IMG/VR virus record: IMGVR_UViG_3300045988_151351
Location: 64,001 to 128,000 of that record
DNA from: a virus
DNA length: 64,000 nt
Direction: 5' to 3' (one strand)
In this document: piece after piece, positions 1-64,000 of the stretch
Layout: each line of letters begins with the position of its first letter
How positions within the stretch are numbered: position 1 is the first letter of the stretch
Notes under the pieces: model-generated
What the model was told of the DNA's origin: nothing
What the model saw: the letters and a program-made list of their open reading frames with translations, nothing else
The model's database searches: none
Program-made: the position numbers and the translations under genes

Positions 1-1
1 G

Positions 2-2668
2 CTTGATCCTATCCGCTGGGGTTTACCTTATTGGCGTTTTTTAAATAAAGAACGTGCTGAATTACCTGATATTGATATTGATCTTGCGCCAAGTAAACGT
101 CCTGCTATTTTTAAAGCAATTCGTGATGAACGTGGTGATTTAGGCTTAGTCCAAGTTGCTACATTTGGTACTGAAGGAACTAAATCTGCGGTATTAACAG
201 CTTGCCGTGGATATAGATCAGAAGATTTTCCAGAAGGTATTGATAATGATCAAGCACAATATATGTCTTCTCTAATTCCTCAAGAAAGAGGATTCTTATG
301 GCCAATTCATGATGTTGTTTATGGCAATGAAGAAAAAGACCGCAAGCCAATTCAAGCTTTTATTAGAGAAGTAAATCAATATGATGGCCTGTTAGATATT
401 ATTATTTATATTGAAGGTATTATTAATAAACGTTCTTCTCATGCTTCTGGTGTTATTTTATATGGTGATGATCCATTTGAAACAGCATCTTTTATGCGTA
501 CTCCCAGTGGTGATATTATCACTTGTTATGATTTGCATAAAGCAGAGGCAGCAGGCGATACTAAATATGATTTCCTTGTAACTGAAGCATCTGATAAAAT
601 AATTACTTGTTATCAATTACTATTAAAGGATAATCAAATCCCTGATTTACCTTTAAGAGAATTTTATAATAAATATATTCATCCAGAAGTAATAGACACA
701 ACAGATCAACGTATTTGGGATCACTTGGCGGCTGGCGATGTACTTGATGTATTCCAGTTCTCTACTGGAGTTGGATTAGCAATTGCTAAGAGATTAAAAC
801 CGCAAAATCCTATGGAAATGACGGCAGCAAATGCTATGATGCGTTTAATGTCTGAAAAAGGTAAAGAATCTCAGCAAGATAGATATTATCGAATTCAACA
901 TCAAGGTATTCAAGTATTCGACGCTGAAATGAAGCAAAATCATTTGCCACAAGATTTAATTGATAAATTTCATAAGCATTGTGATAAATATTATGGTTGT
1001 TGCCCTATTCAGGAACAAATGATGGAAATTCTTATGGATATTGCGGGATTTACTTTAGGTGAAGCAAATAGCGCTCGTAAAGTTGTTGCTAAAAAACAAA
1101 TGTCAAAGATTCCACAATTAAAAGAGCAAGTATTTAGTAAATTTGATGATCCTAAAGTTGCTGAATACTTCTGGGAAATTGCGGTTGCTCCACAATTAGG
1201 TTATGCTTTTAGTTTAAATCATTCTTTACCTTATTCTTTTGTAGCAATTCAAATGATTTATTTAGTAATAAATTATAATCCTATTTATTGGGATACCGCT
1301 TGTTTAATTGTTAATAGTGGTTCATTGGAAGATAATACGGAAGAAGAGCTAGTCGATATTTATGCTCCTGAAGGTGACGATTTAGCAAATGGTGTAACAT
1401 TTGAAGATTTACCAGATAAGAGCGCAAAAATTAGAAGAACTGCTTCAACTGATTATGGAAAAATTGCTAAAGCTATTAGTGATATTCAAAAAGCAGGTAT
1501 TGAAGTCGGTTTGCCAGATATTAATAAATCTAAGTTTGGTTTTGCTCCTGATATTGAAAATAATAAAATTCTTTTTGGATTAAAAGGAATGTTGAATGTT
1601 GGTGATGATTTAGTTAATACCATTATTACTAACCGTCCATATATTTCTCCAAAAGATTTTTTATATAGAATTAAGCCTAGTAAACAAGCTATGATATCTC
1701 TTATTAAAGGCGGTGCTTTTGATAATATGATGGATAGAAAATTATTAATGGGCTGGTATATTTGGGAAACTTGTGATAAAAAGAGTCGTATTACTTTACA
1801 GAATATGAGTAGCTTAATTAAATATAAATTATTACCAGAAGATACTGATAAGCAAATTATGGCTCGTCGTGTTTTTGAATTTAATAGATATTTAAAAGCA
1901 GTTTGTAAAGATACAGCAAGTTTTTATAAATTAGACACAAGAGCAATTAATTTCTTAGTTGAAATTGGTGAAGATAATTTAATTGAAGAGGGCACGAAGC
2001 TGGATCAAAAGATATGGGATAAAAAAGTCTATCAACCTTGGATGGATGTATTTCGCGATTGGATTAGCGAAAATAAAACAGAAATTCTTGAAAATTTAAA
2101 CGCAGTTATTTTTAAAGAAGATTGGAATAAATATACTGGTAAAAATAATTTATCAGCCTGGGAAATGGAAGTACTTTGCTTCTATTATCACAGTCACGAA
2201 TTGAAAGACATTAATAATAAAAAATATGGATTTGCAGATTTCTTTGCTCTTCCGCAAGAACCAGAAGTAGATAGAAGCTTCTCCAAAGGTGGTAAGACAA
2301 TTCATATCTATAAATTAAATACAATCTGCGGTACGTGTATTGCTAAAAATAAAACTAAAAGTACTGTTACTATTCTTACTACTACTGGTCCTGTTGAAGT
2401 AAAATTCAGAAAAGAATATTTCAGTTTATTTGATAAACAAATTTCAGAAAAAGGACCGGATGGAGTAAAACATATCGTCGAAAAGTCTTGGTTTAACCGA
2501 GGGAGTATGATTGTAGTTATGGGCGTGCGCCAAGGAGATAATTTTATAGCTAAAAAATATGCTTCTTCTCCTGGTCACCAGTTATATAAAATTGATGAAA
2601 TTTTTGATGATGGAACTATTACATTACGTAATACTCGTTATCAGGGAGGAATAGAAGAAGATGTATAA
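2..2668 (+). CDS. dnaE: DNA polymerase III alpha-subunit-like replicative polymerase, C-terminal part (5' end lies outside the window)
   Basis: The frame is open from base 2 and continues upstream of the track ORF 263..2668. Translation LDPIRWGLPYWRFLNKERAELPDIDIDLAPSKRPAIF...LVQVATFGTEGTKSAVLTACRGY recalls Pol III alpha core motifs (PDIDxD, GTExxKxA). About 890 codons contain no in-frame TAG. Confidence 0.7.
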   Translation, partial: LDPIRWGLPYWRFLNKERAELPDIDIDLAPSKRPAIFKAIRDERGDLGLVQVATFGTEGTKSAVLTACRGYRSEDFPEGIDNDQAQYMSSLIPQERGFLWPIHDVVYGNEEKDRKPIQAFIREVNQYDGLLDIIIYIEGIINKRSSHASGVILYGDDPFETASFMRTPSGDIITCYDLHKAEAAGDTKYDFLVTEASDKIITCYQLLLKDNQIPDLPLREFYNKYIHPEVIDTTDQRIWDHLAAGDVLDVFQFSTGVGLAIAKRLKPQNPMEMTAANAMMRLMSEKGKESQQDRYYRIQHQGIQVFDAEMKQNHLPQDLIDKFHKHCDKYYGCCPIQEQMMEILMDIAGFTLGEANSARKVVAKKQMSKIPQLKEQVFSKFDDPKVAEYFWEIAVAPQLGYAFSLNHSLPYSFVAIQMIYLVINYNPIYWDTACLIVNSGSLEDNTEEELVDIYAPEGDDLANGVTFEDLPDKSAKIRRTASTDYGKIAKAISDIQKAGIEVGLPDINKSKFGFAPDIENNKILFGLKGMLNVGDDLVNTIITNRPYISPKDFLYRIKPSKQAMISLIKGGAFDNMMDRKLLMGWYIWETCDKKSRITLQNMSSLIKYKLLPEDTDKQIMARRVFEFNRYLKAVCKDTASFYKLDTRAINFLVEIGEDNLIEEGTKLDQKIWDKKVYQPWMDVFRDWISENKTEILENLNAVIFKEDWNKYTGKNNLSAWEMEVLCFYYHSHELKDINNKKYGFADFFALPQEPEVDRSFSKGGKTIHIYKLNTICGTCIAKNKTKSTVTILTTTGPVEVKFRKEYFSLFDKQISEKGPDGVKHIVEKSWFNRGSMIVVMGVRQGDNFIAKKYASSPGHQLYKIDEIFDDGTITLRNTRYQGGIEEDV

Positions 2669-3233
2669 AATTGTAGCCATTATGGGCAAAGCAGGAAGCG
2701 GGAAGGATAGTCTTATGAAGGCTATCCTTCACCATGATACCGAAAAAAAATTAAATGAAATAATTAGTTATACTACTCGTCCAATTAGAGAAGGAGAGCA
2801 AGAAGGAATTAATTATCATTATGTTTCTAATGAAGAATTTTCTCAATTAGTATTAGAAAATAAAATGTTAGAAGCGACAGTATTTAACTCTTGGGGATAT
2901 GGTACTGCCATTAATTCATTAAATGAAAACAAAATTAATATTGGAGTATTTAACCCTGCGGGAGTTGAAAGCTTAATGAAAGATTCTCGTATTGATTTAA
3001 AAGTATTCTATATTGAAGCTTCAGACAAAGAAAGATTAATTCGTCAGCTAAGTCGAGAAAGCGATCCTAATATTGAAGAAATATTTAGACGTTTTAAAGC
3101 AGATGAAATTGATTTTTCTGATTTATCAGATTTTAATTATACTACTATTAATAATGAAATTAAAAAAGATTTTTATCCTGCTGTATATGCTATGGGAAGG
3201 CAAATCCGCGATTGGGCAGACGGATTTAATTAA
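2661..3233 (+). CDS. P-loop deoxynucleoside monophosphate (guanylate-like) kinase
   Basis: Walker A motif MGKAGSGKDS at the N-terminus. Size (190 aa) and position beside the polymerase and RNR resemble phage dNMP kinases. The start ATGA overlaps the polymerase stop. No TAG. Confidence 0.55.
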   Translation: MYKIVAIMGKAGSGKDSLMKAILHHDTEKKLNEIISYTTRPIREGEQEGINYHYVSNEEFSQLVLENKMLEATVFNSWGYGTAINSLNENKINIGVFNPAGVESLMKDSRIDLKVFYIEASDKERLIRQLSRESDPNIEEIFRRFKADEIDFSDLSDFNYTTINNEIKKDFYPAVYAMGRQIRDWADGFN

Positions 3234-3301
3234 TCTATAAGAAAAACCATATTTAGTAGACAGCTTAAAATTTTAATACTAAATATAGTGGAGGAATATA
3301 A

Positions 3302-5545
3302 ATGATTTATATTATAAAGCGCAATGGCACAATTGTTTTATTTGATAAAAATAAAATTATTAATGCTATTAATAAAGCATTTATTGAAGTTGATGGATAG
3401 CTTTATGAAAATGATACCGCTCAAGATATCGCTAATGATATTGAACGTCAAGTAAATTATTTCCCTGATGGTAGTGTAGGGGTAGAAGATATCCAAGATT
3501 GGATTGAAGATTATTTGATGCGCTCTGAGCGTCGTGATGTAGCTCGTGCATATATTAGATATAGATATAAAAAAGAAGTTGCTCGTGAAAAGAAAGATGA
3601 TTTTATTCAAGCCATTAGGAAAAAGCTTGATGGTAAAGATATTAAAAATCAAAATGCTAACGTTGATGAAGCATCATTTGGCGGACGTATTGGCGAAGCC
3701 AGCAGTGTAGTAACTAAACAATTAGCTTTAGATTATATCTTATCACCAATGGCAAGAGATAATCATTTAAATAATATGATTTATACTCATGATCTTGATG
3801 CTTATTATGTTGGTTCTCATAATTGTTTAAGTATTCCTTTTGATGATTTACTTGCTAATGGATTTAATACTCGCTAGACAGATGTACGTCCAGCAGGTTC
3901 AGTAAATACAGCTTTTCAATTAGTGGCTGTTATTTTCCAAATTCAAAGTCTTTCTCAATTCGGCGGCGTTAGTGCCACTCATCTTGATTGGACTATGGTT
4001 CCTTATGTAAGAAAAAGTTTTTATAAACATTGGAAAGACGGAATGCGTTATATTGAAAAAGTTGATTCATGTGGGAAAGCATCTAATCCAGAAAATTTAT
4101 CTATTGCTGATAATGGATATTTAGAATTTGAAAAAGCATATAAATATGCTATGGATATGACTATTAAAGAAGTCCATCAAGCAGTAGAAGGTATGTATCA
4201 TAATCTTAATACTTTACAATCTCGTTCAGGAAATTAGTTGCCATTTACCTCTATTAATTATGGTACTTGTACTCTTCCAGAAGGAAGAATGATTACTAAA
4301 GCACTTTTGGATGTATCTATTGAAGGTATTGGCAAATTACATAAAACTTCTATTTTCCCTTGCGGAATTTTTCAATGTATGAAGGGAGTTAACCGTGAAC
4401 CAGGTGACCCAAATTACGATTTGTTTAAACTCGCATTATAGTCCACCGCCCAAAGATTATATCCCAACTACGCGAATGTTGATTGGTCAGGGAATGCTGG
4501 ATATGATATCAATGACCCACGCACCTATTTTTCTACAATGGGATGTAGAACAGCCAATGGATACGATATTAACGGTTTCGGTCAGCTAAAAGATGGTCGT
4601 GGTAATATTTGCCCAGTAACTATTATTATGCCCACTTTAGCTATGGAAGCTAAAGAAATGGCAGATCATCAATATTTTGAAGATGGTTTAGATGCTCAAA
4701 AAGAACAATATCGTTGCAGATGTTTTATGAATTTATTAGATCAAAAAATTAATGAAGCAAGAATTCAATTGATGGAACGTTTTGACTGGATTTGCTCACA
4801 AGACCCAAAATCTGCAAAATTTATGTATGAAAATAATTTAATGGCAGGTTATATTCCAGAAGAAGGAATTAGAAGTGCCCTTAAGCATGGTACATTAGCT
4901 ATAGGATAGATTGGTTTAGCTGAAACTCTTCAAATTCTTATTGGATGCGATCATACTGATCCAAGAGGAATGAAAATGGCAAAAAAGATTGAAGAATTAT
5001 TTAAACAACGTTGTGCTGAATTTAAAGAAGAATATAAACTTAATTTTGGAGTATATTATACGCCAGCTGAAAATTTATGTTATACAGCAATGCAAAAATT
5101 CAAAGAAAAATACGGCATCATACCTAATGTTTCTGATAAAGAATTTTTCACTAATAGTATCCATGTTCCCGTATGGAAGAAAATTTCTCCCTTTGACAAA
5201 ATTGATATTGAAAGTCAGTTAACAGGTTATTCTTCTGCTGGATGTATTACCTATGTAGAATTAGATTCTACTGTAAAGCATAATATTGATGCTCTTGAAC
5301 AAATTGTTAATTATGCTATGGATAAAGATATCCCTTATTTTGCAGTAAATGTGCCTAATGATACTTGCCTTAACTGCGGATATTGTGATGAATTTAATGA
5401 TAAATGTCCTGAATGCGGTAGTACCAATATTCAATAGCTACGTCGTGTGACTGGTTATTTAACTGGAAACTACAAAACTGCTTTTAACTATGGTAAACAA
5501 AAAGAAGTAGAAGCACGAGTAAAACATACGGGGTAGATGGAATGA
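3302..5545 (+). CDS. nrdD: Anaerobic ribonucleoside-triphosphate reductase (class III RNR), read through 7 in-frame TAG codons
   Basis: Track ORFs 3515.., 3923.., 4238.., 4538.., 4970.. all lie in frame 2 and are separated only by TAG. Motifs are continuous: ...GFNTR-TAG-TDVRPAG..., SGN-TAG-LPFTSINYG, MGCRTANGYDINGFGQLKDGRGNICPVTI, and the C-terminal glycine-radical region RRVTGYLTGNYKTAFNYGKQKEVEARVKH. A GGAGG RBS sits 9 nt upstream of the ATG at 3302. The true stop is TGA at 5543-5545. Confidence 0.9.
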
Positions 5546-5889
5546 CACATTCAATTTATGATTTAGCAAACTATTTTAATTAGCAACAAGGAAGAAAATA
5601 TCCTTGTTCTAATTAGATAGTGATATGTGCTTATATAACTGATAATTCGCAAGAAGTTTACAATTATTTAGATAAAAATAATATTATACCAATCAGAATA
5701 TCAAAAACTCGTATAGAATGGCAAGAAAATAATGAGCGATGGATATGGTTACCTATAACTTAGAATACCAGAGGTTATAGATTTTATAAAATAAAAATAT
5801 CTAAAAATTATAATAATGAGGAAATATTAAAAACAATAATTATTCCTTATTGCAGCTTATATTGTTGTTCTTGGGAGGTTATGGAATGA
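5542..5889 (+). CDS. Small hypothetical protein (about 115 aa, 3 TAG codons)
   Basis: Hand translation in frame 1 from an ATG overlapping the nrdD stop gives MTHSIYDLANYFN(Q)QQGRKYP... The ORF ends at TGA 5887-5889. No ORF-track support, so this call is weak. Confidence 0.25.
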
Positions 5890-6563
5890 ATTATTCTAAA
5901 AGACCTTTAAAAAAGCATTAGAAAATAAAAGATAAATTAGAAAAAGCTACTGAAGTATTAAATAAAAAAATTGACTCGGAATTAGAGGCAATTATAAAAA
6001 AAATATTTTCTTGGATAGCTGATGATGAAAAGATTAATACAAAAGAACATCGAGATGATTTAATAAATTTATTTTATAAAGCTTTAGAAAATCTTTATTC
6101 TGAAATTAATATATAGTTAGGAAAGATTTATAAAACCGTAGCTCCTTTTAATTTAAAGGATATAACAGATTTAACTTTTCAAGAAGATGGAAAAACATTA
6201 GATGAGCGAATTACTAAATATTTAGATGATTTAGAAGAAAAAAGATTATCTGGTGATTTTCCAGATAATTTAAAAAGCTTTGGTGCTAATATGTATTCTC
6301 GTCTGTTAAATAATGAAGGTAGATATTTATTTACTCATTTAATGAAAATGAAAATAAAACCTGTAGCTTCAATACTTGTAATTGAAACAGGAACTTGCGA
6401 TGATTTATGCGGTGAATGGAATGGAGAATACCCTGCAGAAGAAGATGTTCCTCTTCCTCCCTACCATACTAATTGTTAGTGTTCTGCTTATTATATTGAA
6501 ACTGATGATGAAGATGATGTTAATGACTTAGATTTAGAAGTGGAGGAAGCAAAAAATATATGA
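5886..6563 (+). CDS. Hypothetical protein (about 225 aa, 3 TAG codons)
   Basis: Frame-0 ORF from ATG 5886: MNYSKRPLKKH-TAG-KIKDKLEKATEVLNKK... It joins track ORF 6291..6479, passes one more TAG and stops at TGA 6561-6563, overlapping the nrdG start as ATGA. Confidence 0.4.
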
Positions 6564-7048
6564 AATATGCAGGAATTATAAAAAATGATATTGCCGCAGC
6601 ACCTGGAGTATGTGTTTCATTCTTTGTTCAAGGTTGTCCTAATCATTGTAAAGGATGCCATAATCCTGAAACATGGGATTTTGATGGTGGTAAAGAATTT
6701 ACGAGTGATATATTTACTGAAATTACTCAAGCATTATAGGCAAATGGTATTCATCGAAATTTTTGTATAATGGGTGGCGAACCATTATGTGAACAAAATC
6801 AATTGCTTACTTTACTTTTGGTCCGTACTATAAAAGAAAAACTTCCTAATACAAAAATTTATGTATGGACTGGATATTATTATGATGATTTAATTAAACA
6901 AAAAGATAATGGAAAACTTCAAGAAATTCTTAGCAGTATTGATGTCTTGATTGATGGTCCATATATCCAAGAGCAAAGAGATGTATCATTGCCTATGCGT
7001 GGAAGTAAAAATTAGCATATTATTAATTTAAATTCAAATAAAAATTGA
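6560..7048 (+). CDS. nrdG: Anaerobic RNR activating protein (radical SAM), 2 TAG codons
   Basis: MKYAGIIKNDIAAAPGVCVSFFVQGCPNHCKGCHNPETWDF carries the CxxxCxxC cluster. The frame continues through TAG at 6737 and joins track ORF 6770..7015 (...CIMGGEPL...). The C-terminus reads RGSKN-TAG-HIINLNSNKN*, which matches the conserved NrdG RGSxNQ motif if TAG encodes Gln. Confidence 0.85.
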
Positions 7049-7073
7049 CGACTTTAAAATTTTTTGTTATAAT
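7045..7073 (+). promoter_or_regulatory. Sigma-70-like promoter with extended -10: TTGACG-17 nt-TGtTATAAT
   Basis: The sequence ttgacg actttaaaattttttgt tataat gives a near-consensus -35, 17-bp spacing, TG at -15/-14 and a consensus -10. It lies about 30 nt upstream of the GGAGG RBS and ATG at 7104. Confidence 0.5.
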
Positions 7074-7103
7074 ATATCTATAAAAAGAAATCGGAGGATT
7101 CAA

Positions 7104-7643
7104 ATGGAAAATTTTAAAGTTAGTTTTGAAGTGAAGAATATTCACGAATTAGAAAATTCTCCTTAGAATTTCTATGCTGGATAGGTTTGCTATGATTAGG
7201 ATAATCAAAAATTAATGGTATATAAAGATTCTAAGTGGATTCCATTAAATAATAATGCTAAATTAAATGCAGAAGGTTCAGGCATTGAGATTAATTTATA
7301 TGATTTAAATAAAAATATTATGTCTCAATTAAAGCCTTTATCAGATGAAAAACTCAAAGAATTAAAGAAATTAATTTTAACCTTTGATGATACAATAGAT
7401 AATACTTACTATATGTTATTATGCCGAGAACGAAATTATTATACAATGTTCGTTAAAAGTGGTTGTATTGGTATTAATGCTATTAATGAAAGTGTTATTG
7501 ATTGCTTACATGATTTAGGTGAAATAGTAAGTGGCGAATTAACTGAAGACAAAATAGCGATTGAATTCTGGATTAAAGCAGATGATACTGCTTATTGCGT
7601 TTATTTCTTTGGTTATGATGCTGGCGTAGTGGAGTGTGTATAA
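7104..7643 (+). CDS. Hypothetical protein (about 179 aa, 3 TAG codons near the N-terminus)
   Basis: A GGAGG RBS at 7094-7098 precedes ATG 7104. Translation MENFKVSFEVKNIHELENSP-TAG-NFYAG-TAG-VCYD-TAG-DNQKLMVYKDSKWIPL is in frame with track ORF 7215..7643. Confidence 0.45.
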
Positions 7644-7912
7644 TGGATACAAAAATTGTTGCTATCATTGATTTATTTGATAGTGAATAGAAAGTATATA
7701 AAATCTCTCCAAGCGAACAATCTCTTTTAGGAAAATATTCTTTAAATGATATTAACTCATTCGCTATGGAGATTTTACACAATTGTTATAATTATAAAAT
7801 TAATGATATTCATTTCTTTGGATAGACAAATTATATTGAAGAAATTGTAGAATCAATTAATAATGTAAATAGAAATAATTATTCTTTAAATTTAAATATA
7901 GAGGTTAATTAA
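7643..7912 (+). CDS. Small hypothetical protein (about 89 aa, TAG codons)
   Basis: ATG at 7643 overlaps the previous stop. Translation MDTKIVAIIDLFDSE-TAG-KVYKISPSEQSLLGKYSLNDINSFAMEILHNCYNYKINDIHFFG-TAG-TNYIEEIVESIN... ends at TAA 7910-7912. Confidence 0.3.
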
Positions 7913-8157
7913 ATGAAATATTTAATCAGTACAACAGATGTTTATAGAGTTCCAACAGTAGCAGAAGTAGAATAGTTACATGAAGAATTAATTAATGATA
8001 CTCATTTTACTTTAAATGCTTTTAGTTATAAGACTAAACAAATTAAGCAGAAGGGCGAAATCATTGATGAATATCAACTAGTTACTGCTAAGAAATTATT
8101 TAATGATGAAAAAGAACCCGGTACAAATATTGATATTAAGTATGAGGTAGAATTTTA
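7913..8157 (+). CDS. Small hypothetical protein (about 81 aa, 2 TAG codons)
   Basis: MKYLISTTDVYRVPTVAEVE-TAG-LHEELINDTHFTLNAFSYKTKQIKQKGEIIDEY-TAG-LVTAKKLFNDEKEPGTNIDIKYEVEF*. The reading is tight against both neighbours. Confidence 0.3.
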
Positions 8158-8688
8158 ATGAATAGATTTGAAAGAGTTTCAAGATTTCCCGACGCAGTTC
8201 TCCCTATTCGTAAGACAGCAAATTCTGCGGGTTATGATTTAACAGTCGCAGAAGATATTGTAATTCCTCCTTTATCTAAGCACATTTAGGCATTAGATGT
8301 TGATTAGGAATATGGTATTACAACGATGGATTTGACTGAAATGGCTGCTTTAACTAAATCTAAGAAAGCTAAACCTACTCTTGTTTCTACTGGAGTTAAA
8401 TGTCAATTAAATCCTGATTGCTATTTGGAATTATCTGTGCGCAGTTCTACTCCTTTAAAATATTGGCTAATTTTAGCTAATAGTGTGGGTATTATTGATT
8501 CTGACTATTATAATAATCCTGATAATGAAGGAGAGATTTTTTTACAATTAATTAATCTCTCTCCATATAATATCCAATTGCATAAAGGTGATGTAATTGG
8601 ACAAGGCATTATTAAAAAGTATGAGATTACTGATGATGATAATGCTACTGGGAATAGACTTGGAGGCTTTGGTTCTACGTCTAAATAA
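8158..8688 (+). CDS. dut: dUTP diphosphatase (dUTPase), 2 TAG codons
   Basis: MNRFERVSRFPDAVLPIRKTANSAGYDLTV...I-TAG-ALDVD-TAG-EYGITT... is then in frame with track ORF 8326..8688. That ORF carries the RSS, GIIDSDYYNNP and GNRLGGFGSTSK dUTPase motifs. Confidence 0.85.
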
Positions 8689-8722
8689 TAAAATTTGTCT
8701 CCTTGTCAGAAAGGAGGTAAAT

Positions 8723-9235
8723 ATGAATATTTTATTTTTAGATTTATCTACTAAATCTACTGGATATTGTATTTCTGATGATGCTGGTAAAATGATTACT
8801 TATGGTTTAATTACAGCATCATCAGAAAATAATATTTCAAGAATTGTTAAAATACAAACTGAAATTACAAAATTAATCCAATAGTATAAGATAGAAAAAA
8901 TTATAGCAGAAGATGTTCATCCCGAAGAATATGGTTACTCAGATACTGCAAGATTATTAATGTGGCTTTAGGGCGCAGTTATGTTAGGTGCGCATTCAGT
9001 TAATTCTAAAGTAAATTCTAAAACTTTAGAATTAATGTAGGCTAACGAATGGCGCCGTCAACTAGGAATTAAAGTAGGCCGTGGTATTAAACGATCAGCT
9101 TTAAAACCTTTAGATATTTAGTATGTAAAAGAACATTATGGTATTGAAGCAAATGATGATGTTTGTGATGCTATATGTTTATTTACTGCTTATTTCCTCG
9201 CGCAGTAGCAGCAAAATGATTATAATTGGGAGTAA
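8723..9235 (+). CDS. ruvC: RuvC-like Holliday junction resolvase, about 5 TAG codons
   Basis: MNILFLDLSTKSTGYCISDDAGKMITYGLITASSE... has the LDLSTKSTGY catalytic Asp motif. It continues EDVHPEEYGYSDTARLLMWL-TAG-GAVMLGAHSV...DDVCDAICLF (second acidic motif). It lies in frame 2, as does track ORF 8597..8884. Confidence 0.75.
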
Positions 9236-9312
9236 ATGATTGGACTTAAATAAGTAATCTTCCTATCTAAATGCTAAAGTATAATAGAAGCTAAAGAAAG
9301 GAGGTTACATAT

Positions 9313-9756
9313 ATGGCCACTTTTATTGCTGAACATTTTATTGAAATTATTTTTGGACTTATTTCTGCTGGACTATTAGCATTTTGTAAATCAATTCATG
9401 GTAAAATGAAAAAGTATCAAGCAATGGTTGAAGAGCAGAAAAATGATGACCTAGATGAAAAAATTGAATCCCATATTGAGCCTATTAAAGAAGAAATAGA
9501 AGATTTGCGAAAATATATTAGAGAAGCAAAGACTATTGAAGAAAGTCATATGGAATTAATTATTGCATCTTACCGTTTTAGACTAACTCAATTGTGTCGT
9601 GCTTATTTAAAAAAGGGATATATGACTTCTAATGAGTATGAACAATTAACAGAGTTTTATAAAGTTTATCATGGGTTAGGCGGCAATGGGCAAGCCAAAA
9701 CTTATTATGATAAAACAATAAAATTACCAATTCAGCATGAAGAGCTTCCAAAATAA
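9313..9756 (+). CDS. Hypothetical protein with an N-terminal transmembrane helix (147 aa, no TAG)
   Basis: Track ORF with an AGGAGG RBS upstream. The hydrophobic N-terminus FIAEHFIEIIFGLISAGLLAF is followed by a charged, coiled-coil-like region. Confidence 0.5.
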   Translation: MATFIAEHFIEIIFGLISAGLLAFCKSIHGKMKKYQAMVEEQKNDDLDEKIESHIEPIKEEIEDLRKYIREAKTIEESHMELIIASYRFRLTQLCRAYLKKGYMTSNEYEQLTEFYKVYHGLGGNGQAKTYYDKTIKLPIQHEELPK

Positions 9757-9762
9757 AAATAA

Positions 9763-9800
9763 GGGATAGAACAATTAAGTTCTATCCCTTATTTTTTTAT
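9763..9800. terminator. Bidirectional intrinsic terminator (hairpin plus T-run)
   Basis: aagggatagaac aattaa gttctatccctt is followed by TTTTTTTAT on the + strand and flanked by A/T runs on both sides. It sits between convergent genes. Confidence 0.6.
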
Positions 9801-10100
9801 CTATTTAAATATTTCATCAGTCTATTGGATTATATCAAATCCATAATCACTAATAATATTAGCAACTAATTCCTACTAATCTAAATTTAATTTAATATTA
9901 TAGCTAAACATAAAAGCATGAGTTATTTCATGACATAAAACATGATATAATTTATCTTCTTCTAATCTTCTATTTATATATATTGTGCTAGTCTTATCAT
10001 CACAAGATCCTAATGCTTTTACCCCATTATGTTTAGATAATTTAGAAAAATTGGAGGGTACTAAAAGCACCCTCCAATTTCTTCCATTTATATTAAACAT
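9789..10100 (-). CDS. Small HExxH-motif protein (putative zinc metallopeptidase-like), extends through 3 TAG codons past the track ORF
   Basis: Track ORF 9876..10100 ends ...VLCHEITHAFMFSYNIKLNLD. The frame continues through TAG to TAA at 9789-9791. It overlaps the 3' end of the gene 10093..10575. Confidence 0.35.
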
Positions 10101-10575
10101 TCATCTAACCAATTTTAGTTGCTAAAGCCGAAATTTTTCTTTCAAGGTAAGACCTTTCATCATTTGAAGCATTTTCAATCATTTCAACTATATCAGAGCT
10201 TAAATCTGAAATATAATTATCTAACTCCTTAAGCTGAATAGCCTTATCTTTATGATTTTGTTGAGCTTCTAAATACGCTTTACGGGCAGAGGGACTACGA
10301 CCTATTTTGTCATCATCCCAAGCTGTTTCCATATGTGTATCAGTCATATATTTACTTGTTTTATTTTTAGGATATTTTTCAGTATAATATAAGATTTCTT
10401 CTTCAGAAGCTTTTTCCATTGCTTCAGTAATTGAACAATAATACTTTGCTTCTTCTAAATCTTTTATCATATCAATGACTTCACCTAATTCATGAGCATC
10501 AACACAGGCTAAATTAGACATTTGGCATTCGACTTGCGCCATTAATTGTTCTCTTACACTTTCATAATCGCACAT
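10093..10575 (-). CDS. Hypothetical acidic protein (about 160 aa)
   Basis: Track ORF 10105..10575 extends through one TAG to TAA at 10093. A GGGGG RBS lies upstream of ATG 10575. Confidence 0.45.
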
Positions 10576-10589
10576 TCTAATTTACCCCC

Positions 10590-11015
10590 TTAAGCTACTC
10601 GTTCAATAATTAAATTAGCATTTTGTAAAGAGATAGCCTAAGTACCAGTGTTTTCAACACTAACCTAAGTGCAGCAACCTCCAATTACATCTAAGAATAA
10701 AGAACAAGAAATATTATTAAATTGTTCTACTGCGGTAGGAGTAGAAATCATAGTTGTTGTTTCTACCGGTTCCCCATTTATGGCAACTGCTAAAGAAATT
10801 GCTCCAGGAGTTCCACCAGTAGGAACTGCTATATTACCACCAAATAATATACGGAATCGAGCTTTTCGCTGATTCGCAGAAGTGATACCACGTAATGTTA
10901 CTAAGCCACTTCCTTCACGATGTATCATAGAACAATTGCCAGCAACAGCGGTATTAGTAAATACTACATTACTATTGGCATTAACCGTTTGTAAAGCATT
11001 TGCTGTTATTTCCAT
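10590..11015 (-). CDS. Hypothetical protein (about 141 aa, 2 TAG codons)
   Basis: Track ORF 10665..11015 (MEITANALQTVNANSNVVFTNTAVAGNCSMIHREGSGLVTLRGI...CSLFLDVIGGCCT) extends through TAG to TAA at 10590. An AAGAGG RBS lies upstream. Confidence 0.45.
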
Positions 11016-11036
11016 TTAGAAAACCTCTTTTCTTTA

Positions 11037-11912
11037 TTAAGCAGTATACTAACATCCACATCCAGTATAATTAGTTCCCACATAAGGATTTTGGACAACA
11101 TAGGCTGGAATAGGAGCTTTATTACTTAATTGTTCTACTAAATAAGCATTCTATAAATTTTGAGAAATTTGGCCCTTAAGAGTAGCATTTTCAGCAGTAA
11201 GAGTTTCAATCTTATCTTTGACAAGGAAATCAAGGATAGAGCGCATACTAGCATTAGTATTATCAATAATATCTCTTACTCCTTCATTAACTGCTTGACG
11301 GTTTTGGCAAGCTTGACTTGCTAAATTATAATTTAAATCAGCAAAGCTTGATGTAATAAGATTTCTATTCTCGCAGCAGCACTGAGCATTCGTTGCTGCC
11401 ATATTATTTAATTGCTGAATGATATTATTAGTATTCTACATACCAGCGACAGTATCAGCATTAATAGCCTAAGTAATGCCGAAGGTATTTTGCATATTGT
11501 TAATGCCCATATTACAAATATCTTGTGATAAAGAACGAGCATTGCTATTAATAGTCTCAGTAACATTACCAAAACCAGAAAGTAAATTATTATTTACATT
11601 AGCGAAACCATTACATAAGCCAGTCTGTAAAGAATTAATTCCAGATTTAAGATCGCTTATATCAAATCCATAAGTTAATTCTTCTCTCGTAGTAGTGCCT
11701 TGATAACCAGTATTACCATTATTACCCCAGCCGTTATTACCCCAGCCATTAAAGCAGAATAAGAATAGGATAATAATCCACCAAGCGCCGTCGCCCCACA
11801 TACCATTATCGCCATTGCGATAACCGTTACCAGAAGCAGCAGCAATATCAGATAAAGAATATTGCTGAGTTGGAAAACCACCATAATTAAACATACAAAT
11901 AACCCCTTTCAA
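11037..11912 (-). CDS. Membrane protein rich in Gly-Trp and cysteine (about 291 aa)
   Basis: Track ORFs 11469..11912 and 11151..11402 are in one frame and joined by 3 TAG codons. They include a TM helix (WWIIILFLFCF), GWGNNGWGNNG repeats and the cysteine clusters QCCCENRN...GCGC. The ORF ends at TAA 11037. Confidence 0.4.
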
Positions 11913-11931
11913 AAGTTATAATATTTTATTT

Positions 11932-12175
11932 AAATCCCTAATTGAGATTTAAATTTCGCAAATTCAGTATCAAAATTCATTCCTTTTGATTCAAAAAAAT
12001 TCCTCGCAAACTTTTCAATGTCCGCGGTTTGGCCCCCGCGTGCCATTTTTATCAGATTATCTCCCATAGGCGTTCCGCCCATATTTTTTTCCAGAAGAGA
12101 CATCATCAAAGTTTGAGGATTCTAGCCGTTTTTAATCATACCTATTATCTACAATGGATTTATTCCCTACATCAT
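11932..12175 (-). CDS. Small hypothetical protein (about 81 aa)
   Basis: A GGAGG RBS lies immediately upstream of ATGATG at 12175. Translation MMQGINPLQIIGMIKNGQNPQTLMMSLLEKNMGGTPMGDNLIKMARGGQTADIEKF... includes an unusually GC-rich stretch. Confidence 0.3.
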
Positions 12176-12186
12176 TTCTTACCTCC

Positions 12187-12642
12187 TTAAAAGTTAAACT
12201 GCGGTTTGCTATCAGTTATTTGCTCTGTCGAAGATTGAGTATTCTATTGTTGTTGTGGATTAATATTAGCCTAGGCCTATTGTGTTAATTGAGAAAAGGC
12301 TTCTTTAATCTATGATAAAGCATTATTAAATTCATTCCGTGTTATAAAATCTACATTATTACCTTGTGAATTGCTTGGAAGTTCTTTTAGCTCATACATA
12401 TTGATTGAAGCAGTTCCATCCATATTAATCTATTTTGTATATATTCTTCTATTGGCATAGTCAGGAAAATAGAATACTGAACCATCAAAATCTACACTCA
12501 TCGCCCGTACTTCATCTAATGAAGAGACTGGTCTAACTCTTGGAGTAGTATTTTGATTTGATGCCGGCATAATAGGTTGAGTGTTATAAATTGGCCGATT
12601 TATAGCACTAAACTATTGTGGATAACCATAATTATTATTCAT
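12187..12642 (-). CDS. Hypothetical protein (about 151 aa, about 5 TAG codons)
   Basis: A GGAGG RBS lies 8 nt upstream of ATG 12642. Translation MNNNYGYPQ(Q)FSAINRPIYNTQPIMPASNQ...VDFDGSVFYFPDYANRRIYTK... has a Gln-rich C-terminus and ends at TAA 12187. Confidence 0.35.
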
Positions 12643-12781
12643 AATTTTTACCTCCGGAGTTTTAAAGTAGAAGAATTTTATCTTTTTCTTCCATAGATAT
12701 ATAAAATTTAGATTATAAATATCATTAGGAAATACTCACACTTTTTTAAATGGAAATCTCTTCCGCACCAAAATAAATAAA

Positions 12782-12816
12782 AATATCGTCATGAATAGAC
12801 TTTTATAAAAATTTTT
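12782..12816 (+). promoter_or_regulatory. Putative promoter with extended -10 (TAGACT-17 nt-TGGTATAAT) for the response-regulator gene
   Basis: An AT-rich divergent intergenic region separates the minus gene ending at 12642 from the plus gene at about 12865. It contains tagacttttataaaaatttttggtataat. Confidence 0.35.
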
Positions 12817-12864
12817 GGTATAATTATAAATAGAGAAAGATAAAAATATTAATGAAAGGAGGAG

Positions 12865-13569
12865 ATTATCATAGTTTCAATATGTATTTGTGATAGAGAT
12901 GATTCACATGGATAGTCAATGATTACTATTATTAAAGATTATTTGTTTAAACATAATGTAATGGGAAGTATAAATTATTTTAATAATGCTAAAGATTTAT
13001 TAAGACAACCAATCTATGACGTCTATTTCTTAGATATTTTAATTAGAGATATGAATGGCATTGAGCTTGGAAAAATATTAAAACAAAAAAATGAAAAATG
13101 CGAAATAATTTATATAACTGATTAGCGTAATTATGGACCACAAACCTATGAAGTAAAGGCATTTAATTATTTATTAAAACCTATAAATATAGAAGAAATA
13201 AATGATACTTTAGATAGATTATTTGAAAAAATTAAAAGTGAATATAGATATTTAAGAACTAAAGATGGGGAAGAAAGAATTCCACTTAAAGAATTATTAT
13301 ATGCTGATATTATAGGAAGAAATTTAACTTGTCATTTCTATGATGGTGAATTAATTCAAAGTACAACTTTAAAAAAATCTTTTGAAAAAATGATAGGTCC
13401 TTTAAAAGATAATCCAGATTTTGTCTTTGTTGCACCGAGTTTATTAATTAATTTAAATTATATTAGTTCAATGAACTTAAACTATTTAACTTTTACTACT
13501 GGTGAAGTATTATATTTCCCAAAGAGCGCGTATAAATTAATTTGTGAAAGATGGAAGCAATATAGTTAA
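12865..13569 (+). CDS. LytTR-family (AgrA/LytR-like) response regulator: receiver domain plus LytTR DNA-binding domain
   Basis: Translation ...IIIVSICICDRDDSHG-TAG-SMITIIKDYLF...YDVYFLDILIRDMNGIELGK (receiver with a phospho-acceptor Asp) runs through TAG 13123 into ...IPLKELLYADIIGRNLTCHFYDGELIQSTTLKKSFEKMIGPL...FVFVAPSLLINLNYI (LytTR fold). An AAAGGAGGAG RBS at 12855 is followed by no in-frame ATG, so the gene needs a non-canonical start (ATT/ATC/ATA near 12865). Confidence 0.6.
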
Positions 13570-13578
13570 ATAGAAATA

Positions 13579-13612
13579 AGGGGAACACTCGATAATTGAG
13601 TGTTCCCCATTT
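13579..13612. terminator. Bidirectional intrinsic terminator
   Basis: ggggaacactc gataatt gagtgttcccc followed by TTTTTTTAT. It lies between the convergent response-regulator and holin genes. Confidence 0.6.
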
Positions 13613-13614
13613 TT

Positions 13615-14031
13615 TTATGATTTATTAATATTAACACTTGCTTCTATCTTTTCAGAAATATATTTATCTAAATCACCATAAATATTAGCAAGATAATCTT
13701 TTGCTTCTTGGCTAAGAATTGTTAATACTGCTTGCGTAGTTTGTTCAAATGCTTGCTTTTGAGCTTCTGCATCAAATTTGCCTTGTTTCTTTAGACTTTC
13801 TACATAAGTCTAATTCGTAGCAATAACACAACTATTAATTGTGTCAGTTAGCATTTGAATATATTTATTTGCTAATGCATTATCATTATTCTTTTGAATT
13901 TGATTACTTTTTACATTAATCCATTTAATAATAAAAGTAGTCAATACTCCTAATAATGGAATAATACATACTTGAAAAATTTGAGTTAGTAATTCACTAG
14001 TCATTATTATTTCCTCCTTAAGGTGTTCCAT
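13615..14031 (-). CDS. Putative holin (Phage_holin_1-like), 1 TAG codon
   Basis: Track ORF 13810..14031 has a TM segment (LLTQIFQVCIIPLLGVLTTFIIKWI) followed by ...SCVIATN-TAG-TYVESLKKQGKFDAEAQKQAFEQTTQAVLTILSQEAKDYLANIYGDLDKYISEKIEASVNINKS*, resembling Gram-positive phage holins (NQTYV...LKK.GKFD motif). It is the last gene of the minus-strand late region. Confidence 0.5.
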
Positions 14032-15088
14032 AAATAGTACAAGTCATATCATATCTAGCGCTTGGACTATTATTTAATAAAATTAATTCACAAAATTTTT
14101 GTGATGAAGTACTTGATTCATAACATCTACCAACAGCATAAATTCTCATTGTTCCTCCTGTTTGAGAATAATTTAATAATTCTAAGGTAGATATACCATA
14201 TAGGGTAGTTCTAGAACTATTTTCACAAACACAATATCCTTCAAAACCTTTTGATTTAATCTGTGCTAAAGTTACTCCGGAGGGATCCCCTCCTTTAAAA
14301 GATAACATATGATATGTTCCAGAGTTATAATCTGTATTAACTTTAATTGCAATAGAATAAATAGTAGAAGGTAATGCTCCTCCAAATGAAAAATTCAAAT
14401 ATCCTCCGTTACCATTACCTTCATTATAAAAGCTTGATACAGTTCCAGTATATAATTTAGCACTAGATAAAGTTCCAGTTACTCCAAAAATATTTACTCC
14501 TGATTTAATATTACTAGCAATTAAATTGCTGCTTCCAGATACAGTAATATTTCCAGTAGCATAAGAACCAGAAGCAATAGCAGTCTAAGAACTTGTGCTT
14601 GGAGTAATAGTTCTACCATTAACAGAAGGTATTGTTCCTGTTACTTTTACTCCAGAAGCAGAAGTAAATGTTTTGCCAGTAAGTACATCGGCGGCAGTTG
14701 CATTACCAAAATCTGACTTTGGAAAAACACATCTTGTATGCGCTCCTGCTCTATATAATTTTGGATTATTAAAAGGATATTTAACATAATAATATGTTGA
14801 ATCCTAAGTTCTTAAATAATCAGATAATGAACCAGATTTTTGTTCATATCCTGTTACAATTGGTATTGTACCTGTTATTTTTTCACCATTCACATAGGCT
14901 GTTTTACCTTGTCCAATATCTTCTGCAATGGCAGTTGCATCTGAAGTATCTATGCCTGTTTCAATATTTTGTATCAAATTAGGCATATCTTGAGCATTAA
15001 TTTTATTAGACGTATTAGTTTTTTCTCTAATAGCATCTCCAATTCCTGTTAACAATTCAGGGACTGTACTATAACTCATTATTTCCAT
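14018..15088 (-). CDS. Tail-fibre-like protein (about 356 aa)
   Basis: Track ORFs 14804..15088 and 14018..14398 share a frame and are joined by TAG codons. Gly/Ser/Thr-rich beta-type sequence (GTIPSVNGRTITPSTSS..., NFSFGGALPSTIYSIAIKV...). The start overlaps the upstream gene stop. Confidence 0.45.
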
Positions 15089-16812
15089 TTACCTCCTATC
15101 GCTGTAAATAATTCTATTTCTTTCCATTCATTATTTACTCCATAATATAATTTACATTCTTTCCACTCTTTATCTTTTCCAAAATAAATTTTTTTCTTAA
15201 AAACAGGATATAAATAAAGGTTACTCGGTTCGGTTCTAGTATATGTTGTATTAACTTTATAAGTTACTGTACTACTTCCTTTAGCTGTTGAATATCCTAA
15301 AAATTCACAACCTTCTAAATACTATTCATTTGGATAAATAGTAAAAGTTGCTGAAGAATAACAAGCATTATTAGTATTAGATGACCATTTAGCATATAGC
15401 TAAGTAGCACCATTAGACATAATAAAATTAGTATCTGAAGTTGAATAACTACCTCCTGGAGTAAAATTTACTCCACTTCCTGTATTTGTAGTATTCCAAC
15501 TGGATAAAGTATAAGTAGTTTTAGGTTTATACTAAACATAATTAGTATGCAAAGGAGTAGTATTATCTGACTTATATCTAATTATGGAATAGGTTGTTGT
15601 TTCCGATCCCCATACTGGTGATTTTGTAATAGAAGAAGATGATGGCATAGTAATAGTCTAAGCAATATTGTTATAATATGTTAAAGCATTAGCTGTACCA
15701 CTACCTCCATTAAGATTAAATGATAAAGAAAAATACCAAATTCCATATAAACTTAAAGAATCCTAATCAGTAGATATCGTAGCTCCTTTAGCATATTTAG
15801 GAGTTGTTGCGTTTTTATTAGTACTCCATCCTTTGAATATAAAATTAGTAGGATTGGACCAAGTAGGTGGAGTCATTGTATTTGCTCCTGTATTTGTATA
15901 AGTCCCTAAAAGAGTGCCAGTATTATTATAAAATGACATAGTCCCTTTATAAGGGGTAAATGTTAATGTATAAGGAATATAAGTAGATCCACTACCACTA
16001 AAAGCTAAATTAAGTGCTACATAATAAGTTCGACTACCTAAGAATTTTTCACTATATTTTACTTCACAGTCATATGATACGCTAGGATCCTTATCATCAT
16101 TTTTCTCAGTATCATTATTATCATATACAAAAGATGCATCACGTGATTGCCCTGGAGCTCCTTGACTTGGTTCAGTTTTAGTAATATAGCCATAGGGATC
16201 TGGACTTTTACTTCCAATAGTAGTTGTAAAAGTAAGAGTTCCTCCACAAGGAACTGTTACATTAAAATAAGATGCTCTATAATAATATACTTGTATAGAC
16301 CCACTATAACTTGAAGTATTTTCCGTATTTGTTATTCTTCGATCCGCAGAATAATGATAAGGAGCAATCCAAGAAGTATAAGTATCATTATAATCTCCAT
16401 AAGGTGTATCATAATAATCTCTATAAGGTGTATCATCATAATCTCTATAAGGTGTATCATCATAATCTCTATAAGGTGTATCATTATAATCATTATATGA
16501 AGCAGGTGGATACTAAATATGGTCCTAATCAATGTCACCACCTATACCGTCCTATACAGAAGCTCCATAGGTAGTAGTGGTTGAAAGATTACGTCCTGAG
16601 AATGTAATAGTAACAGAACCAGAATTAGAATAAAATATTAATCCATTACGCCCACTAGTTAGAGAACCGCTAGACGCAGTAAAATTCGTAGTAGCACCTT
16701 GGTTAATTTTTGGATAAATATATATTTGACCACTAGAACAATTTCGCCATGATGCAAGAATTGTAATTGAACTTCCACTAGCTGACTATAAAGATACAGA
16801 AATTGAAGCCAT
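15078..16812 (-). CDS. Tail-fibre / receptor-binding-like protein (about 578 aa) with internal DYDDTPYR tandem repeats
   Basis: An AGGAGG RBS precedes ATG 16812. Continuous hand translation MASISVSL(Q)SASGSSITILASWRN...PYRDYDDTPYRDYDDTPYRDYYDTPYGDYNDTYTSW...TFTTTIGSKSPDPYGY... contains about 12 TAG codons. It ends at TAA 15078-15080. Confidence 0.5.
16385..16480 (-). repeat. In-frame 24-bp tandem repeat (about 4 copies) encoding (D-Y-D/N-D-T-P-Y-R/G)n
   Basis: Visible on the + strand as tctctataaggtgtatcatcataa repeated with minor variants. It lies inside the fibre gene 15078..16812. Confidence 0.7.
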
Positions 16813-16815
16813 ATA

Positions 16816-17778
16816 TTATCCTCCTTCCTTATTTATAGAACTAAAAGCTAAACACCCGCCCTAACAAGATAAATTATTAAATTTTTTACAATTTTTACAT
16901 TTATCATTTTGTCCGTTAGCTTCTCTTTTAGGATAGATTGTTTTAAATAAAAAATAATTTGAAACTTCATTAATATTATCAAACTAATGCAAATCTATTA
17001 AACCATAAGCGCCAAAACAACAAGTTGCTTTAAAATCCGGAGTAATATCTATAACTGGTTTACATAAAGTTTTCCAATGAATTACATTTTTTTTTAAAAA
17101 AGCTAAATCATCTTCTTTAAAATAACAAGCAGGTATCATATTACAATCAATGCGCAATTCAATATTATTTTTATAGGCTAACTAATTTAATTCTAATAAT
17201 TGTGGGATACCATTATTGTAATATTCATCTTTATCTACTTGACTATATTGGCAAGTAGGAGCAGCATAACTAATTCTTAAATTATTTTTTTTATATTTTT
17301 TACATAATTCAATTATATAATTAAAATCCTATAAATCTGGGTATATATTAATACCAAAATTAATTTGATTTAATAGCTAATTTTTTTCAAAATTATTTAA
17401 AGTTTCTATAATACTATTATAATTACTTTCTGACATAGTATTTGGAGCATTCAAATTTATTAAACTAGATAAAGCAGAATGATTTTTAAAACTATTTAAA
17501 TATTTGTCTAAATAAATCCCATTAGAAAAAATAGTAACATTTTTTAAATCATATAATTTATCAAAACAAATATCTATATATTCTGCTAGGCAGGGATGTA
17601 AAGTAGGTTCTCCTCCTATAATACCAATTCTATTACAAGGAGTCTAATCTAAAAAATCTAATATAGTTAATAACTATTCCTTTGTTATAAGCTATTTTTC
17701 TTCCTCTGTAATAAATTTATTAGCAAAACAATATGGACACTATAAATTACAATAATTTAAAAATGCAATATTAGGCAT
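16816..17778 (-). CDS. Radical SAM enzyme with a SPASM/twitch-type C-terminal Cys cluster (about 320 aa, about 8 TAG codons)
   Basis: MPNIAFLNYCNL-TAG-CPYCFANK gives CX3CX2C if TAG encodes Gln. GIIGGEPTLHP is the GGE(P) SAM motif. The C-terminus ...NDKCKNCKKFNNLSC-TAG-GGCLAFS* is SPASM-like. The RBS lies within the upstream gene, which ends TAATATTGC over this ATG. Confidence 0.7.
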
Positions 17779-19045
17779 TATTTATTTTATCTCCTTCTAA
17801 TTTTTTTATTTCTTTTAAATTAAAAAAATTATTTTCTATTAAAATTTGCTTTAAAATAGGATTTATATTATCATATTTTAAATTAATATTTTTAATTAGA
17901 TCGTATAAAATATCATATAATTTTTTATTAAAAATGCAATAATCTTCATTGAAAGATAATTTTCCTGTAGAAAAATATTCTTTTATACATCCACCATAAC
18001 AAATATCATAATAATCACATTTTCCTTTACAATGTGTTAAAATTATATCATCAATTTTATTAATATAATCCTAATAAGTTGGTAAAGATATTAATTCTTC
18101 AAAAGAATTAATATCTCTAATATTACAAAAAATATTTTCTTTATTAACATATCCACAATGAGTAATATCACCATTAGGTAAAATTACTATCCATTTACCA
18201 ACACAATAAGTTGTATAGCATTTCCCTCTACGGCCTAATAGACATTTAATACGATTTGTAATTCCTTGATCTTCAATAGGATTGTCTGTATCATATATCC
18301 AATACCTAAAATATTCTGTAATTAATTCTAAATCTTCTTCATTATCAATATCTATTAGCATATTATTTGAATTACTATCTAATAATTTTATATCTTTAAT
18401 AAAATTCCCCTAAAAGCCATGAACATTTAATGTTTTTAAATATTCATAATTTTCAATTAAATCTTTTAAATGGGGTTTATCATACACACATATAAAACCT
18501 TTATGAGTATTTTTTAAAATAGGTTCCATGGCTAAAGTAGATTGTAGTCCTCTAGTCTCAGTATTATATATACCATTATATGAAAGTCCATATTTTATAT
18601 GATATTTTTCAAGTAATGGTAATTTATCTTCTAATAAAATTCCATTACTTTGTAAAGAAATAGGAAAATTTAAATTATATTTTTGTTTTTGCTCAGATAA
18701 ATATATTAATAAATCTTCTGGCAATAATAAAGGTTCTCCACCATGCCAAGTAATTTCTCGAATATGAGAACCAAATTTAGTAAGAATCTAATCTAATAGT
18801 TCTTTAGTTATAATCTAATCTTTATATTCATATCTAATAAACTAATTTTCACAATAAGGACAATTAGCATTGCATTCATAAGAAGCATGTAATAAAATTA
18901 ATACATTATCTATAGTATGAAATGACATATCATCTACTAACTATAAATCATCTAATTTAGATAATAATTCATTTTTATATTTAACTTTATAGGGCTAAAT
19001 ATGATTATACTTTAACCATAATTTTTTTTCTTCTTCGTATGTCAT
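17771..19045 (-). CDS. Radical SAM / SPASM-domain enzyme (about 424 aa, about 7 TAG codons)
   Basis: Start MTYEEEKK at 19045. Motifs ...LHASYECNANCPYCEN (CX3CX2C), ITWHGGEPLLLP, ...HCGYVNKENIFCNIRD...CKGKCDYYDICYGGCIKEY (auxiliary-cluster cysteines). Track ORFs 18410..18724 and 18071..18361 are in one frame joined by TAG. It ends at TAA 17771. Confidence 0.7.
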
Positions 19046-19050
19046 AATTT

Positions 19051-19272
19051 TTATCCCTCATATCGAATCAAAATTTTTCCATTCACAACAGAAGGCATAG
19101 ATTCAGAAGTTGGAGAAAAAATAAACATATCATTAGTTATAACTTCATTAGCTGATGTACCATTTGTGACAGATTTTATTTTAGGGTTAGAGCTATTAAT
19201 AGCACTTTTAAATAAATCAACACTATTATCATCATCAACATAAATTGCTCTTAATAATTTAGGCTCACTCAT
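19051..19272 (-). CDS. Small hypothetical protein (73 aa, no TAG)
   Basis: Track ORF with an AGGAGG RBS, located immediately upstream of the radical-SAM pair: MSEPKLLRAIYVDDDNSVDLFKSAINSSNPKIKSVTNGTSANEVITNDMFIFSPTSESMPSVVNGKILIRYEG. Confidence 0.45.
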   Translation of the reverse strand: MSEPKLLRAIYVDDDNSVDLFKSAINSSNPKIKSVTNGTSANEVITNDMFIFSPTSESMPSVVNGKILIRYEG

Positions 19273-19285
19273 TTAATTTACCTCC

Positions 19286-19828
19286 TTAATAACTGTTATT
19301 CACTAAACCATTAACATAAGTATAAACTGCTCTTGCCGTTGGAACTTGACTATCTCCAGAACTTGAATTTATTACTGTGACTACTGGAAATGTAGTTCCT
19401 CCCGAGGATGATGAATCTCCATTATTATTACTAAGAGATAAATAAGGAAAACAAATAAAATTAAAAATATCTCCAATTCTAGTCTTATAATTACTTCCCA
19501 CTAAATTAATTTCAGTTTTATTTGTATTTAAAGTATAATTTTCCATTTTATTTAATAATAAACCATTCTAAAATACTAATAATTGTTTTTCATCAATTAT
19601 TTCTATTGTATTAGGAATGGGAATAGTCTAAGTTATCTCTGATATAATTACTGTTTCATTTATTAAACTTTTATAAAATAATCCTTGAGAAATAGCTGTT
19701 TGTAGATCATAAGTAGAGCCGTTTATATCAATATAAACGGCTCTACCAAGAGTCTACGGGAAAATAGGATTTTTATCATTATCATGCTATTCTGTGGTCT
19801 ATAACAATTTAATATATTCTTCATTCAT
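19286..19828 (-). CDS. Hypothetical structural-module protein (about 180 aa)
   Basis: Track ORF 19286..19546 extends upstream through 4 TAG codons to ATG 19828 (MNEEYIKLL(Q)TTE(Q)HDNDKNPIFP...). Its start overlaps the stop of the giant glycine-rich gene. Confidence 0.4.
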
Positions 19829-22800
19829 TTTGTGTTAGCCACCTTCCATTATAATTAACTTGAAAATCTTTAATTAATTTCCATTCATTATTTATTTTAA
19901 CATAAGTATCTTTAATACGATACCATTCACCATTATCTTTTATATATTCATCAGTTGGGCCATCTAAAACAGTAATAATTATAACTCCATCTCCATAATT
20001 ACCAATTCGTGTATTTAACTAATCTGGCTATAGAATTTTTTCCTAACCAGTTTTAGAAATAGTATCTGATAAATAATAATTTGGTGTTAATAAGCATCCA
20101 GAAGGATAATTAACCGCAGTAGAAGAAGTATAAACATAATTTGAACCGCCTCCACCGCCGCTACCCAATTGGCTTGTATCAGTAGTGTAAGTTCCAGCAC
20201 CGCCATACCAGCCACCACCACCAGCGCCAGAAACAACACCAATTCCAATAGCTCCACTTTTTATAGTTATACCATTTCCACCAAATCCAAAGCCACCATA
20301 ACAGTCTAATTGAGTAGAATAACTATTTGACTAAGTATCTTTTATCCAATTATTATTTACACCAGTTTGATTTCCACCATAACCACCACTAGTAGTACCA
20401 CTATTATATAAAGTAGCATTTAAACCTCCACCAGCACCGCCTTGGTATCCTTTATATCCACCTTCTGAACCGCCACCGCCAGCGACTATTACTCTAGCAT
20501 AAAGAGAATTAGAACCAATTCTTATATCAGTTCCTCCACCACCAGCAGGATAATTTTGACGTTTTCCACCGCCATTGAATCCTCCAGCAATACCAGATCC
20601 TCCTACTCCAAACCATATAGGAGTAGTTTTAGTTAAAGTTAATACGCCAGATGTATAACCACCTCTATTATTTCCAGTACTATTATCGCTATAATAATTT
20701 CCAGAAGCAATTCCACCTTGAGCACCCCAGCATTCTAGTTTATAACGTCCAGGAGGAAATGAAAATGGTCCTATTACTGCGCCATTTGGCGTTTCAAAAT
20801 TGCCCATAAAAGTACTAGTCTAAGGAATAATAATCTATTTTCCCTTTTTAATAACACAATTATAAGGAGATGAAATTACTTTAACTACGATACTTTTTGA
20901 GATATGCGCATAATTGCTATCATTATTATTATTTACAGTAATCGTAGCACGACCAATTTTATTAGCTTGTACAGTAATCCCTCGACCTTGATTATCACCA
21001 GCAATTAAATCTCCTATTGATACTATTGTATTATCATCTGATGCAAATGATAAGTTACTATAATTACCATTATACAATACTGCTAAATTAACAGAATTTT
21101 CAACAACAATATAATGAGGATCCTAAATCTATAAATATGAAGTAGCAGGATTTATCTGCCACTCTATAGTTTTATTGCTAGTTGTTCCATCTGACCATTT
21201 AGTATTTGTAGTATCTATTAAAGAAAGAACCGTTGTATAATTTCCTGCATTAGAAGCTGAAGTTGTTCCACCATTTATTGAATAAAGAATATCATAATCA
21301 GAATTATCATATAATATATCGCTAGCAAAATACCATGTATTTCCATTATATTGAATAGTTGTCTAAGGTTCAGGGATTAACACTGGAGTATATGATAAAT
21401 TCTCATAAGTCATTGTAAAATATGGAATTCGTTTTGTTAAGCCAGAAATCTAAGTCTAATCTGGACTATAACAATACATATATATTAAATCTCCAGCTTT
21501 TAAAGCAACCTCAAAAGATACAGTTCTTTGTTCCTAAGTAATATAATAATACTAAAAATTATTTCCATTTATCTATATACTAAATTGACTCATCCAATAA
21601 GAACCTATATCATCAAGATTTACTTCTGCCCCAAAAGTAAATTTAATTTTTACATTTTTCTTTACTCTGCCTCGATAATAAGCATAAAAACCAGTAAGAG
21701 GAGTTTTATTAGTTTCATATCTAGATGTATTAGAATTATAATAAAAACAATTATCATAATCACTAATATTTTCAACACCTTCATCAACATTTAACTAAGT
21801 AATACGCACATAACCAGTACCATTATGTCCCGTTTCAGATGAACCTGTTGGAGAAGTAAATGAAACATTTCCTCCGATAGTCTAAGCATTTTCAAGATAA
21901 TATTTACTATCTAATAAACATCCAGATGGATAACTAGTAGCAGTTGATGAAGTATATACATAACCGCTACCTCCTCCGCCGCCTTGATTATCAGCTCCAG
22001 TTCCAGAAGAAGGTGGAGAAGTTAAATTGGAAACAGTTAAACCACCATACCAGCCGCCGCCACCGCCACCACCATCATAAGCATGACGTCCTTGACCAAA
22101 ACCTCCTCCTGAAGTTTGACTTCCTCCAGCAGCACCACCAGTACCACCTGATAGTCCTCCGCCATAACCGACTGAATCACCACTATCTTCTCCGCCACCT
22201 CCGCCGCCACCGGCCACAATCACACGAGCATAAAGAGAAGTAGAATTGATACGAATATCAGAAGCACCACCACCGCCACATCCTGGTTCTGAGCTACCAG
22301 ATCCCCAAGCTGATCCACCACCATTATATCCTCCTGAAGACAAAGATCCATATCCAACAGCTCCAATTCCACCACTATAGCAATGTAATGTAGTAGGTCT
22401 TAATAAAGTAAGATTACCATAAGAATACCCTCCTAGTCCTCCAAGACCTGCGGCTGAATTACCATCTTGTTGTCCTCCTCCTCGAGCACCCCAACATTCT
22501 AATTTATATTTACCAGGATTAAATTTTTTGCTATAAGATCCTGAACCGGAAATATTTAAATCATTAGAAACATATCCAATTGATAAAACAGTAATGCGTA
22601 CATAGCCATTACCACTATGACCAGTTTCAGAAGCACCAGTAGGTGAAGTGAATGATGTATTACCAGCAATAGTATTTCCACTTGTTAAATCGTATTCATT
22701 TTGGTATACGTTAAAGCTATAATATCCGCTGCCGCCTGCATTTTGTTCTCGATAAGTACTATCATTATCATTATAGCCAGTCTAGGCACCACCGCCATAC

Positions 22801-23855
22801 CAGCCACCGCCGCCTCCTCCAGCTCCGTATCTATAATTAGTGCCCTAAGTAGTACTTGCTCCTTGACCAAATGCTCCTCCACTACCTGCTTCATATCGAG
22901 TAGAACGATATGTACTATTATTACAATAGCCAGTCGCTCCTCCACCATATTTTAAATCATCATGTAATCCTGCGGCTCCACCACCACCGCCAGCAACAAC
23001 TACTCGCTAATTATAAGAATCTGTTCCAATACGAATATCAGAAGCGCCACCACCACCGCCGCCAGAAGTATAAATATCCTACCACCAACGACGTCCGCCA
23101 GATCCGCCACCATTAAATCCACCAGCATTAGTTCCTCTATCAGTACTGTGAGATGATTGTCCTTGGCCGCCAGCATAACAATATAAAGTAGTATGAGCCT
23201 ACTTTAAAATAGCTATCTAATAACTGTATCCGCCTTTGCCACCATCATAAGTTGGAAAAACACTAAAATTAGCCTAATCATATGACGGAGAACCTCTAGT
23301 AATTGTAACTGCAACACTTTCGCCAGAAACAGAAGCACTGCTATCTTTAGTATAGGTCATCATTACTTCATCATCTACATTTAAATACTTAGAATAAGTA
23401 CCATTATTAGTACCGCTTACAGCACTTACGACTGTAGTTCCACCCACTGTTAAAGTAAATTTATCAAAATTCTATTCTGTTGTATATGAATATACAAACT
23501 AATAATAACCCGCTGTTACACAAGTTAAAATTGTCTGAGCAGTACTACTATCCACAGCTAGATTATTAGCAGACCAAGTTCCATTAGTATCTGGAACAAA
23601 ATGATAACTTGAAATAGCTCTAGAAAAATAAGTAGAAAAATTATTAGAAGTAATATTTGTATTATAATTTATACTACTTGGATTATTGGTACTAGTATAA
23701 CCAGTTCCTCCTTGAGCACCCCAGCATTCAAATTTATACTATCCAGCAGGTAATTGAACAATTTTTTTGTTTCCGCTATAAGGACAATTTAATATGTCTC
23801 CTGCTCTTAAAAGATAATACTTTGGAATCGAAGAAGTTAAATCATATGTTGCCAT
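19821..23855 (-). CDS. Giant glycine-rich fibre-like protein (about 1344 aa) built from three paralogous modules
   Basis: A GGGAG RBS precedes ATG 23855 (MATYDLTSSIPKYYLLRAGDILNCPYSGNKKIVQLPAG(Q)YKFECWGAQGG...). Track ORFs 21882..22343, 20835..21077 and 20331..20807 lie in the same frame. The gap 20808-21881 was checked and holds only TAG stops. The module Y-K-[LF]-E-C-W-G-A-x-G-G ... D-I-R-I-[GN] ... Y-A-R-V-[IV]-V-A-G-G-G-G occurs three times. The gene ends at TGA 19821-19823. Confidence 0.5.
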
Positions 23856-23858
23856 AAA

Positions 23859-24467
23859 TCAATTCTCCCTTACTATCCAAATATCTCCATTTTTGCCTTC
23901 ATTATTAGTAGGAGCTGAAGTAGATACTAATATTGGGCGATAATATCTATTAGTAGAACTTATTGGAGTAGTACCAGCCGTATATTCAATTGGATTATTA
24001 ACCATTTTAACTACACCAGTTATTTCATTGTTACCGTTTTTAGTAATATAATTATTTAATTGTGTTGGTAAATCATTAATTAATAAATATCTACTTAAAA
24101 TAGTATTTAATTCTGCTTTACTCACATACTCACCATCATTTAAAATTTCACTAAACTACTCTATTGGATTAGTCTATAATACTCCTTTTTCAGGCTAGAT
24201 TTCATAAATACCAGCGTTATCTGTCTCTTTTAATAAAAAATCTGCCTTATTAGCATTCAACTATATGCGGTATTCTTTAATATTTTCTTTAGTTAAAGTC
24301 GCTCCATCTTTAAGTGGACTATCAATAAAAAAATTACCCGTATCAGGTGAAAAATAAGCCCATCCAGGGTTGAAAGGGACTGCTAATTCTTCCTGCTAAG
24401 TACTTTCATTAATTTTATATTTAAATAGATCCTCTTCATTTCCAGAATTTATTTTAAATAATGCCAT
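23859..24467 (-). CDS. Hypothetical structural-module protein (about 202 aa)
   Basis: An AAGGAG RBS precedes ATG 24467 (MALFKINSGNEEDLFKYKINEST...). It passes 4 TAG codons into track ORF 23859..24125 and ends at TGA, overlapping the next RBS. Confidence 0.45.
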
Positions 24468-24487
24468 AAAGAATCTCCTTTCAATTT

Positions 24488-24590
24488 TATTTATATAACA
24501 AAAAAAATGGGAGAGGATATACCTCTCCCATTTTATTTATATAACAAAAAAATGGGAGAGGATATACCTACCTCTCCCATATAATATATG
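24488..24590. terminator. Tandemly duplicated intrinsic terminator (two copies of hairpin GGGAGAGG-n5-CCTCTCCC plus a U-run) inside the late region
   Basis: The unit tttatttatataacaaaaaaatgggagaggatatacctctccca occurs twice (about 50-bp period). On the minus strand each hairpin is followed by ATTTTTTTGTT. It separates the upstream gene (ending at 24677) from the downstream unit. Confidence 0.55.
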
Positions 24591-24676
24591 AAAATTATTA
24601 AAATATTAAATTGAGAAAAGTATCTTACCTTTCATAATAACTGAAAAAATAAAATACTTTCTTAATTTATTTTGTC

Positions 24677-25298
24677 CTTATAATACCAACCAATAAACAT
24701 CTAATCCACCATCATTACCAACATATCCTTCTAGGCGAGATAGACGTTCCCAAATCTACTAAACAACCTAATCATCATCAACTACATAATAATCTTCTTC
24801 TTGTGAAATATTATCATAATTTAAACGATTATAAACCTTAATTACATCAGGCTAAGTATTTAAATTAAACATAAGATTATTTGTGTTTTTTTCAATATGA
24901 TAAAAAGTAATCATATATTTCAATAATCCGGTCTTTTTAGTAGCACTATAATTTAAAACCCAAGGAAAAATAATTTTATCTTTCTTTGTAACTAAATCAT
25001 AATAAGGAACTGGATAAATACGCTTTTCATTATCAGCATTAATATAACTTACAATACACATCATATTACTTAAATCAACTAAGCCATGATACCTATTTAC
25101 TTCAAAATAAAGTGTCTCAGCAGCATGATCGCCTTCAATAGTAACATAATTATTAGTATTCTCAATTTTTTTAGTCTAAAGATTAATTTTTATTAATGCT
25201 TCATCTTCTGGGCTTGGTAAAGATGGATATTTAATTGGAAAATTTTCATCTTCTAATTGGTATAATAACTGTTGATAATCGGCAGGATTAGTTATCAT
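24677..25298 (-). CDS. Hypothetical protein (about 207 aa)
   Basis: A GAGGTGA RBS precedes ATG 25298 (MITNPADYQQLLYQLEDENFPIKYPSLPSPEDEALIKINL...). It includes track ORF 24852..25064 and ends at TAA 24677. Confidence 0.45.
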
Positions 25299-25311
25299 AC
25301 AATCTCACCTC

Positions 25312-27033
25312 TTATCCAAGACTAACTTTATTAGTACTCTTAGATTTTATTGCGCCCTTCTTAATAGTTACTGTATAAGCAATAGCATTATTAGTATTAG
25401 CGATAGGAACTATAATAGTATTATTAGTAATTGCTTGAGATATACTATAAACGTTCTTACTGGTATCATCATAGAAATCAACAATAAATTCACCAATAGA
25501 ACCCAACTCATTAGTAGTATTTCCAACAGTAATAACATAATTAGTACCATCAATAGCACAAGAAGCGTTAATATTTATATTAGATATATCTAAGCAATGA
25601 GTAAATGGATAAATAGAGTTAAATTCTTTACTATCTCTATTCTTTACAGCAACAACCTTTGGTTTATAAACTCCTTCATCAGAAGTTAATACCAATGTAT
25701 TTGTATTATTCTCAATTAATGTACTATCTTTATACCAACTATAAGTAAATTCAATACCAGCATCTATATTAGGTTTCAACTAAATAGTCTTTTCACCGTA
25801 ATAATAAGCACCACTTTCATCATTAGAATCTGGGGCTGGACTATAATTAAATGATAAATCACTTGGTAAGCCAGTAACAATAACAGATAACTCATTATTA
25901 TTTATAATTTGACTCTTATCATTTGCGGTTTTACCATAGGCAGAAACTGTATAAGTACCTTTTTCAGTAATTTCGCAATAAGCAACTTTCAAATACAGAT
26001 TATCTTTTTTCTCTTCAAAGCTGGCCGCATCTAAAATACCACTTACGTTATTATAATCAGTACCATTAGCTTCATAATAACTTAATTTACCATTATAAGT
26101 TGTATCAGTAAAAATACTATTTTCACCAGTGAGTTTCATATAATTATACTTTTGTGCCTCACTAATTGGATATGCAGTTCCATTATCAGTGCGAACCCAA
26201 TCATATATAATATTGGTACTTTCAATATTATTCTATGTATCATTATATGCTAAAGCATAAATTTTATCACCAGTGATATATGCTTCTTTTTCATTCTTAA
26301 TACCAGATAAGAAAGCAATAGTATCTGCTACGCCGCTACCAATACTCTTAGTAGAATCAATTAAAGATTTTAAATAATTATTCATATAATCAACTGGCTC
26401 TGCAGTTAATATATTTTCATCAATATCTAAACCTTTACTAATTGTCATTTGAGCTGGTAAAGTATTTAACATATATTCATACTCTCTATCATTCTTCTTT
26501 TTAAAGAATACAATAGAAAAATATACTGTACCAGGTTGTGCGGTTATTGAATTATCAATAGGCCACTCAAAAATAATTTTTCCACTTTCACTAGTGATAT
26601 CTCTAAAACGAGATTCAGAGAAACCTTTTATACTATCATCAACATACCATTGAACGAAAATACGGATTCCATTTTCAGCTAAATCCTATATATCAAAATA
26701 TCTATCTATTCTAAACCAAATAGTTTCAGCCATATGATCTTTAGCGACATTTAAAAATACTGTCTTACCAAAATCATTACCCAACTTAATACGTCTTGTA
26801 TTCGCATCTATATCTATAATTTGCTCATCTACTGGAACACGAATTACAAATGGATTAGTTGCGGCCATCTTTACAATACCAGTTATATTTTCAAAATAAT
26901 CAGATATACTATTAACTTCTACAAGTTTACCTTTGTCATTAGTAACATTATTATCTTTAGCCAATTTATTGATAGTATTAAAAAAAGTATCCCAATTACC
27001 ATGCTCTTTATTCGTATCAATTCTAGTAATCAA
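25312..27033 (-). CDS. Large structural protein (about 573 aa)
   Basis: Track ORFs 26686..27033, 26233..26472, 25780..26139 and 25312..25779 all share one frame (coordinates congruent to 0 mod 3) and are joined by TAG. An AAGGAAG RBS precedes ATG 27033 (MITRIDTNKEHGNWDTFF...). Confidence 0.45.
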
Positions 27034-27057
27034 AACTTATCTCTTCCTTTCTAAAAA

Positions 27058-27100
27058 AATTAGGGTAGATAGATTTTACCTTCTATCTACCCTAATTTTT
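27058..27100. terminator. Intrinsic terminator hairpin (agggtagatag ... ctatctaccct plus a T-run on both strands)
   Basis: Inverted repeat ttagggtagatagattttaccttctatctaccctaatttttaatt. It follows the 66-aa gene on the minus strand. Confidence 0.5.
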
Positions 27101-27130
27101 AATTAAATTAAATAATCAACATTTGGCCGA

Positions 27131-27331
27131 TTATTCTTCATACCATTCTTCTAATTCATCTTCTGGAACAAGAGGAGATACAGTATAATATTCTTTACCA
27201 TCTTTAGTAACTCGTTTACCATAATCAGCATATAATCTATACATTTTCATAGCAGTAACCCCAGGTAAATGAACACCAGTCTCAATCGTTCCATTAGTAC
27301 CTACATATCTATAAATTGTATCTTTTTCCAT
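27131..27331 (-). CDS. Small protein (66 aa, no TAG)
   Basis: Track ORF with an AAGGAG RBS, followed by a terminator. MEKDTIYRYVGTNGTIETGVHLPGVTAMKMYRLYADYGKRVTKDGKEYYTVSPLVPEDELEEWYEE. Confidence 0.5.
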   Translation of the reverse strand: MEKDTIYRYVGTNGTIETGVHLPGVTAMKMYRLYADYGKRVTKDGKEYYTVSPLVPEDELEEWYEE

Positions 27332-27342
27332 AAAAATTCTCC

Positions 27343-30300
27343 TTATCTTACAATTGGATCAAAAGTATATTGACAACCACTATTCTAAATATTAGAAATT
27401 ACTTCATTCATTGCTGCCATAACAGAACTTTCAAATTGAGCACGATAATAATATCTAATAGTACCAGTATACTTATTGCCCTTAGTTGGACCAAATGCAG
27501 TAGATTGAGTTAAAGAATTTGGCATACAAGCAAACTAACTTAATGGATATTTATTAGTACCTAACTGAATTAATAAAGCACCAGTTATTGGATATACATT
27601 ATCAACTTTGCTGCCAATAATATGCATACGACCAAAAGAATTACTATTTAAATTAAGTACTCCGTCTTTACATCCTTCTAAAACGAAAGATTTAGTTTTT
27701 CCACCAATTTGTGTTTCCTAAAAAGCATAACTACCAATATATAAACCTTTTAAGGAAGAGGAATAAGGAATACGTTCAACCTAATTTAAATTAGTTTTAT
27801 AGAATGTATAATCACCTATTTTTTCTAAACAATCACTAAATTCAAAATACTATAAATTAGTTGCACCAAAAAATGTTCTACTATCTATTGAAGAAATTTT
27901 ATTACTCAATTTTGGACTAAAATAAATACCAGTAACATTAGTATTCATAATAAAAGCTGTTGCACTTTGACTGCCACTAGTATTTTCAATACGAGTAATA
28001 GATTGTCCATTATAAGTTGATGGTAATGTAATTTTTCCTCCTAAATACTTACACATATCAAAGAAATGTATATAGTAAGTATTATTAGAAGTATCTTTTC
28101 TTATTTCATAATATTGATGATTATCATCATTTTCTAAGATATTATCATAAACATTAACTAATTCTCCAATAGCATAGAAGGTACGATCAGCATATGCTAA
28201 CTGTTTATTTAAATCAATTCTTACGCCATCTGGACTATCAGCAGCCCAGCCTGTTTGTTTCCAAGTTGTTTCAAAAGAAATCAATCCTTGCGCTGGACGT
28301 GTTTCATCCGTATTAAAATCATCTACGCTGTTCTTATAGTAATAGAAATTATTAGGAACGGTGATTCTAGTACCGTATAAATAAGTTCCAGTTACCTTAG
28401 AAATACCATCACCATTCACAAAAGTAATTTCATATGATTTACGCTCAAATCCTGCTGTAAATACATAATCTAATTTATTTGGATTTAATGTTAAAGTATT
28501 CCAATTATTTGAAGTAATCTAATCCTTCTTATTTTCGTCTTTATCAACTGTAATTATGAAATTATTATTTTCATCTTTCCAGCCTTTAAAATCATCAATA
28601 GGACGCTTTTCCTACAAAGTACCAAATGAAATATAATTATTCTTTGTTTTATCTGTAGGATCATCAAAGAAGGTTTGAGAAGAAGAACCATCAGAATTCT
28701 TAATTAACTTCTAAGTTTTTAAGATTTCTTGAGCAATAACATTTCCATCTTCATCTGTTTCTTCAACAATAAATTTTACAGAGTATTCCTTATTAACATT
28801 TTTTACAAAAATTGTTAAATTAGGATAAATGGATTGAAGTTCATTTTGAATAATATGCTCATCAATAGCTTCATTATTTTCAATATATACAATACCTGTA
28901 ATATTAGGATTTTTCTAGTTTATACCTTTAAAAGTATTATCTTTATTGTAAATCTAAGATTCATCATAAATTTTCTTTAGTAAGTCAGTGTAATTTACTA
29001 TTTTACTATGGATTTCTTCGTAGCCATTTACCGTTTCATCAAGGTAGTAAATTAATCCATTCTTAATATCTAACGTAGTAATTTTACTAACTTCATTATA
29101 TGGGATTACATCTAATTGAAAATGTCCGTTATCTTTAAAGTATTGAACATTATCAGGATCTAATTCAATTTTATCATCATTCAATAATCTATATGGACTC
29201 CATTGGACATCAACAAAATTAATTTCACAATCTTTTAAATTACTCTTTTTACATCCAAGATAATAGCGTCTTAATAATTCATAACTATAATATCCAAGAT
29301 TGCCGCCTTCAATATCCATAGTTTTGATTTTAGTTTCAATTTGGTCATCATCTTTATCTGTCAGATTCTAAATATATAATCCTTTATTTTCATCTGCTAC
29401 AACTAATCGTCCTGTCGTCGGATTAAGTGTAGGATTAACATAAGTAGTAATTAATTTATTCAATAAATTTGCTTCAATTAAAGTTAAATAATTAGTTTCA
29501 CTAGTTAAATAAAGCGTATCTAATGCTACGCCTTTTGCAAATTCTACTCTTGGAATATTAGATCCAGTATTTCTAAAGTTTTCTAGCTTTTCACTCTTAG
29601 TTAAATTTAATGCTGGCTAATCTTTCTTAAAAGTAATATTACATAGATTCATTTCTTTTAATAAAGGCATACCAGTTTTAGGATAAGACCAATCATTAAC
29701 ATCTTTATTAAAATAAGCATATGGCTAACCATCTTCGATAGCAAGACCATCATAACCCAATAATAAATCTGTCATTTTATCTGCTTTACCTTCCATAGCA
29801 AATTCTTGGAAATATAATTTACTTAAATCTCCTAAAGATTTCATCTAATCAGTACCATAAATATAATATAACTATTCACGATAATTACCACTAGACATAA
29901 TACCTTTCTTTAAATCAGGAGCTGTAAATTTAACTGGACTTAATCCATTATATTTCTAAGAAGCAAAATTTGCTCCATCAGTACCAACAGTAACATATGA
30001 ATTACGTGCTGGCGACATTTCAATCCAATATTCGCCGTCAAAAATATGATTCTTTTCACCATATTCAATATTATCTTTCCAATATTGAGCATTAGTAACT
30101 AAATTAGTCATACCTTGAGTATTAGTACCTTCAATCCATTTATCAGAAGTATTCTTTGGGTTATTCGCAGAAATACGACTTCTAATAAAATTACCACCAC
30201 TACCACTAGCATAACCATCAACAGTTAACCAAGAATCAATATAGTTAAGACGATTAGATAAAAATTGCGCGCGATATAAGTTACGGTCACCCTATAAAGC

Positions 30301-33300
30301 ATAAAAATATTGGTCAGTTTCTACCGCATATTTGCCTTCATTAGTTAAACGACCAAATATAGTATTTTCAGCGGCTGAATTAGTAGGAATAATATATTTA
30401 TATTCTTCATCTAAATTTAATGCCAATAATGGGCGGTCACCCTTCACAGCATAACTATCAGGGAACACTGAAGGATCAGTTTTATACCATTTATCAACAA
30501 TCGCACTTTTATCACTATTGGTATCAGAGTCTTTAGCAAAAATCTAAGTGACTTTAGATGGAGTATAAGATCCATTACTAAATCCCATTAATTGCTTATA
30601 TTTATCTACAATTTTGCTCTTAAAAAATTGATAAAAATTATTCCACAATACACTATCATTAGTAGAAAAACTTCCATCAATAGTGGCATCAACGTAATAT
30701 TCAAATGATGGAATACCAGTATTATTAATACCTAATTGAGTATCAATATCATAGAAAATTGGATACCAAATATAATGTTGAATTCCAGTCGCTTTTTCGA
30801 TATTATTCTTTTGTGGACCCCACGAAGCAAACATCGCATTTTTACCACGAGAGTCATAACATTCAAAAATTTCAGTCATTAAGAAATAAGTTGCTAAATA
30901 TTCAATATTAAAATAATTACTTAACTCATTCTTAAATTTTGCTTGACGATATTCTTTACAATCTTTAGTATATGTTACTCCACCATAAGTAACAGGAGCC
31001 GGTAATAACCATCTATCATCAATATTAGCTTCATTCTGAATTAACTAATAATAAGATTCATTGGCATTAAATCTATCATTACTAATAGTATAAATATTAT
31101 TTTTTTCATCTTGTAAAATATAGTATATACCAGTCTTATAAACTTTATTTTCATTATTAGTTAAAGTAATTAAATTATAATCTATTCCATTTAATTTATA
31201 ATACTTTATTTCAGAATTAAATTCATCATTAGAAATTCCATATATATCATTACCCGCATCATTAGTTCCGGTAACTACATAATATTTTCCTCTTTCGTAT
31301 AAAGCTTCTGCTAATCCATCTACTAAATTATATTGACCAATAGAAGGAATTTCATATAAAATTCCATCAAAATCAATACTACAATCTAAACAAGTACTCC
31401 AAACCCAACTAACAGCATCCTCCCAGTTAGACATTAATGCTAGTAATAATTCACGAGAGGTATTAGCATTAGTACTATCAAATTTAACAGATTCCTAACC
31501 TGGATTTGTAATAATTATTTCAGTAGATTTTTGACCTGTAGTTTCATCAGTAATTTTATTAACTTGGATTCTGTCTGGAGCTGTATTAGCTATACCATTA
31601 ACCCAGTCAGGTAAATCATCAGCGTAACTACCTGAAGCAGTATCTTTACATTCGAATAAAGCTTTTGAAATTAAATCATCATTAGCATTATATCTAACTT
31701 CAAAAGAATCGGCTACCATTGGAGCACCATGAGTAGTTACCCCATTATTATTATCCATAATTGGAGGTCTAAATGATAACTTATAACGATTCCAAGGATC
31801 GCGGAAAGAACAATAAGTTCTTGAGTTATTCTAGAACTCCCAACATTCAGCAATATCTCTTACTTTTGGTTTTCCTTCAATCTAATTCTATAAAACTTTT
31901 TTATTGGGCTTAAATCCAAAACATTCATCAGAGCCTTTGTCCAATAACATATTATATTTACCAATATATATAATATCACTTTCATTATTATATTGATTAT
32001 TATTATCTGAAGGCCAATGGAAAGCTAAAACAGGGAATCCTTTCATGGAAGTTCTATAGTCATCAGTATTTCCATATAAATCATAGTTATCAAAAGAATC
32101 TTTATAATCACAAATCGGATGCTATGAATAAGTTTCATTAACCAAATTAGCAAAACCTCGGTTATAATCACCAGAAGATTCCATAAAATCTATTTTTAAT
32201 GTAAATTTAGTTGTACCAACTGTCTCATTATCCATATAGAAAAATTCAATAAAGCATTTGCTATTTTTATTTAAAGTATTATTAGTTTTATCTTCTTCAT
32301 ATAATTTTTCAAATGGACCTTTATTCATAAACATTACATTTTTACATTTAGCTTTATAATTACGACGAGGATAATTTCTAGAAGAAGTTCCCTAAACCTA
32401 AAAAGTACATCCATCAATAGTAGTAGTAAAACTAGGACAATGATGCATATAATAATTTTGGACAGGAGTGTAAATAACTTCTTTAGTTACACTATCCAAA
32501 ATCGGAGGCCATTTTACAGGATCTAAATTTACTATATTATCTAGTTCACCACGAGCATAGGCAGCATCCAAAGGTACATTTATAAATTCTAAAGTACCCG
32601 CTTGCGCGCCTTTATCTTTAGAATAAGGCAATCTATTCTAAGTATTTTCATTATTATTAGCAGTAGTTCGCAAAATAATATATGGCATCAAAGGCTCATC
32701 TTGATGAGCGCTATTATAAGCTTTCATTCGCTGATAAGAAAAAACTTCATCTTGAATATCAGCTCGAGATTCATATAAATCTTTCTAATCCCAATACTTA
32801 ATATTTTTTTTATCAAAAGCATAATTCTATACAACTTCATGAATAGATAAATCTGTGTCATATACTCTAATACTATACAAATCAATATCACAAGTATTAG
32901 ACATAAATTTAATTACATCAGAATTAATACTCCACATTGAAGAACTACTACGACGAGCAACGCTAGTTAAAACACCATTCATAAAAATTTCTAATAACTT
33001 AGAGTTGCCACCAACCATGCCCTCTTTTGCCTTTGTATAAACAAAAGTTAAATTTAACATCTTATCTTCAACAAAATCAACAGATACAGTTTCTTCTTTA
33101 CCATTTGCAGTAAATGTAGCGTCCTATGGACTAAAATAAATACCCAATGGATCTTCTTCTGAGCCATAAGCGCAAATTAAATTATTTTTTAAATCAAAAA
33201 TCTACTCTAATCTATCATAAGTTAATTCATCATAAGTTGGAGCTTCTGGATGTTTAGGTAAATATTCCTAAGTTAAGAAAGTATCATAATTTAAATATGT

Positions 33301-35118
33301 ACTCTGATTTCGGAATTCTTTCCAAGCATCATCATCAGTCCAATCCTATTTAGAAGAATCTGCTTCATCACTGGCTTTATAACGAGTATATTTAGTAATA
33401 ACCTTAGTATAATTCTAAGGATTTCTAATTTTAAATTGAATTTCAATAGTATGCGTAGAGGTAGCACTACCATTATCAAACTCCAATGAACCAATAGGAA
33501 TAGAAATTTCAGCACCATTACTAATTCTTAAACAAGTTACATTATTTTCATCAAATAGCCAACCATTATTATACCAGTTAAAATTCTTAAACGTTGCACG
33601 CTTACCATTAATTTCAAGAGTTTCTCTGCTTAATTTACTTTCTGAATTTGAACGTCCAGTAGCAACAAAATTAACTTTTAAATCACTTTCACGCGCTAAC
33701 TTCATATCACGTAATGGATCAACTGAAATATCAAAAGTAAAATTACGAGAATAATCATACGGTTCTGTACCAACTTTAATAGTATAATAAGCGCTATCAT
33801 TTACAGCAAGATTAGTAATTTCCCAATATTCCCATTCAGCATTATTAGAAGTAATTTGTCTTGTACCAATTAATACACCATTTTTATATAAATAGACTGT
33901 GGCAATTTGATTATTTGGATCTAATACTTTAAAAGGAATTCTAATTGTTTCATAAGTATAGTATTCTGTTTTAAAATTACCAGTCCAAATTAAAGGAATT
34001 AAGCTCGTTCTATCTCTAATAGCAATTTCTTTAGTAATAAATGGCGTTCCATTACCTTTTATTCCATTCTAAGATAAATATAATTTTGCTTTAATAGTAT
34101 GTTCTCCATGAGTAAAAACATCTTTTAAAGTAGTCGCTTTAGTTGAATTTAAAATAACTGTATCAGCAGTAATAGTAAAATCATCATTAGCTTGATTAAT
34201 GTTATCTCCTTTATATTCTCTATTCAAAACTAGATAATCATCAAAATATACTTCTATGGTACGTTCTACTCCACTTGACATTAACCATGCTGTTCTCACT
34301 GAACCATCATCAAAAGGATAAATATTAGAAAAATTATCTTCCTTCCAAGATAAATCCAAAGCATGTTTTGTAATAAATACAGTACGCTTAGTTGGCGCTA
34401 AAAATTTATTATTTTCAGGGTCTGGATTGTTAGTAATATCAAAAGTAATTTGATGAGTAGTTGAATCTCTTAATACTTCTGTTAAATCAAATGTTTGAGC
34501 AACATTATGATTGAATACAACTCTATCACTTTGCCAAATTACTTCATATCCTTCACCAGATTTATTTTGCTAACTAACTGTTATTTGACCTTCTACAGAC
34601 TCTGCTTGCGGCACGTTATCTATAGTACGGCACTTAACTAAAACAGTCACACTAGCCTATTCATTATTTAAAATATCTTGTGTACAATTTAAAGTTAAAG
34701 AAGTAGAACCTAGTACTTTTTTTTCAGAGCTTTCGTCACTTCCTCCACCCATTGTTAATTTTTCACATTTTGCACATTCTTCTCGATCTTCATTTAATCC
34801 AGTTCCTATAATGCGATAAAAGCATCCATCTGAATTTAAAATTAAATCATTTATATGATAATTTGTTGTCGATAACTTACCAATCTCAATTAAATAATCA
34901 ATAGGATTCTCATCTATATCATATTCAATTTCTGCGTTATCATCAGTACCATATATTACCTATACGCCACTAGAACCAATGGGTAATTTATTCTCGTCGG
35001 CAGTATCTAAATAAATGCGGCCAGTATCAGTGGCAACATAAAAATATCCTTCAGTCTAAGGAAAATTTTTAATCTTTTCTTCTAGGCCTTGTACTGGACG
35101 GAAATGAATTTTAGACAT
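27343..35118 (-). CDS. Giant virion-associated protein (about 2591 aa) with C-terminal BspA-type leucine-rich repeats
   Basis: An AAGGAG RBS precedes ATG 35118 (MSKIHFRPVQGLEEKIKNFPQTEGYFYVATDTGRIYLDTADENK...). Every minus-strand track ORF from 27850 to 34359 (ten ORFs) is in the same frame. Each gap from 27343 to 35118 was checked codon by codon and holds only TAG (more than 50 of them), never TAA or TGA. The C-terminus (...YFEFSDCLEKIGDYTFYKTNLN(Q)VERIPYSSSLKGLYIGSYAF(Q)ETQIGGKTKSFVLEGCKD...) is LRR-like. The gene ends at TAA 27343-27345. Confidence 0.5.
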
Positions 35119-35238
35119 ATTTTACTCCTTTCTATCCTATAAAAAAATTATGGGGAAAGAAGAACACCTTCTTTCCCCATAAAAACATTCTTCTATATAA
35201 GAAGAAAAAATTATAAGCAAAATTAATTTATATTGGCC

Positions 35239-36924
35239 TTAAAAGCTACCCCATTGTAATTCAACATTAATTTTAGCAGCTTCTGTACTACTACCATTAA
35301 CACACTCAACAGCTAATGTGTTACTATTAATTGTAATAGGAGCTAATTCTGTATCTACTTGATCTACTTTAACTACTGGAGTTAAAATATTACCATTACC
35401 AGCATGAGGAGCAGCTTCAATTATAGCATGAGTATCTTTTAATGTATAAGTTTTAGGAGTAACTTGTAAAATATGACCATTACTATCAATTTCAGTAGGA
35501 TCTTGAATAGTAATTTCTAAACTACCATTTGAACCATATTCAAGAGTTTTAGAAATAGCAGTAGCATTTGATTTCTTTGTTGCTACATGTTTTAAGGTAA
35601 CTACTTTTGTTTTATTAGTAGTAGCTGCTTCAACTCGCAAACTATCATCGGTAGCAATTTCGAAAGTAAGAAGTTCATCACTTAATCCTCTAAAAATTGA
35701 GAAATTAGGATTAGATTTATTAGCTCCTAATGTATCACCAATTTCAACTAAAGGTTCATCCGCCGAAGGCACATAGACCCAAGTTAATTGATCGCTAGGA
35801 ATTAAACCATTTGCCCCTTCTTCACCAGAAGCAATAAATAAATCTCCTTGACGTACCTTATAACCATTATATAAACTCTCATTGGCATCATTATAAATAA
35901 ATACATCACCATTATGCAAATTAGAAGTAGTATAATTTGTATTTTCAAACGTAAATACTCCATCAGCAATTCTAGTAATGGCTCCACGATAAACCATTGC
36001 ATTTAATGTACGATTAAGATTATTAATTTCCTCTTTTGTATATACATCTAAAGTAGCCGCTCCATCTGTAAAATGGACAGAAACTGGATTATCAACACCA
36101 TAAGTAATAAGAGGATTAATGGTCTAAGAAATTTGTTGGCCTTCAACGGCACTACCAGTAACAGTAAATTGAAAACCTTCTCCTGCATTATCAACAGTAA
36201 AATCTTCAACTTTATTCTTTAAAGTTAATTTATACTAATTAGATTCTGCATTAACAGTTTCAAAATTTAAATTATCATCTGGAATAATAGCAACAGTAGT
36301 GCCGCTATCATTTTCAACACCAATATTTTTTAAAGTAATATTTAATTTTTGATGAGTTGTATCTTCAGCAGAAACATTTTCAATAGAACTCTATAATTTA
36401 TAATCAATACCATCTAATTTAAAAGTTACGATATTATTAATAGTATCTACATCAAGAGTAATATGTTCTCCACCGACAAGAGTATGAACTTGAGTAATTG
36501 AATTTCCAGCAGTATCAGTAATAGTCTAAGTAATTGTCGCTTTATCTGCTTCCGGATAACCTACTTCAATTGAACTAGTTTCACTACTTAGCGTAGTGTC
36601 AACATTAGTCTAAACCCAATTTTTACCATTACTAATACAAAGAATATTATCCTTACTAACATAGTAAAAATTACCTGCATTTAATGCATTAGGAGTTGGT
36701 AAGTTTGCGGTAGTTTCAACATTCGTAATACCCTAATTAACAGGGGCAATATTAGTCGAATTAACACCATAATATAATCTACCTGGTTTGCCTAACGAAT
36801 CAGCAGTTGCTCCAGCAGTATCATCAATTACTAAATAAAAAGCACCAGGCTAATATTGACCAGCTGCACATAAAGCTTCAAATTGGGCTTGAGTGCCTTT
36901 TAAAAATTTTACAGCTTCACTCAT
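35239..36924 (-). CDS. Tail-fibre protein (about 561 aa) with the conserved fibre N-terminal motif
   Basis: An AAAGGAG RBS precedes ATG 36924. The N-terminus MSEAVKFLKGTQAQFEALCAAGQY(Q)PGAFYLVIDD...GKPGRLYYG matches the widespread (K/R)GTxAQxxAL...LYFxxD...GxLYxG fibre N-terminal motif. About 8 TAG codons join it to track ORF 35239..35997. It ends at TAA 35239. Confidence 0.55.
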
Positions 36925-36932
36925 TTATTATT

Positions 36933-37625
36933 TCACTCTCCTTTAATATCTTTCCAAGTTAAAGTATTTTCAAGAGCACTTACACGATTAGTTAAATCAG
37001 TAGAAGTCTCTAAGAATGTATTAACTTGACTTATAGTTTCCTCAGATAATGTACCAACAACTTTTTTCCAAATACCATCAGCTGCTAAAAATCTATCAGC
37101 AGGACCCTTAGTTGGCACAGGAACTAAACCGCTAGTACCATCTTCAGTTTCAGTAGCTCCTGTCATTATTGTGCCAACAGGAATTGACATCCATGCACCG
37201 TTGTCAGTTAGAACTTTTCCTTCAATGCCATTTGGATTAACTGGGATAAGTCCATTTTCAGTACCATTAAAAACAGGAACATATCTAACAACATTTTCTT
37301 TTGTTAAAATTCTATCAACCAATGAACTAATTAAAGTTTCATTATTAGTTAATTGAGTATTAACCCAACGAGTACCATTATAAATTAATACATCATCAGT
37401 ATTTAAATTATTGATAACTATATCAGCTAATTCTGATAGTTTACCAGCAGTATTTAAACCACTACTAATTAAACGAGTACCTAAATATAATTTACCTGAA
37501 TTATCTTCAGCGCTAGTAATAAAATATAAAGTATCTTCATCCTTAATCTTTAAAGAATCATAAGCGACTTGAGAACCTCTTTGGAATTTAACATATTTTT
37601 GGGTAATATCTGGCAATTTAATCAC
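36933..37625 (-). CDS. Tail-fibre protein (230 aa, no TAG)
   Basis: Track ORF. The N-terminus VKFQRGSQVAYDSLKIKDEDTLYFITSAEDNSGKLYLGTRLIS carries the same motif. Repeats GTENGLIPVNPNG...GKVLTDNGAWMSIP and GTSGLVPVPTKGPADRFLAADGIWKKV are typical phage-fibre collar repeats. Confidence 0.6.
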   Translation of the reverse strand: MIKLPDITQKYVKFQRGSQVAYDSLKIKDEDTLYFITSAEDNSGKLYLGTRLISSGLNTAGKLSELADIVINNLNTDDVLIYNGTRWVNTQLTNNETLISSLVDRILTKENVVRYVPVFNGTENGLIPVNPNGIEGKVLTDNGAWMSIPVGTIMTGATETEDGTSGLVPVPTKGPADRFLAADGIWKKVVGTLSEETISQVNTFLETSTDLTNRVSALENTLTWKDIKGE

Positions 37626-37664
37626 TCCTTTTTCTGTTTCTTCCTTTTATTTATAAAAGTTATC

Positions 37665-37700
37665 TCAATAAATTTATAAAAGCTTGGCCTATTAGACCAA
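37665..37700. terminator. Intrinsic terminator hairpin
   Basis: aaagcttggcc tatta gaccaagcctt with A/T runs on both sides. It lies downstream of the gene ending at 37711 (minus strand). Confidence 0.45.
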
Positions 37701-37710
37701 GCCTTTATTA

Positions 37711-39822
37711 TTAACTAGTTGTTGTAGAATTATCTTCTAATATTTTAATTCTTTCTGCTAATGTATCAATATATGCACATAATTGTTGAATAGTTTTACT
37801 GTCGTTATTTACAGTAAATTTATCAGTTGTCTAAATATATGTATTTGGAATTGAATCTAATTTCGCATTCCATGCAGTTCTCTCTTCTGGAGTAATATGG
37901 ATATTACTATTAGTATGAGTGTCTAAAGCGCTCTATAAAGCACGACTATTAATATTAGTAGTTAAATTAGTTTCTAAAGTAGATAATTTATTAGTAACTT
38001 CTGTATCCCAATCACTAATTTTAGCATGGGTTAATGATGGGATATCATCTGCTTTTAATGATGTTCTTGTTACTTTAATTTTACCTTTTTCTTCTGACAC
38101 AGCAGTAACAAATTCTTTACTTATCGCCTAATCTTCAACTTTTAATGTATCAATCTTATTATTTACATAATTTTCTGCCGCGCTTAAATTCGAAGCTAAT
38201 TTAGTTGAAATTGCGTTAATACTATCTTTTAAGGTAGAAGTACTATTAAGCCCCAAATCAGCATTTGTATAATCTTCAACACCGATTTGTAAATTACCTA
38301 AATAATCTTTTATTTCAACAAATTTTCCGTTTTCTGGAGTAAAAGTTAAGCTTGTAATTACATTACCAGTATCATCTGATTGATAAGAGCCTTTTGGGAT
38401 AGTAATATTTCTAGTCTCGCTCTAAGATATTACATGTCCACAATCATCTACAGTAAAGCTTGGAATTTCTATTGTTTCACCAAATTTAGGAGTCTAATTT
38501 GCATTTGGTGCTATTGTTTTATTATCTAACTTAATGGAAGTATGGAATAATTTAAACTATGTTAATTTATTATCAGCATTAGGAATAGCTTTATAATTAA
38601 TCCAACTATCTCCAAGAATTTCTGCCGATTTAATAATTTTATCTCCAGTATCAGCATCTTCTTCTGGAGAAGCATATAATAATTTACTAGCTTCTAAATT
38701 AACATTATTAAACTTTTTATTTAATCTATTTAAAGCGCCAGAAACATTATTAGGATTATAATTTAATTCTCTTTCTTCACCATAAAGTAAGTCATAAACG
38801 CGACAAGCAGCATTTCCAAGACCAGGTAATTTAATTACAAGATTTTTAATATCATTAGTTTTATATTCACCTGTTATACCGTCCTATTCAACATCATAAT
38901 AATAAGGATAATTAGTAGTACCTAAAGTATAAGTAATACTATTTTCTTCATTACTAAGATGATGAATTTTTTCATCAAATCCAGCAGCATTAAAATCAAT
39001 ATTCTAAGGATCTAAATTTAATAAAAAATTAGTAGGCACTTGAATACGATAATTAATATTTGTACTATTAATTTCATCAATAGAAACATACGGAGGCCAA
39101 TAAGGAGTTCCATCAGGATTAGTATAAACAGAATAATATTTTCTATCAGCTACAAAAGGTCCAGTGTCTTGTACATAAGATGTTCCATTAAAATAATAAT
39201 ACTTATTAGGCTAATAAGTATCTTCGTTTAAATCTATTAGAGTGTAAATATCTTGTGGTGCTTGAGGTAAAATTTCAAATACTGGAACTATAGTATTTAA
39301 TTCAGCAATCTATACATATTTTTCTTCATTATTAATAAATTGTTTAATCCAAACTGTTGAATCATATCCACGTCCATATTTTTGGTAATCAATATCATAA
39401 TTTAATTTATAGGCTTCGTCATCTGGGGTATTTTCTATTACACTATATCCAGATAATTTTTTCCATATTTGATTACGTGAACTATTTTCTAATACGCCTT
39501 GATAATAATCATATCGAGAACCAGAACTAAAATTTACTCTTGCTTTTACTATTTTACGTTCAACCCAAGGAACAATATATATACTGTCTCTTTTAGTAGG
39601 ATCACTATAAAAAGTATTAATACGAGTAGTTAAAGAACCATCAGTATAAACTTCTTGAATATCATTTAAAACAGTAGCACCATATTCAACTAACACATAA
39701 CGTCCTAAAAATACACCATCACCAAGGGCACAATCAGCATCCATATCACGTCTATTTGCATAAATTTTATCAAAGGAGAATGTAGTCTTTGATGTATTTG
39801 TTATATTACCATAAAAACCCAT
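37711..39822 (-). CDS. Structural protein (about 703 aa), baseplate- or fibre-like with a coiled-coil C-terminal half
   Basis: A GGAGG RBS precedes ATG 39822 (MGFYGNITNTSKTTFSFDKIYANRRDMDADC...). Track ORF 39310..39852 is in the same frame as the TAA at 37711-37713. The C-terminal half contains heptad-like ...KLSTLETNLTTNINSRALQSALDTHTNSNIHITPEERTAWNAKLDS... Confidence 0.4.
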
Positions 39823-39823
39823 A

Positions 39824-40170
39824 TTATCCCTCCTCGTATAAAATATCCACAATTAAATAAGCATTGGTATTTTGATTAATTAAATTCATGGAAGCTTTAT
39901 CAAATTTAATAGAAGTTATATAAGAAATTCCTTCTAAATCTAATTCATAAATACCAGTACTTCCAACCATAACACTATTATCACTTTCATTTAAATAAAA
40001 CTTAACTCCAGGTACTGTCTAAATACCTAACTAAGTAATTAATACATTATTACCATTAATTTTAAATGCGGAACCATTAATTAATTTAGTCATACCTAAA
40101 GAAGTTCCACCGGGATAATTTTTTACATTATTTTCATTGTAATAACGAATCTATTTAATTCGCTTTGCCA
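39824..40170 (-). CDS. Hypothetical protein (about 115 aa, 3 TAG codons)
   Basis: A GGAGG RBS precedes ATG 40170: MAKRIK(Q)IRYYNENNVKNYPGGTSLGMTKLINGSAFKINGNNVLIT(Q)LGI(Q)TVPGVKFYLNESDNSVMVGSTGIYELDLEGISYITSIKFDKASMNLINQNTNAYLIVDILYEEG*. Confidence 0.4.
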
Positions 40171-40183
40171 TTTAGTGTTCCTC

Positions 40184-41338
40184 CTTAATATACTTTTGAT
40201 ATAGCTTTGGTGGCACTAATAGACATTGTTCCATTATAACTTAACGGAATAGTTAATTTATTAACTAAATATTCTCCTTCTACGCCACTTTTTTTATCTT
40301 CAATATAAATTCTAGTATTTGGTTCTAAATAATAAACTGGTAAAGTAGTTATTGTACTACTTTCAGTACAATAAGCAGTTGTCTATAATAAATCTTCCAT
40401 TTCATCAATGGCACTTTTACCCATAGAACTAATACTAAAATAATTATCATAATTTTTAGGGACATTTACCCAAACATATCCAGTTTCTTGAGGATAATTA
40501 TTTTCAACAATTCGATCATAGTCTCCTTGATTTAAAAATAACACTTCAGGTACATCTCTATAACTTATAACTTTTATATTAGTATCATTAACTGCTTTTG
40601 TTCTATCACCAATTAACTTTATTGAATACTTGCTAATATCACTATTTTCTTCTCCAATAAAATCAAACCAAAAATCTAAATTTTCTGGATATTGCTTAAC
40701 ATTATCATAGAATGTACGATGTTCAAAATCATAAATCTAACGCCAAAATGAAAAAATATCAGCATAATATGTTTCATATCCAGTTACTCCAGAAGGATAG
40801 AGAGTAGGGTTGGCGGCTGCTACTTTATGGAGAAAATCATCACCATAATTATATTGATAATAATCAACAGCCATACGATATATAATTTCGCGCCAATCAC
40901 AATAAATTATACCTGCCGGATCTCCATCTTCAGGGTAAGCTTTAAATGTTTGCTATTTTAGCTATAAATTCATTGTTTGAAATATTTCATTATTATAAGT
41001 TAAAGTTTTATATCTATTAATATCATCTTGAGTAACTATAATAGTTGTATATTGAACAGGCTTTGTGTCAATAGCATAACGCATATGGATTGGAAGTTCT
41101 TCTCCACTTGCGGATTTGCGCTATCCCCAAATTGAAAAATCATTTCTTAATATATTAATCTAAGGATTATTAGCGAACTAAGTTACTATCTAACTATCCT
41201 TAAATGAATAAGTATAAGAAGAAGAATAAACTGCCGGTTTAATATAACTTTCTCCTTCTGATTTTTTAACTATATTATTCCATGATTTAAAATCGTAAAA
41301 TTTTTTGCGCTAAAAAATAAACCTACCATCAATATCAT
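40184..41338 (-). CDS. Structural protein (about 384 aa from the first Met)
   Basis: Hand translation checked between 40187 and 41280 finds only TAG stops. It ends ...LTIPLSYNGTMSISATKAISKVY* at TAA 40184. This frame is +1 relative to the upstream gene, with which it overlaps by about 60 nt, and its start lacks an RBS (see findings). Confidence 0.35.
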
Positions 41339-42500
41339 AAAAATATTCAAAACAACTTAACATATTCTTAATTTTGTCTAAGACTGATGTTAAAGTATCA
41401 CCAACATTAGTTATTAAATCTCCAGCATATACTAAATCACAAATTCGATAACCGACTGGTTCTCCATACGATTTTTTAGCAATAGTATAAACTGTAGGAT
41501 TAGGCGTATCTAAAGATAAAATAATTCTAGTTGGCTAATTTTCTTCTCCTAATAACTTATAAGAATCTAGCTAATCAAATATAATCTATTCAAGAGGAAT
41601 TGGTCCATGACTTATTTCTTCATATAAATTAGGAAGATTATCTCCAATTACTACATTCACTACACGACCTGTCTCAGCATCTCTAAAGAAATACATATCA
41701 GCATCACATTTATTTTGTAATAATTCATAACCATATTCATCTAAATCATTAATAACAATATTAGATTCTAATTCTTTACCATAAACCATCAAGGCTTTTT
41801 TAATAATAGTCTTAATAGGTACTTTAACTAAATCTAAAATACGTTCACGATAATAATAAGTTCTATTTTCTGTTTTAATTTCATTTTCGTCTAAAACATA
41901 ATATATTTTCTCATTGCCATTAGTAGCAATATAATAATTATTATACTTTTTTGCTTCTTCTTCACTATTCACTCTAAAACAGTAATGTCCAGCATCATAG
42001 TTAAAATCATTATCTTGAACAATATAATTATATTTAATAACTTCTTCCTAACCAAAGTCAATAGAAGCAGGTAAACTTCCTCCAAGGTCACCGTTTAATA
42101 AACACATTTTATCTTTACCTTGAATAGAAATTGTATAATTACTAGCGCTTTGAGAAGTATTAAAAGAAGTTATTAAATAAATACCTTCATTAAACCAAAT
42201 AATATCAGGGTAATTTGAATCAATAGTATTTTTTAAACCAACAGCAAGATTAAATTTAGATTTTAGTCCCCACATATATTGCTTATATAACTAATCATTT
42301 GTTACCATAGTCAAAGAACAAGATCTGCGGACAGCAGATGACCCATCAATATTAATAGATCCAGTCGTTATCTTGCCTTCAATCGTTTCTATTGGTAATT
42401 CATCAAAAGTCATTAACTCAATACGTGCATAAACTTCACGTTCATGGAGACTATCTAATTTTCTTAAAAATTCTTTATCAAGATTCTATTGATGTCTCAT
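41274..42500 (-). CDS. Structural protein (about 408 aa)
   Basis: A GAAAGAGG RBS precedes ATG 42500 (MRHQQNLDKEFLRKLDSLHEREVYARIELMTFDELPIETIEGKITTG...). It runs through track ORFs 42048..42275 and 41586..41972 (same frame, joined by TAG) and ends ...FQRKKFYDFKSWE* at TAA 41274-41276. Confidence 0.4.
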
Positions 42501-45357
42501 AATTATTTATAGCCTCTTTCAAATATTTAATAAATAAATTATATTTATTATTTACATCAGCTTGCTTAGTTTTTATCATATCATTATAAGTTCTTAACTA
42601 CGATTCATACAGAGAAGCGTTGATTGAATTTGGAGTAAATGGTAACATATAGACTCCATCATCTGAATTATCATCTTCTCCGCGCTTTAGTCCCTGATAT
42701 ACCTATAAATCATTATAAGCTTTTTGCCATTCAGTTTTTAACTAATAAATAGTCTTTTCAACATAAGTGTTTCCAGTAAAAACTTTATATTTAGTACTAT
42801 TATCGTTTTCAAAAGAAAATACTTTCTCTTGACGTTGAATAGATAATTCACATAAAATCCCAGGATCAATTTCTACTGAAGTAATATCACTTAAATCAGT
42901 AACGAAATATTCATTTTTATGAGTAATATCAATTAATTCTTTATCATCATTATTAAAACGAATTTTATAATCCCATTCATCTTCTGTAACTAATCGGCCA
43001 TTATAAGTGATTGGCTTCTAAGTATTACCATCATAAAAATAAGGCACAGAATCAGTAGGAGGATTATTCATTTCTGTTGATAAATTATAAACCTTATAAA
43101 TTAAAGATCTATCAAAAGAAGTTAATAAATCATTTGATTTTTGTTCACGAGCGCCACCAGGAGATAAATAGAATTTCTTTCCATCTAAAGTATAAATAGT
43201 CTATAATTCTCGTTTAGTAAAACGCATAAAATAAATCTTTAATACAGTATATTTTAAGTCATCCTAATACTAATCTAAAATATTGCCGCCATCCACACTA
43301 TAGCATTGCTCTAATGGTAAATCAGCGATTTTAACATCTTCTATAATATCAAATTTGCTTTCTTGAGTTCCCATAAATGAATACTCGATAGTTCCTTGCT
43401 AAATACCCTAATCAGAAATGTTTACAATTTCTAATGTATATACTGGCATTGAATGGTCAATTAAATAAGCACCAGTAACACCAATAACTACTTCTTCATT
43501 ATTAATTTTAAATTTGTCTCCTGCGCTAAATCCTTGTAAGCGCAATGTTATCGCAGGCCCATTAAAGATTAAATTTTCTGTATATAATCTTTTATGAGTG
43601 GGATTTAATGAATCATTTTCTACTTTACAAAATTGATAAGTAGCTAGTAATGATTCAATATTAACCTCTAATTCTCTTTTAGTTTGATTTAACTTATTAA
43701 TAGATTCAGTATTTGTTTCCGTTGTTAATCTATCAATACAATCATTATAACTTTTAAGGCAACTATTTAATTTATAAATCCCATAAAGAGATAAACTATT
43801 CCATTTAAGAATTTCACTATTAGGTTCATCAGCATCAACAAATCCATAAGAATTAAGATTATCAAAAGTAACCTTATCAATCTCATAAGCTGTTCCTTTA
43901 AATGAATGTAACATACGTCCTAATGTATCTTGCGGAGTTAATGTAACATTTAAAAGTCTAACAATAAAATTGCCTTCTGCCGGAGATTTAAACAATTTAG
44001 GCTTTCCGTTAGTTAAAAATTCTAAAACTTTAGTTTTAAATTGACGCTCTATATTATAATTATAATCTGTTAAATCAGTGCTAGTAAAATCCTTTATTTC
44101 ATCATTTCCTAATTTATTTATAAATAAATGACTTTCATCTTGTAAATAAGAAATTAGCCCACCAATAGGAAATTCATGATAATAAGTATTTCCATTACGG
44201 AAAATATAAGGATATTGACTTCCTATAGTATCCATTTTAGTTTCTAAAGTATTAATTTTAAAACTTTCTACTTTAGGATTAAATCTAATTTTTAACAATC
44301 TACCATTTTCATATAAAAAGCTATCTTCAAATATACTATAAATTATATTAGATAAAATTTTATTTGAACGCAAAGAAGTTGCATCACTATACTATTGAAT
44401 AGCATACTGATAAGAAAATCCATGCTCAACAGTAAAGTCTTTATATAATACACGACTAGGCGCTTCACCAGTTAATTTAAATTTAAGAATAGGATTCCAA
44501 GAACTATAGTTATCTTCACTACTAGCTCTTAAAAGAATAAAAGCTCCAGTAGCAGGAATCTCTGATTTAGTAGCAGCATCTTTAATACCTTTTAAATTAA
44601 TTTGCGCAAATCCATTATTTTCATCCATGACTGCTTGTAAAGTAGCACGAATTTCAGGGTCAATCGTTTCTCTATTAATAATACGATATTCAGGACTAGT
44701 CGCCTCATAATTATTAATTGTAGTAACTTTATACTAAATATAATAATTTTTACCTTTAATTAATTCTTTATTTAACTCAAAACTATCATATGACTCATAT
44801 AACTGTTCATCATTGATAGTGTTATGTAGCTATTCTCCAGAAGTAGCAAATACATTATGGTATTCATCATATACAATAAATTGATAAGAATAAACTCTTT
44901 CAGTTACATCACCATTATATTGACTATAATGACCAATAAAATTAGTTTTATTAATACCAATACCACCTGACTCCAATCCTTCAATTTCTACTTTTGGATC
45001 TGTAGTATATTTAACAATACCAACTGTAGAATAATATCCTATAACTTTATTATTATCAATATAAGCTAATTGAACCTTATAAGACTACCCTAAATTTAAT
45101 TGAAAAGCATTGCCATTAATTTGTTTAAACTTTAATTGGAAAGTAATTGAACCACTATTAATAGCATCTTGTGCTTGAGATGAAACAATCTAACCTTGCG
45201 CAATTACTACATTACTTTGTATAGTTTTAAATATATAAGCGAATCCACTAACTTCTGCCGCACTTACAGTTTGATTCATCTGGAACGGAATAGTTAATTC
45301 CGTTCCAGTAAATGCAGGTAGCGTTCCACTTATATAAGGCGGATATAATTTATTCAT
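42478..45357 (-). CDS. Large baseplate/tail-like structural protein (about 959 aa)
   Basis: A GAGGAGG RBS precedes ATG 45357 (MNKLYPPYISGTLPAFTGTELTIPFQMNQ...). Track ORFs 44392..44628 and 43408..44373 share its frame. The region 42478-43410 was checked and holds only TAG stops. It ends at TGA 42478-42480, overlapping the next gene start. Confidence 0.45.
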
Positions 45358-45360
45358 AAA

Positions 45361-45522
45361 TTATTCCTCCTCTTGTTTTTGTTGTGTATTATTCTAACGA
45401 TAAATGAATTCTTTTAAACTTTTAATACATTCTCCCATTAAAATAGTATCTTCACCTTTCGTAGAAATACAAATTAATGTGTTATATAAAGCATTTAAAT
45501 AATTTAAATCCTCTTTATTCAT
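45361..45522 (-). CDS. Small hypothetical protein (about 53 aa)
   Basis: A GGAGG RBS precedes ATG 45522: MNKEDLNYLNALYNTLICISTKGEDTILMGECIKSLKEFIYR(Q)NNTQQKQEEE*. Confidence 0.3.
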
Positions 45523-45524
45523 TA

Positions 45525-48500
45525 GTTTTTTTCCTCCTTTAACTCTTTCACTTGAAGCTTTAATTCTTCAATCTCTTTCATTAAATCTTGTGTGACTGCA
45601 ATATTTAATGTAAATAAACTATTATAATTTAATGATAATAATTGTTTTTCATCTTTTTTTATTAAACTATTATCATTTAAATTATTTTCCTGTAAAATAT
45701 TTTCAATATCCTAAGCAATAAAACCTAAATAAGTTCTATCAGATAATTTATATTTATAACTAACAGGTTTTAATTCACTAAATAATTTTTTATAATCATT
45801 AATATGATTATAACTAATATTAGTTTTTAATCGTTTATCAGATTTTACACTAATTTCTTCGCTAGAGAAACACCCTGAACCTGTTACATAAATCTAATTA
45901 CCATAATAATACATAGAAGCACCACTATTAGAAGCAGCAACATATCCTCCATTAGCAGCATACATCTAAATACCTCTTGTACTTCCTGCTCCACTACTAC
46001 CTACATAAGAATACTCAATTCCACCATAGCCACTACGAGAAGAATCTAATTTTGAAGCTAAACCATTAATTGCACTCTATGCCTAAGAAGCAGCACTCTA
46101 TGCCTATTGAGCTGCGCTAGCAGCAGCATTAGCAGCCTCTTTAGCATCTTCAGCTGTCGTCTATAAATATGTTAAAATTGAATTTAATGAAGTAGTATCA
46201 TTATTATCAAACCAACTTAAACGCCCATTTTTATATTTAATATAAATATCTCCATTGAATGTTCCTGTATTAGCCCACACATACCCATTATTTAAATCAA
46301 TCTTCATACCAATTTTACCATTATCAGCATAATTTTTTGATTGTAAATAATAACTATTATTACCAACATTCATTAAAGTATCATATCCAACTGGATCTCG
46401 AATAGTCAAATAATTTGTGCTATTAGCACCGCTATTAATTGTAAAAACTGAACTGCCTTTTATTTTACAATCTAATAAATTACTCTCTAAATTAAGTAAC
46501 ATACCATTACCATTAGTAATATCATAAGTAGCAGATTTTAAAAGACATTGATTACCATCTAATATAATACGACCTTTACCATCTTTACCAAAAAATGCCG
46601 TACCATCTTCTCTTAAAGCGAATGACTATTCTCCTTGATGGAATCCATATATGCCACACTAACCACTAATACTATTATCTGATATTGATTCACCATTAGG
46701 GCTCCAATCGCCCATCAATACACCAGAAAAAGTATTATCATCATTTTTCTTACCGGCAGCAATCTAACTAGCTAAAATGCTTCCGCTTGCTTCATTTAAT
46801 ACTAAAGACTTACCATCCCATTTATTTATCATAGATGAAGGATACTTATTCTATAATATTAAAATAGGCTAAGTCCATAAAATATTTCCCTAAGCATTTT
46901 TACACTGTACCGCATACTAGGGAGCACCATTTACATATATTGCTAAAGGATATAAATATGATTTATTATTAATTACTTTAATAATTCCATAAAAATCAGA
47001 TTCAGCAGTAGAAGTTCTTCTATAATAAGTTCTAGAGCCAGAACTGCTATATACTTTTTCATAATAATTAATTGTTCTATAAGTAGTAGAAATTAAATTA
47101 TTATTACTATCCTTTATATAATAACTTTCTCCATCAATCGGATTTCCTACAATATCAGTCCCTAAAGTTTTTTTATAATAATTTAATTTATTAAATATAG
47201 AATATACATAATTATTATTATTTCCACTCCTAATATAACAATTACTGTAATCAATAATATCACCATTAGGAATTACTTTATAACTATCTTTACTTGCATC
47301 TAATGAATATAGTGATGGTCCAGTATATATAAATTTATACATAATATTATTTTGTTTAAAATAATAAGTAGATAACCGTACTAAATCATTAAAAGTACAA
47401 GTAGTAGTCGCACCATCAGAACTTTCATCTATTTCAGAAACATAGTATTCTTTAAAATCATAAGAAATTATTGTATTATTTTTAAAAATATAATAGGTGG
47501 TATTATATTTCCATGAATTTTTATTAACAGACTAATATTTTGTAAAATATAATTCTTCAAAATCAAAAGGATAAATTGCACTATACTAAAACTAAGAATC
47601 ACTAGCTAAAAATCTATATTCTTTTCCAGATTCTAAATCACTTATAGAAGTAATTTTTTCTCCATTAGTATCATAAAGATTATTTATTAATTTATTATAA
47701 CTAATAATAGAAGTCTAATTATAAGGTCCGCTACTATTAGTACGCTTAGTATTTTTTATAGTATATCTTTTATCAGGAATTTTCTAAATATCAATAATAG
47801 ATAAATCACTTATTTTAGAATTTTTATCATAACTAATATCTTTATAAATTCCCTAAAGAGTGCTATAATCTTCATTGGAAACATCATAATAAGCATAATA
47901 TGGAAATTTATCAATTAAATTATTAATAGAAACAATTACTTTATTAGTTGCTAAATTATAAAATGTTTGAGCATCATAATAAGCAGAAATATAATTGCCT
48001 GTAGCTTCATCCTTCTAAAAATATAATGTTCCATCTATTAAATTATTAGGAGGAACTAAAGTATATTTTATATCCTAACTACTTTGATAAAAAACAGTAC
48101 TATCTATTGGCAAATAAAAATTCAACTAATCAATATCATTTGAACTAGCACTTACGTATAAATATTTACCATTATCATCGCGTATATATCCGCTCGATAC
48201 TTTTTTATATAAATCCTAATATTTAAAAAGATAAGAAATTGAACCATTTGAATTATAATAAGTTTCATTATTAATTAAATCCCAATAGCTATCAACTAAA
48301 GTATATTTATTTTTGCTAGGATTTAATCTATAATAAGTCTAAGAAATTCCACTATATACAACTTCTGTTACTCTATCTTCAAGATAATATTTTTTTCCTA
48401 TGGTTGGATTAGAAACTAATCTAAAAGTCATATTAGAAGATAAAGTAGTTGGAATATAAATATCTTCTCCATTACTATTTTGTTCTTTATAATAATAAGT

Positions 48501-50768
48501 TTTATATTTTAATTCTTCAGATGTTGGATTACATACCGTATATTGATAACCATTAGAAGCTGGATAAATATCCCAATAAACATCTTGAATCTAAGTTAAT
48601 TGTTTATCATTACCATATAATTGATAAGGTTCTTTAGAAAAAACAGCTTCACCATCACTTAAATAAATTACCTAAGTGGGTCCATTAATATAGCTTCCTT
48701 GTCCAGAAGTAATCGGAATAGGATAATAAGCAGTTAATAAATAATTACCCCAATTCTATAATGTTACTGATAAAATATACATTTTATTCATTAATGAATT
48801 TTTATTTAATACTGCGAATGTGATTTCATTAGATTTACCAGCTATAGTCTTTAAATTTACATTAGGATCATCTACATTTAAAGACCATATACAATTATAA
48901 CCACTTAAATCTATTTCTTTACCAGTATTATCATATAAAGAAGCTCTAAATTTATAATCTTTAACTTCTCCAGAAGTAATAGCAACAATTGGGTTACCAA
49001 CTTGATCATCAACTAAATCAATAACTAAAGTACAATCAGTACCATTCGTGCCAGCTTGCCCAAATGTAAATTCTTTTTTAGCTGTATATTCAACATTATC
49101 GCGTTTAATTTTCGCAATAACTATATTATTTGATTTATTCGCACTATAAAAATTATTTACTTTATATTTAACTATAAAATCTTTATCATTAGGATTATTA
49201 GATTTTATCTAATAATAATTATTATCATAATCTGTTAAAGTCTATCCTTCTAAAGCAAAAGACATCATACTATTTTTTGGCAACAACCATAATACTTCTT
49301 GCGCTTCAGTTAATTGACTTTCATTTTCACTATTATTTTCCGTCCCATAAGTTTTAGAATTAAAATATAACTACATAGAACGAACAATTTTATTATCGAC
49401 AGTATTTAATAAATAATTTGCCTAATCATAAATTAAATAATTACCATTAGTACCATCAATGCAATGAATAGATAAAGCATTTAAAACATCAACTGTTGCA
49501 TCATTAGGTACTAGCATATCATTATTAAAAGTAATTATATTGCTGTAATAATATTTATTATTATATCTAATAATAACTTTATATCGCTCATCCTGCTTTT
49601 CCGTCCGAGGAGTAAATTCATAATTAAACTAATTAGTATTATCTACGAATGTCCAATAAACACCACAGCGTTCATCCGCAGATGGCGCTCCAAAATCATA
49701 TCTATACCATAGAATTTCTGCGCCCGCAGGCAATCTACTAATTTGAGATTTATTATTATCATCATCAAAATGAATCCATTTTAAATGAATAGATTTTTTA
49801 CTAACCTAACCATTAATAACTTTATAATTTAATCCATCATTGGTATAAAGTCTTAAAAATTCTCCATTTATTTCATCTAAACCAATACCAAGACTAAAAT
49901 AAATATTTTTTACAAATATATTATTTGGCAAAACAGAGGTAATACCAGTAGTTCCCTCCGTTAATTGAGTAGGTATTTTCTTATTATTTTTATCATAAAA
50001 ATTATCATCTTGATATAAAAACACCTAAACTTTGTCTATGCGTGCAAGAGCGCTAATATCAATAACTATTTCCTAAGAATAATATCCTTCAAAATTATAT
50101 GGATTACCATACATATCTGAAGTATCTAATCTTACTTTATAAGTGCTAGTGGTAGAATTAAATTTTTCCGCAGTAGTTTCTTTTACTCCAGTAATAGCAA
50201 TTTCTAAACCATAGTTACCTTGAACAGTACCTAACTCTTGAAGCCATGCTCTAAAATCTGCGCGCAATCCTAACCGTGTAAAACCTTGACAACTAGATGA
50301 AATTTTTATTCCATTATTATTCGAATCCTCTTCGTCTATTGGAGTAATTTCAATAAATCTTTCATCGCCATTAGCAAGAATACTCCATAAAGGTTTATTA
50401 TTCTAACCAGCAATAAACATATTACCAGTTAAATCAACAAAAGTATTAAAAGGATTTACATAATTATATGGCTTATCCTAATCTTTATCTTCTTTTTTAC
50501 CAACTATAAATTTAGTATTATTAAAATCACCTTTAGGGATTTGAACATATACTCTGTTATTTTTATTATAAGTAGTAATTTGGGAGAAAGCATCAAATTC
50601 AGAATATGATTCATTCTTTACTCTATATTGCCCTTTTAATTTATTACTATCATCAATAATCGTACATTCAATAGTATTATCATAAGTAATCTTATCAACT
50701 GCCGATTTGGCAATAATAGATATAGCTTCGCATATATTTTCCTGAATATTTGTAGCATTATCAGCCAA
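45525..50768 (-). CDS. Giant tail fibre / tail spike (about 1747 aa) with a C-terminal intramolecular-chaperone autoprocessing domain (peptidase S74-like)
   Basis: A GGAGG RBS precedes a TTG start at 50768 (MADNATNIQEN...). Track ORFs 50478..50768, 50073..50267, 49806..50024, 46917..47342 and 46161..46502 all share one frame. Gaps 50025-50477 were checked and hold only TAG. The C-terminus ...GSGCFSSEEISVKSDKRLKTNISYNH...YKYKLSDRTYLGFIAQDIENIL...LMKEIEELKLQVKELKEEKN* carries the S-D-x-R-L-K-x-N-I ... G-F-I-A-Q-(E/D) signature of the endosialidase-type chaperone domain. Confidence 0.5.
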
Positions 50769-50851
50769 AATAATCCCTCCTTTTACTCATTATTCTATAA
50801 ATTAGTGAAAAATTGTCCTACTTTATTAAATATATCTACCCAAAAAGAAAA

Positions 50852-50886
50852 AGGTGAGATCCATTAAGAATCTCACCTTCATTTTA
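50852..50886. terminator. Intrinsic terminator hairpin downstream of the tape-measure gene
   Basis: aaggtgagat ccattaag aatctcacctt. On the minus strand it is followed by TTTTCTTTTTGGG. Confidence 0.5.
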
Positions 50887-53800
50887 TTTACGATTAGCAT
50901 ATTGCGAAGCTACATTAATTAATGTGTTAAATGCTTCTTGAATTTCATTCCTATCAGTTACGTTCGGGAAGCTAGCATCAATATGAACCTATTGTTCTAA
51001 TATATCATTACCAGTTCCAAAAGTGCTATAAATTGGATTAATTGGCATTGTAGTATATCTACTGCGCAAATCAATCTCAGAAGCAATTTCACGAACCATC
51101 TTAATAGAACTTAGCATATTCTAAGTATCTTCTTTATTAAGAACTAATTCTTTTTCATGAAGCATTGCTAATTTACCACTATCGCCCCATTGACCAGTGT
51201 AACCACCAGTTCTAAAAGTCTTTCCTACAGTTTCTTCCCATAGCCAATCAGGAATTTGAGTAAAGTTAGTATATCCTGCAAATTTGCCTTCGCCTAATTT
51301 ATATCCTTTTTCATAGAAAGCATTAACACGAGCAGTAGATGCCATATCATTATAATTACCTTCTGACATCTTTCTATCACGATATGCTTTATATTTATTA
51401 TAAAGTTCCGATCCAACAGGTACAGTACCCATTAAAGCAGAATAGTCAACACTTGGATCATAATCATCATAATCAGAAGAAGAACTGTTGGAACCCGCAT
51501 CCATAGACGCTTGCGCGGCAATAGCCTATTGAATCTTACTAATAAGCTATTCATAATAAGAAATTAAATTCATAATTTCCTATCTCTAACGAGCATAGGC
51601 CTCAGTAGCATTACGAACAGCCTATAACTCTTGAGTTAAAGCAGGAACAACTTTATTTATAACTTCATCCTTCAGTTGGTCACTGGCATTAGTAACATCA
51701 TTAACTTTATTCTTAGTATCAACTAAATCTTTACCTACTAAATCAGTAAGTCTATCAGTTTCAGCTTGCCATTCTTGGAAAGCATTATTAATCTAACCAG
51801 TATAATCAATAATTGCTGTTTTCCATTGATCACCACTATCAATGATTTCATCATAAGCATTAACCCAAGCATCTTGAACTACACGAGAATCTTCTTCTTG
51901 TGCAATTCTATATAAATCACTAGAAGCTTGAATTAATTGAGTATATTCATCAATAATTCTCTGGCGGTCAGCTTGATAATTACCTTCACGATAAAGAGCG
52001 TCTTCATTAGCCTTTTCATCAATTTCTTTTAATTTTTCAGCTAATTCTTGTTCATATTGTAATTTCTATTGACCATATTTATTAGTAGCATCAAGGCGAA
52101 TATTATATAAATCATTCTCAGCATCAGCTAAAGCTTGCTAAGCATCATCTATCTTATCCTAATCCGCAGTATAAACATAACCAAAATTACCTTCATTATC
52201 GCGCTGTAAGCGGACCTTGCCCATCGCATTTTGAGCTTCATCTAGGGCAATCTAAGCTTGAAGAACTTTATATTTAGCTTGAGCAATATCCAACTCTAAC
52301 TAACTTAATTTATCTTTTTCTCTTAACTATTCGATTTCTTTAGAAAATTGATAATATTTATCTTTTGCTGCTTGATTATTAGTTTTATTACTAGCCTTAT
52401 TAACATCATTAAGTAATTTATTCATCTCATAAATTTGGTTAGTCTTTGTTAAATATTCGTCTTGGTATTTAGACAATCTATCCAAAGAATCATTTAAAGC
52501 ATCCCAACCCATACCATCAGTCATTGCTTTATTCATATTCTCTGCGGCTTGTTCCATTTTAGTAGTTAAAACTTCCTTAATGGCTTCACCATATGCTTCA
52601 GCATCTGATAGCATTTGTTCTTCTGCCTCATTAAATTTTGCTACAATAGCATCATAATTTTTTTGTAACAATTCTCTTTCAGCATCATCACTAGCCTAAG
52701 CGAGTGCCGCAGCCGCAGCATCTCTTTCAGCTTTAAGAGATTCATACCAAGCTTTAGAAGTATCAAACTTATTGCGTTTTGTCTAGGCATTACCTTCTAA
52801 TACAGTTAATACTCTTGTATAATCTGTATCTCTTCCCAATAGAGAAAGAATAGAACGATAATGATCTAATACGCTAGTAAGGTGCTCCATCTAATCAGTA
52901 TATTTAGATAACTCTTCTTCAGCTAAATCTAAAGTATTACCATAGTATTCAAGCATTTGTTTATCCAAATCTTGAACAGCTTCCAAATTATCTATTATAC
53001 TGTCATAAGCATCTTGTAAACCTTCTACATATGCTGCTTGTGAAATTTCTCCATTAGCATAAGAACTTTCAAGACTGTTATAATAATCTTCATAAGATTT
53101 CATCTTTCCAAAAGTAGGATCAATCTAACCTTGTAAATATCCTAATGCTTCAGCAGCCTTATATATATTATCTGATAATTTATTAAAGAAATAATCTAAT
53201 TTCTTTAGTTCATTATCATCTAATGTAATTTTAACTTCCAACTCGTGATTGAGAATTTCAAAATTATTATCCTACCACTCGTAGAATTTTTCTTCTGCCT
53301 AATCCTCTAAATCTTCAATTAAACTCTTAGTCTCTTCATATTGAGAAAGCGCAGATTTTAATTCAGCAATCTTATCTTCAATGGCTTTTAGAACACTTTC
53401 TTCATATTCATCCTGCGCTTCTTTAGTCTTTAAACTATTAATATGCTCTTCTGCGGCATGGAGTTCATCATAAAGACGAGTCATTTCCTAAGTATAATTA
53501 CTAATGTCACCATCTTCATCAAATTGGAAATTAACTCCTGCCTTTTTTGCAGCAAGTAAAAGTTCTTGTTTATCTAATGCTAAATACTTTTTAGCTTCTT
53601 CTGCTTTTTTATTGAGTAATCCAATTTCATCTTGAAGCATCTTATTATTTGCTTTCATCGCTGAAATTCTGGATCTACCCCACATGCGATCGGCAGCTTT
53701 ATTACCTTTATCTAAAGAGCGAGTTAAATCATGAATAGAATCATCTATTTCTTTATATCTATCTACTACATCAGATTTTTTAGTTAAATCTTTTTTACTG

Positions 53801-56800
53801 GCTTTAGATTTAGACCCTCCGCCTCCGCCACCTTGCTTAGCAGACGATGAAACATTTCCTCTATTTGAAGAATAAGTAGCAGCAGGTGTATTACCACCTT
53901 TTACAGTAGAACTAGTCACTTCTGGAGTTAAAGGATTATCTTCAGTTGAAATCTAAGCTACAGCAGCATATCCTTCAACTTCCATTGGAGGGCCAGGGAC
54001 AGAATACTTTTTAATTGGAGTATAACTTACAGTATGAGGAGTTCCATCTGCTTCTTCACCTTGTACAACAGTCTGTTCTGCTAATGGAATAATATGTTCC
54101 TCATAAGTAGGTACTTCCATAGGCTATTTGACGTAAGTTGTATCAACTTTAGCTCGTACCCCAAGAGATCCTAAGAAACCATTCATGTCCTCAACAGACA
54201 TACCAGTTTCTAAAGCCATTCTATTTACAGCAGCAATCCAATCGCCGCTCATAGCATCTCCAGATTTAATTAATCCATTCTAGATATCTTCTATCCCTTG
54301 TAATACAGTCGCTTTATCTGCCTCAAATTGTTCAGAATTTAATGAAAATCCAAATTCTACATCAGGTAAATTATTTACTTCATTAATTAAATCAGCAAAT
54401 CCCTAATTAAATTCTAAAGTTTTTACAGTTTCTATAGCAACCGCTTGACCTAATTGATTTATCGCAGCTATATCACCCTACATAGCTTTTTCAATCAATT
54501 TCATATTTTTTGTATTGAAAAATTCATCAGGTAATTTTAGATCATCACTGGCTCCGACTAAATCTGCGATAGCTTTTGTACAATCAACTACAGCATCTGC
54601 ATAATCTTCAGTTAATTTATCAGTAGAATTTAAAGCTTTCTTCCAAGTTTTCCAATTATCTACTAATGAAGAAACTCCTCTATTCATGCGCTAATTTTTA
54701 ACTGCTAATTTAGCGGCTTCTTCACCAGTAATTCCATAAGCTTTAGCCATTCTGCTGGCTTGAACTTCTAATGTATCTGCTTCAAGTCCATACTTATCTG
54801 CCGCCTATCCAATAATTACAGCAGCTCTTAAGTTATCTTCTGCAGCCTATTTGGATGCTTCATCATTAGATAATAAAGCTCTCTAATATTTTTCAATTTC
54901 CTCAGTACAATTATTATAAGCAGAAGCCAAATTAATTAATCCATTAGCATAGGATTGATAATCATCTGGATTCTCTTCTCTAATGGCATCTAATTCATTT
55001 AAAGAACTAGCATTTAAAGCTAAAACACTTAACTACTAATTATAAGCTGCTAAACCTACAGTTCCATTATTATATAATTCTTGTAATTCTCCTAAATTAT
55101 TCGTCATAGAAGCAATGACTTGTTCAGCCATTTCGCCATCATAATTACCATCTAAATAATTCTATCGAATATCTCCCAATTGAGTGTAAAAATTTTGCGC
55201 ATATTGTAGATAAGAATTATATTTTTCCTCACTAAATCCTGTTTTATTTTTTAAAATTTCTCCAGTTTCTTCATTGGTATAATCTAAAATATACTATGCT
55301 GCTTCCTATAAGCTATCTTTAGAAACTCCCATTAAAGCTAAAGAAGCATCTAAGCTACTATCATCGCTGGCAAAATTAGCAACAGAAGCAATATCTCTAT
55401 CTTTAGTAAATTTTCTATTGCCATTATCATCAAACCAATTAGTTTTATTAATAATGGCGCCTTCTTTATTTAAATTAGCAAATTCTGTCTTAATACCTTC
55501 AATACTTTCTTTGCTAGTACCACCTAATAACTAATCTAATGTTTTCTATTGTCCTAAGAATCTATAACCTTCTGAAGTTATCATAAATAATTCTTTTATA
55601 GCTGGATTAATTTCTAACAATTTTTTATAATCATCATCAGAAATTATATCATTAGTTTTTAAATCCTTAGTAATTGAAGATACATCTGAAATAGTTTTTC
55701 TAAAATTTTCTAACTATGTCTAAGCCTTAACTGTAGCTTTACCAGCCTAAGACATAAGAGTTATATAATACTACCAGTTTGCATTTGTAGTATCTAAATT
55801 TATACCCTAATCTATTATTAAATCATTTAATTTAGCTATGGTATTTGGGTCTCCCCAATCTATCGTTGATAATACATTAGATAATTTTTCAGCATCCTTG
55901 CCCGCGGTTTCAAATATTGATTCTAATAAATTAGCTGTATCAGTGCCTGACATATTAAAAGCTTTTTGTAAATTATCAGCCATTGATTGCGCGCCTGATA
56001 AAGTTAAATCAGAATTTTCTAAAAATCCCTTATTAATAGAACTTGATAAATTATTACCAATTGCAGTAAACTTATCATTATAACCATCTATAGCAGATAT
56101 TAAAGAATTAACATAGGCCTAGGCATTATCATAACCCATATTCTGAGCATCTTCGTCAGATATAATATCAGTAGCATTTTTCTTTCTAATATTACTTTCT
56201 AAGTCAATTACATTTTGTCTAGTAGCATTAGATAAATCAGCACTGGCTCCACCCGCCATACCAATCATAAAATTACCTAATCCTTTACCAAATGTTTCCC
56301 CAGTTTTCTCTACTCTTAAAAGAGTTTGATTATATTCTTCAACACTTCCATTAAGAGCATCAAAAGCTTCTTTTTGAGCTAAAGCTCTACGCGCTGTTTC
56401 GTCACTTAATGTAAAATCAGCTGATCCATCGCCTTTAGAATATACTCCAATATTTCCAGATTTATTTGCTACCCAAGTATATCCCATCATTTCAGCATAA
56501 GCTTTTTGTGCTGCTTCATCGCTCATCTAATGAGCATCATTGCTATATTTTTCATCATATAATCTTTTAGTTTCATCTGTTAAATTTTTTGCTAATAAAG
56601 TATTTAATTCATCTTTATGATTACTATTTTTATAAATTGAATTATCCTAAAAATTATTATTAACTAATTCTTTATTATTCTATAAAATAGCGGCAGTATT
56701 AGTAGAAACTTCAGAACATAAATTTTCTAATTGGGTAGCAGTCATACCCAAAGAAGAAATTAAAGATTTATTAGTGTCATCTAAACTATTATAAGCCTAG

Positions 56801-59800
56801 TCATAATTACCACCATTAGTAATATAAGCTTTTTCAAGAGCTTCTAAAGCATCTGACTATTGTTTGTCATTCTATCTTTGCTGCACATCTTGAGCAATAG
56901 CATCTGTCATTGCAATAATCAAAGCTGCTAAATTTGCTACAGCTGTTGGTAATGCTCCAACTCCACTAGCATATCCTGCTATAGTAAGAGCAGAACCTAC
57001 GCCAGCTCCGAAAGTTAAATTCTTTGATACTCGAGATCCAAAAGAGACATTATCTTTTTCGACAGCTTTACTGTTACTTAAGCTATTTGAAGCCATTGTT
57101 TTATTAGACTAAGCAGCTACATTATTCATTCTAGCATTTTCTAATTTTTGCTAATTATTTGCTATAGCCTTATCTAAATCTTCCTAATTAATTTCAATTA
57201 ATCCAGATTCAGCATTATAATGGCTAATTACACCATAAGTTTCAATCAAAGTTCTCGCTGCTTTATTAGCTTCAATAACTGCCTATTTAAATTCTTCTGT
57301 TCCTTTAGTTAATGTATCTATATTGTCCTATATTTCAGAATACTGATTTATAGTTTCCTATAAATTTTTATAAGCATTTTCTGCTTCAGATAATTTATCA
57401 GCAGCATCTTTAGCATCATTAGACATCTAATCAAAATGTTTCTAAGCTTTTTCAGAAATAGTATCTAAATTAGCTACAACTACTGCTATAACTGCTATTA
57501 AGGCTGTTAAAGCTAAAGATACCCATCCTATTGGACCTAAAGCCGCATTAAAAGCTGCTCCAAATCCTGCTACAGCGGGTGTAGCCCCTGCGGCGCTCGC
57601 TCCAGTTTTTATAATAGCACCAGACAATAACTAAAAAGTAGGAGCTAAAGTAGTGATCATCATTAATACTGTTCCAGCAATACTTAAAAATTTTTCCCAT
57701 CCTGACATATCAGGATCTTCTATAGTATTAACAATACCACCTATCATCTATAAAGCACTTACTACTGATAAGGCACTATTGGCACAAGTAACTAAATTAT
57801 CTGACCAAATTTTTTGTTTCCCCTATGCTTCAGCAAGAGCATCTCCTACACCCTTTATTCTACCCTATAAAGTGTCACTTTCCTATTTTAAACGCTATTC
57901 TGCGTTTGCTGTTTCTACTACGCTATTAGCATAATCTCTCATTTCTTTTTCACTAGACTAAGTAGCTTGAGCGGCAGATCCTATTACACTATCATTTATA
58001 TGAGTGAAAAGACCCAGTATAGACTAAAGCGTTTCTTCTAAATCTTCTGCTTTAATATCTCCGTTAGACAATTCCTAGGGTAATTTTTGCAATGAAGCAA
58101 TATCCTCATCAGAAATAATATCAATTCCTTCATTTTCTTTCATTGATGATAAAATTGTTGCAAACTATTCTAATTTATTTGTAACGTTAGTACTATCTTT
58201 ACCAATATCTTGAATAACTTTTCTTGCTTTGTCTAATCCCATTGTAGATGCACGAACTTTTTTTAACTATTCACTAGTTGCTCCTGCACTTTGACCTGGT
58301 GCGATATTGGGATTAGAAGCATTATTAGCATATATCTAAACCGCAGCATTAGCTTTTTTCTATTTGGCAATATCTAAAGCTTTAGCTGTTTCAATAGTCT
58401 ATTTTCCCTAAACATCAAGTTGATCCATCATTTGTTGAGTGACCTATTTTTCTAACTCACTCATTTGACCAACCTTATCTATCATCTTATCCTAAAGATT
58501 TAATTTCTAAATATAAAATTCACTAGCTGTACTATTAGCTGTAGTATCAGGAGTTGTATCATCATTGGCTAATACTTCAGCAGCATTTCTAATAAAGTTC
58601 TATTTTTCTGTTCTTACTTGTTGCTATCCTTGAGGAGTCATCATTTTTAAGTTATAAGCAATATTACTAATAGATTGAGCAATCTAATTTGAAAATACTT
58701 TAGTTAAAATAGCTCCTAAAGTAGTTAATACTCCTCCAAGGCCTCCAACAGTATCAATTAAATTATCAAAATAAGTGAGAAGTTTTTCAATAATATTTAA
58801 AGCTTTAATAAATGCTTTATCATCAACTAAATTAGCATAAATTCCTTCCCAAGCCGCGCGAACACGATTACGAGCAGCTTCCCAAGATTCAGCATAAATA
58901 TCAGCCTATTCCTATAAAGAACCATCGGCATTTTTAGCACGTTTAGCATTCTCTTTATAGAAATCATAATTATTCATTAAAGTCATTAATTGAGTGTATT
59001 GACGCACACCAGCTACAGTCTATGCCAAAGCCACCTAAGTATCTCTACTCCAAGTATTCCACTTAGTACCCATTTCATCTAAGATAACATCCATATCTTT
59101 TAATTGGCCATCAGTATCCTTAACTTCAATACCAACTTTATGTAAGGCAGTAGAATATTTATTTAAATCAGTACCATCATCTAGTGTCTCCCCTAACTTT
59201 AAACCTTGAATACGAGAGAATAAAGTTTTTAAAGCAGTACCAACTATATCAGCACTTTCACGAGTTGTAGCTGTAATCGTAGCTAAAGCTGCTGCCGCAT
59301 TATCAAAACTTAAACCAATAGTACTAGCAACAGAGGAGAACTTCTATAAACCTTCTGAAATTTCACTACTACTAGATGCAGTATCCGCGCCTAAACGTAC
59401 CATCGCATCAGCATAATGTTCCAAAGATTCAGAACCATCATAAAAGTTATTCCATACAGAAGTTAATTGATCAGAAATAGTGGTAGCACTTTCATTTGCT
59501 ACATTAGCCATTTTTAAAGTAATCGCTGTTCTATCTTCTACCTCTTTATCACTTAAACCCTATTGATAGTAAATCAAAGAAGCATTAGTATAATCTAATG
59601 TAGTTGCACTTAACGCTTTCGCAGCTTTATTTGCTCTTTCAGCAAATTTATCCATATAATCAATATTATGTCCAGTGACTATACGGATTTTATTTAAAGA
59701 TTCATTTAAATCTTTAGCATATCCATAAGCCGACTAAATAGCTCCTATAAATCCATGAAGCATACTAGATGACATCTGCCAACGAGCAGTATTCTTCAAT

Positions 59801-60216
59801 GAAACCCATAACTCCTATACAGCAGCATTAGAACGCTTAATTGGAATTTCAGCATTGGTAATAGATTGCGCTAATTGCTAAAATGCTTTTTGTCCGTCTG
59901 GACCTAATTTCTATAATTGTTCACCATATGCAGATAATGTCTTACCACTACGTTTTAATGATTCATTTAATTTAGAAAAATCTAAATTACCAGTATTTAC
60001 ATTAACAGCCTAATCTAAATGCGCTTTTAATTCAGCTACCGCAGTAGTAGCATCATTTAATTCTTTTGTTAAACCTAAGCCGGTTGATTGCTTAGTAGAA
60101 GTATTTACCAAACGAGTTAAAGAATTCTACAATTCTTGTAACTAACTTCGTGCGGTTCCGGTGTCCGCAGTAAAAGCTAGATTAACTGTATATTCTTTAT
60201 TCAAACCTTTTGCCAT
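50884..60216 (-). CDS. Tail tape-measure protein (about 3110 aa, many TAG codons)
   Basis: An AAGGAG RBS precedes ATG 60216 (MAKGLNKEYTVNLAFTADTGTARS...), a TMP-core-like N-terminal region. Nine track ORFs between 51121 and 57627 all share one frame (coordinates congruent to 0 mod 3). Gaps 52672-52890, 53485-53490 and 57097-57441 were checked and hold only TAG. The protein is long and alpha-helical/coiled-coil, with hydrophobic segments near 56872-57627 (GAGVGSALTIAGYASGVGALP..., LALTALIAVIAVVVANL). It ends ...QYANRK* at TAA 50884-50886. Confidence 0.5.
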
Positions 60217-60261
60217 TGATATAACTCCTTTCTCTCTTGTCGTTTTTATCTTACGTAAAAT

Positions 60262-60300
60262 AAAAAAATCGCCTGAGAATAATCATATATTCTCAGGCGA
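60262..60300. terminator. Intrinsic terminator hairpin
   Basis: cgcctgagaat aatcatat attctcaggcg. On the minus strand it is followed by ATTTTTTTATTTT. It lies between the chaperone-like gene and the TMP gene. Confidence 0.5.
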
Positions 60301-60345
60301 CTATTCCTATTTAATTTTAAAATAAAAATAAATATATTAACTTAA

Positions 60346-60879
60346 TTAACCCAATTTCTCAACAACGTTCTTCAATAAAGTAAGATTCTCTGGATCAGCT
60401 AATTTCTTTTGAATTTCAGTAGCATCAAGATTCAAATTACTATAATCACGTCCAATAGAATCAAGAATACCAAGCGCGGAATTGCGATAAGTATAAATCG
60501 CGGTTGCCAATTCATGAGTCACTTTTGTTAAATAATAAAATTCGCTTTCAGGAACTAAGCCAATAATTAAGTTAAGTAATTTATTACTACTTAATAAATC
60601 ATATAACTTCATTGGGTCTGACTTTTGCTTTTCTGTAAAACTAATATTAGAATAAGCATAGACAATCTCTAAAGCAAGCCACATATCTAATTTAAGATTA
60701 TTATAATATCCAGCATCATCATCAACTGAATTATTTAATACTCTTGAAATTAATTCTGCTTTTTCCGCAATTGGAAGATATTGCTTTACTTCAACTGTCT
60801 GATCATTAAATTCTACAGTTTGAAATTCATCTAATTTGTCTTTAGTTAAACCTAATTTTGAAAATGCTATCTTTGCCAT
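60346..60879 (-). CDS. Tail assembly chaperone-like protein (177 aa, no TAG), immediately upstream of the TMP gene
   Basis: Track ORF MAKIAFSKLGLTKDKLDEFQTVEFNDQTVEVKQYLPIAEKAELISRVL... Its position relative to the TMP gene and its size fit a gpG-like chaperone. Confidence 0.4.
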   Translation of the reverse strand: MAKIAFSKLGLTKDKLDEFQTVEFNDQTVEVKQYLPIAEKAELISRVLNNSVDDDAGYYNNLKLDMWLALEIVYAYSNISFTEKQKSDPMKLYDLLSSNKLLNLIIGLVPESEFYYLTKVTHELATAIYTYRNSALGILDSIGRDYSNLNLDATEIQKKLADPENLTLLKNVVEKLG

Positions 60880-60945
60880 AACATATTCCTCCTTTTACTC
60901 TTTATATAATTATACAAAAATTTTTGTGATTCGTCAAATTTAAAA

Positions 60946-61992
60946 TTAAATCTAAAATTTTACTCCGATTTTTTTATCTTCATAATCTTTTAGCAAATTA
61001 TCTAAATCTTTCTCCAAATATTTGGATAAATTTGTAGTAACTTGTTTTACTTTACCAGGTTGAGTTACTTTTTCTTTAAAAGCTGATAAAAATTCAGTTT
61101 CATTAGCATTTTTGAAATCTTTTTTAATCTACTAGATATATTTATTAATCTAATACATACCCATTAAACCAGCGCGCTATGTTTTTACTGCATATTGTAC
61201 ACTCTATTCATTATCCGCCGTTACGTCTCCTAAAAAGAAACCTAAAGTATTATCAACACTTAACATACCATTTTTACTATCTGTAATATAAAAACCGACT
61301 CGATTTTCTAATCCGCCAATCCCAGTAAAAGGAATTTTATTTATATAAAAATTAGCATAAGCTTCAGCAATAGTACCTCTATTATTAATTTTTGCTCTCC
61401 CCCATTCACCATCATCTTTTCGCCAGAAAATAGGTAAACCTACGCTCTTTTTAAATCTCGCTTTCGCAATTTCCCATCTATCATATACTGAATTAGCAGT
61501 TTCATCTAATAGAGTACTATCATATTCTTCAGCTTCTAATTTCAGCATATCTTCTATTCCATTTATAGAATATTCTAAAGACTAGTACTAATTTTCTACT
61601 ACATGAGATAAATCATTGTCTGATAATCCAATCTAAAAACTACCATTTTCATCATGATATACATAGGTCATCACAATCTTTTGACCATAATAGGCATTAA
61701 ATAAATTCTAAAAATTAAAAAATTTTTCATATAATTCTCTTTCCATAGAATAAATTTCTTGCCGTATAGAACTTATATCCTATTTATTCTTTTTTAAAGA
61801 CCTTTTAATTTTAATTAATTCATGATATTTAGTATATTCTTTTTCAAATATCTCTAATGCTTCCATAACTTGAGTAGTAGTAACTGCTAACTCAGAATTT
61901 AAAGATTGCTATACTATCTGAGCTAACTCTTTTGTACTAATGCTGACCATCTCTTGAGCAACATCAGTTAAATTAAAATTTTCGATAGCCAC
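60946..61992 (-). CDS. Hypothetical tail-module protein (about 348 aa), GTG start
   Basis: An AAGGAGG RBS lies 9 nt upstream of GTG 61992 (VAIENFNLTDVAQEMVSISTKELAQ...). It runs through track ORF 61204..61548 and two TAG codons into a 74-codon C-terminal extension (...MGMYQINKYIQQIKKDFKNANETEF...) ending at TAA 60946. Confidence 0.4.
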
Positions 61993-62007
61993 TTATTATT
62001 TCCTCCT

Positions 62008-62050
62008 TTTTCTCAATATAATAAAATAAAGGGAGAGGAATAAATCCTCT
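62008..62050. terminator. Intrinsic terminator hairpin (AAGGGAGAGG-n6-CCTCTCCCTT)
   Basis: aagggagaggaataaatcctctccctt. On the minus strand it is followed by TTATTTTATT. It shares the GGGAGAGG/CCTCTCCC stem with the hairpins at 24509 and 24558. Confidence 0.5.
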
Positions 62051-62062
62051 CCCTTATATTAT

Positions 62063-63244
62063 TTACTTGTTTTCTTTATCAAGTTTAGATAAAAGTTCAT
62101 CTAGTTCGTTCTTTTCTTCAACTACTGTTGTTTCTTTCGGAACTTCTTTGATTACCCTTTTTTCTGCTTTCTTAATTACTTCAGGTTTCTTTTCAGCACT
62201 GGGTTCAGACTTTACAACCCAATGTTTACCTTTAATAATCATAAATTAATCAGTGAAACGAGCGTTGTGACTGGCATCATGAACAGTCTGAGTTCTATGA
62301 ATGTCACTAGCGCCGCCTTCCTCAATAATCTGAATAGCAGCAAGGACTTTCTTACTGTGGTCGAAACGAGTATAATCAGGGAATGCGTCCATAGTAAATG
62401 TGAAAGTAGAAGGATCGCCAGAAGAAGCCATTGTGAAAGTAAAGTTAGACTGAATCTTGCAGTTAGGAATTATAAATTCAGCAGGCATATCAACACCATT
62501 TTGATCACGGAATAAGGTAGAAGCTTCAAGATAATAGTTACCACCGAATTTATCAGCAGTAATTTCAATCTGTTGAGCACCACTAGCTTTTTCAGTATAA
62601 TAATCAACAATAGCACTATCATATGCTGCAGCTGCTGGAAGACCATTATGTTCATCAAAAGTATAATCACCTGTACCAGCAACATAATCATCATGTGGAG
62701 TTTTAACAACTAAATCAAAATATTCATTGCCATTAGTATCCTTTTTAGCAGTTAACTCCTCATGGACAGGAATAAAAGGTTCAGAAATAATTTCGCCATC
62801 TTTGACAAACATAACATAAGCGAAATTCTCTTGATTACCAGTTGGAAGATAAGGCTTTTTAGAAACACGAATAGTAACTTGTCCTTCAGTAGTTGTACTA
62901 TCAATTTGTGCCTTATCTACAGTTTCAGTGATATGCTGTTTAATAGTACTATCAGCACTTGCTTCAATTAAACCGGCACCAGAAAGAATCATAAAACCTT
63001 CTGGAGAAATAAGAGCATCTTCCATTGTGAAAGTAACAGTTCTTTCACCTTCCCAAGCTACTAAACGAGCATTACCACGGCCACCTTGAGCATATACAGT
63101 GGTAGCTGCGCCTTCCATGCTAGAAGTCTTTAATGTATCGAAATAGATAACTGGTTCATTCTTATAGAAGATTTTATTACCGATCTTTTGAGCTGCTTTA
63201 GCCTTCAAAACAACATCGCAAATCTCACGAACACCAAATTTCAT
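62063..63244 (-). CDS. Major structural protein (about 393 aa; major tail tube/sheath or other abundant virion protein) with a Lys-rich C-terminal extension after a single TAG
   Basis: Track ORF 62246..63244 (332 aa, AAGGAGG RBS, MKFGVREICDVVLKAKAAQKIGNKIFYKNEPVIYFDTLK...) has no internal TAG. Its TAG at 62246 is followed in frame by FMIIKGKHWVVKSEPSAEKKPEVIKKAEKRVIKEVPKETTVVEEKNELDELLSKLDKENK* (TAA 62063). It is bracketed by terminators and sits two genes upstream of the chaperone/TMP. Confidence 0.5.
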
Positions 63245-63267
63245 AGGTTATTTTCCTCCTTATAAAT

Positions 63268-63999
63268 TTAATGGATATTTTTCATCCAATTCTCCGGCTT
63301 GTTATCTGACTTAGCGCCAGCCAACCTAGACCGGATATCAATATCCCAATTAATATAAAGCTAATATCTCTCAACAAGGTCAAAAAGTTGGAACATTGTT
63401 AAATCCATTAAATCCTGTAGAGACATAGAGTTCAAACCTACAGTAAGCATTGAAAGATACTAACTAAATATACTAGCATTAGCGTTACCATTTAATTCAG
63501 CAACGCGCTAGCGCCCACGCATTAATTTATCAGCAATTTTTTTAGCTGTCTCATTAGCAGGATTAAATCCCAATTCTTGCGAAGCACTAGATTTAGCACA
63601 AAAGATTTCTCTAGTAAGAGATTGTAATATCTCAAAACTACTTTCATCAATCATACTTGTATTATCTTCTCCCTAAAGCATAATACTTCTAGGAGTAAAT
63701 AATATTTTTTTATTTGGAAATAATAATGTAAGAAATTGACGAGTAGCATATTTTTTATCTGCCATTTCCTTTTCCTACATCATTGTCATAAATATCTAAA
63801 AATTACTTGTATTTCTTAAAAGACTTTCGCCCTCGTTTATATGTAAATTATCTTTGTTAATACAAAAACACTACATTCCTATAAAAAAGTCTTGTTCTCC
63901 AACATAAGCAATTTCACGGATTTTAGGCTAATGAATAATTGATTGTATTTCAGGAACTGGAATATCAGTTCCGCACATAAGCGCCAATCGTATATCCAT
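63268..63999 (-). CDS. Hypothetical structural-module protein (at least 243 aa; may start beyond the window end)
   Basis: MDIRLALMCGTDIPVPEIQSIIH(Q)PKIREIAYVGEQDFFIGM(Q)CFCINK... has about 8 TAG codons and ends ...KPENWMKNIH* at TAA about 63268. Confidence 0.35.
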
Positions 64000-64000
64000 T

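Follow-up and report, generated by a model that had tools for sequence, protein, structure and literature searches.

On the minus strand of positions 50884-60216 in the 64-kb window (the whole stretch of viral DNA that was analyzed), the standard code finds nine open reading frames (ORFs) of at least 60 aa (51121-51504 to 57442-57627), each 61-143 aa long. Does the locus hold a series of small or decayed genes, or one giant gene in which TAG is a sense codon? A preliminary description proposed the latter, a tape measure protein (TMP) of about 3110 codons whose nine fragments share a frame with only TAG in the gaps checked, and left the strand unstated. The frame does extend from ATG 60216 to TAA 50884 as 3110 sense codons, 91 of them TAG, and the coordinates of all nine fragments fit it. 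A stop count over the entire frame, a check set beforehand, gives 91 TAG, no TGA, and no TAA other than the terminal stop, while each of the five other frames over the same interval contains 155-525 stops. Upstream, the frame is open as far as 60282, with ATG 60216 as its first ATG, and the resulting N-terminus (MAKGLNKE) is kept in relatives and was used as a search pattern. Flanking terminator-like hairpins support these gene boundaries (Table 1). With high confidence, 50884-60216 can be read as one gene, encoding the TMP of a large siphovirus of low GC content in which TAG specifies glutamine (genetic code 15).

Table 1. Features of the TMP gene, its product, and the adjacent tail genes (positions in the window; residues numbered in the TMP)
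Feature	Positions	Strand	Details and basis
Distal tail/fiber protein, 1748 aa	45522..50768	-	directly 3' of TMP; tail fiber PHROGs, Peptidase_S74
Terminator-like hairpin	50850..50880	-	13 paired bases and T-run; immediately 3' of TMP stop codon
Tape measure protein gene	50884..60216	-	3110 sense codons and TAA stop (50884-50886); frame and stop counts, TMP families
Conserved C-terminal TMP module	50887..51249	-	aa 2990-3110; common to several phage TMPs
Core motif TGGYTGQWGDSGKLAMLHEKELVLNKEDTQNMLSSIKMVRE	51088..51210	-	aa 3003-3043; in C-terminal module
Highly charged heptad-rich helical region	51517..53790	-	~aa 2143-2900; charge, heptad score
Pro/Gly/Ser/Thr-rich non-helical linker	53791..54126	-	aa 2031-2142, GGGGGG at end; composition
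Hypervariable spacer	54817..57219	-	~aa 1000-1800; alignability of relatives
Hydrophobic segment 2	56896..56970	-	aa 1083-1107; Kyte-Doolittle 1.84
Hydrophobic membrane-like cluster 1	57451..57690	-	aa 843-922; Kyte-Doolittle maximum 2.65
TMP core domain	58702..59751	-	aa 156-505; TIGR01760, PF10145 (aa 196-403), PHROGs
Shine-Dalgarno-like AAAGGAG	60225..60231	-	8 nt 5' of ATG 60216
Terminator-like hairpin	60267..60302	-	15 paired bases and T-run; between upstream 177-aa gene and TMP start
177-aa gene	60346..60879	-	just 5' of TMP; phrog_30570; 43% identical to VRE9_3 gene between tube and TMP
Putative major tail (tube) protein, 332 aa	62246..63244	-	no TAG; phrog_2729, E=1.6e-55

The single-gene claim of the preliminary description holds: the frame is open save for TAG, and standard-code relatives carry the same order, from the N-terminal core to the C-terminal motif, in one uninterrupted ORF of 2578-3260 aa. 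These collinear alignments indicate a single polypeptide. Were TAG a true stop, the locus would be a decayed or fragmented gene, or nine small standard-code genes, and the 3110-aa protein would never be made. Code 11 does split the interval into such small ORFs, and the window is without a suppressor tRNA; against this stand the lack of any internal TAA or TGA in 9.3 kb that hold 91 TAG and many stops in every other frame, the extension of the TAG-only pattern over the whole window, the alignment of Gln to TAG sites in homologs, the occurrence of orthologs as uninterrupted standard-code ORFs, and the same recoding in at least 30 distinct relatives. The probability left to a fragmented gene is negligible, and this alternative is effectively refuted. 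A conserved internal stop or split within the single gene, prompted by an in-frame TAA in the closest relative (L003) and a lone TAG in another (L004), was also rejected: the TAA is a private TTA-to-TAA variant that the nearly identical L027 lacks, and the sites in L003 and L004 are non-homologous.

TAG recoding extends over the whole window. Reading TAG as sense brings the window's total in ORFs of >=150 codons to 60.4 kb, compared with 19.2 kb under the standard code, so the open TMP frame is not due to chance. Alignments indicate that TAG in the TMP gene is a glutamine codon; the preliminary description had left the amino acid unnamed. Over aa 1-527, where 120 homologs were compared at 14 TAG codons, Gln makes up 51.6% of the aligned cells at TAG and 57.6% at CAA/CAG codons, the background being 6.5%; TAG codon 219 is aligned to Gln in 120 of 120 homologs, and codon 437 in 114 of 116. 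Among the 13 relatives with TAG-free TMP frames, the respective values are 29.1% at 82 TAG sites and 30.2% at CAA/CAG sites, and both types of site have the same substitution spectrum (Gln, then Glu, Lys, Ala, Ser, and Asp). It is very unlikely that TAG is read through as another amino acid (e.g., Tyr, Trp, Ser, or pyrrolysine). The window yielded no decoding tRNA, and some TAG sites align mainly to other residues (Leu/Met at codon 113, Glu at codon 291); against these points, the residue spectra at TAG and at CAA/CAG codons of the same gene are indistinguishable, certain TAG sites are invariant Gln, CAG is numerically replaced by TAG (91 TAG, 90 CAA, and 8 CAG codons in the TMP gene), and the related phage phAss-1 has tRNA-Sup(CTA) genes assigned to Gln (PMC10607447).

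Glutamine decoding is distributed unevenly over the window. In 34 ORFs, 341 of the 835 Gln-type codons are TAG. Recoding is commoner in late and structural genes (91/189 in the TMP gene, 39/72 in the fiber gene) and rarer in replication genes (0/33 in PolIII alpha, p=3e-8; 7/35 in NrdD), with the tube gene (0/12) as an exception. No tRNA genes occur in the 64-kb window, which is part of a genome of probably 100-200 kb, judged from the contigs of relatives; nor was any tRNA found within 10 kb of the TMP gene in 39 relatives. Read-through of 99% per codon would complete 40% of the chains over 91 TAG codons, and 95% would complete 0.9%. Full-length TMP would need nearly complete reassignment; given the low completion at these rates, another part of the genome would have to encode an efficient suppressor tRNA-Gln(CUA), acting alone or combined with manipulation of release factors; phAss-1 provides the precedent. 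A gene with 91 TAG codons thereby provides a stringent lower bound on the efficiency of TAG decoding in late infection.

The identity of the product is established by several profile families. TIGR01760 matches aa 156-505 (123 bits, cut-off 28.8; profile positions 4-342 of 349), PF10145 matches aa 196-403 (E=1e-25; 91.2 bits, cut-off 33.2), and PHROGs 4211, 34405, and 28 match aa 20-519 with E-values down to 1e-72. These matches bear out the N-terminal TMP core that had been proposed. In a proxy of 48% identity, AF2 models this core as a bundle of short helices. A Pfam search with the full TMP returned only PF10145 and two weak coiled-coil-type matches. A crAss-like virion RNA polymerase or another giant non-tail protein, considered on account of the TAG recoding and giant ORFs, was rejected in view of the TMP profiles and the tail-module synteny.

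Behind the core, the protein is divided into regions of distinct character. Kyte-Doolittle values (19-residue averaging) peak at aa 843-869, 891-922 (maximum 2.65), and 1083-1107, the block aa 801-900 contains 52 hydrophobic and just 8 charged residues, and a hydrophobic segment equivalent to cluster 1 is present in 5 of 5 compared relatives. The mid-protein membrane-like helices of the preliminary description are thus real, although they lie ahead of the midpoint, at 27-36% of the length. The hypervariable spacer can be aligned in only 6-19 of 70 relatives, as against 40-66 of 70 for its flanks. It is not alignable even to L003, where the replaced stretches measure 1094 aa (window) and 1048 aa (L003). 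The subsequent linker contains 11 of the 36 prolines of the TMP, which amount to 1.2% of its residues. In the heptad-rich region, charged residues make up 30-37% of each block, and the fraction of residues with heptad signal, by a crude home-made score, is 0.4-0.68 vs 0.04 in shuffled sequence. This region falls inside a 959-aa stretch with 84% identity to L003, and an AF2 proxy model contains an 82-residue helix (pLDDT >90) for it. The two AF2 proxies, which are homologs 48-53% identical to the window TMP and modeled as monomers (pTM 0.35-0.48), are 83% and 69% helical. The TMP is accordingly predicted to be almost entirely alpha-helical, in line with the earlier view of its remainder as coiled-coil-like.

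At the C-terminus, the peptide quoted in the preliminary description (DWLWEETVGK...) was located from aa 2990 on and marks the start of a conserved module. Its motif, TGGYTG..LHEKELVLNKEDT, is common to the TMPs of Tsamsa, phiL47, SPbeta-like BUCT083, and phAss-1. Identity within the module is 55% over 47 aa with Tsamsa, 49% over 53 aa with BUCT083, and 46% over 50 aa with phiL47; it was also found in phAss-1 and MT835936, and an alignment of 79 sequences has invariant T, G, K, E, L, T, and L columns. The earlier description considered the last 130 aa as either enzymatic or anchoring. An enzymatic domain was rejected, as Pfam (E<=10), phmmer against PDB sequences, and Foldseek of an AF2 model against PDB all gave nothing, and the AF2 model of the C-terminal region had no compact fold. 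A profile of the 79 homologs searched against PDB gave nothing but matches to de novo designed TIM barrels over a 24-residue strand-helix motif; these were judged spurious. Anchoring is the better option for a conserved TMP end-module, which probably serves as the tail-tip anchor.

The genes around the TMP form a tail module in the order known from cultured giant Firmicute siphoviruses: tube protein, phrog_30570 gene, TMP, and S74 fiber, the same as in Enterococcus phage VRE9_3 and phAss-1. The tube protein is 41% identical to the 'major tail protein' of VRE9_3, and its other tblastn matches are 'major tail protein' genes of Tsamsa-like Bacillus siphophages and the Lactococcus 949 group. The 1748-aa protein contains a Peptidase_S74 chaperone domain (aa 1643-1695), and its N-terminal 95 aa match the gene right after the TMP in phAss-1 and VRE9_3. 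Profile searches recognized no separate Dit or Tal. The 177-aa gene is, by position only, a candidate tail assembly chaperone. A programmed -1 frameshift of the G/GT type upstream of the TMP was rejected for want of a signal: the 3' end of 60346-60879 has neither an in-frame XXXYYYZ slippery heptamer nor an overlapping alternative-frame ORF. Many but not all TMP loci have a G/GT frameshift chaperone pair, and the lack of one is compatible with a TMP. A contractile (myovirus) tail, in which the TMP would set the length of a sheathed tail, is extremely unlikely. The window ends 3.8 kb upstream of the tube gene, and a sheath gene could lie beyond; against this, tube protein and gene order match the siphoviruses Tsamsa, phiL47/949, and VRE9_3, and the 10 kb upstream of the L003 TMP encode SPbeta-type YonB/YomW/YomV families and no sheath family.

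The closer relatives of the window siphovirus (46-84% identity) are metagenomic contigs. In 42 distinct ones, the TMP measures 2572-3404 aa, and 13 of these proteins are as long as the window TMP or longer. The window TMP is therefore typical of its own clade, and 3110 aa is not exceptional. The suggestion that it would be among the longest TMPs known holds only loosely, as the size class is represented by Tsamsa, phiL47, and the phAss-1 group, and the TMP of P23-45 has 5002 aa. Lengths within the clade cluster at ~2740-2890 aa and ~3060-3170 aa, and the genes (~9 kb) contain 0, 1, 4, or 33-111 in-frame TAGs. The window TMP and that of L003 differ little in total length (3110 vs 3078 aa) around their unalignable middles. 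Tandem repeats were rejected as the source of this length, since only four trivial ones occur in the DNA (scores <=58). We tentatively consider it possible that the TAG counts record a shift from the standard code to code 15 and that the length-matched middle and the two length classes reflect selection on ruler length, with discrete classes of tail length. If true, the equal-length replacement of the middle would be direct comparative evidence of such selection.

In genome assemblies, relatives turn up solely within MAG bins whose labels conflict (Clostridia, Oscillospiraceae, Erysipelotrichaceae, 'Mollicutes', and Ca. Limenecus). These entries are probably binned phage contigs; the host is probably a member of the Bacillota. 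The relatives use differing codes and have contigs of 100-200 kb, which resembles the 'Agate' clade of recoded gut phages (Borges et al., bioRxiv 10.1101/2021.08.26.457843), whose genomes measure ~154 kb and whose close relatives also differ in code. Agate membership is defined by terminase phylogeny, and the window contains no terminase gene.

The TMPs of lambda (gpH), TP901-1, T5 (pb2), and 80alpha are the precedents behind the ruler model. By analogy with known TMPs, a few extended copies would fill the lumen of the tube, anchored through the conserved C-terminal module in the tail-tip initiator complex, and tube subunits would polymerize around them up to the N-terminal end. Since polymerization would stop there, the length of the protein would set that of the tail. 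During infection, the TMP would be expelled from the tail, and aa 843-922 and 1083-1107 would probably insert in the host membrane, helping to form the DNA conduit. The tails of Tsamsa (440 nm, PMC3903500; TMP of 3123 aa) and phiL47 (480 nm, PMC3888941; TMP of 3275 aa) yield a calibration of 0.141-0.147 nm per residue; core and C-terminal motif are common to both these TMPs and the window TMP. Extrapolation from these cultured homologs predicts a tail of ~440-455 nm, equal to roughly 105-115 tube rings, in agreement with the ~450 nm anticipated in the preliminary description. The Pro/Gly linker and the hydrophobic hairpins may contribute other than 0.15 nm per residue.

It is improbable that only part of this single protein acts as the ruler, with the middle, the linker, or the post-linker region as cargo or a tip appendage and a tail much shorter than 440 nm. 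Such a division could be seen in the non-helical Pro/Gly linker (aa 2031-2142), which separates the TMP in two, in the unconserved middle 800 aa, and in the non-ruler domains of some TMPs, such as the SLT and M23 domains of an SPbeta-like TMP. A ruler spanning the full protein is favored by the retention of total length while sequence is replaced, as expected under selection on length; by the measured tails of Tsamsa and phiL47 (TMPs with matching end-modules and of the same length class), which fit the full TMP at ~0.14-0.15 nm per residue; and by the lack of any detected globular or enzymatic domain in the TMP.

The main significance lies in annotation: the standard code shatters the 9.3-kb TMP gene and most of the window, and code 15 restores a complete tail module. 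The window phage adds one lineage to the known gut phages that pair TAG-to-Gln recoding with siphovirus tails of ~0.45 um. No new kind of protein or mechanism is revealed. Rulers of this length had already been described from related phages, and the gene is typical of a known group.

Among the systems compared, the phAss-1 group ('Phassvirus', a Caudoviricetes code 15 clade) consists of human-gut phages that decode TAG as Gln, with recoding concentrated in virion genes, and that have TMPs of 3149-3209 aa fragmented under code 11; phAss-1 itself carries three suppressor tRNAs, tRNA-Sup(CTA), elsewhere in its genome (Babkin et al. 2023, PMC10607447). The group shares with the window phage the TAG-to-Gln decoding, the TMP core, parts of the C-terminal half, and the C-terminal motif, and in phAss-1 the N-terminus of the gene after the TMP is homologous as well. 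The core is only ~30-34% identical, however, and a megablast search with 24 kb gave no match to phAss-1. The proposed genus Phassvirus comprises phAss-1, BK046881, and BK025033, on the criterion of ~80% or more nucleotide identity and genus-specific synteny; by its core identity and lack of nucleotide similarity, the window phage lies outside it. INPHARED contains no near-identical phage.

Bacillus phage vB_BanS-Tsamsa has a TMP (gp226) of almost equal length, the same gene order, and a homologous tube protein. Its TMP is 22.6% identical over 470 aa in the core and 55% over 47 aa in the C-terminal motif; unlike the window phage, Tsamsa is a temperate Bacillus phage that uses the standard code, its core lies ~500 aa further from the N-terminus, and it is distant overall. 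The phiL47/949 group of Lactococcus phages likewise consists of giant siphoviruses of a low-GC Firmicute, with tails of 480-500 nm (identity of ORF166 to the window TMP: core 24%, C-terminal motif 46%; tube protein 29%). phiL47 differs in its standard code, its longer TMP, and the absence of a strongly hydrophobic segment at the Kyte-Doolittle threshold used. The SPbeta YomI-type TMP of Bacillus phage BUCT083 (2294 aa) is homologous in its core and almost identical in its C-terminal motif, SGGYTG..KLAFLHDKELILNKTDTENML, and families of the SPbeta virion module adjoin the TMP of L003, a close relative of the window phage. The mid-region of the BUCT083 TMP contains a lytic transglycosylase (SLT) and an M23 peptidase, whereas the window TMP has neither and is 800 aa longer. 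Thermus phages P23-45 and P74-26 resemble the window phage in combining a very long TMP with a very long siphovirus tail (almost 1 um), but their TMP, which is 60% longer and equipped with a metallopeptidase domain, shows no sequence relationship in the tests made. Beside this 5002-aa protein, the 3110 aa of the window TMP are not near the record.

The gene for the tape measure protein (TMP) lies on the minus strand and is read in a single frame from 60216 down to 50884, exactly the limits proposed in the preliminary description. The frame holds 91 TAG, and TGA is absent; its sole TAA ends the gene. The other five frames of the region have 155-525 stops apiece. All nine standard-code minus-strand ORFs (at least 60 aa) fall in this frame, and a count over its whole length bears out the statement that the gaps between them hold TAG alone. 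The open frame extends upstream to 60282; as its first ATG, at 60216, is preceded by AAAGGAG, the gene comprises 3110 sense codons. Comparison with relatives indicates that its product is one polypeptide, as first proposed: standard-code relatives encode the same architecture in a single unbroken ORF (2578-3260 aa), each collinear with the window TMP all the way from N-terminal core to C-terminal motif. In L003, the closest ENA relative, an otherwise TAG-only frame carries one in-frame TAA (12023-12025); the near-identical IMG/VR contig L027 has TTA, and the TAA is thus a private TTA-to-TAA mutation or an assembly error.

The N-terminal TMP core recognized earlier is matched by TIGR01760 (123 bits, cut-off 28.8, aa 156-505), PF10145 (E=1e-25, aa 196-403), and eight PHROGs (best E=1e-72, all within aa 18-519), seven of which are annotated as tape measure protein. 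Homologues of the neighboring tube-like gene are found by tblastn in Tsamsa-like Bacillus siphophages, the Lactococcus 949 group, and Enterococcus faecium phage VRE9_3 (41% identity), while the first 95 aa of the fibre protein match the gene directly after the TMP in phAss-1 and VRE9_3. Upstream of its TMP, L003, which is also the closest of the long relatives, carries the SPbeta virion families YonD, YonB, YomW, and YomV. The G/GT frameshift arrangement usual ahead of a TMP is not evident at 60217-60879 (minus): the chaperone-like gene ends with no slippery heptamer and no ORF overlapping it in another frame. Three strong terminator-like hairpins on the minus strand (60267-60302, 50850-50880, and 62029-62055) bracket the tube and TMP genes. 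The first, with 15 paired bases and a T-run, lies just 5' of the TMP start and might attenuate transcription of the TMP gene compared with that of the high-copy tube gene; the second lies just 3' of the TMP stop. Among other unusual genes on the late strand, one encodes a protein of 2591 aa that has a BspA-type leucine-rich repeat close to the C-terminus (27343-35118, minus) and another a 1344-aa glycine-rich protein (19821-23855, minus).

Tail-module genes (window positions) and regions of the TMP (residues, aa)
Feature	Position	Strand	Remarks
phrog_4051 gene	63268-63999		tail module
Tube-like gene, phrog_2729	62246-63244	-	tblastn homologues annotated 'major tail protein'
334-aa gene, TAG-rich	60946-61950		function not assigned; between tube and chaperone-like genes
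Chaperone-like gene, phrog_30570	60346-60879	-	upstream of TMP
TMP gene	50884-60216	-	TIGR01760, PF10145, PHROGs
1748-aa fibre protein	after TMP		Peptidase_S74 chaperone domain
TMP core	aa 1-520		short-helix bundle (AF2 proxy)
Long helices	aa 520-840		AF2 proxy
Hydrophobic segments	aa 843-922, 1083-1107		counterpart in every relative examined
Hypervariable stretch	about aa 1000-1800		alignable in just 6-19 of 70 relatives
Pro/Gly/Ser linker	aa 2031-2142		GGGGGG at end
Highly charged heptad-rich region	aa 2143-2900		inside 959-aa stretch 84% identical to L003
C-terminal module	aa 2990-3110

The two hydrophobic segments correspond to the membrane-like helices noticed before. The protein is also heptad-rich: on a crude heptad score, 33% of its residues pass the 95th percentile vs 4% in shuffled sequence. 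Proline makes up 1.2% of the residues, and the TMP has no meaningful tandem repeats. AF2 proxies, i.e., models of homologues 48-53% identical to the window TMP, are 83% helical over the N-terminal 911 aa and 69% over the C-terminal 279 aa. Compared with L003 (10001-19237) the protein is a mosaic, with 84% identity over the C-terminal 959 aa, 46% over the N-terminal 1058 aa, and middles (1094 vs 1048 aa) that are unalignable.

The C-terminal module had been considered either enzymatic or anchoring. Several other TMPs conserve its core motif, TGGYTGQWGDSGKLAMLHEKELVLNKEDTQNMLSSIKMVRE (aa 3003-3043), near their C-termini, with identities to the window TMP of 46% in phiL47, 49% in SPbeta-like BUCT083, and 55% in Tsamsa; the motif is also present in phAss-1 and MT835936, and several columns are invariant in an alignment of 79 sequences. 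Searches with the module gave no match in Pfam (E<=10) or among PDB sequences and no credible one by profile, and Foldseek with its AF2 model returned nothing at E<3; the model itself consists of short helices and has low confidence exactly at the motif. This makes the module a TMP end-piece shared throughout the lineage. None of these searches supports the enzymatic alternative. As for anchoring, in solved siphovirus tails the TMP C-terminus is located in the tip complex, and by analogy the module is most likely a tip anchor.

Recoding extends over the whole window, as ORFs of at least 150 codons span 60.4 of 64 kb with TAG as sense vs 19.2 kb under the standard code; in 34 ORFs, TAG accounts for 341 of 835 Gln-type codons. 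Two alignment tests point to glutamine as its meaning. Among 120 database homologues of aa 1-527, Q occupies 51.6% of cells opposite the 14 TAG codons vs 57.6% opposite the CAA/CAG codons of the gene itself (background 6.5%), including the invariant-Q sites at codons 219 (120/120) and 437 (114/116). The second test, restricted against circularity to 13 relatives with zero TAG in the TMP frame, gives Q at 29.1% for 82 covered TAG sites vs 30.2% for CAA/CAG, with identical runner-up residues. With 91 TAG, 90 CAA, and 8 CAG codons in the TMP, TAG appears in effect to have replaced CAG, which is near-absent throughout the window genes. No tRNA gene was found within the 64-kb window; the genome of the related phAss-1 has three tRNA-Sup(CTA) genes, located elsewhere (PMC10607447). 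Because the computed full-length yield (p^91) collapses from 40% at 99% read-through per codon to 0.9% at 95%, TAG would need to be almost completely reassigned while the TMP gene is translated. TAG usage differs strongly from gene to gene (62246-63244, minus; 263-2668, plus; 3302-5545, plus). The DNA polymerase III alpha fragment is TAG-free (0/33 Gln-type codons, p=3e-8), in keeping with the early/late model for recoded phages, and NrdD has TAG at 7/35. The tube gene is TAG-free (0/12, p=0.002) though only 2 kb from the TMP with 91/189, and its L003 counterpart likewise lacks TAG; a possible reason for this exception among late genes is that several hundred tube copies are needed per tail. 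Two adjacent radical-SAM/4Fe-4S enzymes, likewise among the unusual late-strand genes (16816-19045, minus), both contain TAG, and a response-regulator receiver-domain protein (12919-13569, plus) is encoded near them.

An IMG/VR scan yielded 77 loci, 70 with complete TMP frames, which form 42 distinct clusters at 90% identity (median 2931 aa, range 2572-3404 aa); an incomplete frame of at least 3845 codons (L074) runs off its locus end. This confined range, together with the near-equal totals of the window and L003 TMPs (3110 vs 3078 aa, 1% apart) despite their unalignable middles, suggests selection on TMP length itself. Lengths look bimodal (loci L007-L083), with 19 clusters at 2739-2892 aa, 16 at 3059-3174 aa, and few between, and may reflect tails of two length classes differing by about 45 nm. 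Recoding is graded across the clade: in-frame TAG codons number more than 10 in 30 clusters (33-111), none in 11, and four in one (L015, 3404 codons); the L004 gene (2379-10832) has exactly one, at codon 777 of 2817. Such sparse-TAG genes may represent early stages of code change. TMP relatives also occur in MAG bins labelled Clostridia, Oscillospiraceae, Acutalibacteraceae, Erysipelotrichaceae, 'Mollicutes/Tenericutes', and Candidatus Limenecus (L087-L098), some on 120-164 kb contigs, which may be complete phage genomes assigned to bacterial bins.

Tail length can be calibrated on two cultured phages whose tube protein, TMP core, and C-terminal motif are homologous to the window's: Tsamsa (440-nm tail, PMC3903500; TMP 3123 aa) gives 0.141 nm per residue, and phiL47 (480 nm, PMC3888941; 3275 aa) gives 0.147. 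On this calibration, 3110 aa predicts a tail of 438-456 nm, near the original estimate (about 450 nm at about 0.15 nm per residue).

The earlier observation is thus confirmed and its interpretation is supported except in two respects: the C-terminal module is not recognizably an enzyme, and the length is not near the record. Rather than being among the longest known, the TMP is equaled or exceeded in 13 of the 42 clusters and in the phAss-1 group, which combines TAG-to-Gln recoding with TMPs of 3149-3209 aa (PMC10607447). The longest among the annotated TMPs compared is that of Thermus phage P23-45 (5002 aa); the tail of its sibling P74-26 reaches nearly 1 um. Borges et al. described large clades of gut phages in which codes are mixed and recoding centers on the genes for structure and lysis. 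The window TMP is therefore not very unusual in length or recoding, its kind being already documented. The phage falls outside the genus Phassvirus, with no nucleotide match and a TMP core only 30-34% identical.
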